Shown here: in pieces, positions 1 through 64,000 of the stretch
How the letters are laid out: each line of letters starts with the position of its first letter
How positions within the stretch are numbered: the stretch's first letter is position 1
NCBI GenBank assembly: GCA_037441385.1
Contig: JBBISH010000014.1
Span: forward strand, 410-64,409
From: Myxococcales bacterium
GTDB lineage: Bacteria > Myxococcota_A > UBA9042
DNA length: 64,000 bases
Direction of reading: 5' to 3'
Program-made: the position numbers and the translations under genes
The notes under the pieces: model-generated
The model's database searches: none
Told to the model about the DNA's origin: nothing
What the model saw: only the letters and a program-made list of their open reading frames with translations

Positions 1-2431
1 TTCAGGGCGCACGCCGCTGTTCGTCCTGGCCGTCCTGGTGCTGTGGACCGCGAGCTGCGGCGAGGACACCGCCGCGGTGAACGGCCCGCCGCGCGACGCG
101 GACGGGATCCTGCTGACGCCAGTGCCGCAGAAGTTCAGGTACCAATTCCGCGCATCCGCCAAGGGGTTCGAGGTCAAGCGCAACGCCGAGGACTGGCAGC
201 CGGTCTGGCCCATCGGTATCAACTTTGGCCTCGCCCTCCCCGGTCGTTCGCCCGGAGATTTCACCGCGACCCGCGAGGAGATCGGCCGCTGGCTCAGGGC
301 CGCCGCGGACATGGGCGCCAACACGGTCCGCATCTACACCGTGCAGTCGCCGGAGTTCTATCGGGAATTCCGCCGCTACAACCTCCTGCATCAAGACAAA
401 CCGCTGTTTCTGCTGCAGGGCGCGTGGCTCAAGGAGCCCGAGGAGGATCCGGCGACGGAAAAGGACCCCGACTACCTGAGCAGCCCGATCCGCACCTGGT
501 TCGAAGACGAGATCGACAAAGTCGTCGACGCCGTCCACGGCAACCGCACCATCCCCCGCGCCTCCGCCGCCAACCCGCTGAATTACGGGCGTGCTTGGGG
601 CACCTTTGACGCGGACTGCTCGCCGTGGCTCCTCGGCTACCTGGTCGGCCGCGAGATGGAGCCGTACACCATCGAGAACACGCTCGCCAAGCACGTGGAC
701 CCCGCGCTGAAAAGCTACGACAGCGGCAAGTACTTCCGCATCCAAGACGGCACTCCGGTCGAGGCGTTCCTGGTCGAGCACCTGGACCGCCTCATGACCC
801 TGCAGGTACAGCGCTACGGGGCCCAGCACCCGATCGGCTTCTCGAACTGGCCAACCCTGGACCCCCTACTGCACTACACCGAGCCCAAAATCCCCGTGTC
901 CACCGAGGATACCTACAGCGTGGACATGACCAAGATGCAGATCCAGCCGGTCTTTACCGCCGGCACCTTCATGAGCTTCCACGCCTACCCGTACTACCCC
1001 GACTTCATCCTGTACCAGCCCGAATACGCGGCGGTTTCTGACCAGGACGGGCCCAACTCGTACCTGGGCTACCTGCAGGATCTGCGCAAGTTCTATAAGG
1101 ATTACGCGGTCATCATCTCCGAGACGGGGCACCCGTCGTCGCAGGGCTCGGCGCACTTCGCCCCCTCTGGGCTAAACCACGGCGGTTACAACGAAAACGA
1201 GCAAGGTTGGGCCAACTTGCGGACCCTGCGCACGGTGGCGGCGTCGGGACTGGACGGGGCTTGCCTGTTCTCGATGGTTGACGAGTGGTTCAAGCGCGCA
1301 TGGATCACCGACCGGGTTTCGCTCCCCGCCGACCGGCGGCGGTTCTGGCACAACACCATGAGCCCCGAGCAGAACTTTGGCGTCATCGCCCTGAAGCCCG
1401 GCGCCGAGGGCAGCTACCACTTGGTTGACGGCGACGACAGCACGGACTGGAAAGGCAAGACGCCGCAAGCCGTGGCGGCCGGGGCCGTCGCGCACCCGCT
1501 GAACGACGGCTACGACCCCATGCGCGACCTCCGCGACGTGACCGTGGACCACGACGCTGGGTTCTTGCATCTCCGCCTGCGCGTTGCGAATTTGGACCCG
1601 GACGGCAACGGCAAGGTCGACTGGGCCAAGGTGGACTACCGCATCGCCATCGACGTCCTGGACGCCAAACGGGGTGACAGCCGGCTGCTGCCGTCGGGCC
1701 TGGTGCAGTTGGGCCGCCGCGCCGAGTTCCAAGTGGTCATTCACAGCCAAGACGACGTGCAGCTGCTGGTCGACCAGCCCTACGACCTCTTTGGCGTATG
1801 GCACAAAGTCAAGGAAACGTGGCAGTTGTACCATACCTCCGTCAACGACGACGGCCTGTACAACCTCGTGCACGCGCTCACCAACGACTTCTATGTGTGG
1901 ACACGCCAGGTTCCGGGCACGTCGACGCCCAGCGAGGTGGTGCTGGGGCCGCGCATCGAGCAAGAGACCGGTCGCTTCCGCTCCGGCCGCGAGCAAGACA
2001 ACTCGAGCAGCAATTTCTGGTTCGACCTCAAGAGCGGCGTCCTTGAACTCCGCATCCCGTTGAACTTGCTGAATATTACCGACCCGAGCCAGCGGCTCGT
2101 GGTGGACGACGACGGCACCGGCGGCAGCAAGCAGCACGAGCTGCACGTGGTCGAAACGCCCAGCCTCGGCATCGCTGTAGTGGCCATGGGCGGCGCAACC
2201 GACGAAAAAGGCGAGGGAACACTGGTGAGCGCCCTGCCGGCGCCGCAAGCGGTGACCGGCGGTGACTGGCTACTGCCAGCCGATAAATTCATCGACTATA
2301 CTTGGGCCAAGTGGGACACCGCGCCGCCGTACCACGAGTACCGCAAGAAGTCGTACTTCATCCTGCAGCAGAACCTGCCCAAAGTCCTGCCCAAAACCAT
2401 TGCGCTGACGCCGCCCAAAGAGGTGCCGTGA
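1..2431 (+). CDS. Secreted glycoside-hydrolase-like TIM-barrel lipoprotein (clan GH-A-like), 5' end outside window
   Basis: The frame is open from base 2 and encodes an N-terminal lipobox-like signal, ...LAVLVLWTASCGE. TIM-barrel hydrolase-like stretches follow: ANTVRIYTVQ and the candidate nucleophile motif ISETGHPS. The stop TGA (2429-2431) overlaps the next ATG by 1 nt. Confidence 0.55.
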   Translation, partial: SGRTPLFVLAVLVLWTASCGEDTAAVNGPPRDADGILLTPVPQKFRYQFRASAKGFEVKRNAEDWQPVWPIGINFGLALPGRSPGDFTATREEIGRWLRAAADMGANTVRIYTVQSPEFYREFRRYNLLHQDKPLFLLQGAWLKEPEEDPATEKDPDYLSSPIRTWFEDEIDKVVDAVHGNRTIPRASAANPLNYGRAWGTFDADCSPWLLGYLVGREMEPYTIENTLAKHVDPALKSYDSGKYFRIQDGTPVEAFLVEHLDRLMTLQVQRYGAQHPIGFSNWPTLDPLLHYTEPKIPVSTEDTYSVDMTKMQIQPVFTAGTFMSFHAYPYYPDFILYQPEYAAVSDQDGPNSYLGYLQDLRKFYKDYAVIISETGHPSSQGSAHFAPSGLNHGGYNENEQGWANLRTLRTVAASGLDGACLFSMVDEWFKRAWITDRVSLPADRRRFWHNTMSPEQNFGVIALKPGAEGSYHLVDGDDSTDWKGKTPQAVAAGAVAHPLNDGYDPMRDLRDVTVDHDAGFLHLRLRVANLDPDGNGKVDWAKVDYRIAIDVLDAKRGDSRLLPSGLVQLGRRAEFQVVIHSQDDVQLLVDQPYDLFGVWHKVKETWQLYHTSVNDDGLYNLVHALTNDFYVWTRQVPGTSTPSEVVLGPRIEQETGRFRSGREQDNSSSNFWFDLKSGVLELRIPLNLLNITDPSQRLVVDDDGTGGSKQHELHVVETPSLGIAVVAMGGATDEKGEGTLVSALPAPQAVTGGDWLLPADKFIDYTWAKWDTAPPYHEYRKKSYFILQQNLPKVLPKTIALTPPKEVP

Positions 2432-5400
2432 TGGCGAACGCGCGCACGACTCATTGGATAGGAATATCGACCATCGCACTCATGCTCGCCGCCTGCGATG
2501 TGAGCACCGGCCCCGTGCTGGAAGTCGCCGCCGATCCTGGCGAAGACGGCCGCACGTACCCCAGCGTCGATGTCGCGGTCGGTCCCCAGGTCGACTTTGA
2601 CAGCATCAACGCCCGCGACCGCGGCAAGGTCCGGACCTGGGTCCCCGACCCCAGCGCTCCAGCGGCCGCCGTGGCAATGGCCTGCGACGGCGCGACCGGC
2701 AAACCCGGCGGTGGCTGCTGCGATCCCGGCCAAGCTTGGTCCGCGGCCAGCCAGATCTGCGCGCCGGTCAGCGGCGGCGCGTGCAAGTCGGCCACGGACT
2801 GCGCCCTGCCCTGGTGCTTCGACCGGCTGGACGCGGCGGGCTTGCCGTGCAGCGGCGACGCGCCGGATTGCCGAGTGGTGCCAAGGGATTGCAAGGCCAC
2901 GGACCTGGGCCCCGACCACCGCTGCTTGGTGGGTCAGGCGCCGCAGGGCAGCAGCTGTGCGGGGGTGGCAAGCGCGGTGCAACAGCCCTTTGGCGGCACG
3001 GCGGCGGCAACGGATCCGCTACCCAGCAAACCGCCCGAATTGATTGAGCCTATCCTTGCGCTCAAGGATGTTCTGCCCGACCTGCCGACCGCGAGCCTGC
3101 CGACGTGGTGCGCCAACGCCGTGGGCGACGTGGTGCCCTGCCCAAGCGGGGCAACGGGCTGCGCCGTAGGCCAAATCAAAGGCGCCAGCGGCAGTTGTGT
3201 GCCCCTGGCCGAGACCCTGCCGGCGTGGTGTCCGCCCGGTTTCGTCGGCAACGGCGAGCCGGCCCTCTGCACTGCCGACCTGGCCGACTGCGGCAGCGGC
3301 CCCTGGGGCAACTCCGTGCCCAGCAACGCGATCTACGTCGACGGCGGCGCGGCAGCGGGCGGCAATGGCAGCAGCGGCGCGCCCCTGAACGACCTGGCCA
3401 AAGCGCTCGCGGCGGCGGTGACCGATACCACGGTGGTGGTGGCGGCGGGCACGTATTCGTTGCCTGTCCAAGGTCTTACGATCCCTGCCTCGGTCACGCT
3501 GCGCGGCCGCTGCGCGCAACTCGTCAAGCTGCAAGCGGACGCCAACAGCAACCTCGCAGTCAAGGTGTCGGGCAAAGTCGAACGACTCGCCGTCGCGGGC
3601 GGCAACATCCCCCTGCAGGTCAACCCCGGCGGCGTGGCCGAGCGGCTGCTGGTCAGTGGCAGCAAGGTCGCGGCGGTGAACTTGGCCGGCACACTGCGCG
3701 ACAGCCTGATTCTGCCGGCCAGCAAGGGCATCGAAATTGCCAGCGAGAACGTGGTCGTCCAGCGGGTGCGCGTGGATCAGGCCGTGGGCCGGGCGTTTGC
3801 GGCCTACAGCGCGGCCAAGGTGCAAGTCACGGATCTCGTGGTCACGGCTACGCAACCCAGTGGCGGCAGCCAGGGCCGGGGGGTCGTGGTGGCCGAGGGC
3901 GCCCAGGTGGCCATCGACGGCCTGCGCACCCAAGACAACAGCGACGTGGCCGTGGTGAGCACCGACCCCGGCTCGCAGGTGACGCTGCAGCGTTTCGCGC
4001 TGGTCGCCACCAAGCCGCAACCCGTGGACGGCACAGGCGGTCAGGGCGTGGCGGTCACCGGCGGAGCGCTGGCAGCGCTGCGTCATGGGCGAATTCTGCA
4101 GTCCACCTCGTCGGGTGTGCTCGTCAGCGGCGCGGGCAGCACCGCGACCCTGGGCAACGTGACGGTGGAGCAAACCCAAGCCGGCAAGGACGGTTACGGC
4201 GGCGAGGGCCTGCGCGCGCAGTCCGGCGGCCAGCTGACGGCGCAGGCGGTGGTGGTGAGCAGCGCCCACGCCCACGGCGTGCTGGGCACGGGCGCGCAGT
4301 GCAAGCTGAGCCTGGCCAACCTGCTGGTCAGCGGCACAGAAGTGCGCATCGCGGATGGCAAAGCCGGCCACGGCGCCTGGTTCGAGGGCGGCACCAGCGC
4401 GGACCTGCAGCAGGTCCGCCTGACCGCCAACCGCGCCGCGGGCCTGGGCATTGCCGGCTCCAACACCACCGCGACGGGCGACGGCGTGATCATCGACGGC
4501 ACGCAGGCACAAAGCGTAGACGGCAAGCAGGGTTTTGGCCTGATGGTCGTCGAGGGCGCCAGCGCGACCCTGGGGAACGTGCGCGCGTCGAAGAACCGCA
4601 GCGTGGGAGTCCTGGTGGCCGATCCGGGCAGCAAGCTCCAAGTGAACAAGCTGATTGTGGACGAGACCTTGCCGCGGCAGAACGACGGCTCGGGCGGCAT
4701 CGGCGTCAGCGTAGAGGGCGGCGCCAGCCTGCTCGCCACCTCGCTCCGCTCGTTCAAAAATCGCACCTTTGGCGTGCAGATCGACGGCGACGGCAGCAGC
4801 GCGATGCTTGGCAACGGCGGCGGCGTGGTGGTCGACAGCACGCAACCCGGCTCCGCCTCTCAGAAAGGCGGCTGGGGCATCTCGGTAGCGGGCGGCGGCA
4901 AGCTGAGCTTGAGCTTCGCCTTGGTCGACAGTGCCCGCGAAGTGGCGCTGGCGGCCAGCGGCACCGGCACCCAGCTCGACGCCGTTGAAGTGACGCTGGA
5001 AAACACCATGGCCGGCCCCAAGGGCGAAATGGGCCGCGGTCTGATAGTCGAGGCGGGCGCAGTAGCCAACGTCAAGGGTTTGGCCGCCGTCTTCAATCGC
5101 CAGGCCGGGGTGTCGGTGCACTCGGCCAAGCTGGACTTGAGCGACGCCTGGATCGGCGGCACCTTGCCCGACGAGTCCACCGCCTCGCCCGCCGGCAAAG
5201 GCCAGTACGGGCGCGGACTTACTGCTGCTGGCAACGCCAAGGTCAACCTGCTGCGCGTGCGCCTGAGCGACAACCGCGAGGCGGCCCTGTCGGCCTACAA
5301 CCAAAGCAGCGTGCGCGCCGACCACCTGAGCATTGACGCCACCTTGCCGCAGCCACAGGGCAAGGAAGGCGGCCGCGCCATCGACGTGGCCCACCAGGCG

Positions 5401-6150
5401 ACGGTGGACGTGCAGCACGCCGTCCTGCGCGGGCACGTGGAGGTGGCGGCGGCGGTGAGCGGCCAGGGCGCGACCCTGCGGCTCGCCGACGTGGCGGTGC
5501 AGAAGGTGGTGGCCGACGCCGACGGGCAGGCGGGCATGGCGCTGGCGGCCCAGAGCGGCGGTCTGCTGCAGGTGGCCGGCGTGACGACCAGTGACACACA
5601 AAACGCCGGCGTGGCGGTGCGGGCGGCTCAGGCCAGCCTGTACGGGCTCTCGGTTGGCGGCGTGCAGAGCAACGCCGCGGGCCAGAAGGGGTTTGGCGTG
5701 CAGGGCTACCTCAATGCGGTGGCCACGTTGCGCGGAGTGCGCGTCGCGGGCGCCCACGGCAGCGGCCTGCTTTGGCGCGAAGGCAGCCTAAACGCGGACA
5801 ATGTGGGCATTTTCTCCACCGCCACCGCCGACTTCGCCTGGGGCAAGTACACGGTGGCCGCCGGCGACGGCGCGACCCTGGTCGACAGCCAGGTCACTTT
5901 GAAGCACGCGTACTTGCTAGGCAACGCCCGCGCCGGGGCCGTGTTCAGCGGCGGCAGCGTCACGCTGAGCGAAGTGCTGAGCCAGGGCAACGGCATCGGC
6001 TGGTGCTTGCAGGGCGCAGCGGTCCTGTTGGGCGACCTGTTCGCCGCCGTGGACAACACGGTGCAAGTGTGGTTGGGCTCGTCGCTACCCGTGCCGCCGC
6101 CCCTGCAGCCCGTGGCGCCGCGTTGGGCCCTGTATCCGCTGACGATTTGA
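2431..6150 (+). CDS. Giant Cys-rich N-terminal module + right-handed parallel beta-helix repeat lipoprotein
   Basis: The start MANARTTHWIGISTIALMLAAC is a lipoprotein signal. About 250 aa of Cys-rich sequence (>25 Cys) follows. The remaining ~900 aa are Gly/Ala/Val-rich with periodic VxVxGGxxxL-type beta-helix repeats. It is translationally coupled to the upstream gene through a TGATG overlap. Confidence 0.6.
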   Translation: MANARTTHWIGISTIALMLAACDVSTGPVLEVAADPGEDGRTYPSVDVAVGPQVDFDSINARDRGKVRTWVPDPSAPAAAVAMACDGATGKPGGGCCDPGQAWSAASQICAPVSGGACKSATDCALPWCFDRLDAAGLPCSGDAPDCRVVPRDCKATDLGPDHRCLVGQAPQGSSCAGVASAVQQPFGGTAAATDPLPSKPPELIEPILALKDVLPDLPTASLPTWCANAVGDVVPCPSGATGCAVGQIKGASGSCVPLAETLPAWCPPGFVGNGEPALCTADLADCGSGPWGNSVPSNAIYVDGGAAAGGNGSSGAPLNDLAKALAAAVTDTTVVVAAGTYSLPVQGLTIPASVTLRGRCAQLVKLQADANSNLAVKVSGKVERLAVAGGNIPLQVNPGGVAERLLVSGSKVAAVNLAGTLRDSLILPASKGIEIASENVVVQRVRVDQAVGRAFAAYSAAKVQVTDLVVTATQPSGGSQGRGVVVAEGAQVAIDGLRTQDNSDVAVVSTDPGSQVTLQRFALVATKPQPVDGTGGQGVAVTGGALAALRHGRILQSTSSGVLVSGAGSTATLGNVTVEQTQAGKDGYGGEGLRAQSGGQLTAQAVVVSSAHAHGVLGTGAQCKLSLANLLVSGTEVRIADGKAGHGAWFEGGTSADLQQVRLTANRAAGLGIAGSNTTATGDGVIIDGTQAQSVDGKQGFGLMVVEGASATLGNVRASKNRSVGVLVADPGSKLQVNKLIVDETLPRQNDGSGGIGVSVEGGASLLATSLRSFKNRTFGVQIDGDGSSAMLGNGGGVVVDSTQPGSASQKGGWGISVAGGGKLSLSFALVDSAREVALAASGTGTQLDAVEVTLENTMAGPKGEMGRGLIVEAGAVANVKGLAAVFNRQAGVSVHSAKLDLSDAWIGGTLPDESTASPAGKGQYGRGLTAAGNAKVNLLRVRLSDNREAALSAYNQSSVRADHLSIDATLPQPQGKEGGRAIDVAHQATVDVQHAVLRGHVEVAAAVSGQGATLRLADVAVQKVVADADGQAGMALAAQSGGLLQVAGVTTSDTQNAGVAVRAAQASLYGLSVGGVQSNAAGQKGFGVQGYLNAVATLRGVRVAGAHGSGLLWREGSLNADNVGIFSTATADFAWGKYTVAAGDGATLVDSQVTLKHAYLLGNARAGAVFSGGSVTLSEVLSQGNGIGWCLQGAAVLLGDLFAAVDNTVQVWLGSSLPVPPPLQPVAPRWALYPLTI

Positions 6151-6229
6151 CGTGGCCGACTTGCGCCGGCCGCCCGCGGCACCTGGGCAAACGTGCTATC
6201 CTGATGAGGACCACTTGGCGAGGCTGACC

Positions 6230-7708
6230 ATGCCGACCGTGGCCCAGATTCGCGCCATTGCCCCCCTCGTTGCGGCGGTGACCCTGCTGGCGTCTCCGGC
6301 GAGCGCCGCGCCGCGCGAGAACAAGGCGACCGCCAGCCCTGTCCCCAGTCCGCGGCCAGTGGTCTATGCCGACGACTTTGCGGTGCTCAGCCCGGCCGCG
6401 CGCGACCTGCAGAGGTCGCCGGCGGGTCGCTTCTCGTATTGCCTGCGGAGTACGGCGGTGTACGACTGCCTGGCGTACGGCCAAGACGGCAGCGTCCGCC
6501 ACAAACGCCACGAAAAGACGGCCCACGGCACGGCGTTTGCCTACCGGCGCAGCGGCGGCGACACCTTCTTGGTCACCAACGAGCACGTGGTCACCTGGCC
6601 GCTGGTCACCAGCGACGACACCCCAGTGGACGATGTGCCGATGGGCTGCAAACGGGTGGACAGCGGTCTGCGCATCGTGGCGGGCGAGGGCGACCGCGAC
6701 GACCGCGACGACGTGCCGCTGACACTGGTCCTGGCGGACTCGCTGCTGGACGTGGCCGTGCTGCGGACGCGCGCCGCTCTGACCGTGATGCCCTACCCCA
6801 TTGGCCGCAGCGCCAACCTCAAGGTCGGCAACGTAGTGACCATCCAGGGCTATCCGCTGGGCGTGATGGAAACGACCAACACGGGCAAGGTGATCAACAC
6901 GGCGGATCACGACACAGCCAACGATCGCGATCACTTGGACTTTGTGGTGGACGCGCCGCTATCGCCGGGCAACTCGGGCTCGCCGGTCCTGGCCGTGAGC
7001 AAGACCACCGGACAATTGGAATTGGTTGGTATATTCCATGCTGGATATGCTCGCGGCGAAGGTCTGAACGTGGTGGTGGCCATCGACCAGGTGCTGGATT
7101 TGATGATGTGGCTGCGCCGCTCGACCCGGCCCGAGGCCGAGTTCGACCGATTGGGACCCAGCGAGCGGCGCGACCTGAGCCTGTACTTGCGGCAGACGGG
7201 CGGGCGAATGCTGTTTGGTTTGGCGGGTCTGACGGCCTGCGTCCACGTGTTGGCCAATGGCGAGCTCGCGTTCGAGCTGTTCGACAAAGCCTTGCCCCTG
7301 ACCGAGGATCGGCTGCTGCTGCTGGTCGACGCACCCGAGGCGCAAGCTTTTGGCCGGCTTGAGGCGACCTACTTTGGCGTGCGCGGGTTGCTCTACGCCA
7401 CCGACGACCACAGCCAGGGGCCCGATGTTCGCTCGCAGCTGCAGCGAATCCACCAGCGGTTGCGCGTTGATGCCGTGTGGACGATGCGTTGGCGCGCGGC
7501 CCGCTTTACCGCCGGCCAAGATCGCGACCAGCGCGCCCTAGAGCGTTGGCGCCACAAGAATGCGGGGCTGGCCGCCGAGGCGGCTGCAGCAACGGCCGAA
7601 TTGCTAGGCAAGCTGCAGGCGCAGCCAGGTCAAGTTGGGCGGACGCCAGTGGCGCTTCTGGCCGAACTGTATGGTTTGCCCCAGGCGCCCACGCCGGCCA
7701 GCCAATAG
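6230..7708 (+). CDS. Secreted trypsin-like (S1/chymotrypsin-fold) serine protease
   Basis: The signal peptide is MPTVAQIRAIAPLVAAVTLLASPASA. The sequence carries GTAFAY...TNEHVV (His region) and GNSGSPVL (catalytic Ser motif). A ~230-aa C-terminal extension follows. Confidence 0.65.
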   Translation: MPTVAQIRAIAPLVAAVTLLASPASAAPRENKATASPVPSPRPVVYADDFAVLSPAARDLQRSPAGRFSYCLRSTAVYDCLAYGQDGSVRHKRHEKTAHGTAFAYRRSGGDTFLVTNEHVVTWPLVTSDDTPVDDVPMGCKRVDSGLRIVAGEGDRDDRDDVPLTLVLADSLLDVAVLRTRAALTVMPYPIGRSANLKVGNVVTIQGYPLGVMETTNTGKVINTADHDTANDRDHLDFVVDAPLSPGNSGSPVLAVSKTTGQLELVGIFHAGYARGEGLNVVVAIDQVLDLMMWLRRSTRPEAEFDRLGPSERRDLSLYLRQTGGRMLFGLAGLTACVHVLANGELAFELFDKALPLTEDRLLLLVDAPEAQAFGRLEATYFGVRGLLYATDDHSQGPDVRSQLQRIHQRLRVDAVWTMRWRAARFTAGQDRDQRALERWRHKNAGLAAEAAAATAELLGKLQAQPGQVGRTPVALLAELYGLPQAPTPASQ

Positions 7709-7720
7709 ATGCGGCGGGCC

Positions 7721-10700
7721 CTACGCGACCATGCGCACGCGGCTACCCTTGCCGTCGCTGCGGACCTCGACTTCGATGCCCTTGGCCAAACGCGCTTTCA
7801 TCTCGGGCACATGCGAGATGACCCCCACGAGCCGACCGGCAGCGTCGCGCCCCGAGGTCAGGTCGACCAAGGCCTGGATGGCCAGCTCCAGCGCCTCGGG
7901 GTCCAGGCTGCCAAAGCCCTCGTCGATGAACAGCGCGTCCAGACGAATGCCGCCGCTGTAACCCTGCACCACATCGGACAGTCCCAGGGCCAGAGCGAGC
8001 GACGCCAAGAAGCCCTCGCCGCCAGAAAGCGTTGTCGCCGGCCGCTGTTGCCCCGTATAGGCGTCCAGCACCTCCAGGTCCAGGCCAAAGGTCCGGCGGC
8101 GGTCTGTGATTTCCTCTTTACGCAAGAGTGCATAGCGACCCCGCGTCATGTCGTGCAGGCGCACGTTGGCTGCGCGCAGCACGTCGTCGAGCAGGCCAGC
8201 CAGGACGAACCGTTGCAAAGGCAGGCCCTTGGGGTTGTCGCCATTGCACGCGCTGGCCAGCTGTTTGACAACGGCGTAGTGCGCTTCCAGGTCTCCGGAT
8301 TGGCTGGCCAGGTCGGCCAGCAGTTTCTGGGTCCCGTGCAGTTGCTGCAGGGCGCCGTCCCAGGTCGCCAGTTCGCGCTGCGCGGCGACGTCGGCCAATT
8401 GCGCTGCCTCGGCCGCGGCTTGCAGGCCCTCCAGGTCTGGCTCGACGATCTCGACGGCCAAGCTGGCGGCCTGCTCGGCCAGTCCGCGCAACTCGTGCAG
8501 TCTGGTGCGCCACGCCTCGATGTTGGCCTGCAGATCGGCCAACTCGGCTGGGGCCCGCCGCGCCCCTTGCCAATCCTCCAGAGTCGCAAAACCTTGGGCG
8601 CGCAGGGCAGCGTCGCGCTGGCTCGCCGCGGTGCTGGCGCCCGTCTGCGCCTCGGCTTGAGCCGCCACCTGCGCATCCAGGTTGCCCATAGCCGCAGCAA
8701 GCTGGGCCCGCAACTGCGCCGCCTGCTGTTCCGCAGCCTCCACCGCCTCTTGAATGGCCTTGGCGCCCCGTTGGCACTCGGCGTGGGCGGCCTGAAGCTG
8801 CGCTGGAGTCCGCAGTTCCTCGGGCAGGTCCGCTTCCAAGGCGACCACGGCCTGCTGGGCTGCAGCGGCGTGGGTGGCCAAATCCGCAGCGGCTGTCTCA
8901 AGTTCCGCGGCATGGTTCCGGGCTAGGTCTAGCTCGGCTTGCAGGGCTTCGGCGCGGCTTTGGACCGCCGGCAAGTGCTTGTCCGCCGCCACGGCCTGGG
9001 CGACCGCGGTTTGCGCTTGGCGAAGCGCCTCGTCCGTCGCCTGGTCGGGGGGCAAGGCTTCGTCGGCCAACGTCGCTTGGGCCCGGAGCAGCACCTCCTG
9101 GGCGGCCGCCTGGCGCGCTTGAACCTCCACCACTTCGCGTGCCAGTTGCTCCACAGCGGTCCGCGCTTGTTCATAGCGACGCTTGGTTTGGTCCAGGTCT
9201 TGGTCGGTCGGCAGCGGTCCGCTGGAATGCGCAGGGGCTGGATGCTCGCGGCTGCCACACACGGGACAGGCCTGGCCGTGCTTCAATTCCAGCGCCAGCC
9301 GGGCCGCCTGCCCCTGCAGCCAGGCACGGTGGCACGCTTCATAGGCGTCCAGCGCCGCTTGCGCGCCCCCAGCCGCGGCATCCCGGCGCGCCGTGCTGGC
9401 CTGCGTCAGCTCTTGTTGCTTGCGGACGACCTCGCCTGCCGCTTGGACCTCGCCGCGCAACTTCTTGACCCGGTTCAGCTTCTCGACGACCGCCTGTTGG
9501 CCGGCAAGGCCAGCCGCTTGGGTCCGCAGGCGCAGGTACTCGGCTTGCGCCTTGGGCAATTCCTCGCCGAGCTGCTTGGCGTGGGCCTGACCGCTCCGAG
9601 CCGCCGCCTTGGCCACCTCGTGCTCGCGCTGCAGTTGGTTCGCCCGCCCGCGCGCCGCCGCCAGTCCGTCGACTTTGCCAGCCAACTTCTCGAGTTGCGC
9701 GACCCGACCCAGCAGCCGTTCGCGTTCCCCCGTGCGCTCGCGTTGCGCCAGCAAAGTCTGTTCCGCCGATTCGAGGAGCGGCTGAAGGCGATGGCAGGCC
9801 GCGCGCGCCGCGTCGACTTGCTTGCTGGCCCGATTCAGCTGCTCGGCGGCGGCCACCGCCAATTGCACCGGGGGCTCGGCCGCCTGGGCCTTTTGAGCGG
9901 CCGCCACCCGGTCCTCGCGCTGGCGTTGCTGGGTCGCCAGGGCCTGATGATCCGCCAGTTTTTGCGCGGATACGGCGCGTTCGTGCAGACGTTGCGCCGC
10001 TTGTTGCCCGGCCCGCAACGCTTGGTCGGCGGCTTGGCGGTTCTGGCTGGCCGTGCCAGTTTGAGCGCGGGCCGCGGCGGCATGCTCCGTCGCCTGGGCC
10101 AGCTTCTGGGTCAATTCGGCCAGAGTTTCAACACCCTGCGCACTCAGTAGGCCCTGGCGCTTGGCCGCGAGCAGCTTGAACTGGCTGTCCAGTTGGTCGG
10201 CCTGTTCATTCAGACCTTTTTGGATCCGCTCGTACAGGTGTGTGCCGAACAGCTGCTTGAGAATCGCCTCGCGCTGCGTGCTGTTGGCGGTCAGCAGCTG
10301 CCGGAAAGCGCCCTGCGGCAGCACCACAACTTGGCGAAACTGCTTGACGTCGAACCCCAGCAAATCGCGAATTTTTTCGTTCGCCTCTGTGATTCGTTGC
10401 GTGTGGCGTTGCCATTGGTCGGCGCCAACCTGGCGTTCGAGCAAGACCGACTGCCCCTCGCCACCCTCGCCGCGCCGCGCGGGACGCCGAGTCACACGCC
10501 AAGTGTCCGCGCCCAGGGCAAAAACCAGACGAACTTCGGTGGGCACGTCGCGCTCGGCGTGCTGGCTGCGGGTGTCGGCGGCGTCGCGCTCGCCGCCCGA
10601 AGTCTCGCCAAACAGCGCCAGGCACAGCGCGTCCAGGATGGTGGTCTTGCCGGCACCCGTCGGCCCGCTGATGGTGAACGGCGCTCGCTCTGGAAAGCAC

Positions 10701-10747
10701 GAAAAATCGATCGACTCGCGCCCGGCAAAGGGCCCAAAGGCCTGCAT
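7721..10747 (-). CDS. sbcC: SbcC/Rad50-family double-strand-break repair ATPase
   Basis: The start is MQAFGPFAG. It has a Walker A motif (GPTGAGKTT), a long coiled coil with a CPVCG zinc hook, and C-terminal SGGEGFLASLALALG and FIDEGFGSLD signature and D-loop motifs. Confidence 0.85.
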   Translation of the reverse strand: MQAFGPFAGRESIDFSCFPERAPFTISGPTGAGKTTILDALCLALFGETSGGERDAADTRSQHAERDVPTEVRLVFALGADTWRVTRRPARRGEGGEGQSVLLERQVGADQWQRHTQRITEANEKIRDLLGFDVKQFRQVVVLPQGAFRQLLTANSTQREAILKQLFGTHLYERIQKGLNEQADQLDSQFKLLAAKRQGLLSAQGVETLAELTQKLAQATEHAAAARAQTGTASQNRQAADQALRAGQQAAQRLHERAVSAQKLADHQALATQQRQREDRVAAAQKAQAAEPPVQLAVAAAEQLNRASKQVDAARAACHRLQPLLESAEQTLLAQRERTGERERLLGRVAQLEKLAGKVDGLAAARGRANQLQREHEVAKAAARSGQAHAKQLGEELPKAQAEYLRLRTQAAGLAGQQAVVEKLNRVKKLRGEVQAAGEVVRKQQELTQASTARRDAAAGGAQAALDAYEACHRAWLQGQAARLALELKHGQACPVCGSREHPAPAHSSGPLPTDQDLDQTKRRYEQARTAVEQLAREVVEVQARQAAAQEVLLRAQATLADEALPPDQATDEALRQAQTAVAQAVAADKHLPAVQSRAEALQAELDLARNHAAELETAAADLATHAAAAQQAVVALEADLPEELRTPAQLQAAHAECQRGAKAIQEAVEAAEQQAAQLRAQLAAAMGNLDAQVAAQAEAQTGASTAASQRDAALRAQGFATLEDWQGARRAPAELADLQANIEAWRTRLHELRGLAEQAASLAVEIVEPDLEGLQAAAEAAQLADVAAQRELATWDGALQQLHGTQKLLADLASQSGDLEAHYAVVKQLASACNGDNPKGLPLQRFVLAGLLDDVLRAANVRLHDMTRGRYALLRKEEITDRRRTFGLDLEVLDAYTGQQRPATTLSGGEGFLASLALALGLSDVVQGYSGGIRLDALFIDEGFGSLDPEALELAIQALVDLTSGRDAAGRLVGVISHVPEMKARLAKGIEVEVRSDGKGSRVRMVA

Positions 10748-10764
10748 GCTCAGCTGAATCGGCC

Positions 10765-11967
10765 TCACGCGGCACCTCCATCGCGGCGAGTCTGCTGGTC
10801 GACCAGCGGCGCCAGCACCGCCCGAGCCGGCGCAGGCAAAGAAACGCCGCACACCGACATCCAAAAATCATCCACGATATCCATAGGCTGACGCTGACGG
10901 TGGTCGCCGCGCAGCAGTTCGCCAGCCCCTTGCTGGAGTTGCGGGCGCTCGATGTGCAGCACGTTCGGGTAGCCTTCGCGCAGCCGGCCCAGCGGATCCA
11001 GCAACACACCGGGGTCGGTCAGGGTGGCTGCAATGAAATCGTTACGGTTTTCGTCCACCAAACCTCGTTGTACCAGATCAGCCAGGGTGCCCTGGACCTT
11101 GCGCAACGGCCGCAACGGCCGCAACGGCAGTTCGCGGACGTGAACGTCGCCCGCGTGGCCCACCTCGACCAGCGCGACGGAACGGGTCTGATCCGCCTCG
11201 GCAAAGGAATACTGCAGCAGCGAACCGCCGTAGCGCACCGTGGGCTGCCCCGTTTCGCCCGCCCTCACCTGCTGCGGCCGGTGCAGGTGCCCCAAGGCCA
11301 CATAGGCAAAATCGGCAAAAATACTGGGGTTCACCACCGCAGTTCCACCTACGGCCAGTTGGCGCTCGGTCTCGCTGTATTCTTGGTCACTTTGGTCCAC
11401 CACGCGGCCACCCTGCACAAAGGCGTGCGCCACGGCCACCGCCACGTCGCCGGGCTGCAATTGCTGACGCATACCTGCAATTTGGGCCTCGAGCGCGCCT
11501 TGATGATCCGTCGCCGCGCCGCGCTCGCCCAGCAACGCGCGCACGGTTCCCGGCTCGGCATAGGGCAGCGGGCACAGAGCCACCGGGAAGCCGGCACCAT
11601 CGAAGCGGATTGGCGCCGCCGCCAGGTCCACCGGCCCGCGCACCGTCAGCCCGGCCGGTTGCAGCAGGTGAGCGCCAAAGCCCAGTCGTTCGGGCCCGTC
11701 GTGGTTGCCGGCGATGGCCACCACGGGCGTGTTCAAGTCCCGGACGATTTCGGTCAGGGTCGCGTCCAACAGCGCCACCGCGTCGGCCGGCGGCACCGAG
11801 CGGTCGTAGATATCGCCTGCGATCACCAGCGCATCGGGCCGATAGTCGCGCACGTGCTGGATCAACTGCGCCAGCGCGTGTCGCTGGTCGTCCAAAAGCG
11901 ACAGGCCAAACAAGGTCTTGCCAATGTGCCAGTCAGCGGTGTGCAAAAGGCGAAACGGGCGCAGCAT
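10765..11967 (-). CDS. sbcD: SbcD/Mre11-family nuclease
   Basis: The start is MLRPFRLLHTADWHIGK and the metallophosphoesterase motifs GDIYDR and GNHD are present. It lies 17 nt upstream of sbcC. Confidence 0.85.
   Translation of the reverse strand: MLRPFRLLHTADWHIGKTLFGLSLLDDQRHALAQLIQHVRDYRPDALVIAGDIYDRSVPPADAVALLDATLTEIVRDLNTPVVAIAGNHDGPERLGFGAHLLQPAGLTVRGPVDLAAAPIRFDGAGFPVALCPLPYAEPGTVRALLGERGAATDHQGALEAQIAGMRQQLQPGDVAVAVAHAFVQGGRVVDQSDQEYSETERQLAVGGTAVVNPSIFADFAYVALGHLHRPQQVRAGETGQPTVRYGGSLLQYSFAEADQTRSVALVEVGHAGDVHVRELPLRPLRPLRKVQGTLADLVQRGLVDENRNDFIAATLTDPGVLLDPLGRLREGYPNVLHIERPQLQQGAGELLRGDHRQRQPMDIVDDFWMSVCGVSLPAPARAVLAPLVDQQTRRDGGAA
11103..11129. repeat. 9-bp x3 tandem repeat (GCAACGGCC) inside sbcD, coding LRPLRPLRK
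   Basis: Direct reading of gcaacggcc gcaacggcc gcaacggca. Confidence 0.6.
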
Positions 11968-12119
11968 AGGGAGCCTCGGCAGGTGGCGGCGGGTGCGAGG
12001 CTAGCAGCGGTGTCGGCAGGCGCAAGGGGGCGCGACTCGGGGTAGGTCAGCAGGCGACACAGGCTGTCGCATTGCGAATCGAGCCTATTTCCATACTATC
12101 TACGCAGGCATGACACAGG

Positions 12120-12144
12120 CATGACACAAGCGTGCCTTTTGTCC
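12120..12144 (+). promoter_or_regulatory. Instance 1 of 23-bp motif CATGACACAAGcGTGCcttt-TGTCc (with upstream partial duplicate CATGACACAGG at 12109-12119)
   Basis: It sits in an AT-rich patch ~55-75 nt upstream of the lipoprotein gene start. It matches the consensus TGACA-N13-TGTC. Confidence 0.5.
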
Positions 12145-12218
12145 GGGCGCCGACGAATTGACGCGCAGGGCCCGCGCACCTAAGGTGGGGATCGGGGTTG
12201 GCCATAGGACGGATTACG

Positions 12219-12914
12219 ATGCGCAACTGTCTATTTGCGTTCCTTTGTGGCGTGCTGTTCGCCCTGGCGGCTTGCGAGGCGGCCCCCGCCGCAAACGTGA
12301 ACCCAGACATTTCGGCGAGCGACACGGCGGGCGAGCTGGGTGCGGCCGATTCGGCGGCGGATGCGGCCGTAGATAGCGGAGCCGAGACCGGAACCGGTGC
12401 CGATGCCATCGCCGACACAGCGGCCGACAGCCTTTCCGACGCTGTTGCCGACACCGTTGCCGATGTGGTGGATGCGGCAGACACCGCCGCGCCCGATGCG
12501 CCCAGCGACACTGGCTCCTGCAAGTGGGATCTGACGGACTCGTCGCCCGCCACCATGCCGTGGACCACCTTCACCGTCAGCAAGGGCGCCGGTCCCTGCC
12601 CGCCCGACATGGTGTGCAGCTGGTCGTGGACGTTGGACGCCAGCGGCAACATCGCCAAGTCGATGGCAGGCGTGGCCTCGCAAGCCAAGATGGATGCGGG
12701 GGAATTCGGCGGGCTTGGCAACTTCCTCGGCAACTTCATCTTCCTGGGCCAGATGAACAGCGGCTTTGTCTGCCCGCCGCCGCCGACCGACATCGGCATC
12801 AGCTTCACCTTGAAAACCGCGGACAAGGACTACAGTCAGAACGTGACCGGCTGCATTTTTGGTAGCGGCTGCAACGACGCCAAGTCGGTGTACGAACTGG
12901 TGACCAAGTACTAG
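12219..12914 (+). CDS. Hypothetical lipoprotein with Ala/Asp-rich low-complexity linker and Cys-containing C-terminal domain
   Basis: The signal is MRNCLFAFLCGVLFALAAC; an alternative start at 12198 is possible. The linker is of the (A/D/T/S) ADSAADAAVDSG type. The C-terminal domain carries several conserved Cys. Confidence 0.5.
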   Translation: MRNCLFAFLCGVLFALAACEAAPAANVNPDISASDTAGELGAADSAADAAVDSGAETGTGADAIADTAADSLSDAVADTVADVVDAADTAAPDAPSDTGSCKWDLTDSSPATMPWTTFTVSKGAGPCPPDMVCSWSWTLDASGNIAKSMAGVASQAKMDAGEFGGLGNFLGNFIFLGQMNSGFVCPPPPTDIGISFTLKTADKDYSQNVTGCIFGSGCNDAKSVYELVTKY

Positions 12915-13149
12915 CGACGCGATCAATCATGCCGGTTCCGTAGTCATCTCATCCGGCCACGTCTCTAGACCCCGGTGGGACGCACGCACGCGCCGATGCC
13001 GATCCTGCTGCATTCTCAAGACATTCACCCTGATCCAAGCGCCTGGCGCCGTCGGCTTGACCCTATATGCGCCCAGGGGCACGATCCGGGCCAACTAGGC
13101 TGGTGGCAGCGCCCGGACGCGCCTGCGCAAATCCAGCGTGGAGGCAACC

Positions 13150-13635
13150 ATGCGCTCGCTCCTTGTCGTCGTGTCGATCTTCCTGGTCCTGGCCCTTGGC
13201 GCCTGTGGCAGCAGCAGCGGAAGCACCGCCAACGGCGCTGGATCCACTGCCGACGCGGGGACCTTGAGCGACGCCAAGGCCGGCCTGGGCGACACGGCCT
13301 CCAGTCAAGTCGACACTTTGGCCAGCGGCAGCGAAACGGCGAGCTCCGATTGGGCCTACGCCAGCGTAGTCGGCAAGAAGGTCACGCTCAGCGAAAACCC
13401 GCCGGGACCCAGCAACGTTTGGCAGTTCACGGACGCCAGCAAAGCCAAGGGCATCACCCTGGGCATGGACGCGTCGTACACTTGGGAAAAGAAAAGCGGG
13501 ACCACCGCCACCCTGGTCTTTGACGTGCAGGGCAAAGACCGCTACGACTTGGTGTTCACCGCCGCCGGCAAAGGCACGCTGCAAGAGTCGTTCGACGGCC
13601 AACCCGGCAACGCCGGGACCTTCGTCTTTGAATAA
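13150..13635 (+). CDS. Hypothetical small lipoprotein
   Basis: The signal is MRSLLVVVSIFLVLALGAC. The protein is Ser/Gly-rich. Confidence 0.45.
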   Translation: MRSLLVVVSIFLVLALGACGSSSGSTANGAGSTADAGTLSDAKAGLGDTASSQVDTLASGSETASSDWAYASVVGKKVTLSENPPGPSNVWQFTDASKAKGITLGMDASYTWEKKSGTTATLVFDVQGKDRYDLVFTAAGKGTLQESFDGQPGNAGTFVFE

Positions 13636-13910
13636 GTGCGGTTGCGAGCTACCAACCGACCGGAGAGTACGGCCGCGAGGCCCCCGCAACACGTGCCCAG
13701 CCAGGCGATCTGGCCGCAGCTTGCCACAGCCGCGCAGCGCTGATCGCCAGGCTTCCACAGTGATTTTGGACGGCGGTTTGTCGGCCGCGCCAAGTCGCCG
13801 GGCAGTCCATGGCGCCCGGCGCGCGGCACCCTGCCTCTGGACTCTGCGCGCCAGTAGCAGCACCATGGCTCCAAGCAGGTCGTGGCGACGGCGCGGCCGT
13901 AGGAGGCACG

Positions 13911-16127
13911 ATGGTTTCGCTTGGGTCGGCTCGCTCCAAAGTTGCGATATTGGCAGGATCTTTGGCGGCGTTGGTGTTGGGTGCACCCGCACAGGCCGCG
14001 GTCCCCGCCACAGTGAACCTGGAAGGCGTGGTCACCTCGGCCGGGGGCGGCGCGGCGGCCGACGGCACCTACGGGGCCGCGTTCGCGTTGTACAGCCAAG
14101 CGACGGGCGGCACCGCCGTTTGGAGCGAGGCGAACGTACAGATCACGGTGAAGTCGGGCGCGTTCAGCTACGTGCTGGGCAGCAAGACGCCGCTGGCCCC
14201 CGCCACCTTGGCCACCGCGGGCGATCTGTACCTGGGCATGGCCGTGGGCACCGACCCCGAGCTGCCGCGCATGCCGCTGCGTTCGGTAGCCTATGCGCTG
14301 GTGGCCGACACGGCCCTAAAGGCCACCGGTCTGGAGTGCTCGGGCTGCATCAAGGCGGCGGCGCTGGACAGCGCGGTGCTGCAACCCTATGCCAAGTCGT
14401 CGGATCTTGGGGTCTACGCCAAGGCGGCCGACCTCGGCGCCTATGCCAAATCCACGGATCTGAGCGCCTATGCCAAGTCGACGGACCTGGCCGCCTACGC
14501 CAAGGCGGCGGATTTGGTGGGGCTGGCCAGCAAGACCGACCTGGCCGACTACGCCAAGGCAGCTTCGCTGGCCACGGTCGCGGGCACCGGCAAGTACACA
14601 GACTTGGTGGGTCTGCCCGCCCTGGCCAAGCTCGGCACCAGCTGCGGCACCGGCCTGGTGGTCAAGGGGCTGAAGGCCGACGGCTCGCTGGACTGCGCCA
14701 GCCCGTTCGACGCGGCCGCGGCTGACACCTTGGCCAAGCTGAGCCAGGGCCTGCTCACCAACAATTTCACAGAGGTCGTGCCCAGCGCCGCGCCATTCGA
14801 TGTCAAGGACAACGATCCCACCGGCTCGTCCAACGGCCTGATCAACGTGCCCGACCTGGGCCTGGCCACCAGCCTGACCATCACCGTCAACCTGACCAGC
14901 AAGGACGCGTCGGGCCTGATCGTGCGGCTTTACGACCCCGCCAACACCGAGTACGTCCTCTACGACAAGTCGGCGACGGGCACCACCCTGAAGCTGGTGT
15001 CGCCCAGCCCCAACAAGCCGGTGACGGGCGACCTGACCACTTGGATCGGCAAGAACCCCAAGGGCAACTGGCAGTTGGCAGTGGCCGACACCAAGGCCAA
15101 CGGCGGCGGGATCGACGGCCAGGTCACCAACTGGTCGATCAGCATGGGCGTATGGTCTGACAAGAAGGTGGCGGTGAACGGCAACTTGGTGCTGACGGCG
15201 AACACGCAAGTCTGCAATACCTGGCAGAAAGGCGCGATGCGCTGGAACGCCGGCGTGGGCCGGCCCGAATTCTGCGACGGCACCGTGTGGAACGTGTTCG
15301 CACCCGCGCCGCTGGGCTCGCCCACCCGCCCGGCCGCCAGCTGCAAGGCCATTTTGGACGGCGGCGACAGCCGCGGCGACGGCAAGTACTGGGTGCAACC
15401 GGACGCCGCGGCACCGTCGTTCGAGACGTATTGCGACATGACCACCGACGGCGGCGGCTGGACCATGGTCATGAGTCTGGTCCAAGGCGAATACAAGCTG
15501 GGCGGCGACGACTGGAACCAGAAGTGGCAGCAAAGCGGCTACAACCGCTGGGCCGACAAGTCGACCTTTGGCGACCTGGACAACGCCAGCCGCTACAGCA
15601 TCGGCGACTACAAGAACGCGGCCTACGCCAGCCTGAAGGGCAGCGACATGCTCTTCTACCACGTGCCCGACGGGACCGGCATCGACCAATGGCGAGCCAG
15701 CTCGGTCTACACCTACCACACGAACACGGGATTCCTCACCAGCAAGGGCCCGACTGTTCAAGGGATCTTTGCCACCAGCTGCCCGCTGAACAACGGCGGC
15801 GGCAACCACCAGTGCTTGGTGGTCCCCATTGTCTACGACGTGGGCAACGCGACCAACTACGGCAACGAGCAATGCCCCAACAACCGCGGCGAAAGCGAGC
15901 GCGGCTACGTGACCTTTGGCGCCTGGAACGGCGAGAGCTACGCCTTTGCCTTCTGCCCCGTCAAGCAAAACGGCGCCAACTGCGAGCACAGTTGCGTGGG
16001 CGGCAACGGCACCACCGGCGGCAACGGCGCGGGCGGTTGGGGCAACATGCGCGAGTGGTACTACGACGGCAACTGGTGCATGTCGACCAAGATGCGCACG
16101 GCTGCCCTCATGATGCTGGTTCGGTAG
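13911..16127 (+). CDS. Modular secreted tail-fibre-like protein: conserved N-terminal domain, 9-aa YAKxxDLxx repeat stalk, proprotein-convertase P-domain-like module, C-terminal fibrinogen-related domain (FReD)
   Basis: There is a strong Shine-Dalgarno sequence (AGGAGG) before the ATG, and a signal peptide MVSLGSARSKVAILAGSLAALVLGAPAQA. The P-domain pattern is VNLTSKDASGLIVRLYDPANTEYVL...GNWQLAVADTKANGGGIDGQVTNWSI. The FReD hallmark SCKAIL...GKYWVQPD...FETYCDMTTDGGGWTMV is present. Confidence 0.7.
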   Translation: MVSLGSARSKVAILAGSLAALVLGAPAQAAVPATVNLEGVVTSAGGGAAADGTYGAAFALYSQATGGTAVWSEANVQITVKSGAFSYVLGSKTPLAPATLATAGDLYLGMAVGTDPELPRMPLRSVAYALVADTALKATGLECSGCIKAAALDSAVLQPYAKSSDLGVYAKAADLGAYAKSTDLSAYAKSTDLAAYAKAADLVGLASKTDLADYAKAASLATVAGTGKYTDLVGLPALAKLGTSCGTGLVVKGLKADGSLDCASPFDAAAADTLAKLSQGLLTNNFTEVVPSAAPFDVKDNDPTGSSNGLINVPDLGLATSLTITVNLTSKDASGLIVRLYDPANTEYVLYDKSATGTTLKLVSPSPNKPVTGDLTTWIGKNPKGNWQLAVADTKANGGGIDGQVTNWSISMGVWSDKKVAVNGNLVLTANTQVCNTWQKGAMRWNAGVGRPEFCDGTVWNVFAPAPLGSPTRPAASCKAILDGGDSRGDGKYWVQPDAAAPSFETYCDMTTDGGGWTMVMSLVQGEYKLGGDDWNQKWQQSGYNRWADKSTFGDLDNASRYSIGDYKNAAYASLKGSDMLFYHVPDGTGIDQWRASSVYTYHTNTGFLTSKGPTVQGIFATSCPLNNGGGNHQCLVVPIVYDVGNATNYGNEQCPNNRGESERGYVTFGAWNGESYAFAFCPVKQNGANCEHSCVGGNGTTGGNGAGGWGNMREWYYDGNWCMSTKMRTAALMMLVR
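14388..14595 (+). repeat. 27-bp coding tandem repeats (5 YAK(S/A)xDLxx units plus degenerate units)
   Basis: The encoded stretch is YAKSSDLGV YAKAADLGA YAKSTDLSA YAKSTDLAA YAKAADLVG LASKTDLAD YAKAASLAT. Confidence 0.7.
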
Positions 16128-16716
16128 TTGGCTCTGGCAAACCGCCGGCCTGACGCAGCCGCCGCAGCACCGCCATCGCCAGCGGCGCGCCGTGCAGATA
16201 GACGCCCGGCAGCCACAGCGGCACAGTCCACAAGTCGGGGTGGTTGTAGTGGAACACCCCAGTCGCCGCGAGCAGCGCCTCGCTGGTCGTGCCGCCAATC
16301 GCCAGGCCCACGCCGTTGGCCACCTGCCACACCGCGTCGCGACGGCCGAGTAACCGCCGCAAAAACAGCAGCAAGTATACCAGGGCCAGCAGCTTGGGCT
16401 GACCCTGCAGCAGAGCCGAAGCCAGGTAGGCCGCCACGAACCATAGGCTATGCAAGGCCAGTTGGCGGTGGGTGATTGGCCCCGGCTGGGCTCGTTCGCT
16501 GCAGCTGACCCACACCCAAGTCGCCACGTACATGATGAGCGTAGCGATGCCAAACAGCGGCGCCACCCACCAGGACTGGCCAAACAACACGGGTTGCGCA
16601 TAGGCCAACACGCCGCCCTGCACGTGGATCTGGTCGCACAGCGCGCCACCCAGGCCACCCAGGACGAACAGCGCGGCCAGACGGGGCCAGGTCAACTGCA
16701 GCGGGAGCGGAATCAT
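16108..16716 (-). CDS. Polytopic inner-membrane protein of unknown function
   Basis: The start is MIPLPLQLTW and there are about six hydrophobic segments. The 3' end overlaps the FReD gene end convergently by 20 nt. Confidence 0.5.
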   Translation of the reverse strand: MIPLPLQLTWPRLAALFVLGGLGGALCDQIHVQGGVLAYAQPVLFGQSWWVAPLFGIATLIMYVATWVWVSCSERAQPGPITHRQLALHSLWFVAAYLASALLQGQPKLLALVYLLLFLRRLLGRRDAVWQVANGVGLAIGGTTSEALLAATGVFHYNHPDLWTVPLWLPGVYLHGAPLAMAVLRRLRQAGGLPEPTTEPAS

Positions 16717-16718
16717 AC

Positions 16719-16775
16719 GGTTCCCGTCCAAATCGGCTCGAAAACTTCGGCAATTCTTCGGGCCCGAACCGGGGT
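16719..16775 (+). repeat. Dispersed ~55-bp element, copy 1 (contains palindrome TTCGGGCCCGAA), immediately 5' of the minus-strand membrane-protein ATG
   Basis: It is about 90% identical to the reverse complement of 56119-56177, with a partial copy at 38850-38898. Confidence 0.6.
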
Positions 16776-16914
16776 CCCCGCCTGATTCTCGCCGGTTGCA
16801 GACCGGGTCAGAGGAACCGTACAGGCGTGAATCAGACGGGGTTCGTGGCATACGGGCCTCCAGACATCGCAGGGACCGCCGGGCTGGCCACACCGGGCCC
16901 ACCCCAACGCGCCG

Positions 16915-17484
16915 TCAACGCACGCAGCGCACTCGGAACAGGCTGCTGGCCGCATAATGCCAACGATCGCCGCTGGCACAGTTCACCGCCCAGGCGTGCT
17001 CATTTTCGGAGCCTTGTGGGGTTCCGCTCCACAGCATCTCGACTCCGGCCGGGAAACCCGGCGGACAGCGGCGGCCTTCGCTGCGCCATGGGTTGATGAG
17101 CGACTCGAGCTCGTGGCGCTGGGGCGGCCGCCAATCGCGAAATCCGCCCAGGTCCAGTTGTGCGCAATAGCGAACCGCGTCTTGAAAGATCAGGCCTTGC
17201 GCCGAATTGGCTTGCTGCCACATCCGCCCGGTGAACAGGTCGGTGATGGTGCCGTTACCGTTGTCTTGCCAGGCCCAATCGGTGCCATGGGCGGCCTGGT
17301 GCAGCGCGCGCACGACCCCCACAGCGGCCACGACCACGGCGATCAGCACAGCCAACCAGCGCAACCGATGCCACCCCGTTGGCCCCAGCCATGGGCGCGC
17401 CGCCCGCGCTCTTCCGGCGCGACGTACAGGCTGGTCCCGCTGAGACACGGGCCGGATCGCCTTGGGGGATCCGCGTTTGCGCAT
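16915..17484 (-). CDS. DUF1566 (Lcl C-terminal-like) domain protein with N-terminal TM anchor
   Basis: The start is MRKRGSPK and the TM segment is LRWLAVLIAVVVAAVGVV. The DUF1566 hallmarks are DLFTGRMWQQ, RYCAQLDLGGFRDWRPPQRHELESL and WSGT...AWAVNCASG. Confidence 0.55.
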   Translation of the reverse strand: MRKRGSPKAIRPVSQRDQPVRRAGRARAARPWLGPTGWHRLRWLAVLIAVVVAAVGVVRALHQAAHGTDWAWQDNGNGTITDLFTGRMWQQANSAQGLIFQDAVRYCAQLDLGGFRDWRPPQRHELESLINPWRSEGRRCPPGFPAGVEMLWSGTPQGSENEHAWAVNCASGDRWHYAASSLFRVRCVR

Positions 17485-17760
17485 GTTCACCTCTGCCCGT
17501 GGCCTATGGGCCGATCTGCGGTCCACCGCGGCCACCTCGCCCATCAGGACCTGCAGGTTGCGGTCCCGCCGCAGAACACTGCGAATCGGCGCGGCAATGT
17601 CGGCCGGCGACAGACCTGCCAGGGCCACCTGGTACAGCAGCGGCTGGAACAAGTGGAGATCGCACCGGTCGACGAATGTCACTGCCACCGGCTGATTGGC
17701 CAGCGCTTTGGCGACACCCGGCCTGCCGAAACCGCCGCCGACGATGACCACTCGCCGCAT
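17485..17760 (-). pseudogene. ndh: Type II NADH dehydrogenase (NDH-2) N-terminal remnant (~92 aa) fused in frame to the DUF1566 gene
   Basis: The sequence MRRVVIVGGGFGRPGVAKALAN...LHLFQPLLYQVALAGLSPADIAAPIRSVL is the Rossmann start of NDH-2. The match ends after ~90 aa and reads straight into MRKRG with no stop codon. Confidence 0.45.
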
Positions 17761-17879
17761 GGCGCCCCCTGCCAGCCAGAGTAACCGCGGTAGGATGGCG
17801 GGGACAAGTTCCAAATGCGTCGACTCGGCTTGCGTGCCGGGGTGGCTGGGGGTAGTTTGGCTAGAACGGAGAACGGACC

Positions 17880-19406
17880 ATGACTGTGCAACCTGTTGCG
17901 TATTTCTTCCTCGCGGCCAGCCTTGTGCTGGGTGCGGCGTGCAGCGCACCGGCGGGCCTGCCTGCCCCCAAAGCCGACGGGACCAGTAGCAGCCTGGACA
18001 CCAACACTGCGGCGGACGCGGCCAGCGACGCTGCGGCCCCGGCCAAAGACGCCACCAGCACCGGCGATGCAGGCGGCAATGGGTGCCTGCAAGTCAAGCC
18101 CAAGCCGTTGGTTTTTGGCGCGATTGGCCCTGGGGCGGCGCAGTGGATGGGCGCGCAGGTCTGCAGTTGCGGCAGCGGCGAGCTGGTGATCACGGACGTG
18201 GCGCTGGCGGGAGACGTCAGCGAATTCAGCGTGAATCTGACCGATCTCTACACGCAGGGTGTGTTGGCAAGCCCTCCCCCCGTCAGCGCGAGCAATCCAC
18301 TGAAGCTGGCCCCGGGCCAATGTGTCCAGTTCAAGGTCGGCTACACGGTGTCGGATTCTCCAATCCCTGGGATACCCGACGCCGCGACCTTGACGTTCGC
18401 CGCGCAAGGTACCGGCCCGACAAGCGTGCAGTTGCAGAGCACCCCGATGTCGGCGAAATGCCCGGACAACCTGGTCTGGGTGAGCGAGGGTGACACCGTG
18501 ATTCCGCAGACCCTGCTGCACCTGCACTGCGACGCCAAGCTGCTGCCGGGCGGCAAAGTGCCCTGCAACTGGAAGATCGAGCAGCCGGCGGGGAGCTACC
18601 AGCCGCTGCAACCGGGGCCCAACTTCCTCAACCCCACACTGCTGGCCAACGCCGCGGGCGAGTACAAGATCTGCGCCGAGGTCGGCGTGCCAGGTCTGCC
18701 TGACCCCTGCACCGCCTGTACCACCGTGCAGGTCGTGCCCGTCAATTCGCTGCACATCGAGCTGCTGTGGGACACGCCCGCCGACCCGGACCAGACCGAC
18801 ACGGGCCCGGCGGCGGGCGCGGATCTGGACCTGCATTTTGCCCACCCGCTGGCGACCGGCCCGGACCTGGACTGCGACGCCAAGGGCGATCCGTGGTACA
18901 ACAATCCCCTGGACGTGTTCTGGTTCAACTCGGCCCCGGATTGGGGTCAAGCCAGCTTCAAACCCGACAATCCAAGCCTGGATCTGGACGACACCGACGG
19001 CGCCGGACCCGAGAACCTGAACCTGGAGGCGCCGGAAGGCACGCTGGCCGATCCGGTCGCCTACAGCGTGGGCGTGCACTACTGGAACGACCATGGCTAC
19101 GGGCCGTCGTTCGCCACCGTGGCGGTGTATGTCCTGGGTTCGAAGGTTGCCCAGGCCAACAAAGTCAAGCTCGATCCGCTGGATATGTGGACGGTGGGCA
19201 AGGTGTGGTGGCCCAACACGGCCTCGGGCGGCAGCAAGCCGGTGTTCCAGGAGTGCCTGCAGTCGGGCGACTCGTGCGCGGCCAAGCAGAACCTCATGTG
19301 GCAGCCCACGGGCGACTGGTGCATCGCCAAGTGCTACATCAACGCGGGCTTTGTGGGGGCCATTGGCGGTGGGGCGAGCGCTTCGGCCTGCAAGGGCGTG
19401 CCGTAG
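17880..19406 (+). CDS. Hypothetical secreted lipoprotein (Cys-containing Ig/beta-sandwich-like N-domain + C-terminal domain)
   Basis: The signal is MTVQPVAYFFLAASLVLGAAC. The antisense frame is Arg/Gly junk. Confidence 0.55.
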   Translation: MTVQPVAYFFLAASLVLGAACSAPAGLPAPKADGTSSSLDTNTAADAASDAAAPAKDATSTGDAGGNGCLQVKPKPLVFGAIGPGAAQWMGAQVCSCGSGELVITDVALAGDVSEFSVNLTDLYTQGVLASPPPVSASNPLKLAPGQCVQFKVGYTVSDSPIPGIPDAATLTFAAQGTGPTSVQLQSTPMSAKCPDNLVWVSEGDTVIPQTLLHLHCDAKLLPGGKVPCNWKIEQPAGSYQPLQPGPNFLNPTLLANAAGEYKICAEVGVPGLPDPCTACTTVQVVPVNSLHIELLWDTPADPDQTDTGPAAGADLDLHFAHPLATGPDLDCDAKGDPWYNNPLDVFWFNSAPDWGQASFKPDNPSLDLDDTDGAGPENLNLEAPEGTLADPVAYSVGVHYWNDHGYGPSFATVAVYVLGSKVAQANKVKLDPLDMWTVGKVWWPNTASGGSKPVFQECLQSGDSCAAKQNLMWQPTGDWCIAKCYINAGFVGAIGGGASASACKGVP

Positions 19407-19417
19407 CCGCTCAGTAG

Positions 19418-19439
19418 AATGGGGGGCATTTTCTACTCC
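19418..19439 (+). repeat. GGGGGGCATTTTCTACTCC motif, 14 nt after the lipoprotein stop codon
   Basis: The same 19-mer recurs at 21077-21095. Confidence 0.6.
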
Positions 19440-19465
19440 TTGAAAGGATTGCAGATCCGCGACCG

Positions 19466-21058
19466 ATGTTGGCCACGAGACGGCCAGCGCTGCCAAGGCT
19501 GGAATTCTGCCGCCGCTTGGCTATAGTCGGCGTGCGTCACTTGGCGCACCGCCGAGGCACCGTGGTTCAGCGCCGCAACTACGCCGAAGAGCGTCTGGCC
19601 GAGGAGCGGGCCCGCGTGGCCCTGCAAGCTGCGCGCGCCCGGCGGCTGTGGTGGACCGTGGCGACCGCGGGTCTGGTCATCGTGGCGGGCGTCGGCGCGG
19701 TGATGCTGCACTCCGTGGACCTGGGTCTGGGCAACGCGCTGAGAACGGCGCTGGCTGGCGTCGGCAACGGTAGCCTGCAAGACCGCCTGCCGCTGCAGGA
19801 TTTACCGCCCCTGCCGCCACGGCCGCCGCGCGCCACGAGCGGGCCCGAGGCCTATCGCACCGGCCAACCGGACCCCAAGGTCAATCAAATCCCGCCCGAT
19901 GTTCAGAAGTTGGCGACGGGTCCGGCCCTGCCCTACTTGCAGGCGGTGGCGCACTTCCTGTGCGACGGCGAGACAGACGAGTTCGCCAAGGTCAAACGCC
20001 TGCATGACTGGGTCGCCGCGAATATCGACTACGATGTGGAGGGGTTTCGCGGGCGAGCGCCCCGCCAGGCCACCATCGAAGACGTGATGCGCAGTCACCG
20101 CGCCGTGTGCCAGGGGTATGCTGCGGTTTTTGATGCGCTTTGTCAGGCGGTCGGCGTCGAAGAGCGCGTTGTGAGCGGGAGCGCGCGCTCGATGCCCGGC
20201 GACGTGTGGTTGGACAAACTGGGCCCCGATCAGCGTCACGCCTGGAATGCCGTGCGGATTCAAGGGACATGGCACCTGCTGGACGTGACGTGGGATGCCG
20301 GTGCGCTCCACGACGACGCGTACAAACGCAAATACGCTACCGACTACTTGTTCTTGCCGCCCGAGGCATTCCTGTACAGCCACCTCCCCACCGTCCCCGC
20401 CGACCAACTGGTGGCCGAGCCGATCACCCTCGCTCAGTTCTTGGCGCGGCCGTTGCTGCGGGGTGAGTTCTTCACGGCCGGCCTAACCCTGGCCACGCCA
20501 GCGGAGCAGCTGACCGGCGAGAGTCGCTTGGAACTTCGGCACTTCGACGATGTGCGCGTACGCGCCGATCTCGCCGACACGGCCGGCAAGCGCGCCTACG
20601 ACGGCCAAAGCCTGGTCACGCTGGCGGCAAACGGCGTAGTGGTCCACGTGCGACCGGTACAAGCCGCGGCGACGCTGGTCGTCTATGCCGGACCGAGTGC
20701 AGAGAGTTCTGCCTCTGAAGTAGCCGAGTTCCGTGTCGCTGCTGGCACGGCGCCGCCGCGACCGCTGGTCGAGATGTCGACGACCTTGGCCAAGTTGCGC
20801 GGCCAGTTGGCCGAACCGCTGGAAGGCCGCCTGCCGACTGGTAAACCCGTGCCTTTCCGCCTCCGCGTGCCGGGAGTAGCAGCGGTGTCGGTCGAGTGTG
20901 GCGGCAAGTGGACCCCGCTCGCGCGCGAGGGGCAAAGCCAGGACTTTGCTGGCGAAGTCGAACTCGCGGCCGGGCCCGTCCGCGTGTATGCCCACGAAAA
21001 GGAAGGCGACCCCAACTGGACCGTGCTGGCCGAGTATGCGGCGGTGGCCGGTCTGTAG
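19466..21058 (+). CDS. Membrane-anchored transglutaminase-like cysteine-protease-fold protein
   Basis: It has an N-terminal TM segment and a transglutaminase-core Cys/His/Asp: AVCQGYAAVF, HAWNAVRIQGTWHLLDVTWD. Confidence 0.7.
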   Translation: MLATRRPALPRLEFCRRLAIVGVRHLAHRRGTVVQRRNYAEERLAEERARVALQAARARRLWWTVATAGLVIVAGVGAVMLHSVDLGLGNALRTALAGVGNGSLQDRLPLQDLPPLPPRPPRATSGPEAYRTGQPDPKVNQIPPDVQKLATGPALPYLQAVAHFLCDGETDEFAKVKRLHDWVAANIDYDVEGFRGRAPRQATIEDVMRSHRAVCQGYAAVFDALCQAVGVEERVVSGSARSMPGDVWLDKLGPDQRHAWNAVRIQGTWHLLDVTWDAGALHDDAYKRKYATDYLFLPPEAFLYSHLPTVPADQLVAEPITLAQFLARPLLRGEFFTAGLTLATPAEQLTGESRLELRHFDDVRVRADLADTAGKRAYDGQSLVTLAANGVVVHVRPVQAAATLVVYAGPSAESSASEVAEFRVAAGTAPPRPLVEMSTTLAKLRGQLAEPLEGRLPTGKPVPFRLRVPGVAAVSVECGGKWTPLAREGQSQDFAGEVELAAGPVRVYAHEKEGDPNWTVLAEYAAVAGL

Positions 21059-21073
21059 GGGCCACCTGGATCG

Positions 21074-21359
21074 ATTGGGGGGCATTTTCTACTCCCCAAA
21101 ATCATTGAAGAACGGTCGCCCCGCGTCAGCGATGCTGGCCCCGCCAGGGGTGGCGGCGCCGACGAGGCGACGCCACCGCCGGGAGCAGGAGCTCGGGGTT
21201 TGGCGGGTCACCCCGTCGACCGGCGGCCGCAGCGCGACGGCCCGGCGCGGGTGCAGAAAATGCCGCCCAGCTTTCAGAAATTGCCCCCCAACCGGACTCG
21301 CGCCGGGCCGGGACGCCCAATTGCCTTTGAAAATGCAGGGTAGAAATTGCCCCCCAACG
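21074..21359. repeat. ~285-bp intergenic element bounded by inverted repeats TTGGGGGGCA(T/A)TTTCTAC, with two internal copies (MITE-like candidate)
   Basis: The forward copy is at 21074-21095, and reverse-orientation copies lie at 21253-21271, 21275-21293 and 21340-21359. The element fills the convergent gap between the transglutaminase-like gene and fpg. Confidence 0.35.
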
Positions 21360-21377
21360 TGACCGCCATGACCGTGG

Positions 21378-22250
21378 TCAGTCGAGGGTCTTCGGCCAGC
21401 TGTCCTTCAGCAGTTGCGCCAGCGCCCGGTCCGACAGCAGCCGCCCGCCAGTCTGGCAGCGCGCGCAGTAGTTGCACTCGTTGTCCGCGTACACGATGCG
21501 CTGCACCGGCGCCCCGCACACCGGGCAGGGCTGACCGAACTTGCCGTGCACCGCCATCTCGGGCCGGAAGGCCGTGACGTGCTCGGGAAATCCGCCCGCC
21601 GCCTCGGCCGCCAGCCGGTCGCGCCACCGCAACAAGACCTCGCGCGCCTTTTGCCACAACCGCAGCAGCTCGGCGTCGCTCAGGTTGGCGGTGCGCTGCA
21701 GCGGCGACAGCTGGGCCGCGTGCAAGATCTCGTCGCTATAGGCGTTGCCGATCGCCGCGACCACCGCCGGATCGCACAGGGCCCGCTTGACGGTGCGCGG
21801 CGCCGCGCGAAGAACGCGGGCAAATTCCGCCGCATCCGTAGCAAACACGTCGATGCCGCCGCGGTCGTGGGCCAGCAGCGCCGCCCTGCCCGTCAGCACA
21901 TGCAGCGACGCCTTGCGCTTCTTGCCCGATTCCGTCAGCCACAAGCGGCCTTGCGCCACGTCCAGGTGCCACAGCGCGGTCTTGGCCAGCTTGCCCACGG
22001 GCGCCTGCCAGTGCAGTCGGCCCAGCACCATCAAGTGCAGCACCGCATACAGGTCGCCATCCAAGCCGAACACCAGGCGCTTGCCCAGCAACTCCACGCT
22101 CCGCACGGTCTTGCCCACCAGCTCGCTCAGCGGCGGCGCCACGGTGCGCAGCAAGAACAGGTCCGGCGCCGCACATGCCACCACCCTCTGCCCCCCCAGC
22201 CGCTGCTGTAGCTGCTGGCGGTAAACGTCCAGGTCGGGCCACTCAGGCAC
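21378..22250 (-). CDS. Fpg/Nei-family DNA glycosylase (formamidopyrimidine/endonuclease VIII type), GTG start
   Basis: The start is (M)PEWPDL with catalytic Pro2/Glu3, and there is a C-terminal zinc finger CPVCGAPV...CNYCARCQ. It begins 3 nt after the activase stop. Confidence 0.85.
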   Translation of the reverse strand: MPEWPDLDVYRQQLQQRLGGQRVVACAAPDLFLLRTVAPPLSELVGKTVRSVELLGKRLVFGLDGDLYAVLHLMVLGRLHWQAPVGKLAKTALWHLDVAQGRLWLTESGKKRKASLHVLTGRAALLAHDRGGIDVFATDAAEFARVLRAAPRTVKRALCDPAVVAAIGNAYSDEILHAAQLSPLQRTANLSDAELLRLWQKAREVLLRWRDRLAAEAAGGFPEHVTAFRPEMAVHGKFGQPCPVCGAPVQRIVYADNECNYCARCQTGGRLLSDRALAQLLKDSWPKTLD

Positions 22251-22253
22251 AGC

Positions 22254-25200
22254 TTAGGCCTGCGGGCCGGGCGATTCCGGCTTCTTCTGCCGCCAAGCCA
22301 AGCCCAGCGACGTCGTCTCCAGCACCTTGGCCAGCGGGCTCTGGCCCAGCGGGTCGGCCAGGTGGTGCAGCAGCGCCGCAAAACTGCGCTTGGCCGCGTC
22401 GCGCTTGCGCGGGCGCTGGTGCAAGTCGGCCGGCAGCGGCGTACCCTGGGCGGCTTTGAGCGACTCCTCGGCCCCGCGCACCAAGAAGTGCAGGCGGTTG
22501 AACAGGTTGGCCTCACTCACGTTGTGGTCCATGTCGATGAACAGCACGTTGATGGTGGGGTGCAACTCGCGCAGGCGCTTTTCGACCCCCTTGGCCACCA
22601 CCTGGTTGGCGATGCAGCCAAACGGCTGAACACACAGGATGTTGTCCGCGCCGCGCTGCGCCAGCTCCACCATCTCGCCGGTCAGCAGCCAGCCCTCGCC
22701 GTACTGGTTGCTCAGCGCCACGATGGGCCGCGCCGCCTCGGCCAGCTCGCGCGGACGCGACAGCGGCACGGCGTAGGGGTAGACCTCGAGCACCTTGTTG
22801 ATCCGCTTGATCAAGCGGTCGGTCTGGTCGTCGAGCAGGTGCGAGGCCAGCCACTTGACGTCCAGCGGCGCCAGACCCAGCTCGGCGTCGGCCTGCAAGT
22901 TGATGACACTTTGGATAAAGAAGGTGGTCACGTTGGGTACCACCGTTTCCACCCCGCGGTCGGCCAGCCACTTGACCACGCCGCCGTTGCCGTAGTCGCA
23001 GTATTTCACATAGATCTCGCCGACCATGCCGATCTTCGGGATCGGCTCAGCGCGCGCCGGAATCGCCGCAAACGCCCGCGCCGCCTCGCCCAGCAGCGCC
23101 AGGGCCCGCCGATGCGAGCGCTCGCTCGTCTCCAGCCACTTGTCCACGTACTGCTTGGCCAGCCGACTCGCGGTGCCCTTCTCCAGCTCGCGGGGCAGCA
23201 TGGTTCGCTCGAGCATGGCCAGCACGTCCGCGACCAGAATCGAAAAAATTCCCCGCCCGGCAAAGCGCAGCCGATCCAGGACAAACCCGGGCTGGTGGTG
23301 CAGGTCCGAGTCGTCCATGTGCAGCGTCACCACCGGCACGTCGGTGTAGCCCGCAGAAATCAGGGCTTTCCCCAACAAGCTCGCGTAGCAACTGGCGCGG
23401 CACTGCCCGCCGGTCTGCGAGATAGCCACGCCCACGCGGTCGCCGTACTGGCCCGACTGCAGCGCCAGCAGCATGTCGCCCGCCACCAGGATCGCCGGAT
23501 AGCAGACCTCGTTGTTCACGTACTTCAGCCCCAGCGCACGGCTTTCTTCGCTGGGCGGCGGCAGGATCTTCAACCGGTAGCCCTGATCGGCAAAGGCGTC
23601 TTCGGTGAACTTGTCCAGCATCGGGAACCAGCTGGGCCCCAGCAGCAGGCGGTCGCGGTCCGCATCCGTAAAAGGCGGAGGCGCCAGACGCACTTGCGGC
23701 TTGGGCGCGCGCAGGCCGCGGATCGCCAGCGTCTCGATCAGGGTCCGCAGGCGCAAGCGGATCGAGCCCGGACTCGCCGTCTCGTCCACGCGCACCACCG
23801 TCAGCTTCTTGCCGGCCTGCTTGAGGATCGCGCCCATCTCGTCGCTGGCCATCGCGTCCGGTCCGCAGCCAAACGAGTTGATTTGCACCACCTCGATGTG
23901 CTCGTGCTGCGCCGCGTAGCGCACCGCGTGGTACAGCCGGTTGGGAAACGCCCACTGCGTCAGCACTTGCAGGCCATCCAGCGGGCCGTCCGTCGGCACC
24001 ATCTCGGTCGTGATGACGTCGACGCCCAGCTCGCTCAGCATCTCGGGGATACCGTGGTTGATGTAGCGATCCAGGTGATACGGCCGCCCCGCCAGCAAAA
24101 TCACCTGCCGCCCCGCCGCCTTGGCCGCCCGCACCAGCATCTCGCCTTCGGCCTGTTGGGCCTTGCGCACCCACGCCAGTTCGTCCAGCCCCGCGTCCAG
24201 CGCGCGGGCAAACTGCGCCTTGTTCAGCTTGGGACCATCCAGCGCTTGCAGCGCACCCCACACGCCCTTGGCCAGCAACTCCTTGTTCGCAAAGGTCAGC
24301 ACCGGCGCGTGCAGGTCGATGCCGTAGGTGCGCTTGGGATCCATCGACGAGCGAATCACCTCGGGATACCCCGTGACGATCGGGCAGTTGAAGCTGGAAA
24401 GCGCTTGCCCTTCAGGCAGTTCGTACACCACCTGCGGGTAGAAGATCGCGTCGACCTTGCGCTCGACCAGGTCCAGCACGTGGCCGTGGACCATCTTGGC
24501 GGGCAGGCACAGGCTGTCGCTCATGATGGTGCCGATGCCCTTGTTGTACAGGCGCACCGTCGACGGCGCCGACACCTCGACCTGAAAGCCCAGCTCGGCC
24601 AGCAGCACCCGCCAAAATGGCAGACTTTCAAACAGGTTCAGCGCCCGCGGCAGCCCGATGGTCCGCACGCTGCCTTCGGCTTTGGGCGCGGGAGCGGGCG
24701 CCAGCACCAGCTCTTCGCGGCGCTTGGCCAGATTCACGCCGTGCGGCACCTGCTTGCCGCGGTTGCTCTGGATGCGCTCGCAGCGGTTGCCGCTGAAGTA
24801 AGTCCGCTTGCCGCCAAAGCGCAACCTTGTGATGTGGCACAGGTTTTCGCAGCCCTGGCAGACAAAGTCGTTCTTGGTGCACAGGCCCACTTCGGCGCTG
24901 GCGCGCAGGTCCAAACCGGCGGAGTCGGCCGTGCGCTGCAACTGCCCCAACGCAAAGTGATCCATCGCCACCAGCGCCGCGCCCCAGGCGCCGATGACGC
25001 CCGCGATGTCCGGGCACACCACCTTCTTGCCGCTCAGTAGCTCGAAAGCGCGCTGAATCGCCGGGTTCAGGAACGTGCCGCCCTGGACCACGATGGTCGG
25101 GCCCATCACGTCCATGTCGTGAATCCGCAGCACCTTTTCCAGGCAGTTGCGGATGACCGAATAAGCCAGCCCGGCGGCGATGTCGCCCACCGGCGCTCCC

Positions 25201-26783
25201 TCGCGCAGGAACTGCTTCACCCGCGAATTCATAAAGACCGTGCAGCGCGAGCCCAACTTGCACGGCGCCCGCGAGTCGCAGGCCTGCGCCGCGAATTCGG
25301 CCACGTTCATGCCCAGGACTTCGGCAAAGGTCTGCAAGAAGCTGCCGCAGCCCGACGAGCAGGCCTCGTTGATCTCGATCGACGCGATCTCGCCCTGATC
25401 GATGTACATCGCCTTCATGTCCTGGCCGCCGATGTCCAGGACGAAGCTGACGTCGGGCGCCACTTCGCGGGCGGCGCGCAGGTGGGCGATGGTCTCGACC
25501 AGCCCAAGATCCAAGCCAAAAACGTTGCGGACCAGGTCCTCGCCGTAGCCGGTGGCGGCGCTGCCGACGATACGCGGCACGCTGCCGGCGTCTTCGAGTT
25601 GCTGGGCAAGCTGCCGCAGACCGCGCTGCACGGCGCCCACCGGGTCACCGTGGTTGAAGGCGTAATTCTCAAGCGCAATACGACCTTGCTGATCGATCAG
25701 CACCATCTTGGTGGTCGTCGAGCCCGAGTCGATGCCCAAGAAGCACGGCTGACCGTGCAGGCTCTCCAGGCTGGCACGGTCGATCGTCTTGAAACGGCTC
25801 GCCTGCCACTGCTCTAGATGCGCGGCGCTTCGGAACAGCGGCGCTTCGCGGTTGCTGGCCAAGGCCAGGTCGACGACATCCGTGCTGAGCCGCTCGACCA
25901 ACCCGCCCAACAGCACGCAGTGGCCGTCGCCTTCGGGCGAAAGGGCCGCGCCCAGCGCCGAAAACAGCTCGGCATGGTCCGAAACGACCACGTCGTCCGC
26001 GGTGAAGCCAAACCGCTCGACCGCTGCCTGCCGCAAGCTGGGCAGGAACGTCAACGGCCCGCCGCTCATCAGCAATTTCGCCCGCGGCGTGGTGGCGCGC
26101 GCCAACGCGTTCACCGTCTGCAGCGCCACCGCCTGCAGCACCGAGGCCGCAATGTCGGCCTTGGGCACCGAGCGCGACAGCAGGTTCTGCACGTCGGTCT
26201 TGGCAAACACCCCGCAACGGCTGGCGATCGGCACGATGCGCTGGTGCTGGCGAGCCAGTTCTTCGATCTCGCTCACGCCCACGCCCAGCAACACCGCCAT
26301 CTGGTCGATGAAGGCGCCGGTGCCGCCCGCGCAGCTGCCGTTCATGCGCATGTCGACGCGCCCGCGATCATCGAACAAAATCAGCTTGCTGTCTTCGCCG
26401 CCGATGTCGAGCAGCGTCTTGACCTGCGGGTACTGGGTGCGCACCACCTCCGCCGCCGCCACCACCTCTTGCACAAAGGGCAGGTCCAGCCGCTCGCACA
26501 GGCCCATGCCGGCCGAGCCGGTGACACAAACGGTCACGTTGGCGTTGCCCACCTGCTGCAGGGCCTCGCGCAAAATGGCCTGCAGCGTCTCGCGAATGCG
26601 GGCGTCGTGGCGGCGGTAGGCCGAAAACAGCGTAGTTGCGGGCGTTCCCGGCCCGTCCGGCTGGGCCACGACGACGACTTTGGCCGTAGTGGAGCCAAGG
26701 TCGATGCCGCAGCGCAGCAGCCCGGCGTCCGGCTGGGCGAACCGCTCCGTGTCGGGCTCGAACAGCCCAGTGTCTTTCTTCAT
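22254..26783 (-). CDS. Large CoA-substrate-specific enzyme activase family protein (two BadF/BadG/BcrA/BcrD-type ATPase domains + HgdB-like dehydratase-component domains)
   Basis: The two ATPase phosphate-1 motifs are GIDLGSTTAKVVV and LGIDSGSTTTKMVLID. The protein is ~1500 aa with several Cys clusters. Confidence 0.8.
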   Translation of the reverse strand: MKKDTGLFEPDTERFAQPDAGLLRCGIDLGSTTAKVVVVAQPDGPGTPATTLFSAYRRHDARIRETLQAILREALQQVGNANVTVCVTGSAGMGLCERLDLPFVQEVVAAAEVVRTQYPQVKTLLDIGGEDSKLILFDDRGRVDMRMNGSCAGGTGAFIDQMAVLLGVGVSEIEELARQHQRIVPIASRCGVFAKTDVQNLLSRSVPKADIAASVLQAVALQTVNALARATTPRAKLLMSGGPLTFLPSLRQAAVERFGFTADDVVVSDHAELFSALGAALSPEGDGHCVLLGGLVERLSTDVVDLALASNREAPLFRSAAHLEQWQASRFKTIDRASLESLHGQPCFLGIDSGSTTTKMVLIDQQGRIALENYAFNHGDPVGAVQRGLRQLAQQLEDAGSVPRIVGSAATGYGEDLVRNVFGLDLGLVETIAHLRAAREVAPDVSFVLDIGGQDMKAMYIDQGEIASIEINEACSSGCGSFLQTFAEVLGMNVAEFAAQACDSRAPCKLGSRCTVFMNSRVKQFLREGAPVGDIAAGLAYSVIRNCLEKVLRIHDMDVMGPTIVVQGGTFLNPAIQRAFELLSGKKVVCPDIAGVIGAWGAALVAMDHFALGQLQRTADSAGLDLRASAEVGLCTKNDFVCQGCENLCHITRLRFGGKRTYFSGNRCERIQSNRGKQVPHGVNLAKRREELVLAPAPAPKAEGSVRTIGLPRALNLFESLPFWRVLLAELGFQVEVSAPSTVRLYNKGIGTIMSDSLCLPAKMVHGHVLDLVERKVDAIFYPQVVYELPEGQALSSFNCPIVTGYPEVIRSSMDPKRTYGIDLHAPVLTFANKELLAKGVWGALQALDGPKLNKAQFARALDAGLDELAWVRKAQQAEGEMLVRAAKAAGRQVILLAGRPYHLDRYINHGIPEMLSELGVDVITTEMVPTDGPLDGLQVLTQWAFPNRLYHAVRYAAQHEHIEVVQINSFGCGPDAMASDEMGAILKQAGKKLTVVRVDETASPGSIRLRLRTLIETLAIRGLRAPKPQVRLAPPPFTDADRDRLLLGPSWFPMLDKFTEDAFADQGYRLKILPPPSEESRALGLKYVNNEVCYPAILVAGDMLLALQSGQYGDRVGVAISQTGGQCRASCYASLLGKALISAGYTDVPVVTLHMDDSDLHHQPGFVLDRLRFAGRGIFSILVADVLAMLERTMLPRELEKGTASRLAKQYVDKWLETSERSHRRALALLGEAARAFAAIPARAEPIPKIGMVGEIYVKYCDYGNGGVVKWLADRGVETVVPNVTTFFIQSVINLQADAELGLAPLDVKWLASHLLDDQTDRLIKRINKVLEVYPYAVPLSRPRELAEAARPIVALSNQYGEGWLLTGEMVELAQRGADNILCVQPFGCIANQVVAKGVEKRLRELHPTINVLFIDMDHNVSEANLFNRLHFLVRGAEESLKAAQGTPLPADLHQRPRKRDAAKRSFAALLHHLADPLGQSPLAKVLETTSLGLAWRQKKPESPGPQA

Positions 26784-26883
26784 GTGCTCGCTCGATTCCC
26801 AAGTCAGGCCAAAGCCCGTATCCCGCAGCGCATATTGAACCGCGAAACGGTCTTCGAACGGTCACGAGATTGTCGTTGTTCTG

Positions 26884-28035
26884 TCACACAGCCGCATGGG
26901 ACGAGCGCTGCCACAGCACCAGCCACGCACTTGCCAGCGCCGCCACCGCCGCGCCCAGCCCAAGTGCCGCCGGGGCGCCGTACTGCTGCCACAGCCAGCC
27001 GGCCAGCAGCCCCGCCGGCAAGGCCGCGATCCCAGTGGCAAAATGGTAGGCGCCATAGGCTTGGCCGCGCAGCTCGGCGGGCGCCAGCTCCTTGACCAGC
27101 GCCTTCTCGGCCGGCTCGCACAGCCCGTGGTACAGGCCATACACGGCAAAGATGCCAACGACGACCAGCAGGTCCGATGCCGCGGCAAACGCCAGATAGC
27201 ACACGGCGTACACCAGCCAACCGGCCAAGACCATGCGCGTTTTGGGCACACGATCCGCCCAGGCGCCGCCCCAACGTGCCGACTGCACCTTGACCACGTG
27301 CAGGCCCGCCCACAGCACGGGCAGCCCCGCCGCCGGCGCCCCCAGCTCCTTGGCGCGCAAAAGCAGCAGGGCATCCGGGGAGTTACCCAGGGCGAACAGG
27401 CCAATGATCCACACGAAGCTGCGCAAGCGGCCCGGCAGCGGCTGATCGGGCACCGCTTGCACCGCCCTTGGCGTGGCCTCGGGTTCGTCGATGCGCATGG
27501 CCTCGATCACCGCGAAAGCGCTGGGGATGATCGTCAACGCAAAGATCGCCGGCAGCGACCAGCCCAACTGCAGCAGGCTGGCCGCCAGGAGCGGTCCGGC
27601 CACTGCGCCGGCGTGATCCATCGATCGCTGAAAGCCAAAAACCCGACCTTCTTGTCCTTTGTGTGCGCAATCAGCCAGCAATGCGTCGCGCGGCGCGGTG
27701 CGAATGCCTTTGCCCACGCGGTCGGTCAGCCGAATCGCCAAGACGTGCCAAGGGGCTGACACCAAAGTCATCAGCGGCCGCACCAAGCTGGCCAGACCGT
27801 AGCCCGCCACCACCAACGGCTTGCGGCGCGGCAGCCGGTCCGACAGCCGACCCGAATAGCGCTTGAGCAAGCTGGCCAGGCCATCGGCGCCGCCTTCGAT
27901 GAGCCCGATCCAGGTGGCGCCCGAGGTGCCCATGCTCGCCAGCAGGATCGGCAGCAGCGGGGCCATCATCTCGGCGCCCAGGTCGGTCCACAGCGACACC
28001 CAGCCCAGCCGCACCGCGTTCTTGGGCAGTTCCAT
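26884..28035 (-). CDS. MFS transporter
   Basis: The start is MELPKN and there are 12 predicted TM segments. The MFS motif GRLSDRLPRRKPLV is present. Confidence 0.7.
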   Translation of the reverse strand: MELPKNAVRLGWVSLWTDLGAEMMAPLLPILLASMGTSGATWIGLIEGGADGLASLLKRYSGRLSDRLPRRKPLVVAGYGLASLVRPLMTLVSAPWHVLAIRLTDRVGKGIRTAPRDALLADCAHKGQEGRVFGFQRSMDHAGAVAGPLLAASLLQLGWSLPAIFALTIIPSAFAVIEAMRIDEPEATPRAVQAVPDQPLPGRLRSFVWIIGLFALGNSPDALLLLRAKELGAPAAGLPVLWAGLHVVKVQSARWGGAWADRVPKTRMVLAGWLVYAVCYLAFAAASDLLVVVGIFAVYGLYHGLCEPAEKALVKELAPAELRGQAYGAYHFATGIAALPAGLLAGWLWQQYGAPAALGLGAAVAALASAWLVLWQRSSHAAV

Positions 28036-28203
28036 TGGTTTTTCTGACTGCTCCACGCTGCTCGCCCTTGGTCGCACCGGCGCTCCCAGCGATGCTACGC
28101 CCAGACATGGGCGCCGACAAACCCAGCGCCCGGGACTCGGCCCCCGTATTGCGGTTTGCCCAGTGGCCCCTTACAGTGGCCGCGGTCGCAGCGCGAGGCG
28201 GAC

Positions 28204-30264
28204 ATGAGCAGAGCGGAGCCCATCGCCACCCACAAACTGCAGGCGATACGCAATATTGGCGTCATCGCCCACATCGACGCCGGCAAGACCACCGTGACCG
28301 AGCGCCTGCTGTTCTGCGCCGGCCGCAGCTTCAAGATGGGCGAGGTGCACGACGGTCAGGCGGTGATGGACTGGATGCCGCAAGAGCGCGAACGCGGCAT
28401 CACCATCACGGCGGCCGCGACCAGTTTTGCCTGGCGCGACTGCGAGTTCCATCTCATCGACACGCCGGGACACGTCGACTTCACCATCGAGGTCGAGCGC
28501 TCGCTGCGGGTGCTGGATGGCGCGGTGGCGGTCTTCGACGCCGTCGCCGGGGTAGAGCCGCAGAGCGAGACGGTGTGGCGGCAGGCGGATCGCTATGCGG
28601 TGCCGCGACTTGCCTACGTGAACAAAATGGACCGAGTCGGCGCCGATTTTGCCGCGGTGCTGGCCAGCCTGCGCGGCCACTTTGCCGCCCAGCAGTTCGC
28701 CCCGCTGCAGTGGCCGATCGGCGAAGGCGAGGAGTTTCAAGGGGTCTACGACTTGCTGCGCCGTCAAGCGCTGCGCTGGCCAGACCCCGAAGACCCGCGG
28801 CAGGTCGACATCACGCCGGGATTGCCGCCCGACGCCGAAACTCGCCGCGCCGAGTTGATCGAGCAATTGGCCAACGGCGACGACGCGCTGGCCGACGTGT
28901 GGCTTCAGGGGCGCGAACCTGAGCTCCCGCAGCTGCTTGCGGCGTTGCGCCGCGGGACGCTGACCGGGCAGCTGGTGCCGGTGCTGGCCGGCGCGGCCCT
29001 GCGCAACCAGGGCATCCCGCCGCTGCTGGACGCGGTGGTCGATTTTCTGCCGTCGCCGCTGGATGTTCCGCCGGTGCAGGGCCACCACCCGCGCAGCCAG
29101 GCGGCCGAGGAGCGCCACCCCGACAGCGAAGGTCCGCTGTGTGCGCTGGCGTTCAAGGTCTCGGCCTTGGACGAGGGGCGACGCTTTGTATTCCTGCGTA
29201 TTTACTCGGGAACGTTGAGCGAGGGCGACGAGGTCTGGAACGCCAGCCGCCAGGTGCACGAGCGCATCACGCGGCTGGTGCTACTCCACGCGGCGCAGAA
29301 AAATCGCGTGCAATCGCTGGGCGCCGGGCACATCTGCGCGGTGGCGGGCCTAAAGAAGACGATGACCGGCGATACCTTGGCCGATGTGCGCCACCCGATC
29401 GTGCTGGAGTCGCTGACCGCCTACGAGGCGGTGATCAGCCAGGCCTTTGAACCGCAGCGCCACGCCGACCGCGACGCTCTGCTCGAGGCCTTGGCACGGA
29501 TGGCCGACGAAGATCCCACGCTGCGGGTCCGCGAAGACCCGCAAACCGGCGAAATCCTGGTCAGCGGCATGGGGGAACTGCACCTAGAGGTGGCGGCCGA
29601 CCGGTTGCAGCGCGAAAACAACTTGGCGGTGCGCATCGGCAGGCCGCAAGTGCTGCTGCGCGAGGCAATTACCGGGCCGGCGCGCGCCCAGGGTGTGTTC
29701 GAGCGATCCAGCGAGCAGGGCGACCTGTTCGGCGCTGTAGAGGTGCGGGTCGAGCCGCTGCCGCGCGGGCAAGGCAATGAATTCCAGATCGATCCCGGCG
29801 TGACCGACAAGCGGTTCAACCAGGGTGAGATCGCCGCGCTGTGCCGGCAAGGGGCGCTGAGTGCCCTGAACGGCGGGGCGCTGCAGGGTTATCCGCTGGG
29901 CGACGTGCGGGTGACGCTGCTGGGCGCGACCTGGAAGGACGGGCTGTCCAAGCCGGCGGCCTACGAGGTGGCGGCCGGGCGGGCGGTGCGGGCGGCCTGC
30001 GAGCAGGCCGGGCCGATCCTGCTGGAACCGATCATGGCCATCGAAGTCGTGGTGCCGGTGGACTTTTTGGGCGAGGCGCTGGCCACCTTGTCGGCCCGTC
30101 GCGGTCAGGTGCGCGATGTGCTGGACGCCCACGGCCATGCGCGGGTGGTGCAGGCCGAGGCGCCGCTGCGGCAGATGTTCGGCTATGCCACCGAGCTGCG
30201 GTCGGCCACCCAAGGTCGCGCCACCTTCACGATGCGCTTCGATCGCTACGACCAGGCGGGCTGA
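28204..30264 (+). CDS. Elongation factor G paralog (EF-G2-like translational GTPase)
   Basis: The sequence reads IRNIGVIAHIDAGKTT, DTPGHVDF, NKMD and GITITAAATSF. The 687-aa length is consistent with full EF-G domains. Confidence 0.85.
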   Translation: MSRAEPIATHKLQAIRNIGVIAHIDAGKTTVTERLLFCAGRSFKMGEVHDGQAVMDWMPQERERGITITAAATSFAWRDCEFHLIDTPGHVDFTIEVERSLRVLDGAVAVFDAVAGVEPQSETVWRQADRYAVPRLAYVNKMDRVGADFAAVLASLRGHFAAQQFAPLQWPIGEGEEFQGVYDLLRRQALRWPDPEDPRQVDITPGLPPDAETRRAELIEQLANGDDALADVWLQGREPELPQLLAALRRGTLTGQLVPVLAGAALRNQGIPPLLDAVVDFLPSPLDVPPVQGHHPRSQAAEERHPDSEGPLCALAFKVSALDEGRRFVFLRIYSGTLSEGDEVWNASRQVHERITRLVLLHAAQKNRVQSLGAGHICAVAGLKKTMTGDTLADVRHPIVLESLTAYEAVISQAFEPQRHADRDALLEALARMADEDPTLRVREDPQTGEILVSGMGELHLEVAADRLQRENNLAVRIGRPQVLLREAITGPARAQGVFERSSEQGDLFGAVEVRVEPLPRGQGNEFQIDPGVTDKRFNQGEIAALCRQGALSALNGGALQGYPLGDVRVTLLGATWKDGLSKPAAYEVAAGRAVRAACEQAGPILLEPIMAIEVVVPVDFLGEALATLSARRGQVRDVLDAHGHARVVQAEAPLRQMFGYATELRSATQGRATFTMRFDRYDQAG

Positions 30265-30267
30265 GCG

Positions 30268-31611
30268 ATGGCCCTGTCGCTGCAGACGCGCCGCGGCCGC
30301 CTGGCTACGCTGTTCTTCCTGTACGTGACCGAGGGCATTCCCTTGGGTTTTACGGCGGTGACGCTGGCGACCGAGATGCGCCGCCGCGGCCTGGGCGTGA
30401 AGCAAATTGGCACGTTCGTGGCGTCGCTGTACCTGCCGTGGGCGTGGAAGTGGGCGCTGGGACCGGTGATCGACGTGGTGGCGTCGGACCGCTGGGGGCG
30501 GCGGCGCGGCTGGATCTTGGGCGCGCAAGTCATGATGGTGCTGACGCTGGCGGCAGCGCTGAACCTGGACTTGGTGGGCCAGATTGGCGCGCTGACCGCG
30601 TTGGTGATTGTGCACAACGTGTTTGGCGCCAGCCAAGACGTGGCCATCGACGCCCTGGCCTGCCAAGTGCTGCCCGAAGACGAGCGTGGCCTGGCCAATG
30701 GCTTGATGTTCGCTGGCGCGTACGTGGGTCAGGCCGTGGGTGGCTCGGGGGTGCTGTACCTGCGCGAACCGCTGGAGCAGGCCCTGGGCAAAGACGGAGC
30801 GCTCAAGGCCAGTTTCGCGCTGGTCGCCGCGGCGATCCTGGCAGTGACGCTGGGAGTGGTGCGGCCGCTGCGCGAGCCACCAGGGCCGGCGCGCCCCCAA
30901 GCGGACGGGCCGCCGCTGCAGGCGATCCTTGGTCAACTCAAGGACTTTGTGCTCGCTACCTGGCGCTCGTTCACCAGCTCGCGGCCGGCGCGGGTCGCCG
31001 TGCTGTTCGCGCTGTTACCCGCCGGGGCGATGGCGCTGTCGCTGTCGCTCCAGAGCAGCTTGTCGGTTGAACTGGGCCTTAGCGACCCCGAGATCGCGAC
31101 CCTGAGCCTGTGGTGCACGATCCTGTCGGCGCTGTTTTGTGTGGTGGGTGGCAAGATCTCGGACCGCCTGGGCCGGCGGCGCATGTTGGCGATCTATTTG
31201 ACGTTGACTGCATTGCCCACGGCTTGGCTGGCCTGGCAGATGCACCGCTATGGCTGGATCCTGCCCTCCGCTCCCGGCGTACCCAATCGCCCGGCGGTGG
31301 CGGCTGAGCTGCCGCGCGCGTTGTGGATCGCCAGCTTGGCCTACACGGTGCCGCAGGGCCTGATGTACGGCACGCGGGTCGCGCTGTTCATGGACGTGAC
31401 CAATCCGGCGGTGGCGGCGACCCAGTTCACCGGATATATGGCTCTGCTGAACGTGGCGATCGCGATCTCGGCGCGTTGGCAGGGCTGGTCGGCCGAGCAC
31501 TGGGGCTACCCGGTCACGCTCGCCCTCGACGCCGGGCTGGCGCTGACTAGCGTGCCGCTGCTGCTGTGGATGGGCAAACCGGCAACGGCGAGCGCCCGGC
31601 CGCCGGAATAG
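30268..31611 (+). CDS. MFS permease (AmpG/BT1-like)
   Basis: It starts 4 nt after the EF-G paralog. The sequence FLYVTEGIPLGF is AmpG-like and there are 12 TM segments. Confidence 0.65.
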   Translation: MALSLQTRRGRLATLFFLYVTEGIPLGFTAVTLATEMRRRGLGVKQIGTFVASLYLPWAWKWALGPVIDVVASDRWGRRRGWILGAQVMMVLTLAAALNLDLVGQIGALTALVIVHNVFGASQDVAIDALACQVLPEDERGLANGLMFAGAYVGQAVGGSGVLYLREPLEQALGKDGALKASFALVAAAILAVTLGVVRPLREPPGPARPQADGPPLQAILGQLKDFVLATWRSFTSSRPARVAVLFALLPAGAMALSLSLQSSLSVELGLSDPEIATLSLWCTILSALFCVVGGKISDRLGRRRMLAIYLTLTALPTAWLAWQMHRYGWILPSAPGVPNRPAVAAELPRALWIASLAYTVPQGLMYGTRVALFMDVTNPAVAATQFTGYMALLNVAIAISARWQGWSAEHWGYPVTLALDAGLALTSVPLLLWMGKPATASARPPE

Positions 31612-31686
31612 TTTGCCCCCTGCCTGGGGTTACGGCAGGATACGCCAGCTTGGCCCGCTCCCAGGCTACTTTGTAGAGGCCCCCGC

Positions 31687-33720
31687 TTGCCGCCTTCCCC
31701 GCAGCCCGCACCCGCTACCCTGCCGCCCACGGTGTCGCTTGCCGCAGGGGCGGAGCCGCGGGACAAGTCCGGCAAGCGCTTCAGCGATCTGTGGACGGTG
31801 CACCAACTGAACGAGCGGACCCGCGACTTGGGCGCGACGGCGACGCTGCTGCCACCGGTCGAGCCGTCTGTGGTCGCCCCGAATCTGCACGCGCTACCTC
31901 ATTTGGGCCAGGCCGGCGCCGGGGACCGCCCGCCCGACTTGGCGATCGGCAAGACCATCGGCGAAGGCGGCATGGGCGTGGTGCGGGCCGCCAAGCAGCT
32001 GTCGCTGGGACGCGAGGTGGCGGTCAAGACGCTGCGGCGCGAGCAAGCTACGCCGGCCTCGATCCACAAGCTGCTGCAAGAGGCGCTGATCACCGGTACG
32101 CTCGAACATCCTGACATCATTCCCGTGTATGCGCTGGGCCAAGACGAACACGGCCTGCCGATGCTGGTGATGAAGCGCGTGGAAGGGACGAACTGGAGCG
32201 ACCTGCTGCACCAGCCCGATCACCCGCTGGTCACGAACGACCCACGGGAACCGCTGGTCTTCCATCTGGAAGTGCTGATGCGCGTCTGCCATGCGGTCGC
32301 GTTCGCCCACGGCAAGGGCATCTTGCACCGCGACCTGAAGACGGCCAACGTGATGATCGGCCGCTTTGGCGAAGTCTACGTGCTGGATTGGGGCATCGCC
32401 GTGGCCCTGCACGATGACGGCACCGGTTGTCTGCCGCTGGCGCGCGACGCCCTGGCGGTGGCGGGGACGCCGAGCGCCATGGCCCCCGAAATGGTGCACG
32501 GCGACGGCATGTTGCTGGGCGAACATACCGACGTGTTCTTGCTGGGCGCGATTTTGCACGAGATTCTGACGGGTGAAATGCGCTTTGCGGGGACGGACTT
32601 GTATCAGGTCATGTTCGCTGCGTACGAGTGCAGTCCGTACGCCTATCCAGACGATTTGCCGGCCGAGTTGGTGGCCATCTGCCGCCGCGCTACGGCCCGC
32701 GAACCGACCGAGCGCTACCCCAGCGCCGCCGACTTGCGTACCGCGCTGAGCGTGTTCTTGCAGCACCGGACGTCGCTGGCCCTGCACCAAACGGCGCGCG
32801 CGGCGATGACGCAGTTCCAGTCGGCGGTGGCCGAGCCCGCCAGCGAGGCGACCAGTATCGAAGTACGGCGGTGGCTGACCGAGGCGCGGCTGGCGTTGCG
32901 CGAAGCCCTGCGCGCCTGGCCCGAAAACCAAGGTGCTCAGGCAGACTTGCGAGCCATGTTGCTGTACGGCGCCAACTGGCACCTGCAGACCGGCGATGTC
33001 GAGGGCGCCGCGGCGCTGGCCGAGGAGCTGGGCGCCGAGCCCGCCGAGCTGCACTTGCGCGTCGAGGCCGCCCGCCAAGAGGCCGCCCGGACTGCGGCCG
33101 AAGTGGCCAAGCTGCAGCGCGACTTTGACCCGCGCATCGGCGCGCGCACGCGGAGCTTCTTGGCGTTGGTGCTGGCGGTGGGCTGGTCCGTGTTGCCGAT
33201 GGCGCTGCGCTTCTTTGGCGACCGAGTGGGCTACCGCCTGTCCTTGGGGCAACTGCTGGCCGCGACCGGGCTCTTCGCCGGCTTCATCGCCTTTGCCGCG
33301 ATTTGGGCGCGCGAGTCGATGTTCCGGAGCCACCTCAATCGCAGTCTGCTCGCCAGCGGCGCGGCGATGACTGTGGCCGTTTTTGCCGTGCGCGCGCTGT
33401 GTTGGCACTTCGACCTCCCCTTCGAAGTGGCGATGACCTTTGACCTGGTGGTGTTTGGCCTGGTGCTGGCGATGCTGACCGCGACCCAGTGGCGGCGGTT
33501 AGGGGTGCCGGCGGCGGTGTTCTTTACCGGCGCGGCGTTCGCGGCGACGCACCAGCAGTGGGTGCTCGAGACCACGGCGTTGTCGAACCTGGTGGCGATG
33601 TCGCTGGTGGCGTTCGCCTGGCGCCCGGCCGACTACGACGACTGCGCGATCGTGGCGGTGGCGGCGACGCCGGTGAAGGCACGGCTGATCGACGTGACGA
33701 ACCATTCTCGCTCGACTTGA
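31687..33720 (+). CDS. Hanks-type Ser/Thr protein kinase with C-terminal multi-TM region
   Basis: The kinase motifs are IGEGGMGVV, AVK, HRDLKTANVM, DWGIA and GTPSAMAPE. Four hydrophobic helices lie at the C-terminus. Confidence 0.8.
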   Translation: MPPSPQPAPATLPPTVSLAAGAEPRDKSGKRFSDLWTVHQLNERTRDLGATATLLPPVEPSVVAPNLHALPHLGQAGAGDRPPDLAIGKTIGEGGMGVVRAAKQLSLGREVAVKTLRREQATPASIHKLLQEALITGTLEHPDIIPVYALGQDEHGLPMLVMKRVEGTNWSDLLHQPDHPLVTNDPREPLVFHLEVLMRVCHAVAFAHGKGILHRDLKTANVMIGRFGEVYVLDWGIAVALHDDGTGCLPLARDALAVAGTPSAMAPEMVHGDGMLLGEHTDVFLLGAILHEILTGEMRFAGTDLYQVMFAAYECSPYAYPDDLPAELVAICRRATAREPTERYPSAADLRTALSVFLQHRTSLALHQTARAAMTQFQSAVAEPASEATSIEVRRWLTEARLALREALRAWPENQGAQADLRAMLLYGANWHLQTGDVEGAAALAEELGAEPAELHLRVEAARQEAARTAAEVAKLQRDFDPRIGARTRSFLALVLAVGWSVLPMALRFFGDRVGYRLSLGQLLAATGLFAGFIAFAAIWARESMFRSHLNRSLLASGAAMTVAVFAVRALCWHFDLPFEVAMTFDLVVFGLVLAMLTATQWRRLGVPAAVFFTGAAFAATHQQWVLETTALSNLVAMSLVAFAWRPADYDDCAIVAVAATPVKARLIDVTNHSRST

Positions 33721-33782
33721 CGCAACCAGGGGCGACCGCGCGGACCGGCGAAGAAAAATCGGAAATAGCGTAATATATTCGA

Positions 33783-33810
33783 TGACATAACACAAGGTTG
33801 ACGCTTGTCG
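33783..33810 (+). promoter_or_regulatory. Instance 2 (degenerate) of the 23-bp motif: TGACAtaACACAAGGtTGaCgCT-TGTCG, in a very AT-rich patch (TAATATATTC) ending 24 nt before the CHAT-gene ATG
   Basis: The spacing CACAAGG-N8-TGTC is shared with the other instances. Confidence 0.4.
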
Positions 33811-33833
33811 CGCGCCGGCGCACGCTTGGCGAC

Positions 33834-36800
33834 ATGAGCGCGCGCCTGGGGCTGATTTGGGCTGGTATCGCGGTCGCGCTGGCCGAGCCAGCCGTCGCGG
33901 CGCCGATGCGCGGCATGGTCACCTGCAATGGCCAGCCGGCCTACCACGCGATGGTGCAAGGTTTTGCCGATGCCGACGCGACGGCGCCGCTGGGCGAGGC
34001 CTTCACGGACGCCAAAGGGCAGTTCAGCCTGACGCTCAAGCCGGGTGCAACCGTGTTGCGTGCGCGCCGCAGTGTGCGCGACGACACCGGTGAGCCGCGC
34101 CGCCTGCAGAGCCTGGCCGTGCCCATCGGCAGCAAGACGCCGGTGGTGGCGCTGGTCGAGCGCGAGGTGCGCAACCGCGACGTGCCGGCGACTCCAGGCG
34201 ATCTGCAATGGTGCACGCGGGCGCGGCCGGTCGCGGAGCAGAGTCAAATCGAAGGCGTGGTGGCCAGGCTCGCTGGCATGGCGAGCGACGGCTGGGCTGG
34301 CGAAGTCGAAGGCAACGCCGCGATGCTGAAGCGCTACGATGCGGAGCCGGTGGGCCACGTCTTGGACGAGCGGCTCAAGGCGGCCGAACTGCGCCACGAT
34401 CTGGACGAACTGACGCGCATGGCGGCGCTCACGACGGTGGTGGGGCTGGTCATCGACGAACCAGAGCTGCAGGCGGCTGGCCAGGCTTGGCAGGCCATCG
34501 TCGACTTGTACCGCGGCAAACAGGCAGACGCGCTGCAGAAATTCTGGACGGTGCTGGTGCTGCAGCAAAAGGCAGTCGATCGCGAGACCCGGCCGGGCTG
34601 GCGCAAGGGTCGGCTGGCAACCTTGGCCCTGTTCTACGAATTCGCCGGGAACCTCGCGGGCGCAATCCACGATGGGGCCACGGTGGGGCTCTTCGGCGAG
34701 GCCGCCAAGTTCTACGAAGAGGTGGATCAGCCGCGGGACGCCGCGAAATTGCACCAACAATTGGGCTTCACTGCCAGCTTGGCGGGGGACGCGGCCAAAG
34801 CGGTCCAGTCCTACGCCGCGGCGCTGCGGGTCCTGGGCGACCTGCCCGAGCCTCTTCTGCGGGCGCGAATCCAAGGCCGCTGGGCGCAATTGGCAAAAGG
34901 CGACGAGCAGTTGCGCTTGCTGCGCGCGGCCGAGATCGAGCTGGCCAAGGCCCGACCGGGGCTGGAGTCGGCGGGAATTCAAATCGACCTGGGCAAAGCG
35001 TGGAGCGGGCGCGACGACTACCAAACGGCGCTGGTCTTGCTCGACGCAGCTGTCAAGACTTTAGACGGGCTGCCGGCAAGTCCGCTGCGGCGCGTGCAGC
35101 AGTGGTCGGCGCTGGGCGCCAGCGGCCGCGGCTACGTGCATTTCAACTTGCGGCATTTGCCCCAAGCGGCGGCGGATTTGCGGCGGGCCATCCCGTTGCA
35201 GCCCGACTCGCTGCCGCCCCAGGATTGCGCCGCCGAGCAGCAGATGTTGGGCTACGTGCTCGCCGAGCAGGGCCAGCAGCCTGATGCGCGCGCCGCCTTT
35301 GAACTGGGCATCACGCTGGCGCAAAAGGGGACCGCCGAGCGCGATCGCGACCGCGAGCTGCTCTTGCGCGAACAGGTGGCCTGGACGTGGCTGGACAGCG
35401 AGCCGCCAGAACCGGCCAAGGCCCTGCAAGTACTGGACGAGGCGATTCAAAAGGCCAACCGCCAGGGACTGACCGCCCGCGAGGGGCGCTTGTGCGAGAC
35501 GGCCGCCCACGCCGCCAGCCCCGAGGCAACCGCGCCCGCCGCGCAGCGCAAGCGCACGCTGACCTACCTGGAGCGCGCCGAGTCCTGCTACGACCAGACC
35601 AAGGACGCCGAGGGGTTGGCGCGGGTGCGCCGCCACTTGGCACAAGAGCGCCGCCTGATGGCCTTTGCCGAGCAGCAGAGCGGCAGGCGCGCCGATGCCG
35701 AGACCTCGCTGCGTGCGGCCCTGGCTGAGTTCGAGCGCAGCGGTGCCCGCGCGGATGCACAAGAAGCGGCGGACCAACTGGCGCTTTTGCTCTACGAACA
35801 GCGGCGGTGGCTGGAGGCGGCCGCCCTGTGGCAAAAGCACGCGGACTGGCTGGCGACCCCGGAGGCCGAGCAAGCGGCAGCCGATACCGTGGCGAACCTG
35901 CCGCGGCCATCGGCCGAGACCAAGCGCAACCTGACCCCCGGTGCCCGCCGCGCAGTGACGCTGAGCCTGCTGGCCAGTTGCTACACGGCGGCCGGCGAAG
36001 CCGACCAAGCGCTGGCCGTACGCCAGCAAGAGGCCGGGCTACGCAGCCAACAGGGTGACGTGCCCGGCGCGAGCGGTGCTTGGCAGCAGCTGGCGCTGGA
36101 TGCGGCCGTGGCGGGTCGTCGGCCGCTGTTCGACAAGGCGCTGCGTTTCCTGGTGGATCACGCCAGCGACGCCTCGAGCAAAGCGATGGTGGCGGCGCTC
36201 CGCATCCTGCCCGACGTTCTGGGCAGCGACCTGGAGGCAGCGCGCCGGGCCAAGGACGAACTGGCCAACGAACTGGCGGCCTTGTCGGTGGGCGCGGCGG
36301 ATCTGCCCGAGCGCCAAGGTCTGGTGCAAGGTTGGGCCATGCTGGGTTCGCTGCAGGCGCGCCTGGGCGAGCCGGGGCCGGGGCTGGCGTCGCTGCAGAA
36401 GGCGGCCGACTGGTCCGACGCGGCCGGCAAGGCGGCCATGCTCAGCAAGATCGGCCACCTGTGTCGCATGCTGGGGCGCTTGCAGGAAGCCCTGGACGCC
36501 CAGCAAAAGGTGCTGGAGCTGGCCGACCAAGCCGCGATGTATGTCAAGCCTTCGTACTTGCTGACCACGCTGGCCGACGTGTTCGAGGTGTACCAGGCCC
36601 TCGGCAACCGCGACGGTGCCCAGACCGTGCTCAGGCGCGCCCTAGCGGTGGCGCAAGAGGTCGAGGCGCAACCGCGCCAGCAGGCCGACGATCGGAAGAT
36701 TCTTGCCGACTTCCAGGCGATGCTCGCGCTGCGGTCAGTCGTGGCTGGTCACCCCGAGCAGGGGCTGGAGCTGGCCGACCGCGCGCTCGCCGTGTACCCG

Positions 36801-38825
36801 CGGCAGTTCCACGACGAAAACACGGCGACCGCGGCGATGGCGCGAGCGTTGGCCCGCAACCTGGCTTTCTTGAAGGCGTCGACCGCCGCGCTGCGCCAAG
36901 CTACGGCCAACCCGAAGTCGCCTGAATTCGCCAAGGTCGTGGCCGACGTGGAGCGCGGGCAGCGCGAGCACGCCGCGGAATTGCAGTCGGCCATGGAGGC
37001 GGCGCTGGCAGAGCTCGCGGTCACTCCTCTGGCCTTGGGTGCGAGCGCCCTGCAGGGCGTAGCGGGCAGCGACAAGGCCAAGCACAGCGAGGTGCAAAAG
37101 ATTCTTGATCTCGCCCACCAGCGGGCCCTGGCCGGCGGCCGGGTCAGCGACCTGTCGACCCTGTCGTGGCTCGCTGGGCGCAGCGCGGAGGCCATCGGCG
37201 ACCGCCAGGGCGCCATCGTCGCCTACCGGCGCGCCATCGAAGAAGAAGAAGTGGTGCGGACTTCGTTGGCGTCCGACATCCACAAGGCCGCGCTGGGCGA
37301 GAGCCGTGACCAGGTCTACGCCAGCTTGGAGCGCCTGTACGCCCAAGAGGGCCAGGCAGCGGAGGCGCTGGAGGTGAGCGAGCAGCGGCGGGCACGGGCC
37401 CTGCTCGACGTGTTGGCGACCGGACAATTGCGGGGCAAATTGCGCAACAACGCGCCGTCGCGCGAGCTGCAGCAATTGGCCGAGCGGATGCAGGCGCTGG
37501 CGGCCCAGGACCAAGCCTTGGATCTGCAGCTGGGCAGCGGCCCGGTCGCGCGGCTGGACGCCGCCTCGGGCAAGCGCCAGTTGGTCGATACGGCCCGGCC
37601 GCAGCTGCGTGTGCGCGTGGCGGGGCGCGAGGCGGCCGCCGAGGCCCTGTGGCGGCAACTGGCCGAAGCGCGCCGACGCGCCGCGGGTTCATCGGCCGAG
37701 CTGACCTCGCTGGTGACGGCGCCCGCGGTCCAGGTCGACGAACTGCGCAGCATGGCCCGGCAGCGCGGCGCGCATCTGCTCGAGTGGTCCGTGCACGACG
37801 ACACGCTGTGGATCTACGTGGTCAGCCCGGCTGGTCGGGTCGACGGGCGACAAGTCTCGGTCACTGCAAAGGATCTTGAGACCAAGGTGCGGGCGCTCCG
37901 CGGTGCACTGGGCGCAGGCGTGGATCGCGACCTGGGGCGCGGCGGCGAGGCCTTGGGGGCTCCTGAGCCGTCTGGCGGCGACGCGACGGCACTGCTGGCC
38001 GACCTGCACCGCACGCTGATCGCGCCCGTCGCAGACCTGCTCCCCCTGGATGGCAAGACGCCGGTGATCGTGGCGCCCCACCGCTCGCTGCTGCTGCTGC
38101 CGCTGGTCGCGTTGACCGACGCCAAGGGCCAGCCCTGGGGTGCCAGCACGTCGCTAGCGGTGGTGCCGTCGCTGGGTGTGTTGCGCTACACGCAGGCCAA
38201 GCACACCGGGGCGGCCAAGGGCGGCGCGCTGGTCGTTGGCAACCCGCAAATGCCCGTGTGGCAAGGCCAGCCCCTGCCGCCCCTGGCGGGCGCAGAGCGC
38301 GAAGCGGCCGAGGTGGCGCGCACACTGGCTGGCCCAGGAATCGAGTTGCTGACTGGCGCCAAGGCGACCGAGACCAAGGTGCGCAAGTCCATGCAGGGCA
38401 AGCGCTTCCTGCACCTGGCCACCCACGGTGTGGCGCGCGATGACCAGCCGGGCGAGAGCTTTGTGGCCCTGGCCAAAGACGCTGGCGCCGACGGGCTCTT
38501 GACGGTGGGCGAAGTGCTGGATCTGCAATTGCAGGCCGACTTGGTCGTGCTGTCGGCCTGCCAGACCGGGCTGGGTAAAGTGAGTGGCGACGGCGTATTG
38601 GGCCTGGGGCGCGCCTTCCTCTACGCCGGCACGCCGCGCGTGGTCGTGAGCCTGTGGTCCGTGCCCGACGAGCCCACCGCGCTGCTGATGGCCACCTTCT
38701 ACGCCGGGCTCCGTGCCGGTCAGGCCCCGGCCGATGCCCTGCGCGCCGCCCAGTCCACCACGCGCGCCAAGTTCCCAGACCCGCGCGCCTGGGCCGCCTT
38801 CGCGATGGTCGGCGAGCCCCGCTGA
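33834..38825 (+). CDS. Secreted carboxypeptidase-regulatory-like domain + TPR repeats + C-terminal CHAT (caspase-like) protease domain protein
   Basis: The signal is MSARLGLIWAGIAVALAEPAVAA. A CarbopepD_reg-like segment reads GMVTCNGQPA...FSLTLKPG. The long TPR region is followed by the CHAT His/Cys dyad HLATHG...LSACQTG. Confidence 0.75.
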   Translation: MSARLGLIWAGIAVALAEPAVAAPMRGMVTCNGQPAYHAMVQGFADADATAPLGEAFTDAKGQFSLTLKPGATVLRARRSVRDDTGEPRRLQSLAVPIGSKTPVVALVEREVRNRDVPATPGDLQWCTRARPVAEQSQIEGVVARLAGMASDGWAGEVEGNAAMLKRYDAEPVGHVLDERLKAAELRHDLDELTRMAALTTVVGLVIDEPELQAAGQAWQAIVDLYRGKQADALQKFWTVLVLQQKAVDRETRPGWRKGRLATLALFYEFAGNLAGAIHDGATVGLFGEAAKFYEEVDQPRDAAKLHQQLGFTASLAGDAAKAVQSYAAALRVLGDLPEPLLRARIQGRWAQLAKGDEQLRLLRAAEIELAKARPGLESAGIQIDLGKAWSGRDDYQTALVLLDAAVKTLDGLPASPLRRVQQWSALGASGRGYVHFNLRHLPQAAADLRRAIPLQPDSLPPQDCAAEQQMLGYVLAEQGQQPDARAAFELGITLAQKGTAERDRDRELLLREQVAWTWLDSEPPEPAKALQVLDEAIQKANRQGLTAREGRLCETAAHAASPEATAPAAQRKRTLTYLERAESCYDQTKDAEGLARVRRHLAQERRLMAFAEQQSGRRADAETSLRAALAEFERSGARADAQEAADQLALLLYEQRRWLEAAALWQKHADWLATPEAEQAAADTVANLPRPSAETKRNLTPGARRAVTLSLLASCYTAAGEADQALAVRQQEAGLRSQQGDVPGASGAWQQLALDAAVAGRRPLFDKALRFLVDHASDASSKAMVAALRILPDVLGSDLEAARRAKDELANELAALSVGAADLPERQGLVQGWAMLGSLQARLGEPGPGLASLQKAADWSDAAGKAAMLSKIGHLCRMLGRLQEALDAQQKVLELADQAAMYVKPSYLLTTLADVFEVYQALGNRDGAQTVLRRALAVAQEVEAQPRQQADDRKILADFQAMLALRSVVAGHPEQGLELADRALAVYPRQFHDENTATAAMARALARNLAFLKASTAALRQATANPKSPEFAKVVADVERGQREHAAELQSAMEAALAELAVTPLALGASALQGVAGSDKAKHSEVQKILDLAHQRALAGGRVSDLSTLSWLAGRSAEAIGDRQGAIVAYRRAIEEEEVVRTSLASDIHKAALGESRDQVYASLERLYAQEGQAAEALEVSEQRRARALLDVLATGQLRGKLRNNAPSRELQQLAERMQALAAQDQALDLQLGSGPVARLDAASGKRQLVDTARPQLRVRVAGREAAAEALWRQLAEARRRAAGSSAELTSLVTAPAVQVDELRSMARQRGAHLLEWSVHDDTLWIYVVSPAGRVDGRQVSVTAKDLETKVRALRGALGAGVDRDLGRGGEALGAPEPSGGDATALLADLHRTLIAPVADLLPLDGKTPVIVAPHRSLLLLPLVALTDAKGQPWGASTSLAVVPSLGVLRYTQAKHTGAAKGGALVVGNPQMPVWQGQPLPPLAGAEREAAEVARTLAGPGIELLTGAKATETKVRKSMQGKRFLHLATHGVARDDQPGESFVALAKDAGADGLLTVGEVLDLQLQADLVVLSACQTGLGKVSGDGVLGLGRAFLYAGTPRVVVSLWSVPDEPTALLMATFYAGLRAGQAPADALRAAQSTTRAKFPDPRAWAAFAMVGEPR

Positions 38826-38849
38826 GGCCTTCGCGACACAAGGCACCCT

Positions 38850-38898
38850 TGTGCGATACCGAATCCGTCTGGATCGGCTCAAAAGTCTTCGGCAATTC
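38850..38898 (+). repeat. Partial/diverged third copy of the ~55-bp dispersed element, adjacent to palindromised motif GACACAAGGcacCCTTGTG (38837-38855)
   Basis: Compare CGGCTCAAAAGTCTTCGGCAATTCCCCGG with copy 1, GGCTCGAAAACTTCGGCAATTCTTCGGG. It sits between convergent gene ends. Confidence 0.4.
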
Positions 38899-38917
38899 CC
38901 CGGTCCAGACCAAACTA

Positions 38918-40768
38918 CTACGGGGCTTCTTCCACCCACAGCGTGGCGTGTGCGGTCTGGCGGCCGTCCGAGGCGTACTGGCCCACGTCTTCCAGGATCA
39001 GGTGGTTCCACCACACCGTGAAGGTGTGCGCTCCGGCCGGGACGTTGGTGGCGATGCACGAGATGGTGTCCGCGCGCACCTCGTCGGTGTTGCCGTAGTA
39101 CTCCGAGCCGCAGCCCCAGGGCGTGGGGATGACCTTGTCGTCCATGCGGACTTCGATGCCGCCCCAACCCCAGCTGCTGTGGGTCTCTAGCGCGCCGGTC
39201 ATGACCTGAATCTTTAGCACCGAGGCGGCCTGCTGCTTGGTCAGGGTCGCCTTCAAGTTGGTGTCCAACTGAGCCCAACCGCCGCCGGCGTTGCCGGTGT
39301 GGGGGCCGGTCACGGTGGCCGTGGCATAGTTGAGCTTCTGCGGGATGGAAACGCCATTTACGGTGCCGTCGACGAGGAGGTCGCCCTTGACCTGCACCTT
39401 CTTGTTCGACAGGGTCTGGATGTTGATCGACCAGTTGAATTTGCCGTCGAACCCGCCCGAGCCGCCGCCGGCAAGCAGGTCCTTGACCGTCACCGACCAC
39501 GCACCGGCGATGTTCTTGCCCACCCAATCCTTGTTGATATCGCCCGAGACGATCGCCATGTCGCTGTTGAAGTTCGCCGTCAGCACCGTGCCGGTCTTGG
39601 AGCCGTCGTACAGCACGTAGGGCGACGGCATGCCGGGACCGTACAGTTCGATGCGCACCTTGGCGACGTTGCTGTTGTTTACCGTCATCGAGATCCAAAC
39701 CTTCTGCGCCAGGCCGATGTCCGGGAAGGACAGGGTGTCGGTCACGCCGGCGGTCAGGCCGTCTTTGATCGCGACATCGGTCGTGCCCGCCTTGCTATCG
39801 ACAAACTGGTTGAAGATCAGGCCATTACTGACCTCGTCGATGCCATCAGCCGGCATATCTTTCTCGCTGAGAATGCCGCACACCAGGCTGCCATCCGCCG
39901 CCAGCCCCTTGACGACCAGCCCGGTGCCGCAGCTTTTGCCCACCTGAGCCAGCACGGGCGCGTCCACCAAGTCGGCGTATTTCCCGGTCGATGCCACCTT
40001 GGCCAACTGCGGCTTGTCGGCCAGATCGTTGTAGCTGCCGGTACCGGCCACCGGCGCCAGCGACGCGGCCTTGACGTAGTCCGACAGGTCACTCTTGGAC
40101 GCCAACCCAACCAAATCCGCGGCTTTCGCATAGGCGGCCAGGTCGGCACTCTTGGCATAGGCGCCCAGGTCCGCCGCCTTGGCATACACACCCAAATCCG
40201 CGGACTTGGCATAGACGCTCAGGTCCGCCGATTTGGCATAGGGGCTCAGGTCTGCGGTCTTGGCATAGGCCGCCAGGTCGGCAGACTTGGCATAGGCCGC
40301 CAGATCCGAAGTCTTGGCAAAGGGTTGCAGCACGCCACCTTCGAGCATCGCCGCGGTGATGCAGCCCGAGCACTCCAGCCCTTCGGCCACCACGGCGCGC
40401 TGCGCGTACAACACCGACGCCAACGGCTGCCGCGGCAGCTCGGGATCCGAACCAATCTGCACGCCGATCCAGGCCTTGCTCAAGCTCAGGCTCGCGGGTA
40501 CGAGTGGAGTCTTCGTGCCCAAGTTCCAAAGGAACAAGCCGCCTTGCACGTCGACGCTGACGGGCCCTTCGCTCCAGACCGCCGAACCACCGGCCTCCGC
40601 CGCATAGATGGCAAAGGTCACGTTGTAGCTGCCGTCCGAGACGGTCCCCCCGGCCTGCGACGTCAACCGGCCCTGGGTGATGGTGGTGGGCGGCACAGCG
40701 GCCTGGGCGGTCGCCGCGCCACACAGGGCGAGCAGACTGAACAGCAAAGTCGATAGGCGCAGATTCAT
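38918..40768 (-). CDS. Paralog of the 13911-16127 modular tail-fibre-like secreted protein: same N-domain, 8 YAKxxDLxx repeats, P-domain-like module, different (non-FReD) beta-rich C-terminal domain
   Basis: The signal is MNLRLSTLLFSLLALCGAATAQA. The N-domain is about 60% identical to the paralog, including the shared LECSGCI motif. The C-terminal ~200 aa are unrelated to FReD. Confidence 0.7.
   Translation of the reverse strand: MNLRLSTLLFSLLALCGAATAQAAVPPTTITQGRLTSQAGGTVSDGSYNVTFAIYAAEAGGSAVWSEGPVSVDVQGGLFLWNLGTKTPLVPASLSLSKAWIGVQIGSDPELPRQPLASVLYAQRAVVAEGLECSGCITAAMLEGGVLQPFAKTSDLAAYAKSADLAAYAKTADLSPYAKSADLSVYAKSADLGVYAKAADLGAYAKSADLAAYAKAADLVGLASKSDLSDYVKAASLAPVAGTGSYNDLADKPQLAKVASTGKYADLVDAPVLAQVGKSCGTGLVVKGLAADGSLVCGILSEKDMPADGIDEVSNGLIFNQFVDSKAGTTDVAIKDGLTAGVTDTLSFPDIGLAQKVWISMTVNNSNVAKVRIELYGPGMPSPYVLYDGSKTGTVLTANFNSDMAIVSGDINKDWVGKNIAGAWSVTVKDLLAGGGSGGFDGKFNWSINIQTLSNKKVQVKGDLLVDGTVNGVSIPQKLNYATATVTGPHTGNAGGGWAQLDTNLKATLTKQQAASVLKIQVMTGALETHSSWGWGGIEVRMDDKVIPTPWGCGSEYYGNTDEVRADTISCIATNVPAGAHTFTVWWNHLILEDVGQYASDGRQTAHATLWVEEAP
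40033..40321 (-). repeat. 27-bp coding tandem repeats (8 YAKxADLxx units plus degenerate units)
   Basis: The encoded stretch runs FAKTSDLAA YAKSADLAA YAKTADLSP YAKSADLSV YAKSADLGV YAKAADLGA YAKSADLAA YAKAADLVG and onward. Confidence 0.7.
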
Positions 40769-40994
40769 GGTGGGCTCCCGGCGGGGACGAAAGGGCACGC
40801 ACATCCAAAGGACGATGCAGGCTGCGGAACGGTTGGACAGACCCGTCGCGGGCCGCCCCGCCGACCCCGCGCCGCACGCAAATAGGGTACGTCTGGCGCC
40901 AGAGGTGGTCAAACCCCATGAAACCACAACATTACGTTTACCTGACAAGTTTGCCACAGCTCTGTAGCTACGCGAGACGCCGCGAGGGCGATGA

Positions 40995-41040
40995 AGCGCA
41001 AAAAACGGCGACGCCGGCAGAGGTTTTGCCCCCTGCCGGC
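40995..41040 (-). terminator. Candidate Rho-independent terminator for the tail-tube gene (minus-strand hairpin GGCGCCGGCAG-N12-CTGCCGGCG, 7-nt spacer, TTTTTT)
   Basis: The inverted repeat spans 41011-41040 on the plus strand and is followed on the minus strand by the A6 run at 41000-41005. Confidence 0.45.
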
Positions 41041-41047
41041 GCCGACT

Positions 41048-41140
41048 CGTACTTTTTGCTGTGCGAGCTCTTTTTGGCTGTGCGAGCTCTTCTTGGCTGT
41101 GCGAGCTCTTCTTGGCTGTGCGAGCTCTTTTTGGCTGTGC
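41048..41140. repeat. 19-bp tandem repeat GGCTGTGCGAGCTCTTYTT x ~4.5 (each unit has a GAGCTC palindrome) in the 3' UTR of the tail-tube gene, ~280-370 bp upstream of the paralog gene
   Basis: Direct reading gives four near-identical units followed by a degenerate unit. Confidence 0.7.
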
Positions 41141-41231
41141 GTGCTTGTCAGCTTGTGGCTGTTGCCTCTTGAGCTACGGCGAGCCTTCGACCCGCGCGTC
41201 GTGCCCCGTCTGGATCACAGCCGCGTCAAGA

Positions 41232-41663
41232 TCAACCGCGCTCCAGCTTCTCAACGGCCAGCTCGAGCTCTTCGACGTTGACGTCGGTGCCCTTGCCGTC
41301 CAGGGTGAAGCCCTTCCACTTGGTCGGCCAGCCCTCGAAGAAGTTGTAGCGCATGATCTCCGAGCCGTCGTCGGCGCAGAGGATGACCGAGCCCGACTTG
41401 CGCTGCACCTTGCCCTCGACGACGGCCTTGCGCCATTCCCAGAGCTCAGTGTTGTTGATGTAGCCGCGCTTGAAGGTGATGTTGCTGTACTTGGTGCGGC
41501 CCGGGCGCTTACGCAGCACCATATCGTCGCCGTCCTGGTACTCGATGATCTCGGTCTCGCTGTCCAGGCCTTCCACGTTGCGGAAAGCACCCTGGGTGAC
41601 GCCTTCGATCTCGATCTTGAAGTTGAAGTTACCGATGTGGTCGAATGCACGACGGTTAGGCAT
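41232..41663 (-). CDS. Phage tail tube protein of the T4 gp19 / eCIS Afp1-Pvc1 type (PF06841-like), stand-alone
   Basis: The sequence FNFKIEIEGV...FRNVEGLDSETEIIEYQDGDD...KRPGRTKYSNITFKRGY...ELWEW matches the conserved phage-tail-region-protein signature. No sheath or baseplate genes lie nearby. Confidence 0.7.
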   Translation of the reverse strand: MPNRRAFDHIGNFNFKIEIEGVTQGAFRNVEGLDSETEIIEYQDGDDMVLRKRPGRTKYSNITFKRGYINNTELWEWRKAVVEGKVQRKSGSVILCADDGSEIMRYNFFEGWPTKWKGFTLDGKGTDVNVEELELAVEKLERG

Positions 41664-42061
41664 GTCACTTCTCCGGCCCCCTTCGAGGGCCTGGGCGGTT
41701 GCGCCAGCTCAGAACGGCTTCTGGTCCGGCATCTTGTGTTTCCACCCTAGTTCGCCGCGCGGCGCGTGCCAAACTCCACAAGACGCTTTGGAAGGTAGCC
41801 CCTCCGCCGGGCCCCCGCAAGTGTCAATTGCGGCAGCCCCGCGAAATCGGCCACAGGGTGGGACATGCAGACCCCGATGAGGTCAAATCCTCCGGGGGTA
41901 CGGGGGTCTACAGGGTCGGTTCGCGCGCGAGGCTGGCCCAATTCACGCCTGATCGGCCGCGATCGCGCCGACGAAGAATCGCGGCCTGGGCCGCATAATC
42001 CGTTGACCTGCTTACGCAAATAAGCGAAGCCGGTGAACGAAGCCGGTGAGCGAATCCGCCT

Positions 42062-43018
42062 TCAGAATCCTTCGGGCAGTCCGCCTGGCGCGGCCGGGTC
42101 GCTTGGTTCGGCGGTCGACGTGCCGGTCGCAGGCCGTTCAGCGGGCGCGGCAGGCCGCAATTCGGGCTGATCTTGCAGGGGATCGCGCCAGCGCGGCCGT
42201 TCGGTGGCATAGAACGCCGCGCCCTTGCTGCGCCCCAGCGACCGCACGTAGTGCACCAAAGCCCAACGATCCGCAACCAACGGAATGGACTGATCATACG
42301 ACGGCATGGGCGAGCCATCCAGGCCGGTGACGAAGGTGCGGTAGACGTCGAGCGGGCGCATGCCGCCCTTGTAGACGCCGTAGGTAAAGTCAAAGACGTG
42401 ACTGGGGGTGCCGTCGCTGTTTTTCGCGGTCGTTGCCGCCAGACCGTCGCCGCGCCCGTCAGCGCCGTGGCACTCGCCGCACTTGAGCTGGGTGTAGAGC
42501 TGGCGACCGCGCTCGATACTAGCTGGCGTTTCAGCGACTTCGGTAACATCAGCTGGCACGAGCAGGTCGTCGACCTGGCGCGGCTCGGCGGCAAAACGCG
42601 GCGACAGCGTCTCTAGGAACAGGACTAGCGAAAGGAGCTGCCGGTCGGTCAGCTGCTCTTGCCAGCCCGGCATCGCGCTGCCCGGCAGGCCCAGGGCCAG
42701 GCTGCGGAGCAAATCGGCGCGCAGCGGGAGGGCGCCGCTGGTGGTGGAGCGAAAGCGGTACTCGCCGCGGGTGAGGTCGCGCGGCCGCGGGAAAAGGTGC
42801 TCTGCCACTGGGGATTTGCCGTCTCCCCTGGGCCCGTGGCAGCCGCTGCACAGGGCGCTGAACAATTGCCGGCCCTCTGCCGGGGTGGCCGGCGGTTCGG
42901 CAGCGCTTTCTGCTGGCGCAGGGCTGGGTTGCACGCCCGCGCCGCCACAGGCCCCCAGCGCGATGGCGAGCAGGGCGGAGGCGGTGCAGGCCGCGCGAAG
43001 TTGGCTAAAGGAAGCCAT
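42062..43018 (-). CDS. Dihaem c-type cytochrome lipoprotein (cytochrome c4/Cyc1-like)
   Basis: The signal is MASFSQLRAACTASALLAIALGAC. It has two CXXCH motifs, CSGCHGPRG and CGECHGADG. Its start overlaps the upstream gene end by 14 nt. Confidence 0.7.
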   Translation of the reverse strand: MASFSQLRAACTASALLAIALGACGGAGVQPSPAPAESAAEPPATPAEGRQLFSALCSGCHGPRGDGKSPVAEHLFPRPRDLTRGEYRFRSTTSGALPLRADLLRSLALGLPGSAMPGWQEQLTDRQLLSLVLFLETLSPRFAAEPRQVDDLLVPADVTEVAETPASIERGRQLYTQLKCGECHGADGRGDGLAATTAKNSDGTPSHVFDFTYGVYKGGMRPLDVYRTFVTGLDGSPMPSYDQSIPLVADRWALVHYVRSLGRSKGAAFYATERPRWRDPLQDQPELRPAAPAERPATGTSTAEPSDPAAPGGLPEGF

Positions 43019-44126
43019 GGAGTTGCACCAGCAGTTCGTCGGCGTTGCCCGCCGGCCGTTGGGGGATGTCGCGGTTCTTCCGGTACTCCAAGCGAATTTC
43101 GGAGAACTGCAGCGGGAACCAGCCCAGACCGACCACAAAGCGGTCGCGCTCGTTGTTGGCGATCTGCCGCGAAGGGTCAAAGGCTTCGAACCGGCCACGC
43201 AAGTGCAGGCCGCGCCAGAGCTCGAAATCGCCTTCGGTAAAGAGCGAATACTGGTCGTAGATCTCGGGATTGCCGATGCCGCGAATCCAGTCGATCGAGC
43301 CGAGCAGCGTAAGCCGCGCCAGCCGCATCCCACCGTGAAGACCGGCGGTCACGGTTTGGAAGGGGAAGTCGCGGACCGATGTGTCATTCCACGCGGCCGA
43401 GGCGTAGAGGCGCCACCACGAGTCGAATACCCCAACCGTGGCAGTGAGTTGCTTGGCCAAGTTGCCGTCCGCGCCGCCCAAGCTGCCGTTGCTCAGCGAC
43501 AGCGCTGCCGACCAGTGCTTGCCGGTGGCGCCGACCTCGATGCCCAGGTCTTGGTTGGCGTAGTTGAAGCCGGTCTGCTGGCGCATGAACGCGGTGTCGT
43601 CCCAAATCCGCAGGCCGTACGGCAACATGAAGCGCCCGGCCTTGAGGTAGAGCCCGCCCGGCAGCGCGCCGTACAGCAAGAAGGCCTCGCGGGCCGAGGC
43701 GCCTTCGGGGGCGACGACCTCGTCGACGTACACCGAGAGCGCGTCGGGCACGACGTCGGCGCGGAGGTAGAGGTTGCCCTCGCTGATGTCGAAGGAATTC
43801 GAGGCTGGGGTGGAGTACTGCTTGCCCTGGATGGCCGTATGCGCGGGCAGGATGGTTCGGTGATCCAGGCGGAGATTGGCGCCAAAGTGAACCGTTGAGC
43901 CGAGTTGCGGGTCAGCGGCACCGACACTGCGCCAAGTGGGCAAGTGGGTCTGGGCCCAGGCGACGCCAAAGGCCGTGCGCATGCCGCCGCCGGTGCGGTT
44001 GACGTGGCAGTCGCTGCACGGCAGCCCTTCGCGCAAGGCAAAGCGCGGCTCGGCCTGCGCGCCAGTAGACCACAGGGTCACCGCGGCACATACGCACAGG
44101 GCGAGAGCGGCGAGGGCGCGAGCCAT
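43005..44126 (-). CDS. Cyc2-like fused monohaem cytochrome / predicted outer-membrane beta-barrel protein
   Basis: A signal peptide is followed by a single CXXCH (PCSDCH) about 12 residues into the mature protein. Some 320 aa follow with the alternating aromatic/polar pattern typical of a porin. It is TGATG-coupled to the upstream PSCyt gene. Confidence 0.5.
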   Translation of the reverse strand: MARALAALALCVCAAVTLWSTGAQAEPRFALREGLPCSDCHVNRTGGGMRTAFGVAWAQTHLPTWRSVGAADPQLGSTVHFGANLRLDHRTILPAHTAIQGKQYSTPASNSFDISEGNLYLRADVVPDALSVYVDEVVAPEGASAREAFLLYGALPGGLYLKAGRFMLPYGLRIWDDTAFMRQQTGFNYANQDLGIEVGATGKHWSAALSLSNGSLGGADGNLAKQLTATVGVFDSWWRLYASAAWNDTSVRDFPFQTVTAGLHGGMRLARLTLLGSIDWIRGIGNPEIYDQYSLFTEGDFELWRGLHLRGRFEAFDPSRQIANNERDRFVVGLGWFPLQFSEIRLEYRKNRDIPQRPAGNADELLVQLHGFL

Positions 44127-44755
44127 CAGTTTTCGCCTCCAAGATCCGTCGGTTGCAGCATGTCGCCTCCGCCATCCTGCGTGTCCGGGCCGGGTTCGCT
44201 TGGGCCGGGTTCGCTTGGGCCGGGTTCGCTGGGCTCGCCGCCCGCATCGGGCAGGGGCACCGTGAGCACCTCGGCGTCGGCGGGCTCGTCCTTCCAGTCC
44301 GTGGTGGCGCCAGCCGAAATCCAGTGCCGCAGGGATGTGATCTGCGCGCTACTCAAGAAGGGCGGCCCAGTCCTGGGCATCCGCGAACCCACGCGCCGCG
44401 GATCGCTGCCGATCACCTTGGCCATCAGGTAGCTGTCCTCGGGCTTGCCTGGGGCCACCCGCAGCATCGCCGGCACCTCCGACGACGCCACACCGACCAG
44501 CATCTTGTACGCCGAAGCCGTGTCCAGCGCCAACCCCTTGGGCGCCGCGCCGCCGTGATGGCACGGCTGGGCGCAGGTGGGCTCCAGAATCTGCGATTGG
44601 ATCTCGGGCCACGTCTTGGGCCCGGTCGCGCCAGGCTCGGGCGGCGCCGGCACCCCCACGCCGTTGCCCACGCAGCCGGCCATCGCCCAGCCGAGCAGCC
44701 CTTGCATCGCCCAGCGCGAGCGCGACAATACAAGGAGCACCGAGGCCGCCGACAT
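44126..44755 (-). CDS. PSCyt1-type (planctomycete cytochrome c domain) lipoprotein with one CXXCH and C-terminal PSEPG repeats
   Basis: The PSCyt1 pattern is ...ILEPTCAQPCHHGG...GLALD...PGKPEDSYLMAKV...MP...ITSLRHWISAGA. The signal is MSAASVLL...WAMAGC; an alternative start at M17 (44707) is possible. Confidence 0.6.
   Translation of the reverse strand: MSAASVLLVLSRSRWAMQGLLGWAMAGCVGNGVGVPAPPEPGATGPKTWPEIQSQILEPTCAQPCHHGGAAPKGLALDTASAYKMLVGVASSEVPAMLRVAPGKPEDSYLMAKVIGSDPRRVGSRMPRTGPPFLSSAQITSLRHWISAGATTDWKDEPADAEVLTVPLPDAGGEPSEPGPSEPGPSEPGPDTQDGGGDMLQPTDLGGEN
44187..44240 (-). repeat. 18-bp x3 tandem repeat coding (PSEPG)3
   Basis: The plus-strand unit is gggccgggttcgcttg. Confidence 0.6.
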
Positions 44756-44772
44756 GAAGCACCCTTGTGTCA
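44751..44772 (-). promoter_or_regulatory. Instance 3 of the 23-bp motif (minus strand): TGACACAAGGGTGCTTCATGTC, overlapping both divergent start codons
   Basis: This is the reverse complement of gacatgaagcacccttgtgtca. The CATG at 44753-44756 supplies an ATG on each strand. Confidence 0.5.
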
Positions 44773-44966
44773 TCTTACTGATCTTAATGGCGATTGTGGC
44801 AACCAGCTGCGTTACCGTGCAGCCGTGGCAGCGGGGCACGCTGAGCGAGCCGGCGATGGAATTGAAGCCGCGGCTGGGTAGCGAATTCCACAACCACGTG
44901 CGGCAGGTGCGCGAAGCGGCCATCGGCGGCGAGGGCGGCGCGGGCGGCGGCTGCGGCTGCAACTGA
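44754..44966 (+). CDS. DUF4266-family small lipoprotein (71 aa, C-terminal GGCGCN)
   Basis: The sequence is MKHPCVILLILMAIVATSC...VQPWQRGTLSEPAMELKP...GGEGGAGGGCGCN. The 5' codons are AT-rich. It is convergent on the DUF3570 gene. Confidence 0.6.
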   Translation: MKHPCVILLILMAIVATSCVTVQPWQRGTLSEPAMELKPRLGSEFHNHVRQVREAAIGGEGGAGGGCGCN

Positions 44967-44998
44967 TCGACGCGCGGCGGCATCCGGCTCCTGAGGGT

Positions 44999-46108
44999 CT
45001 AAAGATCAACGGACAAGGCAGCTTGGAGGATGCCGGTCCAGGTGTCGGCCATGGGCACAAAGGCGCCGTTGACCAGCGTGCGGAAGTCGTCGTAGCGTTC
45101 CCAGCCCGCCATGGCCTGCAGCACCGCCTCCCAGTTTTGCCAGCGAGTGCGCAAGGTTAGCTGAGTGCTGTCGGCAATCTGACCAACCAGGCGGCGGTCG
45201 CGCGTCATGTACTCGCGCTCTACGGAATACATCGCCCGCTCGAAGCTGGCCCGCGACTGCCAGTAGAAGCGATTGCTCAGCTCGACTTCGACCGCATAGT
45301 GGAACTTGAAGGTGGCGCCCAGCTCGGCCGTGTTGGCGCGGACGCCCCAGGTGTCGACGTAGCCGCGGTAGAAAGCGCGCAAGAACCAACGGTTGCTCAA
45401 GGCCTGGCGGCCCTCGATCGTGACGCCGTGGCGGGTGCGCTGATCGGGATGCTGCTCGGCGACCCACTGCGCGTGGTCTTTGGTCCACAGGTCGACCGTC
45501 TTGGGCACGAGGGGCACCATCCGATAGGGACTGGACTGAAAGCCGTTGATTTGCTGCAGAGTATACGCCAGCGACAGGACCGCAGTGCGGCTGATCAGCT
45601 GGGTGAGGGTGGCGTCGAGCCGGTGACTGGTGCGGTCGTGCCACAGCGCTTCGGGCTCGCGGACGCTGCCCAGCCGGTCCAGGCCCACACCATAGGTCAA
45701 TGATGTAGCCAGGTTGCGCGACAGCCACTCGCGAGTGGCGCCCAGGCTGACGGTGTGACTGCGGGTGTCGTTTTCGGTGCTGTAGGTATAGCCCGCGTGG
45801 CCTGCGAGCCCTTGCTCGTCGTAGACGGCCTGCAACCCCGCTTCTTTGCGGACGTCGTGAAAGCGCGCGCTGGCCCCCGAGATCATGTCCACCGAAGCGG
45901 CCGAAATGAAATCCGTTTTCAGATCGGCTTGGAGCGAGGCGCCGCTCTTGACGCGCTGCCGGGCTTGGACCCACGGCGAGATCACCTGCAGGCCATCGTT
46001 GTTGCGATACACGGCCGTGCCGGTCGCTGCGTGCGCCCCCAGTTCGTCGGCCCGGACCGGCGCCGCCAGGCCAAACAGCGCGCACAGCACGGCCCAATGC
46101 CACGCCAC
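44999..46108 (-). CDS. DUF3570-like predicted outer-membrane beta-barrel protein (GTG start)
   Basis: The signal is (M)AWHWAVLCALFGLAAPVRA. The sequence has alternating Y/W/F beta-strand periodicity. The other minus frame is Arg/Pro junk. Confidence 0.55.
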   Translation of the reverse strand: MAWHWAVLCALFGLAAPVRADELGAHAATGTAVYRNNDGLQVISPWVQARQRVKSGASLQADLKTDFISAASVDMISGASARFHDVRKEAGLQAVYDEQGLAGHAGYTYSTENDTRSHTVSLGATREWLSRNLATSLTYGVGLDRLGSVREPEALWHDRTSHRLDATLTQLISRTAVLSLAYTLQQINGFQSSPYRMVPLVPKTVDLWTKDHAQWVAEQHPDQRTRHGVTIEGRQALSNRWFLRAFYRGYVDTWGVRANTAELGATFKFHYAVEVELSNRFYWQSRASFERAMYSVEREYMTRDRRLVGQIADSTQLTLRTRWQNWEAVLQAMAGWERYDDFRTLVNGAFVPMADTWTGILQAALSVDL

Positions 46109-46140
46109 GCTGGCCCAATGGAGCCCCAGGCGCGGCGCGA

Positions 46141-46670
46141 TCACGGCAGCACCCAGTCGACCCAGTCGGCGAGGAGCTTGTAGTCGGGGTCGTCGCGGCT
46201 GGCGAAGATCTCGAAGCCGCTGCCGTGACGGATGCCACCTTGGTCCAGGGGCAGGCACTTGAGCAAGAGTTTGCAGTTATTCAACGAGGTTACGCCGCGC
46301 AAGCGGTTGCGGATGGCGTCGTAGTTCCACGTGAGCTCGGCCTCGGTCAGGCGCGTCTCGTCCAACGGCGTCTCCGCAAACTCGGGAGGCGCGCGAAGGA
46401 AATCCACGGCGTACAGCTTGAGGCTGCGATGCGGGTCGCCGTGGCAGGCCGACGAAGCACAGCGCCGCCCCAAGACCGGTTGCACGAAGGTGACAAACTG
46501 GCCGTAGTTGGGTTTGGGCGGTACGTAGCGCGGATTGTCTATGGACTCGCACCCGGCGACGGCGAGCAAAACAACACTGATTACAAGAACTTTGGCCAAA
46601 GTGCGCCGCAGGAGCCGCCATGGTCTGGTCCGCCGCGGGGGGCTTGAAAGGGGTTGCAGGTGGCCATTCA
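46141..46670 (-). CDS. PSCyt1-like lipoprotein with degenerate haem motif (CX4CH)
   Basis: The signal is MNGHL...VLLAVAGC. The pattern FVQPVLGRRCASSACHGDP...LLLKCL...DDPDYKLLADW parallels the 44126-44755 protein. Confidence 0.5.
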
Positions 46671-46838
46671 TCTCGGCACGACGCGGCTCTCTTGCGGTTG
46701 CGCGCCCCCCATGCCGTCTGGACACCGACCAGGGCCGCGGGAGGTGGCGATTTGGCGTTTGCGCGACCCCTGCGGGCGGTGGTATCAAGCAAGTGGAGAT
46801 CGGAAGAGCACGCACACCGCCTGATTCGATGCTATGCA

Positions 46839-49139
46839 ATGCAGCCGAGCCGCGCAATCAACCGTGTCTGTTCCGTCGCATGGCTGCTGTTGGCGGCCGT
46901 GTGCGGTAGCGGGTGCGCCGAGCCCGAGGCGACGATCGCCGCCCCCAAGGTAGAGAGCTGCAGCGCGGCGGCCTGCCACGCCGATGTGGAGCAAATCCAC
47001 TACGGTGGCCAGATGTTGCGCTGCGTCGATTGCCACGGCGGCAACCCCGAGGCGCCGACCAAGGCGGGGGCGCACGTGACGGTGGACTACTCGTTCAACC
47101 CGACCACGCCGGGCAAGCACTTCTTGGACGACCCGCCGCTGGTGGACCTTGCCGCGGTCCCGACCGCAGTGATGCAGTTCTTGAATCCGGCCGATTACCG
47201 CGTAATTCGCAATACTTGCGGAAGCTCGACCTTGGCCGGCGGCAACTGTCACAGCATCATCACCAGCAACAGCTTGCTGCTGAATCGGGCGACGTTGGCG
47301 GGCCAGCTTGCCGGGGGTGGCTTCATCGCTGGCGTCCAGGGCAAGGCGGCCCACTACGGGGTGGTGCCAACCCGCGACACGCTGACACCCACCAAACTGC
47401 CGCCGCTCACTGCGGCTGACTTCCCGGCGCTTCCCGCGGACGTGCCGGCGAGCGTGACGCCGACGACGGCCCAGGCGTTCTATCCTGTTTACGAGCAGTT
47501 GTGCACCGAGTGCCACCTCAGCCGCGAGGGCGCCAAGATGCCGGGGCGCTACTACTCAGCGGGGTGCAACGGCTGTCACATGACCACCGCGGACGATGGC
47601 CGCACCGTGAGCAGCGATCCCACGCAAAATCGCGAGGAGATCGGTCACCCCATGCGGCACCGGTTCACGAATCTGGTGCCGGACCGGCAATGCGCGCACT
47701 GCCATATTTCGCACCTGGGTCGGGCGCTGTTGGCCCAAGGTGTCCGCGAGCGGAGCGAACCAGACGGCGACAAGCTGGCCGGCGGCCCCAACCGTGGCGC
47801 GGCGGACCCGCCCAACGCGGTGCCGTGGGCCAAAGAAAACTACATAAAATACAAGGGGATGTATTGGCAGTACGGCAAACCGTACCCGTATTTCATCGCG
47901 GACGAGAACGGCACCAACGACACGGACGAGACGCCGCCCGACATCCACACCGCCAAGGGCCTGGCCTGCATCGACTGCCACAACATCGTGGAGGAGCACG
48001 GCACGGGCAAGATGGCCTACCGGATGGACCAAGAGCTGGACGTGCGCTGCCAGAGCTGCCACGGGCGGCCGGGCGAAAAGGCGAAGCTGATGTCGGATTC
48101 GGCTGTCACGTTTGACAAGGCGGGGACCGCGGCGGGCGGCTTTGGCGGAAACCCGCTGATGATTCATACGCTTGCCGATGGAACTGTGTACGAAACGGGC
48201 AAGATCGACGGCAAAGACCACCCCGTGACGCAGATCAACGCGCGCATCGATCCGGCTGGCAAGATCTACAACCCACGGACACGAATGGGTTGTCAGCTGC
48301 ACGCCGGCTCGGCGGAGGCGCGGGCAGCGGTGCGCAAGGCGGTGAACGACCTTTCGGCCAAGGACCCCGCGGCGGTGGCAAAGGAGTTCCCAGGGCTACC
48401 GGAGGGATTCAAGTTCAAGGAGTTGGGCGGTGAAGAGGACGGCCGGGTTGAGTGCTTTACCTGCCACAACAGCTGGACCTTGAACTGCTACGGCTGCCAC
48501 ATGGTCCGCGACGACCGCAAGAGCTACGTCAGCCGCATCGACGGCAAGAAGAAGCTAGGCGCGGTCGAGAGCTTTGGCCTCTCCGTCCTGCCCGACGCGC
48601 TGGCGATGGGCTTCAACGCGCGGGGGCGCATCTCGCCGCTGGTGGGGACGTCGATCTTCTTTACGCACATCGACAAGGGCGGCAACAAGGTCATCGACGC
48701 CCAGGCGCTGACGACCGGCGAGGGGCTGACCGGCGAGGGCAACGTCCACAACCCCGTGCACCACCACACGATTCAAAAGCTGCCGCGCGACTGCACCGGC
48801 TGTCACCCGGCCGCGACGGGCGACACGAGCCCGCAAAGTGCCAACGCCAAGGCGGTGTTGCGCGCCGTCGGCCTGGGCACAGGCGAGGCAACCTTTGTCG
48901 ACGGCAACGGCAAGACCCACTGGCTGGACCGGCTGCTTTGGGCCGACTACGACGGCGACGGCAAATGGGACGACCCCAAGACGCTGGGGCTGCCGCAGGC
49001 GCTGGCCGCGGTCGAGCGGGCGGTGGGCACGACGCACCTGCAGCTGCCCTCGTTCGTCGGCCTGCCCGACCCGGGGCCGCTGGACCTGGCGACGGTGCGG
49101 CGGGTCATCGACAACCGCGTGGTCAATCAGCGACCATAG
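46839..49139 (+). CDS. Multihaem c-type cytochrome lipoprotein (9 canonical CXXCH plus 2 non-canonical)
   Basis: The signal is MQPSRAINRVCSVAWLLLAAVCGSGC. The canonical motifs are CVDCH, CTECH, CNGCH, CAHCH, CIDCH, CQSCH, CFTCH, CYGCH and CTGCH. The two non-canonical sites are CSAAACH and C-X9-CH. Confidence 0.8.
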   Translation: MQPSRAINRVCSVAWLLLAAVCGSGCAEPEATIAAPKVESCSAAACHADVEQIHYGGQMLRCVDCHGGNPEAPTKAGAHVTVDYSFNPTTPGKHFLDDPPLVDLAAVPTAVMQFLNPADYRVIRNTCGSSTLAGGNCHSIITSNSLLLNRATLAGQLAGGGFIAGVQGKAAHYGVVPTRDTLTPTKLPPLTAADFPALPADVPASVTPTTAQAFYPVYEQLCTECHLSREGAKMPGRYYSAGCNGCHMTTADDGRTVSSDPTQNREEIGHPMRHRFTNLVPDRQCAHCHISHLGRALLAQGVRERSEPDGDKLAGGPNRGAADPPNAVPWAKENYIKYKGMYWQYGKPYPYFIADENGTNDTDETPPDIHTAKGLACIDCHNIVEEHGTGKMAYRMDQELDVRCQSCHGRPGEKAKLMSDSAVTFDKAGTAAGGFGGNPLMIHTLADGTVYETGKIDGKDHPVTQINARIDPAGKIYNPRTRMGCQLHAGSAEARAAVRKAVNDLSAKDPAAVAKEFPGLPEGFKFKELGGEEDGRVECFTCHNSWTLNCYGCHMVRDDRKSYVSRIDGKKKLGAVESFGLSVLPDALAMGFNARGRISPLVGTSIFFTHIDKGGNKVIDAQALTTGEGLTGEGNVHNPVHHHTIQKLPRDCTGCHPAATGDTSPQSANAKAVLRAVGLGTGEATFVDGNGKTHWLDRLLWADYDGDGKWDDPKTLGLPQALAAVERAVGTTHLQLPSFVGLPDPGPLDLATVRRVIDNRVVNQRP

Positions 49140-49164
49140 GACGATATGCTCATGTATTTCATAC

Positions 49165-49190
49165 ACATGACACAAGGGTGCATTGTTGCG
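49165..49190 (+). promoter_or_regulatory. Instance 4 of the 23-bp motif: CATGACACAAGGGTGCATTGtTGcG, whose ATG is the predicted lipoprotein start
   Basis: Direct reading. The right arm is weak. The patch (49141-49185) is AT-rich. Confidence 0.4.
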
Positions 49191-50006
49191 GTTGGCCTTG
49201 CGGCAACGTTGCTCGCGGGGTGTGAGTCCGAAACGGCGACCCCGAGCGCGACGCCAGCGGTCGAGACCATGGCGGAGTTCACTGGGGCGCCCACGGCGGT
49301 GGTCGGCGGAGCGTGGGCGTGTGCGGGCAAGGCGCAAGGGACCGTCACCGGCGGGGCCGTGGAACTGAACGGCTACGTGCGGTTGCTGAGCGACCCGGAG
49401 GCCAAACAGCCCGTGCCGGCGGCCAAGATCGAGGCATTCAGCGCAGCTGGCGTGTCGCTGTCGGAGCCGAGCTATGCGGACCCGAGCAAGGCCGGCCGCG
49501 TGGCGCTGTCGGTGCCCGTCAAGTCCACGGGCTTTGATGGGTACGCCGTCATTTCGCAAGCCGGATTCTTGGATTTTCGCCTGCAGTCAAGCCGCAAGGT
49601 GGTGTCGACCGATCTGGCCGGCTGGGCGTGGCTGGCGACGCAGGCGGAAGTGGACAGCCGGGCCCAGGCCATAGGGATTCCGCTTGAGGCGGGCAAAGGG
49701 ATTCTGGTCGGTTCGGTCCACGACTGCGACGGTTTTGGCGCGGCCAACGCGGTAGTCGAGGTGGGCGGCTCGCTGAGCACGACGGTGCTGTACGCCGAGG
49801 GGTTTGACTTGGTCGCCAAGCGTGTCTTTACGGCGGATTCCGGGCGCTTTGCGGTGGCGAACCTGCCGGCGGGTCCGGTGACCATCAAGGCGTTCGGCCG
49901 CGCCAAGGCGGGTGGGAAGCTGCAACTGCTCTCCAAAATCGAAACGACCATCGTCGCCGGCAAGATGACGGCCGTGGACCTGGCCCCGCGCGCGGCCGGG
50001 CAGTAG
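49167..50006 (+). CDS. Hypothetical lipoprotein with carboxypeptidase-regulatory-like beta-sandwich C-terminal domain
   Basis: The signal is MTQGCIVAVGLAATLLAGC; an alternative start at 49146 is possible. The C-terminal sequence SGRFAVANLPAGPVTIKAF is CarbopepD_reg-like. Confidence 0.5.
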   Translation: MTQGCIVAVGLAATLLAGCESETATPSATPAVETMAEFTGAPTAVVGGAWACAGKAQGTVTGGAVELNGYVRLLSDPEAKQPVPAAKIEAFSAAGVSLSEPSYADPSKAGRVALSVPVKSTGFDGYAVISQAGFLDFRLQSSRKVVSTDLAGWAWLATQAEVDSRAQAIGIPLEAGKGILVGSVHDCDGFGAANAVVEVGGSLSTTVLYAEGFDLVAKRVFTADSGRFAVANLPAGPVTIKAFGRAKAGGKLQLLSKIETTIVAGKMTAVDLAPRAAGQ

Positions 50007-50016
50007 TCAACGCACT

Positions 50017-51273
50017 GTGCCTGTGATTCTGCTGGGTATGCTGATGCTCGCGGCCGTGGCGGCGGCGGCACTGCGTCCGGCGGCCTGGTCGGGGACGCTG
50101 ACGCTGGGCGCGACGATGCTGGCGCTCGCGCCGCTGTGGCTGGGGGCGGCGGCGTGGCTGTGGCGGCGGCCGGGGCGCATCGCGCTGCGGTGGGTTCTCC
50201 TATTTTCCTTGCTCTTTCGCCTGGGTGCGGCGCTGGAGCCGCCGGCGCTGTCGTCCGACGCCTACCGCTACCTGTGGGACGGCCGGGTCCAGCGAAGCGG
50301 GCTGAGTCCCTACGCTTTTGCCCCAGGCGACCCGCACCTGCAGCATTTGCGCGACGACCTGGTATTTACGCGCGTAAATCGGCCCGCGGCGCGGACCATC
50401 TACCCGCCGGGAGCCCAGCTGCTCTTTGTGGCGCTGCCGTACGACATGGCGGCGGTGCGTTTCTTGTTCATCGCGCTGGACTTGCTGACGGTCTGGCTGG
50501 TCGCGCGGATGCTTTCTCGCATTGGCCAGGACCCGGCGCGGGCGCTGCTGTATGGCTGGAGTCCGCTCGCCATCTGCGAGGTGGGCAACGCGAGCCACCT
50601 GGACGCGGCGATGCTGCCCCTGCTCGTGGCCGGTGCGTGGGCGCTGATTGCCGGACGGACGCGGCTCGCGGGCTGGCTCTGGGGCGGCGCGGCGAGCCTC
50701 AAGCTGTATCCGGTGCTTGTCGCGTTTTCGCCAATTCGTAAGCATCGAAGCGCGGTTGGCACAAGGGTGCTACTTGTCGGGGCGGGGCTGTACGGGGTCT
50801 ATGGGCTGGTCAGCGGCACGCGGGTGCTCGGGTTCTTGCCGGACTACGTGCGGGCCGCAGAGGACCACAACATCGGGCTGCGGGCGGTGTTCGAAGGTCT
50901 GGCCGCGCCCCTGGGGCCGGCGGCGGCGCGCATCGCGGGGTTTGGGGCGTGCGGGGTGGCGATGGCGGCGGGGGTGTGGCTCGTGCTGCGGCAAAGCGAA
51001 GACCCGCTGCGACGACTGCGCGACCTGATAGCCGTCTACTTGCTGACGGTGCCTACCGCGCTCCACCCGTGGTACGCCCTGTGGCTCTTGCCGTTTCTGT
51101 GCGCGGGCCCAACGGCGCCGGGGCTGTGGCTGCTGGCGACGCTGCCGCTGTCGTACCTGAAATACTCGGCGCCAGGTGGCGTTCTGCCGCCGTGGGTGCC
51201 CGTGGTCGAGTTCCTGCCCGCTACGGTCCTGCAAGTGCGGCTGCTCTTGCGCACGCCGCAGGTGGCAGCATGA
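50017..51273 (+). CDS. Polytopic membrane glycosyltransferase-like protein (DUF2029/GT87-like)
   Basis: It has about 11 TM segments and the conserved SSDAYRYLWDG motif. A copy of the 23-bp motif sits internally at 50757-50779. Confidence 0.55.
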   Translation: MPVILLGMLMLAAVAAAALRPAAWSGTLTLGATMLALAPLWLGAAAWLWRRPGRIALRWVLLFSLLFRLGAALEPPALSSDAYRYLWDGRVQRSGLSPYAFAPGDPHLQHLRDDLVFTRVNRPAARTIYPPGAQLLFVALPYDMAAVRFLFIALDLLTVWLVARMLSRIGQDPARALLYGWSPLAICEVGNASHLDAAMLPLLVAGAWALIAGRTRLAGWLWGGAASLKLYPVLVAFSPIRKHRSAVGTRVLLVGAGLYGVYGLVSGTRVLGFLPDYVRAAEDHNIGLRAVFEGLAAPLGPAAARIAGFGACGVAMAAGVWLVLRQSEDPLRRLRDLIAVYLLTVPTALHPWYALWLLPFLCAGPTAPGLWLLATLPLSYLKYSAPGGVLPPWVPVVEFLPATVLQVRLLLRTPQVAA

Positions 51274-52706
51274 GCCCGGCCCGGTTGGCCCTGGTGCCGT
51301 ACCTGCTGCTGCTGGCGTGGATGCTTTTGTACAGCGCCCACGCGGTCGTGCTCGTGATCTTGCACCGGCGCACGCCGCCGCCGGCCAAACCGCCGCAGTG
51401 GCCGGGCGAACTGCCGCTCGTTGCCGTGCAACTTCCTGTCTACAACGAAGAACTTGTCGTAGAGCGGCTGATCGCAGCGGTGGGCCGGCTGGACTGGCCG
51501 CGCGACCGGTTGCTTGTGCAAGTTCTGGATGACTCTACGGATCGCACGACACAGCTCGCCGAGAGAGCCCTCGCGCACCTGGCGGAAGCCGGCCTCCAGA
51601 CCCAGTTGCTGCGGCGCGGCGAGCGGTCGGGCTTCAAGGCCGGCGCGCTGGCCCACGGCATGGCGCACACTCCTGCGGAATTCTTCGCCATCTTTGACGC
51701 CGATTTCGTACCCCCGCCCGAATTCCTGCGCCGCGCGCTGCCGCACCTGGTCCCGGCCGACGTGGCCGCGGTGCAGGGCCGCTGGACGCACCTGAACCGC
51801 GACGCCTCGGCGCTGACCCGCGCTCAAGCCGTGGCGATTGACGGACATTTCGCGATGGAGCAAGAGGCGCGCTTCCGGGCTGGCTGGCTGCTCAACTTCA
51901 ACGGCAGCGCCGGAGTGTGGCGGCGCGCGGCGATCGCGGCGGCCGGAGGTTGGCGGGGCGACACGCTGACCGAGGACCTGGACCTGTCCTACCGCGCCCA
52001 GTTGGCCGGCTGGCGCCTGGTGTACGACCGCGACCTGGTTTGTCCGGCGGAACTCCCAAGTACTTTGGCGGACTTCAAGGCTCAGCAGCGCCGCTGGGCC
52101 ACGGGCTCCATCCAGGTGGCGCGGTCGCTCTTGCCGGCCATCTGGCAGAGTCCGCGCTCGCTTGCGACCAAGCTAGCCGCGACCCTGCACCTGACCCACT
52201 ACGCCGTGCACCCACTGGTGGCGCTGACGGCTCTGATGTCGGTACCTTGCGTGCTGTTGCCGGGTCTGCAGCATCCGCAGGGCGCGCTGTGGCAGGTGAT
52301 GGCGCCCTTCGCCCTGGCGATGGTGGGGCCAACGCTCTTGTATACTTACGCGCGCATGGAGCTTGGACTGCCGCTGCGGCCGCTGCTGGCCGACCTGGGC
52401 CCGCTGACGCTTTTGGGGATCGGGGTCGCGATCTCGAACGGCAAGGCGGTGCTGCAAGGGCTGCGGCCGGTCGTGCGCGAGTTCGAGCGGACCCGAAAGC
52501 TGGGCCAGGATGCGGGGTTGCCGGGCGTGTATGCCCAGCCCCGCGACCGGCTGCAGCCGTGGGAGTGGGCCCTGGCGGCCTATTGCCTGACTGCCGCCGC
52601 CGGGCTGGTTTGGAGCGGCGTCTACGCGGTCGCACCCTTTTTAGCCTTGGACGCCGCGGGGTTCGCGTATGTGGCCTGGGGCGGTCGGCCGGAGCGCAGG
52701 CCATGA
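51270..52706 (+). CDS. Family 2 glycosyltransferase (cellulose-synthase-like, processive type)
   Basis: It is ATGA-coupled to the upstream gene. The motifs are DDSTD, FDADF and the Q(Q/R)xRW motif QQRRWATG. TM segments lie at the N- and C-termini. Confidence 0.75.
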   Translation: MSPARLALVPYLLLLAWMLLYSAHAVVLVILHRRTPPPAKPPQWPGELPLVAVQLPVYNEELVVERLIAAVGRLDWPRDRLLVQVLDDSTDRTTQLAERALAHLAEAGLQTQLLRRGERSGFKAGALAHGMAHTPAEFFAIFDADFVPPPEFLRRALPHLVPADVAAVQGRWTHLNRDASALTRAQAVAIDGHFAMEQEARFRAGWLLNFNGSAGVWRRAAIAAAGGWRGDTLTEDLDLSYRAQLAGWRLVYDRDLVCPAELPSTLADFKAQQRRWATGSIQVARSLLPAIWQSPRSLATKLAATLHLTHYAVHPLVALTALMSVPCVLLPGLQHPQGALWQVMAPFALAMVGPTLLYTYARMELGLPLRPLLADLGPLTLLGIGVAISNGKAVLQGLRPVVREFERTRKLGQDAGLPGVYAQPRDRLQPWEWALAAYCLTAAAGLVWSGVYAVAPFLALDAAGFAYVAWGGRPERRP

Positions 52707-53413
52707 GGGTCGCGGTCATCATCCCGGCCTGGAACGAGGCAGCGAGCATCGCGGCCGTGGTCCGAGCGGTCCCGGTCGAACTGGGCGCCGTGGTGATCGT
52801 AGTGGATGGGGGAAGTCGCGACAGCACCGTCGAAATCGCGCGCGCGGTGGGGGCGGAGGTCGTGGTGGAGCGGCGCCCGGGCTACGGTCGCGCCTGTTTG
52901 ACCGGAGTGGACAAGGCCGAAGCACTGGGTGCGGAGGTCGTGGCCTTCTGCGATGGCTCCGACGCCGCCAACCCAGCGGACTTGTTGCCGATCGTCCAGC
53001 CTGTTTTGGCCGGTACCGCGGACTTCGTGGTCGGGTCGCGGACGCTGGGGCTGGCGGAACCGGGCGCCCTGCGGCCCCTGCAGCGCGCGGGGAATTGGGC
53101 GGCCACCTGGCTGATTGTCCGGCGTTTTGGCGTGCGGTATACGGACCTGGGCTCGATGCGGGCGCTGCGGCTGGCGGACCTGCGCCGGCTGGACCTGCAG
53201 GAAATGGCCCACGGCTGGCCGACAGAGATGCAGGTCCTTGCTGCCCAACATCATTTGCGAATCCTTGAAGTTCCCATGCACTATCGGCGACGCCGCGCCG
53301 GGGCGTCGAAGGTCTCTGGGCATCCCCTGGGCGCACTCCGGGCCGGTTTGGCGATCTTGCGCGTGGCGAGCGGTATGGGTCGTCAGCAAGGTCGCCGGGG
53401 GCCGACTGGATAG
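52703..53413 (+). CDS. Family 2 glycosyltransferase (polyprenyl-phosphate sugar synthase/DPM1-like)
   Basis: It is ATGA-coupled. The motifs are VIIPAWNEAASI and DGGSRDST...CDGSD. Confidence 0.75.
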   Translation: MRVAVIIPAWNEAASIAAVVRAVPVELGAVVIVVDGGSRDSTVEIARAVGAEVVVERRPGYGRACLTGVDKAEALGAEVVAFCDGSDAANPADLLPIVQPVLAGTADFVVGSRTLGLAEPGALRPLQRAGNWAATWLIVRRFGVRYTDLGSMRALRLADLRRLDLQEMAHGWPTEMQVLAAQHHLRILEVPMHYRRRRAGASKVSGHPLGALRAGLAILRVASGMGRQQGRRGPTG

Positions 53414-53494
53414 GTTGGCGGGTTGTCCATCGCGCGGCCAAAGTCGATCATGCTCGGGTTGGCAGGGGCAAAGCGTAGGTGGCAAGGGGTGGCG

Positions 53495-55138
53495 ATGCAG
53501 ACGAGTTCCCCGGTGGCGGTCGCGGTCATCAGCAAGCTGCCGCGGCTTGGACGCAGCAAGACCCGGTTGGCGCGGACGGTGGGCGCCGAGGCTGCGCTCG
53601 CGCTGCACCGCGCGTTTCTGGCGGACGAGTTGGAGCAACTGCACCGGCCCAGCGAGTGGGACCTGTACCTGATTCACGACCCTGCGGTGGACTTGGCCGA
53701 AGCGGGCGACCTGGCCAGCCTGCTCGGCGGCCACGCCCAAGGGCTGGTGCCCGGCCAGACGGGTCTGAGTCAAGAGTTGTTGCGGAGTTTTGAGCTGTTG
53801 CTCGGGTCGCACGGCAAGGTGGTGATCGTGAGCGGCGACGTGCCGCAACTCGATGCAGACTTGGTGGCGCAGGCGGTGGGCGCGCTGGACGCGGCGGACG
53901 TGGTCTTGGGCCCCGGACCGGACGGCGGCTACTACCTGGTGGGCCTGACGCGGCCGCACGACATCTTCACGACGATTCCGATGGGGACGGCGGCGGTGGA
54001 GCGCGCGACCGTGGCGCAGGCCCAGCGTTTGGGGCTCCGAGTGGCGCACGTCGCGGTGCTGACCGACGTGGACGAGGCGCAAGACCTGCTCGCCCTGGAG
54101 CGCGCTCCCCACGGCGTGGCGGCGCGGACGCGGTCTGTGATCGAGCAACTGGAGCGCGACGAGGTCGCCGCGCAGCTGCCCAGCGAGTTGCAGGTCGAGG
54201 TGACGAGTCGGTGCAATCTGCGGTGCTCGGCGTGCCTGATCAGCTACCAAGACCTGGACGAGGCTGCGGATCTGAGCTTGGACCAGTGGCAGCGCATCGT
54301 GAGCGACCTGCCGCGGCTGCAGCGGGTGGCGTTCCAGCTCAACGGCGAGCCCCTGGTCAATCCCCATGTTTTCGGGATGATCGCTGACGCCCGGCGGCGC
54401 GGGGCCCACACCGTCATGAACAGCAACGGCACGCTGCTGGACCGGCAGCGGAGCGAGCAGGTGGTGGCGAGCGGCCTGCACGAACTGCGGATCTCGCTGG
54501 ACGGCGCGCGGGCCGAGACTGTGGCCAAGATGGCGTGCGCGGACATCCTGGCCAAGGTCGAGCGGGGCGTGGCCGAGGCGGTGCGGGCACGCGGTTCGGG
54601 TCCGGGGCCGCGGCTGAGCCTATGGATGGTCGCGACGCGCTTGAACATTCACGAGCTGCCCCAACTGGTGCAGCTGGCGGCAGACTGGGGCATCGACGAG
54701 GTGTACGCGCAGCGGCTGGTCTTGACGGGGCACGGGACGGCGCGGCGAGAATACTCTGTCCACGGGCGGGATTCCGCGCTGCTCCACGACGCGGTGGCGA
54801 AGGCCGAGGCGGTGGCGGCGCAGACGGGGGTCGCGCTGCGGGCCTCTGGGCGTGTGCCGGTGCTACAGAGCTTTGCCGCGTCGAGCGACCCGCATCCGCA
54901 GCGCGCCTGCTACCGGCCGTGGCGGAGTGCGGTGGTCACGGCGACGATGCGGGTACTTCCCTGCTGCATCGGTAGTTTCACGGCGAACTACGACGACCTG
55001 GAGCTGGGCAACCTGGCGACGCAGACGTGGCACGAAATCTACAATGGCGAGCGGTATCGCGCCCTGCGGCGTGGTATCCTCCAGCGTGGACCGCTGCGAC
55101 CCGAGTGCCGCGATTGCGGTCACCTCTGGAGCCTGTGA
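53495..55138 (+). CDS. Fusion protein: DUF2064 (TIGR04282-like nucleotidyltransferase-fold) N-domain + radical SAM (CX3CX2C) domain with SPASM-like Cys-rich C-terminus
   Basis: The DUF2064 hallmark is AVISKLPRLGRSKTRLA. The radical SAM cluster is VEVTSRCNLRCSACL. The C-terminal sequence CYRPW...LPCCIG is SPASM-like. An upstream alternative start lies at 53423. Confidence 0.65.
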   Translation: MQTSSPVAVAVISKLPRLGRSKTRLARTVGAEAALALHRAFLADELEQLHRPSEWDLYLIHDPAVDLAEAGDLASLLGGHAQGLVPGQTGLSQELLRSFELLLGSHGKVVIVSGDVPQLDADLVAQAVGALDAADVVLGPGPDGGYYLVGLTRPHDIFTTIPMGTAAVERATVAQAQRLGLRVAHVAVLTDVDEAQDLLALERAPHGVAARTRSVIEQLERDEVAAQLPSELQVEVTSRCNLRCSACLISYQDLDEAADLSLDQWQRIVSDLPRLQRVAFQLNGEPLVNPHVFGMIADARRRGAHTVMNSNGTLLDRQRSEQVVASGLHELRISLDGARAETVAKMACADILAKVERGVAEAVRARGSGPGPRLSLWMVATRLNIHELPQLVQLAADWGIDEVYAQRLVLTGHGTARREYSVHGRDSALLHDAVAKAEAVAAQTGVALRASGRVPVLQSFAASSDPHPQRACYRPWRSAVVTATMRVLPCCIGSFTANYDDLELGNLATQTWHEIYNGERYRALRRGILQRGPLRPECRDCGHLWSL

Positions 55139-55881
55139 TGAGGAACCTCCTGTTTCTGCACGGCATACTCATCATGATGGCGAGCGCGTGCGTGGGGAAC
55201 GGCGAGCTGGAAGCCCAGCTGACCGGCCAGGTGGTGGGCGACGACGACCGACCGCTGGGGCCCGGACTGGTGATGGTCGAGCGGGGCAAGGTCCACGCTG
55301 GCGCTTACGAGGGCGGCGCGCTGATTGCGCCAAACGGCAAGTTCTCGGTGCCGCTTCCCGGCGGCGGTACGTGGGGCGTGCACCTCTTCAACGACAACTA
55401 CTCGTACCTGCCCGTTGAGGTGACGATCGACCCGCATCAGCAGGTCGCGCTGACGAACATGATGGTGAACTGGGGCGTCTGGATGGACCTGACCGGGCAG
55501 CCGAGTTGGCCCGACCAGCCCGATGACGCGCGCCTGATTCGCCTGCCGACCGACGACAACAAGGCCGACAACCCCGTCATCCAGAACATCCAGATGAAGT
55601 ACTTGCCCGGCGACCTGTTCCAGATCTCGGCCGATGTCAGCGACCCGACCCACGACCTGTCGCGGATGATCCTCGCCTTCGACGAGGCGACCGGCGCCGG
55701 CTACGCGATGAACCCGCCGGGTCCGCCCGACGCCAAGGGCTACTACCCGGAAGGCACCTACACTCTCAAGGTCTTCCTCAGCGACAAGCACGTCCGCGGC
55801 AAGTCGATGTGGCACTTCGTCGTCTCGGACGCGATGTGCAACAACACCCCGATTCAGCACTTGCCCATGCCGGCCAACTAG
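55138..55881 (+). CDS. Hypothetical lipoprotein
   Basis: It is TGATG-coupled. The signal is MRNLLFLHGILIMMASAC. Confidence 0.5.
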   Translation: MRNLLFLHGILIMMASACVGNGELEAQLTGQVVGDDDRPLGPGLVMVERGKVHAGAYEGGALIAPNGKFSVPLPGGGTWGVHLFNDNYSYLPVEVTIDPHQQVALTNMMVNWGVWMDLTGQPSWPDQPDDARLIRLPTDDNKADNPVIQNIQMKYLPGDLFQISADVSDPTHDLSRMILAFDEATGAGYAMNPPGPPDAKGYYPEGTYTLKVFLSDKHVRGKSMWHFVVSDAMCNNTPIQHLPMPAN

Positions 55882-56118
55882 CCCGACCACACCACATGGC
55901 CAGCCACAGATGGCAGACCAGGGACGGCGGCAGATGGGCTGGCGCGGGCAAGGCGACGATCAGGGGCGCCAGGCGCGTGCGATCAGGCCTCCGACGGATG
56001 GGACGACAGTTTGCCACCGACCAGGCTTGGTGCGGTTTCCGGAGCATGCCCCGATTGGCGGCGGGGTTCCCGGAAGTGGAGGCACGTGACCCGGCGCGCG
56101 GTCGCCGCTTGATACGAA

Positions 56119-56177
56119 CCCCGGTTCGGGCCCGAAGAATTGCCCGAGTTTTCGATCCGATTCGGACGGAACTGGTA
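56119..56177 (-). repeat. Dispersed ~55-bp element, copy 2 (reverse orientation; same orientation relative to its downstream gene as copy 1), followed by a 16-codon uORF (56177-56227) and then the 56246 gene
   Basis: The reverse complement aligns to 16719-16775 at ~90% identity and includes TTCGGGCCCGAA. Confidence 0.6.
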
Positions 56178-56245
56178 TGAGTGGTGAAAACTCAGAGGCT
56201 CTGCTAGCCTGGACTCGCCCCGGCTAGGCGCCCCGAGAACACCCC

Positions 56246-57052
56246 ATGTCAGCCCATCCGCCTGGAATTCCTCCGCTTCTCTCGGCAATCGCAGCCGCGA
56301 CAGGCGCCGCGCCGCACCCACAGCGCACGTGCACGGCCCCCTTCGGCGCATTGCCCAAAGTGTCCGAGGCGACCAAGGCGGCACTCGCAAAGGCTGCCCT
56401 GTCCGCCAATGACCGATATTTGTATGAGTTTATTGAGGAATACTCCTTCTGCCCCTTTGCCCGAGCCGGCCGAGAGGCCGGGCAGACGGTCCGATTCGTG
56501 CACTACGCCGAGTCCCTGGACCTTGAGCCCCTGCTGGCTATCATGGAGAACGTGGCGCGCGACAAGCAGATTGTCGTCGCACAGCTCATCCTCCCGCTCG
56601 TAGAGGCGACGCCAGAGCAGTGGCAACAGTTCTGCGACGACCTGACGGCCGTCGGACACGCCCGCCTCGGTGGACCGCCTGTGCTGGCCTTCGCGGCGCT
56701 TCATCCGCAACTCAGCTATACCACGGCAAATCCTTGGTCGATGATCCCCCTGTTCCGGCGGGCCCCAGACCCGACCCTGCAATGGGCGCGGCTGGAAAGC
56801 CTGGAGGAGCTCTACGCCGGCCGCGACACGCAGACCAGAGTTGTCGACCCCGCAGACGTGCTGGAGTATGTGCGCACGGCGCCCAAGCCAAGGCCGCCGC
56901 TCTACTACCGTGTGACGGAAACCAACGCCAAGATGGCGCAGTTCCTCGGCCTGGAGTCCATCGAGTCCCGGCTCGCGTCGATGGCCACCGAGGCGCAGTC
57001 CGCGTACCACCGTTTGCTCATGGCGGATGACACGGAGGTCGACCATGGCTAA
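56246..57052 (+). CDS. Conserved hypothetical protein (DUF1415-like; CPFA motif)
   Basis: The motif is YEFIEEYSFCPFARAG. Coding potential is good. Confidence 0.4.
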   Translation: MSAHPPGIPPLLSAIAAATGAAPHPQRTCTAPFGALPKVSEATKAALAKAALSANDRYLYEFIEEYSFCPFARAGREAGQTVRFVHYAESLDLEPLLAIMENVARDKQIVVAQLILPLVEATPEQWQQFCDDLTAVGHARLGGPPVLAFAALHPQLSYTTANPWSMIPLFRRAPDPTLQWARLESLEELYAGRDTQTRVVDPADVLEYVRTAPKPRPPLYYRVTETNAKMAQFLGLESIESRLASMATEAQSAYHRLLMADDTEVDHG

Positions 57053-57422
57053 CGGCGATTGGATTGTAGTCACGAACCTCGCACAACTACATGACGATGA
57101 ACCCATTTCGGCAACCGCCTTGGACATCGACCTGGTCGTCGTCCAGTCTGGCGGCCAGGTATACGCACTGTACGGCCGCTGCCCACACCGCGGCGGGCTC
57201 ATGTCCGCCGGTTGCATCGAGGGGGGCAGCCTAGTCTGTACCCTGCACGGCTGGGATTTCGACCTGGAGACCGGCGCCAGCGGCCGGGTCCCCGGCGAGA
57301 CGCTCACGCGGTTCGGCGCAAGGATTGACCAAACCACGGGCGACGTCCTCGTCAGCCGCGACGAGCTCGAGGCGTGGCGTGTGGACAACCCTCAGGCGTT
57401 CCTGCCTGGTGAATTCTTCTAG
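57045..57422 (+). CDS. Rieske [2Fe-2S] domain protein
   Basis: The Rieske CXH...CXXH box is CPHRGG...CTLHGW. It overlaps the upstream gene end by 8 nt. Confidence 0.7.
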   Translation: MANGDWIVVTNLAQLHDDEPISATALDIDLVVVQSGGQVYALYGRCPHRGGLMSAGCIEGGSLVCTLHGWDFDLETGASGRVPGETLTRFGARIDQTTGDVLVSRDELEAWRVDNPQAFLPGEFF

Positions 57423-57463
57423 CAATTTCAGCAGTATGCCACAAGGATGCCTTGCGGTTGGCG

Positions 57464-59173
57464 CTATTCGTAGGTGATGAGCCAGACGGCGCCCTCGATG
57501 TCGCCGCCACCATCCGCCGGTGGCGCCCCGTTGAACTCGCCCTGGTAGCCCAGCACTGCGGTCGTGCCAGGCGGGGCCGCGGCCGTGACATCGGCGACCC
57601 AGGGCTCGACCTGCATCCCTGGGCACCAGCCGCCGCGACCGAACCACCAAGTTCCTGCCTGGTTCGGCGTCATCCCGGTCGTCATGTTCGGCATGCACTG
57701 GTTGTTGGTGCCGGCCATCGGGTGGACCTTGGTGAACTTGGCAGTCCCCACAGTGAAGACGTGCTGGTGGTTGCAGAATTCGGCGCAGCTCGTCTTTGGA
57801 TCCTGGCCGTGACCCGTAATCAGCGCCCACAGCTCGACACGCTTCGCCGCGGGCGGAATCGCGACCTGCCGGCTGGGATGGGCCGCGCCGTAACCGCTCC
57901 CCCAGGCGCCACCCGACCAGAGATACTCGGCCAGCTTTGGGCGCAACGGCTTGCCGCGGTCCAGAAAACGTAGCTTGATCCAGGTCTTGGTCGGCTGCGG
58001 GTTCCAGCTGGGCGCGAAATCCCAGCGAAACACCCGCTTGCCACCACCCGCCAACAGCGGCGCCAGCGCAGACGCATCGACCCGCCAGTGCGTTTCGCGG
58101 TGGTAGCTCGTGATGAAACGCGCGAACTCAATGTTCTTCTGCTGCTTCTCGTCCCAAACGCCCAAGTGGGCCAAGTAGTCCCACGCGCCGCAGTTGCCCA
58201 GCTCGGGCGCCGCATCGTTCGGGCAGCGCTGCTCCACCTCGACCTGCAGCGTGTCGTACTTGGCCAGCTCCGCGGCGGTGCCCAGATCGACCTCGACCGT
58301 CGCGTACTCGGCCAGCGTTTCGCCCTTCCAAAGCTCAACGTCGTGCCCGACTTCGGCCTCGGCCTGCAGTTCGCGGTCGGCTTCCGCGTTCAGCGCTAGG
58401 GCCTCGTTCGCGGCATAGGCCAGGTTCCCCTCCCACGGCCACTTGCCGGCGGCCTGCAGGTTCGCCTTCTGCCGCGTCACGTCAGAGAGGTTCCCGAACC
58501 CGCGCACGCGCTGAAACCGGTCAATCACAAAGCCAATCTGACCATGACCAACGGCCGCTTTGCCAATCCATGAATCCAGATCCTGGCCGCGCGTCGCGAC
58601 GACGTGCAGGTGGGCCGCCCAGTGGACCTGGGCATCGCCCTCCAACTTGGCGAGCGCCCCAGCGACCCTGGCCTGCATCGCCTGGATGTGGTCCGTCGCC
58701 GCCGCGGCCGATCGCAGCGACAAGAAGAAATAGTGCACATTGTCAGGCGATTTCTTGACAAGGGCGTCCAGGTCCTTGGCGCTGTCCCAGAGCGACGCGG
58801 AATTCAACTCGGACACAGGGACCAAGTCGGTCACGAAGACATAGACTTCGCAACCCTGGAAGGACTCTTTGAAATTCCAGGTTGTCTCGTCTGCCAATGG
58901 CACCGCAAAGTCGGCGGCTCGCTCGTGCCGAAGGAATCCGTACGGGCCTGCCGCAAAGGGGAGCAACTTCAATCCCCGGTCGGCACAAAACGTGGAGGCC
59001 ACCGCGTCTGGCCCCAGGTCAGCAAACTCGTCGCCAGGCACAGCAACATCCGCCACGGCCACGGCGTCGACCGGCGCCGCGTCTTGCACATCCGCGGAGG
59101 TGGCCGAGACCGCCGCCCCACCGCCGCACCCGGCAAGCACGGCCGCGATCAACACCAGACAGCGGACCACCAT
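57464..59173 (-). CDS. Hypothetical secreted lipoprotein (~570 aa)
   Basis: The signal is MVVRCLVLIAAVLAGC, followed by a Pro/Ala/Asp-rich linker. Coding periodicity is good throughout. Confidence 0.55.
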   Translation of the reverse strand: MVVRCLVLIAAVLAGCGGGAAVSATSADVQDAAPVDAVAVADVAVPGDEFADLGPDAVASTFCADRGLKLLPFAAGPYGFLRHERAADFAVPLADETTWNFKESFQGCEVYVFVTDLVPVSELNSASLWDSAKDLDALVKKSPDNVHYFFLSLRSAAAATDHIQAMQARVAGALAKLEGDAQVHWAAHLHVVATRGQDLDSWIGKAAVGHGQIGFVIDRFQRVRGFGNLSDVTRQKANLQAAGKWPWEGNLAYAANEALALNAEADRELQAEAEVGHDVELWKGETLAEYATVEVDLGTAAELAKYDTLQVEVEQRCPNDAAPELGNCGAWDYLAHLGVWDEKQQKNIEFARFITSYHRETHWRVDASALAPLLAGGGKRVFRWDFAPSWNPQPTKTWIKLRFLDRGKPLRPKLAEYLWSGGAWGSGYGAAHPSRQVAIPPAAKRVELWALITGHGQDPKTSCAEFCNHQHVFTVGTAKFTKVHPMAGTNNQCMPNMTTGMTPNQAGTWWFGRGGWCPGMQVEPWVADVTAAAPPGTTAVLGYQGEFNGAPPADGGGDIEGAVWLITYE

Positions 59174-59375
59174 GCAGCACCTCGACTCGTGCGGACGGAG
59201 CCGCCGCCCCCGACGCCCGCTCCCGCCTGCCACCATAGCGGAAGCGGCGCCCCGCGCAAGCCATTCCAGGTGCGCGCTACCCTAGATTCCAGCGACGGGC
59301 TAGACTCGCGGCCTGCGCCTCAAGCCCCGACTTGCGGCCGCAACGCCAGCATTCTGCCGGTACCCCAAAGGCCCC

Positions 59376-59828
59376 ATGACAACTAGCACCCTTGTGTCAG
59401 GTCAAGATATTTCTTACGGTTTTTCGCAGCTGGCAGTAGGTCAGCAGGCAGAGCGCACCTTCGAAGTCAGCGACGCCACCCTGGCGGCCTTCGCGGAGGT
59501 CAGCGGCGACCACAACCGCGTGCACTTGGACCAGGAGTACGCAGAGCACACGCCGTTCCGCGGGCGCATCGCCCACGGCATGCTCACGGCGGGCTACATC
59601 TCGGCCGTCCTGGCGAACCAGCTGCCGGGCAACGGGACGGTGTACCTCAGCCAAGAGTTGAAGTTCCGCGCGCCGGTCCGACCGGGCGACCGTGTCACGG
59701 TCCAGGTCACCGTGCGCGAGCTCCACGCCGACAAACAGCGCGTCGTCCTGCAGACCCAGGCATTCGTGGGCGACAAGATGGTCGTAGACGGCACCGCCAC
59801 CGTCTTGCCGCCCGGGGCGCTCAAGTAG
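59376..59828 (+). CDS. MaoC-like (R)-specific enoyl-CoA hydratase / hotdog-fold dehydratase
   Basis: The hotdog-fold sequences are DHNRVHLD...FRGRIAHGML. Confidence 0.8.
   Translation: MTTSTLVSGQDISYGFSQLAVGQQAERTFEVSDATLAAFAEVSGDHNRVHLDQEYAEHTPFRGRIAHGMLTAGYISAVLANQLPGNGTVYLSQELKFRAPVRPGDRVTVQVTVRELHADKQRVVLQTQAFVGDKMVVDGTATVLPPGALK
59377..59401 (-). promoter_or_regulatory. Instance 5 of the 23-bp motif (minus strand): TGACACAAGGGTGCTAGTTGTCA, ~200 nt upstream of the minus-strand lipoprotein gene and overlapping the MaoC start
   Basis: This is the reverse complement of tgacaactagcacccttgtgtca. It is a perfect TGACA-N13-TGTCA inverted repeat. Confidence 0.5.
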
Positions 59829-59842
59829 CGACGGCCGCTAGC

Positions 59843-59872
59843 GAACTTGCGCAGTGCGAACTTGCGCAGTGC
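59843..59872. repeat. 15-bp x2 tandem duplication GAACTTGCGCAGTGC
   Basis: Direct reading, between the MaoC and GST genes. Confidence 0.5.
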
Positions 59873-59979
59873 GACCTTGACAGCGCTCCAGCCGCGGTGT
59901 GGGATGCGCCCAGCCCCACTCACGCGGGCTCAGGTCCACCATGCCCAGTTCCGCCTTGGCGCGCCCTAGCGCCCTCTTG

Positions 59980-60576
59980 ATGACCCTCACCAGCCCGTAC
60001 GCGCGCAAATGCCGCATGGTCGCTCTTGAAAAAGGCGTCGACCTGCCGTGCACCGTCGAGCCGCCGCACGCCCAAGGCAGCCGCGTCGGCACGCTCAACC
60101 CGCTGGTCAAAGTCCCCACGCTGCTCCTGGAAGATGGCTCGTCCGTCTACGACTCGCGGGTCATCATCGAGTACCTGGAGCTTCTTTGGCCCGAGCCCGC
60201 CATCGTGCCCCGCGAGCCAGGCGACCGCATCGACGCCCTGCGCTGGCAGGCCCTGGGCGACGGGCTCGCCGACGCTATGGTCCTCCTTTTCAGCGAAGGA
60301 CTCCGGCCCGCCGAGCGCCGCGACCCCGACTGGGAGAGCCGCCAGCGCCACAAAGTTCGAGCGACCCTGGCGCTACTGGACACGATCGCCCGGCCCGAGC
60401 AGTACCTGGTCGGAAATCGCCTGACTCTCGCAGACTTGGCCGCTGTCGCCGGTGTGGGCTACGTTGGGCTCCGCGGGGCCGACCTCCTGGCCGAAGGCTA
60501 CCCCAACCTCCACGCATGGCTCCGGTGGCTCCACGAGCGCCCGTCCGTCCGCGACACGGCGCCGCCGCGCAGCTAG
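59980..60576 (+). CDS. Glutathione S-transferase family protein
   Basis: The GST N-terminal thioredoxin-like start is MTLTSPYARKCRMVALEKGV. Upstream alternative starts lie at 59941 and 59899. Confidence 0.7.
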   Translation: MTLTSPYARKCRMVALEKGVDLPCTVEPPHAQGSRVGTLNPLVKVPTLLLEDGSSVYDSRVIIEYLELLWPEPAIVPREPGDRIDALRWQALGDGLADAMVLLFSEGLRPAERRDPDWESRQRHKVRATLALLDTIARPEQYLVGNRLTLADLAAVAGVGYVGLRGADLLAEGYPNLHAWLRWLHERPSVRDTAPPRS

Positions 60577-60637
60577 GCCTGCCTTACCGCTTGCCTACTC
60601 TGGCGCAGCGCCGAAAGCCCTCACCCCCGGCCTGCGG

Positions 60638-60699
60638 CCGACCCCTCTCCCACTGAAGTGGGCGAGGGGTAAAGGGAAATTGCATTGCCCCTCGCCCAA
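60638..60699 (+). promoter_or_regulatory. Two mutually exclusive strong hairpins sharing the segment GTGGGCGAGGGG (12-bp stem/TGAA loop versus 10-bp stem/22-nt loop) in a 470-bp AT-rich non-coding gap
   Basis: Hairpin A pairs CCCCTCTCCCAC with GTGGGCGAGGGG. Hairpin B pairs GGGCGAGGGG with CCCCTCGCCC. Confidence 0.4.
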
Positions 60700-61047
60700 A
60701 GCGGAGACTGTTGCAAAGGTATGTTCGCAGAATTCTGATGCCAATACATTCAATCGGTTGCACGGCGAAAGCACCCGAATTCGACCCTTATGCAACAACC
60801 TCAAAGCGTTGGGAGGGGCAGACGCCGAAGGCGGCGGGGTGAGGGCCAAGTGCCAAGGATCGCACAGGTTTCCACCGCATTTACGGCACTAGTAGCCATC
60901 CGGTAAGGCAGGCAGCTAGGCAGGTAGGGCCAAGGCGGCGGTCAGACCGCGACGATTTCGCCCCGACGAACGGCTGCCGGCGCTCGCTTGGCGCCCACCA
61001 GAAATCAGGCTAAGGTCCAGCCGTTCCGTCCGTCCACCGGAGGCGCC

Positions 61048-64000
61048 ATGTCCCGCTCCCCGCTTTGGCTCGTGCTTGTGGCCACTTGCATCGCGGTCAC
61101 GGCCACCGCAGAGCCCGCGGAAAACCAGGCGCAGGCAGCCAGGCAGCCCCAAGACCCCCGCCTGGCCGAGGCCGCAGCCCTCATGCAGCAGGCGAGCCAG
61201 CTCATTGCCGGCGGGCGGTATGCCGACGCCAAGATCGCGGCCCAGCAAGCGATCGACCGCATCCAAGCCGCCCTGGGCCGAAATGCCCCGCAACTCGCCG
61301 AACCGATGAGTCTCTTGGGCGACGCGATCCGCATGACCGGCGACGTCGCCAAGGGAGAGGAACTGCAGCGGCAGGCCCTGGCGCTGTACGACAAGGCCGG
61401 CGCGCAAGACACGCCCTACTACGGCAGCGTCCTGTACCGCCTTGCCGACGTGCTCCGGATGCGCGGCAAGTTCGCCGAGGCGCTCAAAGTCCAGGAACAG
61501 CTGGGAGCGCTGTACCAAAGGCTCTACGGCGCCCAGGATTCGGCCGGCCTCGCCGTCTGCCTGAGCGCACAGGCCGAGTTGCAGCGCCTCTTGGGCCACA
61601 CGGACAAGGCCCTGGAGCTTCACAAGCGCGCGATCGCCATGTCCAAGGCGACCCACGGCCCACGCCACGCCTACACTGCCAGCCTGATGCAGGCCGAGGC
61701 GACCACCTACGCGACCCGCGGCGAATACCCCAAAGCGGTCAAGGGCTTCGAGGAGGCCTTGCAGATCCTAGAGGAAGCGCTGGGCCCGGACCACATGTGG
61801 GTCGCGCAAGTGGCGCAGAACCTTGGTCTTGAGCTCGTCCATACCGGCGACCTGAAGCGCGCTGACCTGCTCTTTGAACGCGCCCTGAAGATCGACCAAG
61901 CTACCCTGGGCGCCGAACACCCGTTCGTCGCGGCTGTCCTAGCCAATCAAGGCGAGGTCGCCCTGCTCCGCCACCGCCTGGACCTCGCCGAAAGCAAGCT
62001 CCGCCAAGCGTTCACCATCGCTGAAGCTGCCTATGGCGAGGAGCATCCCGAGGTCATCGCGGTGGCGGAGCACTACGCGCGCATCCTCCGCGAGACGGGG
62101 CGCCACGGCCGGGCCAAGTCGCTGCTGCTGCACACTCTTGCGCTCCACGAGAAGCTGCAAGGCTCCGACCACCCCGACCTTGCCAACTCGCTCATCCCAC
62201 TCGCCGAACTCGCCATGGATCAGGGAGAAATCAGCCTGGGCGAGACCTACGCGGCCCGCGCGCAGCGATTGGTCGAGCAAGCCCACGGCCACCGCCATCC
62301 TTTGCTCGTGCCGGTCCTGGACCTGCTGGCCCGCATCGACACCGCCGTCGACGACCGCGAACAACTCATCGCCCGCCGGCAAGCGGCCCTGGTCATTCAC
62401 CTGGCAAGCAACGGGCCGCACCACCCCAACACCGCCAGCGCGCAGACCAATCTGGCCGACGCACTCCTCCCGTCTGACGCGACCCAAGCGGTGGCGCTCA
62501 TGCAGCAGGCCCTGACCACCACCCGCGATATCTTTGGCGAAGAGCACCTGAACACCGCGACCGCCCGCGGCAACCTGGGAGCGGCGCTGGCCGTTCAAGG
62601 CGACCTGCCCCAAGCCGAACGCGAGCTCAAGGCGGCCCTGGCCCTGGATCAACGCCTGCTGGGTCCCCGCAACGTGCAGGTCGGCGCCGACCTCTACAAC
62701 CTCGCGATGGCCGACGCCAAGCTCGGTCACCTGACCGCGGCAGAGAGCCAACTTCGCACCGCCCTGGCCATGGAGGAAGAAGCCATCGGACGCGACAGTC
62801 CGGGCCTCCTCGCGAGCCTGTGGCGGCTCGCCGACCTCGTGGACGCACGCAAGCAATACGCCGAGGGACTGGTTCTCCGCGCGCGCGCCTCGGCCCTGCG
62901 CGACCGCGGTCTGGCCGAGCTGCTGTGGACCGGCGACGAGCAGCGCAAGGTCAGTCTGCTCACCCACGCCGCAGAGGACACGGCCGCCCTGCTCCGCTAT
63001 GCGGTGATGCTGACTCCGAATGAGCCGCGCGCCAGCGAGTTGGCCCTCCAAGCGGTGCTGCGCAGGCACGGGCGCACGGTCGATGCTCTGGCCAACACCC
63101 TGGCAACGCTGCGGCAACGGCTTGGCAGCGACGACCGGAAAATCTTGGATACCCTGGCCGAAACGCGGTCACGGCTCTCTGCCTATGCCCTCAAAGGGCC
63201 CGGCGACGGCGACGAGAGCGCGTGGCACGCCACGGTGGACGCGCTGAAGGGCGAGATCACCAAGACCGAGATGACCTTGGCACAGCACAGCGACGCCTAC
63301 CGCCGGGGCACGGAGGCCGAGGCGACAGTCGCAGCAGTCCAGGCGGCTCTGGCTGCCGACGCTGCACTTGTTGAATACGCTGTTTGGACACCCACTTCCG
63401 AGGTGGAGCATGGCCGCTGGGAAGAGCAGAAGCTCGCGCCGCGGCTGGCCGCCTGCGTCCTCCGCGCAACCGGCAAGCCGCGCTGGTTTGATCTGGGCGA
63501 ACTCGCGGCCGTGGAGAAGGCCACTGGCAACGCGCGCCGAGCCGTCAACAAGGCCGGAACCGACCCGGCACCGACCCTCAAAGCCCTGTCCGAACAGGTG
63601 CTTGCGCCGCTATGGCCTGCTCTAACCGGCGCCAAGAAGCTCCACATCGCCGGCGACGGTCCGCTGTTGGTGGTGCCCTTCGCGGCGCTGCCAACCCCCG
63701 ACGGGCGCCCACTCCTCGACGCGGTTCAGGTCGGCTACCTTGGCTCGGGCCGCGAGCTGCTGCGCCACGAAGCGCCGCCGGCTCCCCGCCAACCGCCGCT
63801 GGTCATCGCCAACCCCGACTTTGGACCCAAGCCCCCCGGCGGCGACGACGAGTCTACGGACTTGCGTTCTCTCGCCGTGGCTGCCCTGCCCGGCACCGCC
63901 AACGAGGCCCAGATTGTCGCGAAGTTGTACCCCAAGGCCAGCGTCCTCACCGGCAGCAGGGCGCGCGAGTCGGCACTCAAAGCCAGCCACGGTCCGCAGT
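61048..64000 (+). CDS. Secreted TPR-repeat (KLC-like TPR_12) + CHAT domain protein, 3' end outside window
   Basis: The signal is MSRSPLWLVLVATCIAVTATA. More than 15 TPR-like 42-aa repeats follow. The CHAT-domain start KKLHIAGDGPLLVVPFAALP sits just before the window end. Confidence 0.7.
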   Translation, partial: MSRSPLWLVLVATCIAVTATAEPAENQAQAARQPQDPRLAEAAALMQQASQLIAGGRYADAKIAAQQAIDRIQAALGRNAPQLAEPMSLLGDAIRMTGDVAKGEELQRQALALYDKAGAQDTPYYGSVLYRLADVLRMRGKFAEALKVQEQLGALYQRLYGAQDSAGLAVCLSAQAELQRLLGHTDKALELHKRAIAMSKATHGPRHAYTASLMQAEATTYATRGEYPKAVKGFEEALQILEEALGPDHMWVAQVAQNLGLELVHTGDLKRADLLFERALKIDQATLGAEHPFVAAVLANQGEVALLRHRLDLAESKLRQAFTIAEAAYGEEHPEVIAVAEHYARILRETGRHGRAKSLLLHTLALHEKLQGSDHPDLANSLIPLAELAMDQGEISLGETYAARAQRLVEQAHGHRHPLLVPVLDLLARIDTAVDDREQLIARRQAALVIHLASNGPHHPNTASAQTNLADALLPSDATQAVALMQQALTTTRDIFGEEHLNTATARGNLGAALAVQGDLPQAERELKAALALDQRLLGPRNVQVGADLYNLAMADAKLGHLTAAESQLRTALAMEEEAIGRDSPGLLASLWRLADLVDARKQYAEGLVLRARASALRDRGLAELLWTGDEQRKVSLLTHAAEDTAALLRYAVMLTPNEPRASELALQAVLRRHGRTVDALANTLATLRQRLGSDDRKILDTLAETRSRLSAYALKGPGDGDESAWHATVDALKGEITKTEMTLAQHSDAYRRGTEAEATVAAVQAALAADAALVEYAVWTPTSEVEHGRWEEQKLAPRLAACVLRATGKPRWFDLGELAAVEKATGNARRAVNKAGTDPAPTLKALSEQVLAPLWPALTGAKKLHIAGDGPLLVVPFAALPTPDGRPLLDAVQVGYLGSGRELLRHEAPPAPRQPPLVIANPDFGPKPPGGDDESTDLRSLAVAALPGTANEAQIVAKLYPKASVLTGSRARESALKASHGPQ

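Follow-up and report, generated by a model that had tools for sequence, protein, structure and literature searches.

Several described systems lie close to the locus analysed here. OmcB is a lipoprotein of about 750 aa with many haems, its gene lying near those of barrel proteins, and in iron oxidisers the gene order cyc2-cyc1 is found, Cyc1 being a dihaem c4 cytochrome. A Cyc2 protein is recognised by its signal peptide, by having just one CXXCH, near the N-terminus, and by being at least 365 aa long; the Cyc2-specific motifs are AXPXFAR[Q/K][T/Y], five residues upstream of the CXXCH, and PXL, four residues downstream of it. ExtM, a 12-haem cytochrome, belongs to the Geobacter extHIJKLMNOPQS cluster, for which electron transport has been proposed (PMC5877670). 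The DUF3570 and DUF4266 families are so far known only from a single study, part bioinformatic and part biochemical (Meheust et al. 2021, PMC8238504), in a context of ApbE, thioredoxin-like and DsbD genes: ApbE flavinylates DUF3570 at two [S/T]GA[S/T] sites, and a CXC in DUF4266 is putatively redox-active.

In the window (the whole stretch of 64,000 nucleotides that was analysed), the genes of interest form two divergent arms: the left arm (minus strand, with D on the opposite strand) consists of F, E, D, C, B and A, and the right arm (plus strand) runs from G and H onward. A first-pass annotation, made from the sequence alone, had placed C to H at 44126-50006, where we found them, and linkage in relatives, which had been set beforehand as a test of it, was observed across about 26 related loci (45–92% identity). 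F-E directly adjoins G in 19 of the 26 and lies at most 10 kb away in 22. Gene order is shuffled in some relatives, with D, C-B-A, H and M still near by: A, B, C, D, E, F, G, H and M are clustered despite rearranged order in L019, L020, L026, L047 and L048 (the last has a second copy of G, with a B-like gene directly after it). Seven proteins, including C, D, F, G and H, have a lipobox, and in none is there a lysine at position +2. The cluster is genuine and is conserved in uncultured Myxococcota, with secreted haem proteins, two porin-like proteins and a DUF3570/DUF4266 pair. That unrelated secreted-protein genes were brought together by chance is hardly credible: it is contradicted by the linkage over the 26 loci, which persists over this range of identities despite the rearrangements, and by finding the F-D-E trio again in unrelated metagenomes.

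We read the region, with a probability of roughly 0.55, as the core of a conserved envelope redox-protein neighbourhood in uncultured GC-rich Myxococcota of groundwater and lakes, forming a haem/flavin/thiol electron-transfer module; the probable function of the cluster is to carry electrons across the envelope. A role in redox chemistry is plausible because the haem motifs are conserved, DUF3570 has been flavinylated experimentally and DUF4266 has a CXC motif. The composite outer-membrane electron-transfer module proposed in the first-pass annotation stands as regards linked genes and a plausible redox role, while the outer-membrane location of its proteins is a prediction from sequence.

Gene E (44999-46144, minus strand) encodes a DUF3570 (PF12094) protein with a signal peptide (88.4 bits against a Pfam cut-off of 25; its orthologues are annotated as DUF3570), and D (44754-44966, plus strand) encodes a DUF4266 (PF14086) lipoprotein of 70 aa (66.6 bits against a Pfam cut-off of 27, with all 50 profile positions aligned), with the lipobox ATSC and a C-terminal GGGCGCN at 44943-44963. 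Both family assignments, and the GGCGCN ending, had been proposed from the letters and are borne out. E would be a porin-like barrel; distant DUF3570 homologues also match Porin_4 at 26-27 bits, and canonical DUF3570 members have an aromatic residue at the C-terminal end. The N-terminal segment of E contains a double flavinylation-type motif, DFISAAS-V-DMISGAS (45869-45913, minus strand), which aligns with the family-wide pair D..S.AS / D..[ST].A[ST]: site 2 (SGAS) is canonical, but at site 1 (SAAS) the glycine is replaced by alanine, unlike in the canonical motif of the Meheust clusters. Many E orthologues have the glycine at neither site; conservation across the DUF3570 family extends to the upstream Asp, the Ala and the acceptor Ser. 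E may carry covalent FMN.

The locus shares with the Meheust clusters the same two adjacent Pfam families, the C-terminal CXC of DUF4266 and, in DUF3570, a pair of acceptor motifs with identical placement. It differs in its partners, which are c-type cytochromes (F, G and others) in place of ApbE, thioredoxin-like protein and DsbD: genes for these three, for a quinol dehydrogenase and for a terminal oxidase were seen neither among the ∼40 ORFs scanned in the window nor within 10 kb in L046, L047 and L048. It also differs in strand, a point absent from the first-pass annotation: D is antiparallel to its neighbours and convergent with E (the same orientation is found in 13 related loci), whereas the DUF4266 genes of the distant DUF3570 loci L049 and L050 are co-directional and overlapping. 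The start codons of D and C, both ATG, overlap within a CATG that five relatives keep. D is overlooked by gene callers.

Next to E, and overlapping it in a GTGA which suggests translational coupling of the two, gene F (46141-46671, minus strand) encodes a lipoprotein of 176 aa with CASSACH at 46441-46461, the CX4CH that had been reported for one of two small lipoproteins. CASSACH and a distal His149 (in GGIRH) are invariant in 48 family members; the CX4CH is a predicted haem site, probably with bis-His ligation. F has no match in Pfam, NCBIfam or PDB, and its AlphaFold model is of low confidence (pLDDT 66), with no PDB fold match. A profile search recovered at least 848 clusters (E ≤ 1e-3) of this family, which is named in no domain database. 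The order F-like, DUF4266, DUF3570 is found in all six informative unrelated metagenome loci, flanked there by other haem or beta-propeller proteins, and because the trio recurs in unrelated loci beside other haem proteins it is a module in its own right. The cluster is thus a second, cytochrome-based context for DUF3570 and DUF4266, with the F family as a third partner. Tentatively, we suggest a wider possibility: DUF3570 would be a 'flavo-porin', an outer-membrane barrel with covalent FMN on its N-terminal segment (a flavin analogue of the haem-porin fusion Cyc2). Its partners would be an F-type CX4CH haem lipoprotein and a DUF4266 CXC lipoprotein, the three making up a widespread, undescribed three-cofactor conduit that spans the outer membrane or sits at it, and into which lineages plug different haem proteins (the ExtM-like G here, HZS_alpha-type beta-propeller cytochromes elsewhere).

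The trio might instead belong to a periplasmic housekeeping or iron-assimilation redox system, in which F, D and E reduce an envelope target (Fe(III) for uptake, or oxidised proteins) and cytochromes replace DsbD and thioredoxin as the electron supply. Canonical clusters have been tied to iron assimilation via VIT1 (a proposal), the idea of functional redundancy between flavinylation and cytochromes has been put forward (PMC8238504), and a Redoxin-DUF4266-DUF3570 arrangement is present in L049 and L050, the latter having the Redoxin gene plus a pair of F-like and dihaem proteins. We nevertheless consider this explanation unlikely, as an 11-haem lipoprotein, a Cyc2-like haem-porin and a dihaem c4-type cytochrome exceed the usual needs of maintenance, and no iron transporter was found in the neighbourhood.

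The haem-porin is gene B (43005-44126, minus strand), which encodes a Cyc2-like protein of 373 aa with one CSDCH at residue 37; its signal peptide is predicted to end in ...AQA, its long region would be a barrel, and it has no Pfam or NCBIfam match. B resembles Cyc2 in the signal peptide, the single N-terminal CXXCH (conserved in nine orthologues), the length of at least 365 aa and the AxPxFA core: AEPRFALRE (44028-44054) fits this core, but stands three residues before the CXXCH and has the Arg shifted, and 10 orthologues all share its A, P, F, A and displaced R. B differs from Cyc2 in being shorter than most such proteins and in the absence of PXL: CSDCH is followed by VNRTGGGMR, and an invariant VNxTGGGxR takes the place of that motif. 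The last gene of the left arm, A (42062-43018, minus strand), whose start overlaps the end of B, encodes a dihaem c4/cbb3-type cytochrome c lipoprotein (CSGCH and CGECH, both kept in nine orthologues; in Pfam, Cytochrom_C at 70.3 bits and Cytochrome_CBB3 at 58.8 bits), so that a dihaem cytochrome gene follows B as in cyc2-cyc1. The Cyc2-like and dihaem pair favours electron uptake from Fe(II), with reduction of an extracellular acceptor equally possible.

Upstream of B, and probably translationally coupled to it, as the TGATG overlap at their junction suggests, gene C (44126-44755, minus strand) encodes a lipoprotein that resembles a monohaem cytochrome c, with CAQPCH at 44558-44575 and a Met-Pro that is invariant. 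A canonical CXXCH had been reported for one small lipoprotein, but C has CX3CH instead; its more distant orthologues (L007, L019) have CXXCH. The CXXCH or CX3CH and the Met-Pro are invariant across the C family: judged by these motifs, C is a His/Met cytochrome c-like protein whose ancestral haem motif is CXXCH, and the CX3CH would likewise bind haem covalently. The label PSCyt1 (PF07635), given by the first-pass annotation to both small lipoproteins, fits neither: C scores 15.1 bits against a cut-off of 22, nine orthologues give at most 14.7 bits or no match (none reaches 22), and F has no Pfam match and no similarity whatever to the PSCyt1 domain. C does have a PSCyt1-like layout (hydrophobic helix, haem motif, G..PKGL, PG.P..S, MP, W-I..GA) and shows a weak match to the PSCyt1-like haem domain at the C-terminus of HZS_alpha-type proteins; it differs from PSCyt1 in falling under the gathering threshold and in the CX3CH of this clade. 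As a separate matter, homology between C and F was ruled out (hhalign probability 2.4%).

Gene G (46839-49139, plus strand; the true start may be further upstream) encodes a lipoprotein cytochrome of 766 aa. Its 11 haem motifs are those counted by the first-pass annotation, nine CXXCH and two unusual ones, CSAAACH (CX4CH) and CGSSTLAGGNCH (CX9CH), against a chance expectation from the protein's own Cys/His content of ∼0.03 CXXCH. Across 29 orthologues (45–84% identity), the lipobox Cys and each of the 11 motifs are either invariant or conserved to at least 90%; every motif, the CX4CH and CX9CH included, is a predicted site of haem attachment. The same 29 orthologues share at least 11 further conserved His, and G has an invariant HHHT motif and a CxLH motif. 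About 84 full-length orthologues were found, all in MAGs labelled Myxococcota or Deltaproteobacteria. The AlphaFold model of G is of low confidence (pLDDT 64), with no PDB fold match.

The only substantial named match for G is ExtM (GSU2935; NCBIfam NF040943), at 127 bits (E 6.7e-37) where the equivalog cut-off is 800; the gap is bridged by Shewanella homologues, which are 25% identical to G and align end to end with ExtM at 308 bits. On this similarity G is a divergent member of an ExtM-like multihaem superfamily, a relationship at superfamily level only. G differs from ExtM in being a lipoprotein and in its 11 motifs with CX4CH and CX9CH among them, and its gene context differs from the ext cluster, as Rieske/cytochrome b, ExtI, ExtKL and rhodanese genes are absent. 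The suggestion that G is OmcB-like found no support in the Pfam and NCBIfam matches: ExtM is the sole named relative of G there, no sequence link to OmcB emerged, and OmaB- or OmbB-like genes were not seen among its neighbours. G does resemble OmcB in being a multihaem lipoprotein of similar size encoded near barrel proteins, but the OmbB-OmaB-OmcB system has a periplasmic octahaem OmaB-type partner that is lacking here, and the barrels here are small, each with a cofactor site to itself (a haem for B, the FMN motifs for E).

Special haem sites are conserved in enzymes such as MccA, and the strict conservation of the unusual CX4CH and CX9CH of G, together with HHHT and CxLH, would also suit a catalytic multihaem oxidoreductase (acting, e.g., on a nitrogen, sulfur or selenium/tellurium oxyanion), with the barrels serving to channel substrate, a function proposed for the porin ExtI; ExtM, moreover, comes from a selenite/tellurite-reduction operon. 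This explanation is improbable, since solved multihaem enzymes give only a weak NrfB/NrfA haem-pair similarity (E 1e-3), the conserved His suffice for bis-His ligation of every haem, and ExtM itself is without a demonstrated catalytic role.

Returning to the electron-transfer module, the observed gene content, motif conservation and linkage are consistent with a scheme in which haem and FMN attachment, outer-membrane location, partners, electron direction and substrate are all predicted. Sited in the periplasm or at the outer membrane, G would serve as a multihaem wire or capacitor that exchanges electrons with two barrel units, F/E/D (haem, FMN and thiol) and C/B (haem), and A would connect the system to the respiratory chain. 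Several results weigh against this reading: the lack of ApbE, thioredoxin-like, DsbD, quinol dehydrogenase and terminal oxidase genes among the ORFs scanned, the lost glycine of the flavinylation motif, the offset AxPxFA and absent PXL of B, and the low-confidence models of G and F. If the cluster is an electron conduit, it widens the porin-cytochrome and Cyc2 schemes to a mixed haem/flavin/thiol design and is a candidate route of iron or humic redox cycling for uncultured groundwater and lake Myxococcota, with testable markers in the profile of the F family, the G family and B's variant of the Cyc2 motif; lake surveys have singled out Myxococcota for their wealth of unclassified multihaem proteins (10.1101/2022.03.26.485925). 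For the specificity of haem lyases, the conserved CX3CH, CX4CH and CX9CH sites likewise offer natural test cases.

G is followed in 17 loci by H (49146-50006, plus strand), a lipoprotein of 286 aa with a conserved Cys pair, a VHDCDGFG motif and probably a beta-sandwich domain. The first-pass label of CarboxypepD_reg (PF13620) is not sustained, as this C-terminal domain is below threshold (23.2 bits, E 8.9e-5, against a cut-off of 32.3) and homologues are flagged 'weak'. Genes I to M follow (50017-55881, plus strand): I is a GT87/GT-C protein, J a processive GT2, K a GT2 like polyprenyl-phosphate-hexose synthases, L a DUF2064 plus radical SAM/SPASM protein and M a lipoprotein. Spacing is tight from G through M, with 4-nt overlaps at I/J and J/K, and I to M are conserved downstream of G in most loci. 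G-H and I-M apparently form one operon, a feature absent from the first-pass annotation. The apparent co-transcription of G with glycosyltransferases hints at another or an additional role.

This arrangement is what would be expected if the cluster served mainly the biogenesis of a cell-surface glycoconjugate or matrix, the secreted proteins being substrates or parts of a glycosylated surface layer and the linkage reflecting shared localisation: G-H lies in an apparent operon with a GT-C protein, a polyprenyl-phosphate-sugar synthase, a processive GT2 and a radical-SAM maturase, and glycosyltransferase genes come after G even at 49% identity (L047, L022, L026). Such an explanation has little likelihood, because D-E-F-G is kept in L008, L012, L018 and L048 without these genes, as is E-F-G in L011 (whose contig ends inside E), and a structural role leaves the strict conservation of haem motifs unexplained. 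From these five loci the redox core is separable from the glycosyltransferase genes.

A tandem repeat at 44187-44234 lies within the variable C-terminal tail of C (TRF: period 15 bp, 3.3 copies, 97% matches). The first-pass annotation had described an expanding (PSEPG)3 repeat of 18 bp; the unit is 15 bp and encodes (SEPGP)3, but the expansion is upheld by comparison with the closest relative (L004), which has a single copy.

The evidence best supports reading this cluster as an electron-transfer neighbourhood of the envelope, with haem centres (genes A, B, C, F and G) alongside probable FMN (E) and thiol (D) ones. Observed directly are the genes themselves, the conservation of their motifs, the coupling and the linkage; we infer that cofactors are attached, the outer-membrane location, and the partners, direction and substrate. 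The reverse strand encodes a lipoprotein with a CX4CH motif (F, 46141-46671), a DUF3570 protein (E, 44999-46144), a monohaem cytochrome c-like lipoprotein (C, 44126-44755) and, left of C, a Cyc2-like protein (B, 43005-44126) followed by a dihaem c-type lipoprotein (A, 42062-43018). On the forward strand are the DUF4266 lipoprotein (D, 44754-44966), which is convergent with E and occupies the gap between E and C, and the right arm: a multihaem lipoprotein (G, 46839-49139), the lipoprotein H (49146-50006) and, right of H, genes I to M (50017-55881). Several neighbours overlap: F and E have GTGA in common, C and B have TGATG in common, the B/A overlap is 14 nt long, and those of I/J and J/K are 4 nt each, all kinds of overlap typical of translational coupling. 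The window has a GC content of ∼67%, and its DNA is also present on a 14.5-kb Logan contig and a 74.8-kb NCBI contig (on the Logan contig, automatic gene calling left out D and extended C in its place).

A scan at one genome per species gave 44 related loci, whose neighbouring genes were mapped by tblastn and family HMMs, and three further loci were added through exact-protein look-ups. The relatives are groundwater and lake MAGs labelled Myxococcales, Myxococcota, Kofleriaceae or Deltaproteobacteria. The first-pass annotation had taken the genes to be linked as one block, and they are: F-E directly adjoins G in 19 of the 26 loci with sequence upstream of the G orthologue (within 10 kb in 22 of the 26), D and E converge in 13 loci (they point the same way in L021, with another arrangement again in L019), H follows G in 17 loci, and C-B-A is present in 10. 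In five loci (L019, L020, L026, L047 and L048) order and orientation are altered, and A, B, C, D, E, F, G, H and M are still neighbours. The genes are thus linked in relatives, and the refuting case named in the first-pass annotation, unlinked genes in related genomes, does not hold; chance juxtaposition is excluded. Distant G homologues (22-30% identity, Shewanella among them) have none of these neighbours. Clear orthologues of the cluster were also observed in L008, L009, L015, L017 and L018, records that include MAGs titled 'uncultured Enterobacteriaceae', 'Enterobacterales' or 'Rickettsiales'; these titles are probably wrong taxonomic labels. L048 has a second paralogous set on the same contig (16720-20858), consisting of H-like (reverse strand), G-like and B-like porin-cytochrome genes, with the second G copy followed directly by the B-like gene after a gap of 39 nt.

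The haem motifs of G had been counted correctly as nine CXXCH plus CSAAACH and C-X9-CH. In 29 orthologues (45-84% identity), all eleven and the lipobox Cys26 are either invariant or conserved to at least 90%, and at least eleven further histidines are likewise conserved. There are ∼84 full-length orthologues, none of them named. The sole named relative is Geobacter ExtM (127 bits against a cut-off of 800), and Shewanella homologues bridge the two: they share 25% identity with G and match ExtM end to end at 308 bits. ExtM (GSU2935) is a 12-haem cytochrome found in all Geobacter species and clustered with Rieske and cytochrome b genes (PMC5877670). As for the proposed likeness to OmcB, our searches, in which OmcB was not among the sequences compared, found no link. 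The AlphaFold2 model of G is of low confidence (pLDDT 64) and had no Foldseek match in PDB at E≤0.001; the G-family profile gave only a weak match to an NrfB haem pair among PDB sequences. G would serve as a multihaem wire; a rival view is that G is catalytic. In the stretch 46620-46838 a conserved 'RCY' peptide ('RCYEKR...') precedes the chosen Met, is common to the orthologues and suggests that translation may start upstream of 46839 (gene callers start at 46620). Neither an F-like nor a C-like domain was found inside G.

Both small lipoproteins had been labelled PSCyt1, a label that the profiles do not bear out: C reaches 15.1 bits where 22 are required, F gives nothing, and nine orthologues do no better. 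The motif of C is not a canonical CXXCH as claimed, but CAQPCH (CX3CH); since the more distant C orthologues of L007 and L019 have CXXCH, one residue has been gained inside the haem motif in this clade. An invariant Met-Pro suggests that C is a His/Met class-I-like cytochrome. The reported repeat in C is indeed expanded, as the closest relative (L004) has one copy, but its unit is 15 bp rather than 18 (3.3 copies, encoding (SEPGP)3). The CX4CH of F is present as described and invariant: P65, C71, C76, H77, G78 and H149 are invariant in 48 family members. Homology between C and F was ruled out (hhalign probability 2.4%). F has no relatives in Pfam, NCBIfam or PDB, and its AlphaFold2 model (low confidence, pLDDT 66) had no Foldseek match in PDB at E≤0.001; PDB sequences searched with profiles of the C, B, H and F families likewise gave no match. 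Shared words retrieved only 11 F homologues, and an exhaustive profile search was needed for the larger set (848 clusters at E≤1e-3, with 304 of them at E≤1e-10). Lipoproteins of ∼150 aa make up the majority, and some members are repeats within 900-1265-aa proteins containing HZS_alpha and cytochrome c domains.

The assignments of D to DUF4266 (66.6 bits, cut-off 27) and E to DUF3570 (88.4 bits, cut-off 25) held. A DUF3570 protein of Chlorobium has been shown to be flavinylated by ApbE at two [S/T]GA[S/T] sites; the same study describes DUF4266 as a small secreted CXC protein whose gene clusters also encode ApbE, a thioredoxin-like protein and, in many cases, DsbD (Méheust et al., PMC8238504). 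In a 28-sequence DUF3570 alignment the most conserved feature is a double motif, D..S.AS / D..[ST].A[ST]; at these positions (45869-45913) E has DFISAAS and DMISGAS, in which the acceptor Ser is retained, as are the Ala before it and the upstream Asp. The Gly of the flavinylation motif is found in E at site 2 only, and many orthologues lack it at both sites. An 'SGAS' at residue 67 of E was discarded as a flavinylation site, its position not being conserved. The ∼40 ORFs scanned in the window include no gene for ApbE, a thioredoxin-like protein or DsbD, and none was found within 10 kb in L046-L048 either. Unlike the convergent pair here, the distant DUF3570 loci L049 and L050 have the canonical co-directional order Redoxin-DUF4266-DUF3570. 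A rival explanation assigns the cluster a periplasmic maintenance or iron-assimilation role. Weak Porin_4 matches (26-27 bits) and aromatic C-termini in DUF3570 homologues point to a putative porin-like barrel for E. Homology between B and E was ruled out (hhalign probability 3%).

A local inversion of DUF4266 was rejected: the 30-nt inverted repeat on its flanks reaches just 70% complementarity, as many pairs do by chance in this GC-rich DNA, and D has an identical orientation in 13 independent assemblies. The start codons of C (reverse strand) and D (forward strand) overlap head to head in a CATG (44753-44756), kept in L002, L004, L010, L014 and L015. Within the part of C that codes for the signal peptide, ∼25-35 nt upstream of the D ATG, lies an ACAAT element; L008 and L012, both without C, have it too. 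This arrangement implies that promoters are embedded at the C/D junction and that antisense interplay with a read-through F-E-C-B-A transcript is possible.

A metagenome scan with a four-sequence alignment of a distant F subfamily returned nine loci. The order F-like, DUF4266 and (where the contig continues) DUF3570 was found in six out of the six loci with enough downstream DNA. In the distant DUF3570 locus L050, too, an F-like gene is present, there following DUF3570. Where sequence is present upstream of the trio, it encodes a protein related to large HZS_alpha-type proteins: 1154 aa in L058, ended by the contig end, and 935 aa in L060, with two F-like domains at its start and, at its end, a PSCyt1-like CXXCH domain weakly resembling C. 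F/DUF4266/DUF3570 is therefore a module of its own, paired with different haem proteins by lineage. Of the three or four papers found by full-text search to mention DUF3570 or DUF4266, none reports a cytochrome context or an F-type partner. The cluster of an HZS_alpha/PD40 beta-propeller haem protein followed by F-like, DUF4266 and DUF3570 genes (L052, L054 and L057-L060, e.g. L060:3215-7912) is unannotated and conserved in unrelated metagenomes. In both loci checked for it, L058 and L060, DUF3570 is followed by a lactonase-type beta-propeller cytochrome.

B has the same layout as Cyc2 and the AxPxFA core of a motif described as unique to Cyc2 (Keffer et al.), but with a displaced Arg, shorter spacing and no PXL motif; 'Cyc2-like' is a fair label for what is still unproven membership. 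F/E/D and C/B would form two barrel-associated units, and A may link them to the respiratory chain. The pairing of a Cyc2-like with a dihaem protein inclines the reading toward Fe(II) oxidation; nearby, neither an oxidase nor a quinol enzyme is found. A lake survey reported Myxococcota with Cyc2 and many unclassified multihaem clusters, which were not dissected (10.1101/2022.03.26.485925).

The CarboxypepD_reg domain proposed for H falls below threshold (23.2 bits, cut-off 32.3). After G-H (50017-55881, forward strand) come a gene for a GT87/GT-C enzyme and two GT2 genes, one for a processive enzyme with similarity to CelA and PgaC, the other for a small protein that resembles polyprenyl-phosphate-hexose synthases (AglJ, PpgS). 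A fusion of a DUF2064 (TIGR04282-like) protein with a radical SAM/SPASM domain is encoded next, and lipoprotein M last. Gaps are at most 10 bp or replaced by overlaps, and G-H with the GT87/GT-C, two GT2 and DUF2064-radical SAM/SPASM genes apparently form one operon. Such a gene content is the ground of another rival explanation, a glycoconjugate-biogenesis cluster. The right arm is kept in most loci, including those of 49% identity; since it is missing in L008, L011, L012, L018 and L048, the redox core can exist without it. The models nearest to the radical SAM domain are of 'metalloenzyme maturase', NirJ and PqqE type.

Between 41000 and 56500 no Rfam family scored as high as its gathering cut-off. 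A sigma-70 promoter scan found no site, and a terminator scan found four sites against six expected by chance; inspection by eye revealed no obvious Fur box in the F/G intergenic region. A hairpin resembling a terminator (41980-41995, reverse strand), ∼70 nt 3' of gene A, would fit the end of a left-arm transcript, such sites being no commoner than chance in the region. On either side of the region a very large protein with TPR-CHAT domains is encoded (33798-38825 and 60928-63999, the latter continuing past the window end). At 38918-41663 (reverse strand) a T4 gp19-like tail-tube protein (132 bits) adjoins a fibre-like protein of ∼615-680 aa with tandem 9-aa YAK[ST]ADL repeats and a weak match to the Bdellovibrio mosaic-adhesive-trimer N-domain. 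Both genes adjoin the cluster in L004, and fibre-like genes are also found in L006, L009 and L014.

Follow-up and report, generated by a model that had tools for sequence, protein, structure and literature searches.

A DUF2064–radical SAM fusion protein encoded within a conserved glycosyltransferase operon of Myxococcota

Described systems and the layout of the locus

Three-component glycosylation systems (GtrA/GtrB/Gtr*, ArnC/ArnEF/ArnT, PpgS/Rv3779, PMC11127046) combine a cytoplasmic GT2 of the polyprenyl-phosphate type with a polytopic GT-C transferase, and the operon described here encodes a similar pair, g3, which resembles such GT2 enzymes, and the GT-C protein g1. In published pentofuranose systems, such as the polyprenyl-phosphoribose synthase/MATE/GT136 system, auxiliary enzymes diversify the donor sugar (PMC11127046). 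Compared to these systems, the present locus has two distinct features. First, no recognisable flippase gene is present in the window (the whole stretch of 64,000 nucleotides that was analysed), and the operon has no GtrA-, MATE- or EmrE-like gene; a synthase-like GT2 and a GT-C protein are both encoded in it, and DoxX-like membrane proteins stand beside the cassette in 27 other loci. Second, two further enzymes are obligate partners in the cassette, a CofC-like nucleotidyltransferase and a radical SAM enzyme. A literature search found no description of this combination for any three-component system, no mention of DUF2064, and none of DUF2079/DUF2029 jointly with radical SAM.

Another related system is the TIGR04282/TIGR04283/ArsS trio, which likewise groups the genes of a GT2, a radical SAM enzyme and a member of the same DUF2064 family (g4 scores near its cutoff). 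However, the radical SAM enzyme of the cassette is of the SPASM/Twitch rather than the ArsS/DUF3641 type, its GT2 resembles DPM1 and AglJ rather than TIGR04283, it has a GT-C protein as a core member, and no arsenic genes are present in the operon.

The DUF2064–radical SAM fusion operon reported in the first-pass annotation is confirmed. Its gene order, with the conserved neighbours, is as follows.

44999–46144, minus strand: DUF3570 protein gene, a divergently transcribed conserved neighbour
46141–46569, minus strand: gene for a 142-aa protein, a divergently transcribed conserved neighbour
46839–49139, plus strand: decahaem c-type cytochrome gene, at the head of the conserved operon
49146–50006, plus strand: g0, lipoprotein with a beta-sandwich that weakly resembles CarboxypepD_reg (alternative start 49167, MTQGC...LLAGC)
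50017–51273, plus strand: g1, polytopic GT-C glycosyltransferase of the GT87/MptA_B family (PF09594, hydrophobic segments)
51270–52706, plus strand: g2, BcsA-like processive GT2 with membrane segments at the N- and C-terminus
52703–53413, plus strand: g3, small soluble GT2, polyprenyl-phosphate glycosyltransferase-like (DPM1/AglJ/PpgS/ArnC-like)
53495–55138, plus strand: g4, 547-aa DUF2064::radical SAM/SPASM-like fusion
53495–54169, plus strand: N-terminal domain of g4, DUF2064, with a CofC/FbiD-like nucleotidyltransferase fold
54170–55138, plus strand: C-terminal domain of g4, radical SAM core and SPASM/Twitch-like auxiliary-cluster domain
55138–55881, plus strand: g5, lipoprotein with two beta-sandwich domains

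The operon had been described as five genes, all chained by ATGA or TGATG overlaps. Genes g1 to g5 are indeed present, but the conserved unit is larger and begins upstream, at the cytochrome gene (46839) and the lipoprotein gene g0. ATGA overlaps join g1 to g2 and g2 to g3, and a TGATG overlap joins g4 to g5, whereas g3 and g4 are separated by a gap. Gene g3 stops with TAG at 53413, and g4 follows in the same frame with candidate starts from TTG at 53423 (9 nt past g3) to ATG at 53495 (81 nt, preceded by AAGGGG). In the orthologous loci L001 and L003, this junction is a 4-nt overlap. As discussed below, the likely role of the cassette is to produce an unusual sugar, place it on a lipid carrier and transfer it to an extracytoplasmic target.

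The fusion protein and its two domains

Pfam finds both domains in the single polypeptide of g4, and a fused architecture of 530 to 590 aa recurs in 54 clusters from uncultured Myxococcota at 50–89% identity. More divergent fusions also occur (P0149, P0155 and P0156; the divergent set has 39–44% identity). A frameshift, misassembly or two-gene read-through could in principle create a biologically meaningless fusion, for which the general error rate of metagenome assembly is the one argument. An independent gene call from a Logan assembly (P0001) is identical to the g4 protein, the architecture is common to at least 54 clusters, and the AF2 model of the two domains is confident (pLDDT 93.4, pTM 0.84). 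Together these rule out such an artefact, the chance of which we regard as negligible.

The N-terminal part had been proposed to be DUF2064, and residues 48–165 match PF09837 well above the gathering cutoff (69.8 versus 25.8 bits). The domain also matches the structure 3cgx (3.5e-19; Foldseek TM 0.80). Among characterised proteins, it shares the fold of the CofC/FbiD guanylyltransferases of F420 synthesis (PDB 6bwg, 7p97 and 2i5e; TM 0.72–0.77, with 0.73 for FbiD and 0.76 for a CofC-type enzyme in the Foldseek search). In profile alignments to 6bwg and 7p97, g4 has its KTRL, D-x-P and D-x-D-x-x-x-D-L motifs in register with those of the two enzymes. The sequence likeness is nevertheless remote (profile E-values of 6e-8, for FbiD, to 3e-4), and the context of g4 is without F420 genes. 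Among cassette members, D44, D115, P117, DGGY143-146, D191 and D193 are invariant, and KTRL22-25 is nearly so. By sequence and fold, the domain is thus CofC/FbiD-like and homologous to both FbiD and CofC, with its catalytic Asp aligned and its catalytic residues kept; it has the fold, the D-x-P aspartate, the C-terminal D-x-D and the N-terminal K-(S/T)-R-L of these nucleotidyltransferases, and the corresponding activity is predicted. K22, R24, D115, D191 and D193 are lost in two fused members (P0052 and P0054), so the DUF2064 domain is not always catalytic. CofC-type enzymes use phospho-acids rather than sugars as substrates, and both points count against a sugar-activation route.

The C-terminal part matches Radical_SAM (PF04055, residues 234–392, 45.8 bits against a cutoff of 29.5), the HMM search that the first-pass annotation had recommended, and SPASM (PF13186, residues 472–541, 45.2 bits). 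The full CX3CX2C cluster (C240-x3-C244-x2-C247) is invariant in all 67 aligned domains, and the same holds for C472, C490, C491, C538 and C541. The seven- to eight-cysteine C-terminal motif of two-cluster SPASM domains is not conserved in these 67 sequences; as only five C-terminal cysteines are conserved, the domain fits one auxiliary cluster of a Twitch-like, not ArsS, type. The spacing C-x17-CC-x46-C-x2-C is similar to that of the auxiliary site with four cysteines in BtrN.

A Foldseek search with the AF2 model gave DesII, BlsE, BtrN, PqqE, anSME, MoaA and viperin as neighbours of this domain. BtrN, DesII, BlsE, MoaA and viperin have a partial-TIM radical SAM core followed by a C-terminal Cys-rich domain, as does g4, and the presence of these small-molecule sugar and nucleotide enzymes among the top neighbours favours a sugar route. 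However, their identity to g4 is 13–18%, and the peptide-modifying enzymes SkfB, SuiB, CteB, anSME and PqqE reach similar E-values, which argues against that route.

The first-pass annotation had pointed to DUF2064 proteins, GT2 partners and radical SAM enzymes as a known association, and NCBIfam names TIGR04282 after arsenosugar biosynthesis. Production of an organoarsenical is nonetheless a very improbable function for this operon. The DUF2064 protein of an unfused locus (L008) does exceed the TIGR04282 cutoff (138.4 against 134 bits), but g4 falls below it with 130.1 bits, and g3 reaches 41.2 of the 182 bits required by TIGR04283. The radical SAM part carries PF13186 rather than the DUF3641/ArsS C-terminal domain, the operon contains neither an ArsS-like gene nor an ArsM gene, and the proposed arsenosugar route has no role for a GT-C protein or a polyprenyl-phosphate-type GT2. 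The arsenosugar name is effectively refuted for this locus, and the operon is not the same system as the trio.

Glycosyltransferases and exported proteins

The three glycosyltransferases bear out their initial descriptions. The DUF2029/GT87-like polytopic transferase g1 matches PF09594 (34.5 bits, cutoff 25), is placed in MptA_B_family by precomputed annotation and has several hydrophobic segments, in keeping with a GT87 enzyme of the GT-C fold; a sequence search found no solved homologue. The processive GT2 noted for its QQRRW motif is g2 (478 aa; Glyco_trans_2_3, 1e-22; PDB BcsA, 2.5e-22). As in BcsA-type processive beta-glycan synthases, it contains the full set of D, DxD, TED and QxxRW motifs (DD87, DAD143, TED234 and QQRRW272) together with N- and C-terminal hydrophobic segments. 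It differs from these synthases in having neither a PilZ domain nor BcsB or BcsC partners, and assignment as a CelA equivalog was rejected (108 bits against 699). Outside its Myxococcota and Desulfobacterales forms, the cassette lacks this synthase.

The DPM1-like protein g3 (Glycos_transf_2, 3e-15) is without membrane helices, and its residues 1–208 match the structures of DPMS (5mlz) and ArnC. Its NCBIfam matches, all below the equivalog cutoffs, are to AglJ (119 of 325 bits), PpgS (60 of 370) and a dolichyl-P hexose transferase (58). Judged by similarity, g3 is closest to polyprenyl-phosphate glycosyltransferases.

Exported proteins are encoded on both sides of these genes. The open reading frame of the cytochrome opens at 46620, and its likely start, the methionine at 46839, provides a signal peptide. 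The protein has nine CxxCH and one CxxxxCH haem motifs and matches Pfam Cytochrom_c3_2, as well as an ExtM-like NCBIfam model at 127 bits against a cutoff of 800. Homologues with 49–84% identity hold the same position in L001, L003, L013 and L096. The PF13620 match of g0 (23 bits) lies below the cutoff, and g0 is conserved between the cytochrome and GT87 genes in L001, L003, L013 and L096 and beside the GT87 gene in L014. All orthologous loci with enough upstream sequence have both genes upstream of g1; the upstream region of L014 gave no cytochrome match. The genes for the DUF3570 protein (PF12094, 89 bits) and the 142-aa protein adjoin the operon in L001, L003 and L013, and they also accompany a stand-alone radical SAM homologue in L005. 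The claim that g5 is a lipoprotein agrees with its signal peptide, which ends in ...MMASAC and is lipoprotein-like by eye. No Pfam or NCBIfam model matches g5; its AF2 model (pLDDT 92.7) shows weak Foldseek likeness to putative carbohydrate-binding lipoproteins of Bacteroides. It has 45 homologous clusters, the one named source being Myxococcota, and the family appears confined, as far as found, to relatives of this operon's lineage.

These neighbours raise the question of a protein client. A radical SAM enzyme of the anSME or "metalloenzyme maturase" type could modify an exported redox protein or lipoprotein before export, and the GT2 and GT-C enzymes could glycosylate the same client in the periplasm. 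The best NCBIfam matches of the radical SAM part, TIGR04311 (putative metalloenzyme maturase, 115 bits) and TIGR04317 (tungsten-enzyme maturase, 102–134 bits), point in this direction and away from a sugar route. Exported or membrane redox proteins also recur beside the cassette: the present locus and L001, L003, L013 and L096 have the decahaem cytochrome and the CarboxypepD_reg lipoprotein, L094 has a cytochrome c::CarboxypepD_reg fusion with an EB_dh protein, and MsrP/MsrQ-like genes occur in 11–23 loci and DoxX in 27. However, the two maturase matches cover the radical SAM core only, at about one third of the cutoffs, a single auxiliary cluster is indicated, and no RRE or peptide-binding domain is present. 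Furthermore, the neighbouring redox protein varies between phyla while the four-gene core is constant, and the fusion partners of the radical SAM domain handle nucleotides or sugars instead of binding clients. We consider such a combined maturation and glycosylation system unlikely.

The cassette in other phyla and the proposed route

Elsewhere, the DUF2064, GT-C, radical SAM and small GT2 families are encoded by separate, translationally coupled genes; two loci (L007 and L008) have the order DUF2064, GT87, radical SAM, small GT2 with overlaps of 1–4 nt. The GT-C position is filled by GT87 or, in Chloroflexota, by DUF2079, a Pfam "predicted membrane protein" which we take to be a GT-C-clan family. 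Relatives of the radical SAM domain were confirmed at no fewer than 574 loci among GTDB species representatives. Among the best 80 of these at least 574 loci, which come from Alphaproteobacteria, Acidobacteriota, Chloroflexota, Desulfobacterales, Comamonadaceae and Myxococcota, all three partners are present in 46 and at least one in 71. The cassette is widespread and uncharacterised, and g4 belongs to a fused form specific to this lineage.

A second type of fusion was found in P0152, in which an orthologue of g3 (42% identity, 2e-47), not DUF2064, is joined to the same radical SAM domain while DUF2079 and DUF2064 are also present at the locus. This protein ties the radical SAM domain to cytoplasmic sugar-handling enzymes, and it supports, with the adjoining overlapping genes of many phyla, the earlier suggestion that the fusion reflects functional coupling.

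We assign a probability of about one half to the reading of the locus as a fused extracytoplasmic glycosylation cassette. The analysis shows the gene order, the identity of the domains, the conservation of catalytic residues and of the cassette, and the alternative fusions; from these we infer all of the chemistry, whether the DUF2064 or the radical SAM reaction comes first, the lipid carrier and the acceptor. First, the DUF2064 domain of g4, with its intact metal-binding and KTRL residues, would convert a phosphorylated sugar-like substrate into an NDP derivative. Second, the radical SAM domain, with its SAM cluster and a single auxiliary [4Fe-4S] cluster of the Twitch type, would tailor the unit through H-atom abstraction, which may lead to oxidation, epimerisation, deoxygenation or C–C chemistry. 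Third, g3 would load the unit onto polyprenyl phosphate. After flipping, the GT87 protein g1 would transfer it to a periplasmic acceptor. The operon also encodes the g2 polymer synthase and, as exported proteins, the decahaem cytochrome and two lipoproteins with beta-sandwich folds, which makes the g2 polymer or one of these exported proteins the probable acceptor. A PAP2 lipid-phosphate phosphatase gene is inserted in one related operon (L098). Against this route, the operon is devoid of a flippase gene, g3 does not adjoin the fusion in L014 and L096, and the stand-alone radical SAM orthologue in L005 has no glycosyltransferase or DUF2064 neighbours. The first-pass interpretation as a whole is partly supported: a lipid-linked glycan is plausible from the likeness of g3 to DPMS, ArnC, AglJ and PpgS and from the GT-C identity of g1, with a radical SAM modification that is so far a proposal.

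The CofC-like domain also brings to mind a glycosylated small-molecule redox cofactor or lipid, made with a logic like that of F420 or mycofactocin by a CofC-like enzyme, one or two radical SAM enzymes, a methyltransferase and glycosyltransferases, and serving the neighbouring cytochromes or oxidoreductases. Of the structural neighbours of the DUF2064 domain with a characterised function, the F420-pathway guanylyltransferases are the closest, and redox partners recur beside the cassette. A second, MftC-like radical SAM/SPASM gene (85–95 bits on the mycofactocin maturase model) is found in about 16 loci and in L094, SAM methyltransferases adjoin in L003, L008 and L094, and g2 scores 82 bits on MftF. 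In the window, however, tblastn found no match to the second radical SAM, DoxX, PNP_UDP_1 or MsrP-like genes or to the queried methyltransferases, and there was no sign of a precursor peptide or of further genes for a cofactor pathway. Scores on the Mft and F420 models all fall far short of the cutoffs. The GT-C protein implies transfer on the periplasmic side of the membrane, where cofactors are not usually made. On balance, such a cofactor or lipid is a distinctly unlikely product.

A more specific and quite speculative reading, to which we give little weight, is that the Twitch-type enzyme makes a glycosyl unit new to lipid-linked glycosylation. For example, a SAM-derived 5'-deoxyadenosyl adduct might be converted by a PNP_UDP_1-family phosphorylase, the gene for which stands beside the cassette in 13 loci, into a 5-substituted ribose-1-phosphate, by DUF2064 into an NDP-sugar, and by g3 into a polyprenyl-phosphate derivative, from which the GT-C enzyme would modify periplasmic redox proteins such as the decahaem cytochrome. 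If true, this would represent a new pathway of post-translational or cell-surface modification and, by analogy, would account for the pairing of DUF2064 with a GT2 in the arsenosugar system.

Finally, a 23-bp motif had been reported inside g1 at 50757–50779 as a possible internal promoter. The motif is present, but one base away:

50756–50778, plus strand: motif copy tGACACAAGGGTGCt..TGTC, inside g1

No sigma-70 or sigma-54 consensus is present, and the promoter proposal is without support. The motif itself is real and conserved: five further copies of tGACACAAGGGTGCt..TGTC lie in the window, and it is kept in the orthologous locus L013 while flanking wobble positions vary.

Extent and gene content of the operon

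The operon had initially been described as five genes, g1 to g5, chained by start-stop overlaps. The overlaps are present at the g1/g2, g2/g3 and g4/g5 junctions, but g3 and g4 are separated by a gap. g3 terminates at a TAG codon (53411-53413), and g4 lies in the same frame, with its start between 9 nt (TTG 53423) and 81 nt (ATG 53495) downstream. AAGGGG precedes the ATG at 53495, which is the start used in the public gene call for g4 (P0001).

Genes of the operon in the window
46839-49139 (+): decahaem cytochrome
49146-50006 (+): g0, lipoprotein
50017-51273 (+): g1, GT87 (Pfam)
51270-52706 (+): g2, BcsA-like GT2; ATGA overlap with g1
52703-53413 (+): g3, small GT2 of 236 aa; ATGA overlap with g2
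53495-55138 (+): g4, DUF2064, Radical_SAM and SPASM
55138-55881 (+): g5, lipoprotein-like signal peptide; TGATG overlap with g4

Every domain named in the first-pass annotation was borne out by Pfam and NCBIfam. g2 carries the motifs DD87, DAD143, TED234 and QQRRW272, and its best solved homologue is BcsA (2.5e-22). The top matches of g3 are AglJ, PpgS, dolichyl-phosphate hexose transferase, DPMS and ArnC. Sequence search returned no solved homologue of g1. g5 has no family match in Pfam or NCBIfam; its predicted model consists of two beta-sandwich domains, and its similarity to Bacteroides putative carbohydrate-binding lipoproteins is weak.

The extent of five genes proved too small, as orthologous loci place the cytochrome and lipoprotein genes upstream in the same unit. 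The conserved Myxococcota order is a multihaem cytochrome, a lipoprotein of about 280 aa with a weak CarboxypepD_reg match, GT87, large GT2, small GT2, the DUF2064-radical SAM fusion and, often, a g5 homologue. The order from cytochrome to fusion is common to the window and the orthologous loci L001, L003, L013, L096 and L098 (42-84% identity), the gene in the cytochrome position of L098 being matched by position only. L014 keeps the order from the lipoprotein gene onward, with no cytochrome match in its upstream region. The small GT2 is absent beside the fusion in L014 and L096, and in L098 genes for a PAP2 phosphatase and a CN_hydrolase separate GT87 from the large GT2. The window cytochrome has nine CxxCH motifs and one CxxxxCH motif; its start is most likely 46839, because a start there gives a signal peptide.

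A DUF3570 gene, for a predicted outer-membrane protein, and a gene for a 142-aa protein are conserved upstream on the opposite strand. They belong to a divergent set (43005-46569, minus strand) that also encodes 285-aa and 373-aa proteins and co-varies with the Myxococcota operon (L001, L003, L005, L013 and L014). In L005, the 142-aa, DUF3570 and 373-aa genes lie beside a stand-alone radical SAM orthologue whose neighbours include neither a glycosyltransferase nor DUF2064. L003 and L005 add genes for DUF4266 and DUF7482 to the set, and L014 likewise has a DUF7482 homologue.

Three genes lie on the other side of the operon.

Genes 3' of the operon
56246-57052 (+): DUF1415 protein
57027-57422 (+): small Rieske [2Fe-2S] ferredoxin
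57464-59236 (-): 590-aa secreted or lipoprotein-like protein with a C-terminal Peptide-N-glycosidase F domain (PF09113, 9e-22)

The first two follow the operon directly; the related loci do not share them. The PNGase F-like gene, 1.6 kb downstream of the operon, seemed relevant to glycans but is conserved in none of them.

The DUF2064-radical SAM fusion and its domains

The fusion in g4 is real and recurrent. Its N-terminal domain is DUF2064 (69.8 bits in Pfam; PDB 3cgx, 3.5e-19), as first proposed, and it is followed by Radical_SAM (45.8 bits) and SPASM (45.2 bits). The full CX3CX2C motif (C240, C244, C247) is present in 67 of 67 aligned radical SAM domains. The same architecture, 530-592 aa long, was found in 54 protein clusters of 50-89% identity, whose named sources are Myxococcota or 'Deltaproteobacteria' MAGs, and three more distant fusions (P0149, P0155 and P0156; 39-44% identity) emerged when 1.84 billion cluster representatives were searched exhaustively. 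An AlphaFold2 model of g4 built from 70 sequences is confident across both domains (pLDDT 93.4, pTM 0.84). That the fusion is an artefact is so improbable that this reading was excluded. Public databases label these proteins simply 'DUF2064 domain-containing protein' or 'rSAM/selenodomain-associated transferase 1'.

The DUF2064 half resembles 3cgx (Foldseek TM 0.80), CofC-type enzymes (0.76-0.77) and FbiD (0.73), the latter two being guanylyltransferases of the F420 pathway. A profile of the cassette DUF2064 domains matches FbiD (6e-8) and 3-phosphoglycerate guanylyltransferase (3e-7), with the KTRL, D-x-P and D-x-D-x-x-x-D-L motifs in register. D44, D115, P117, D143-G-G-Y146, D191 and D193 are invariant in fused and unfused members, and K22-L25 nearly so. 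Thus, from its fold match and conserved motif residues, the domain is best read as a predicted nucleotidyltransferase rather than a glycosyltransferase. The fused proteins P0052 and P0054 carry K22Q, R24A, D115Q, D191E and D193H and keep all eight Fe-S cysteines. The fusion of L098 (10001-11635) belongs to their sub-clade, and no separate DUF2064 gene was found near it; the DUF2064 domain may be non-catalytic in this group.

Arsenosugar synthesis is suggested by the database name of some cassette proteins. For example, the DUF2064 protein of L008 (5927-6664) scores 138.4 against the TIGR04282 cutoff of 134 and would therefore receive the NCBI pipeline name 'arsenosugar biosynthesis glycosyltransferase', though its partners are not ArsS-type. 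This very improbable reading was ruled out on missed cutoffs and on domain content, ArsS-type domains being absent. The NCBIfam name is thus given, or nearly given, to proteins of a different pathway, and for the cassette DUF2064 it is likely a systematic misnomer.

In the radical SAM half, only five C-terminal cysteines (C472, C490, C491, C538 and C541) are conserved among the 67 aligned domains. As these suffice for one auxiliary cluster, the domain is called Twitch-like, with one predicted auxiliary cluster, and not a full SPASM domain, despite its PF13186 match. Its Foldseek neighbours include enzymes acting on sugars and nucleotides (DesII, BlsE, BtrN, MoaA and viperin) as well as on peptides (SkfB, SuiB, CteB, anSME and PqqE). 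No NCBIfam equivalog covers this half; the best models, TIGR04311 and TIGR04317, match the core only, at about one-third of their cutoffs.

A second type of fusion was found in P0152 (561 aa), in which a small GT2 is joined to the same radical SAM domain as that of g4; the GT2 part shares 42% identity with g3 in a full-length match (2e-47). Its locus, L094, also encodes DUF2079, DUF2064, a second radical SAM protein, a methyltransferase and a cytochrome c::CarboxypepD_reg protein. Since the radical SAM domain has DUF2064 as its fusion partner in one lineage and a g3-type GT2 in another, the two fusion types are classic Rosetta-stone evidence that these three predicted cytoplasmic enzymes act together. 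The two independent fusions give a clear, testable idea of which enzymes cooperate. The L094 operon (2784-11836) further contains an EB_dh haem-domain protein and a rhodanese, and its cytochrome c::CarboxypepD_reg protein, in a lineage unrelated to that of the window, recalls the pairing there of a cytochrome with a CarboxypepD_reg lipoprotein.

The unfused cassette and its possible function

Stand-alone homologues of the radical SAM half (35-44% identity) occur in tight operons in other phyla. L007, L008 and L009 share one arrangement: DUF2064 (246-255 aa), GT87/MptA_B (444-464 aa), radical SAM/SPASM (350 aa), then small GT2 (235-253 aa), the genes overlapping by 1-4 nt. When one genome per GTDB species was scanned, at least 574 loci were confirmed, and partner genes were located in the best 80 of these by targeted tblastn rather than HMMs. 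Most loci are on MAG contigs, among them all of the best 80. DUF2064, GT87 and small GT2 all lie beside the radical SAM gene in 46 of these 80 loci and at least one partner does in 71, many of the remaining loci being short contigs. Carriers among the best 80 belong to Myxococcota, Acidobacteriota, Chloroflexota, Desulfobacterales and Alphaproteobacteria (Acetobacteraceae and others), and one is a Comamonadaceae MAG. In a Planctomycetota locus (L043), the radical SAM homologue lies next to a second radical SAM gene, but all three partners are missing. DUF2079 takes the GT-C position in Chloroflexota, and a large GT2 and a DUF547 gene are added in Desulfobacterales. This variation in gene order between groups speaks against simple inherited synteny. 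Within the same best 80, DUF2064 and radical SAM share a single ORF only in the Myxococcota loci L013 and L014.

The simplest route that uses all four conserved parts, to which a probability of about one half is assigned, would proceed as follows. First, DUF2064 would activate a unit as a nucleotide derivative. Second, the radical SAM enzyme would tailor it by radical chemistry. Third, the small GT2 would load the unit onto polyprenyl phosphate. Finally, the GT-C protein would transfer it to an acceptor on the membrane's outer face; in the window lineage the acceptor may be a polymer made by g2 or a co-encoded exported protein. To our knowledge, radical SAM enzymes are not known as parts of polyprenyl-phosphate/GT-C ("three-component") glycosylation. 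The literature searched mentions neither DUF2064 nor a link of radical SAM enzymes with DUF2079, DUF2029 or GT-C systems, and searches for TIGR04282/3, PF09837 and radical SAM with polyprenyl phosphate returned no description of this cassette. The proposed route mirrors published three-component systems, in which, according to PMC11127046, a lipid-linked donor is diversified by auxiliary enzymes. Judged by its protein families, the cassette would be classed as polyprenyl-phosphate/GT-C glycosylation in which a radical SAM and nucleotidyltransferase module is an obligate part. Its presence in six or more bacterial lineages, pairing a three-component-type system with a dedicated radical SAM enzyme and a CofC-like nucleotidyltransferase, points to sugar tailoring of a kind not yet described, and to either a glycoconjugate of the envelope or a modification of protein.

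Several further genes recur beside the cassette.

Accessory genes in related loci
Second radical SAM/SPASM protein (about 335 aa; closest to the model of the mycofactocin maturase MftC, at 85-95 bits and well short of its cutoff), about 16 loci across phyla: L003 13778-14797 (-); L010 6231-7235; L083 5111-6112; L094 2784-3782; about 12 further loci
DoxX/DoxD-like membrane proteins, some overlapping the DUF2064 start: 27 loci, including L008 5325-5927
MsrP-like Mo-oxidoreductase and cytochrome b pairs: 11-23 loci
362-aa PNP_UDP_1 nucleoside-phosphorylase-family protein: 13 loci
Additional positions of such accessory genes in unfused loci: L007 5777-7840; L008 4183-5271

DoxX might act as the flippase that the cassette lacks, or its association may instead reflect redox function. 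The recurrent redox neighbours, such as the window cytochrome, the L094 cytochrome::CarboxypepD_reg fusion with EB_dh, the MsrP/MsrQ-like genes and DoxX, would also suit a protein maturase coupled with protein glycosylation, a reading considered unlikely. A glycosylated redox cofactor or lipid, considered quite unlikely, would account for the CofC-like fold, for the second MftC-like radical SAM protein and for adjacent methyltransferases; against it, the second MftC-like radical SAM, DoxX, PNP_UDP_1, MsrP/MsrQ-like and queried methyltransferase genes have no match within the 64-kb window. The repeated siting by multihaem cytochromes and other periplasmic redox proteins suggests a possible link with how extracellular electron-transfer machinery is put together.

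A repeated motif within and around the operon

The 23-bp motif previously offered as a possible internal promoter, TTGGCACAAGGGTGCTACTTGTC at 50756-50778 (+) inside g1, follows the pattern (A)TGACACAAGGGTGC(T)T..TGTC, which has six copies in the window, the one in g1 being placed at 50759 (+).

Other copies of the motif in the window
12124 (+)
38842 (-), a perfect palindrome (CACAAGG-GTG-CCTTGTG)
44758 (-)
49170 (+)
59385 (-), about 140 nt upstream of the PNGase F-like start

A sigma-54 reading was rejected, as GG and GC stand one base too close together and the GG is not conserved; a scan for TGGCAC-N5-TTGCW gave one unrelated near-match only, below chance. Sigma-70 and terminator scans of 46000-57500 did not exceed the level expected from shuffled sequence and placed no site on the motif, and an Rfam scan of the whole window returned no family at gathering score. 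The motif is absent from the more distant orthologous loci. Its 13-mer core has five matches against 0.96 expected, and in the close orthologue L013 copies at 3751 and 5340, at the g0 start and inside GT87, form the best-conserved block while adjacent wobble positions vary. The motif is a real, lineage-specific element, and tGACACAAGGGTGC may be an operator or RNA element. ATG precedes three of the copies, giving an MTQGC N-terminus.
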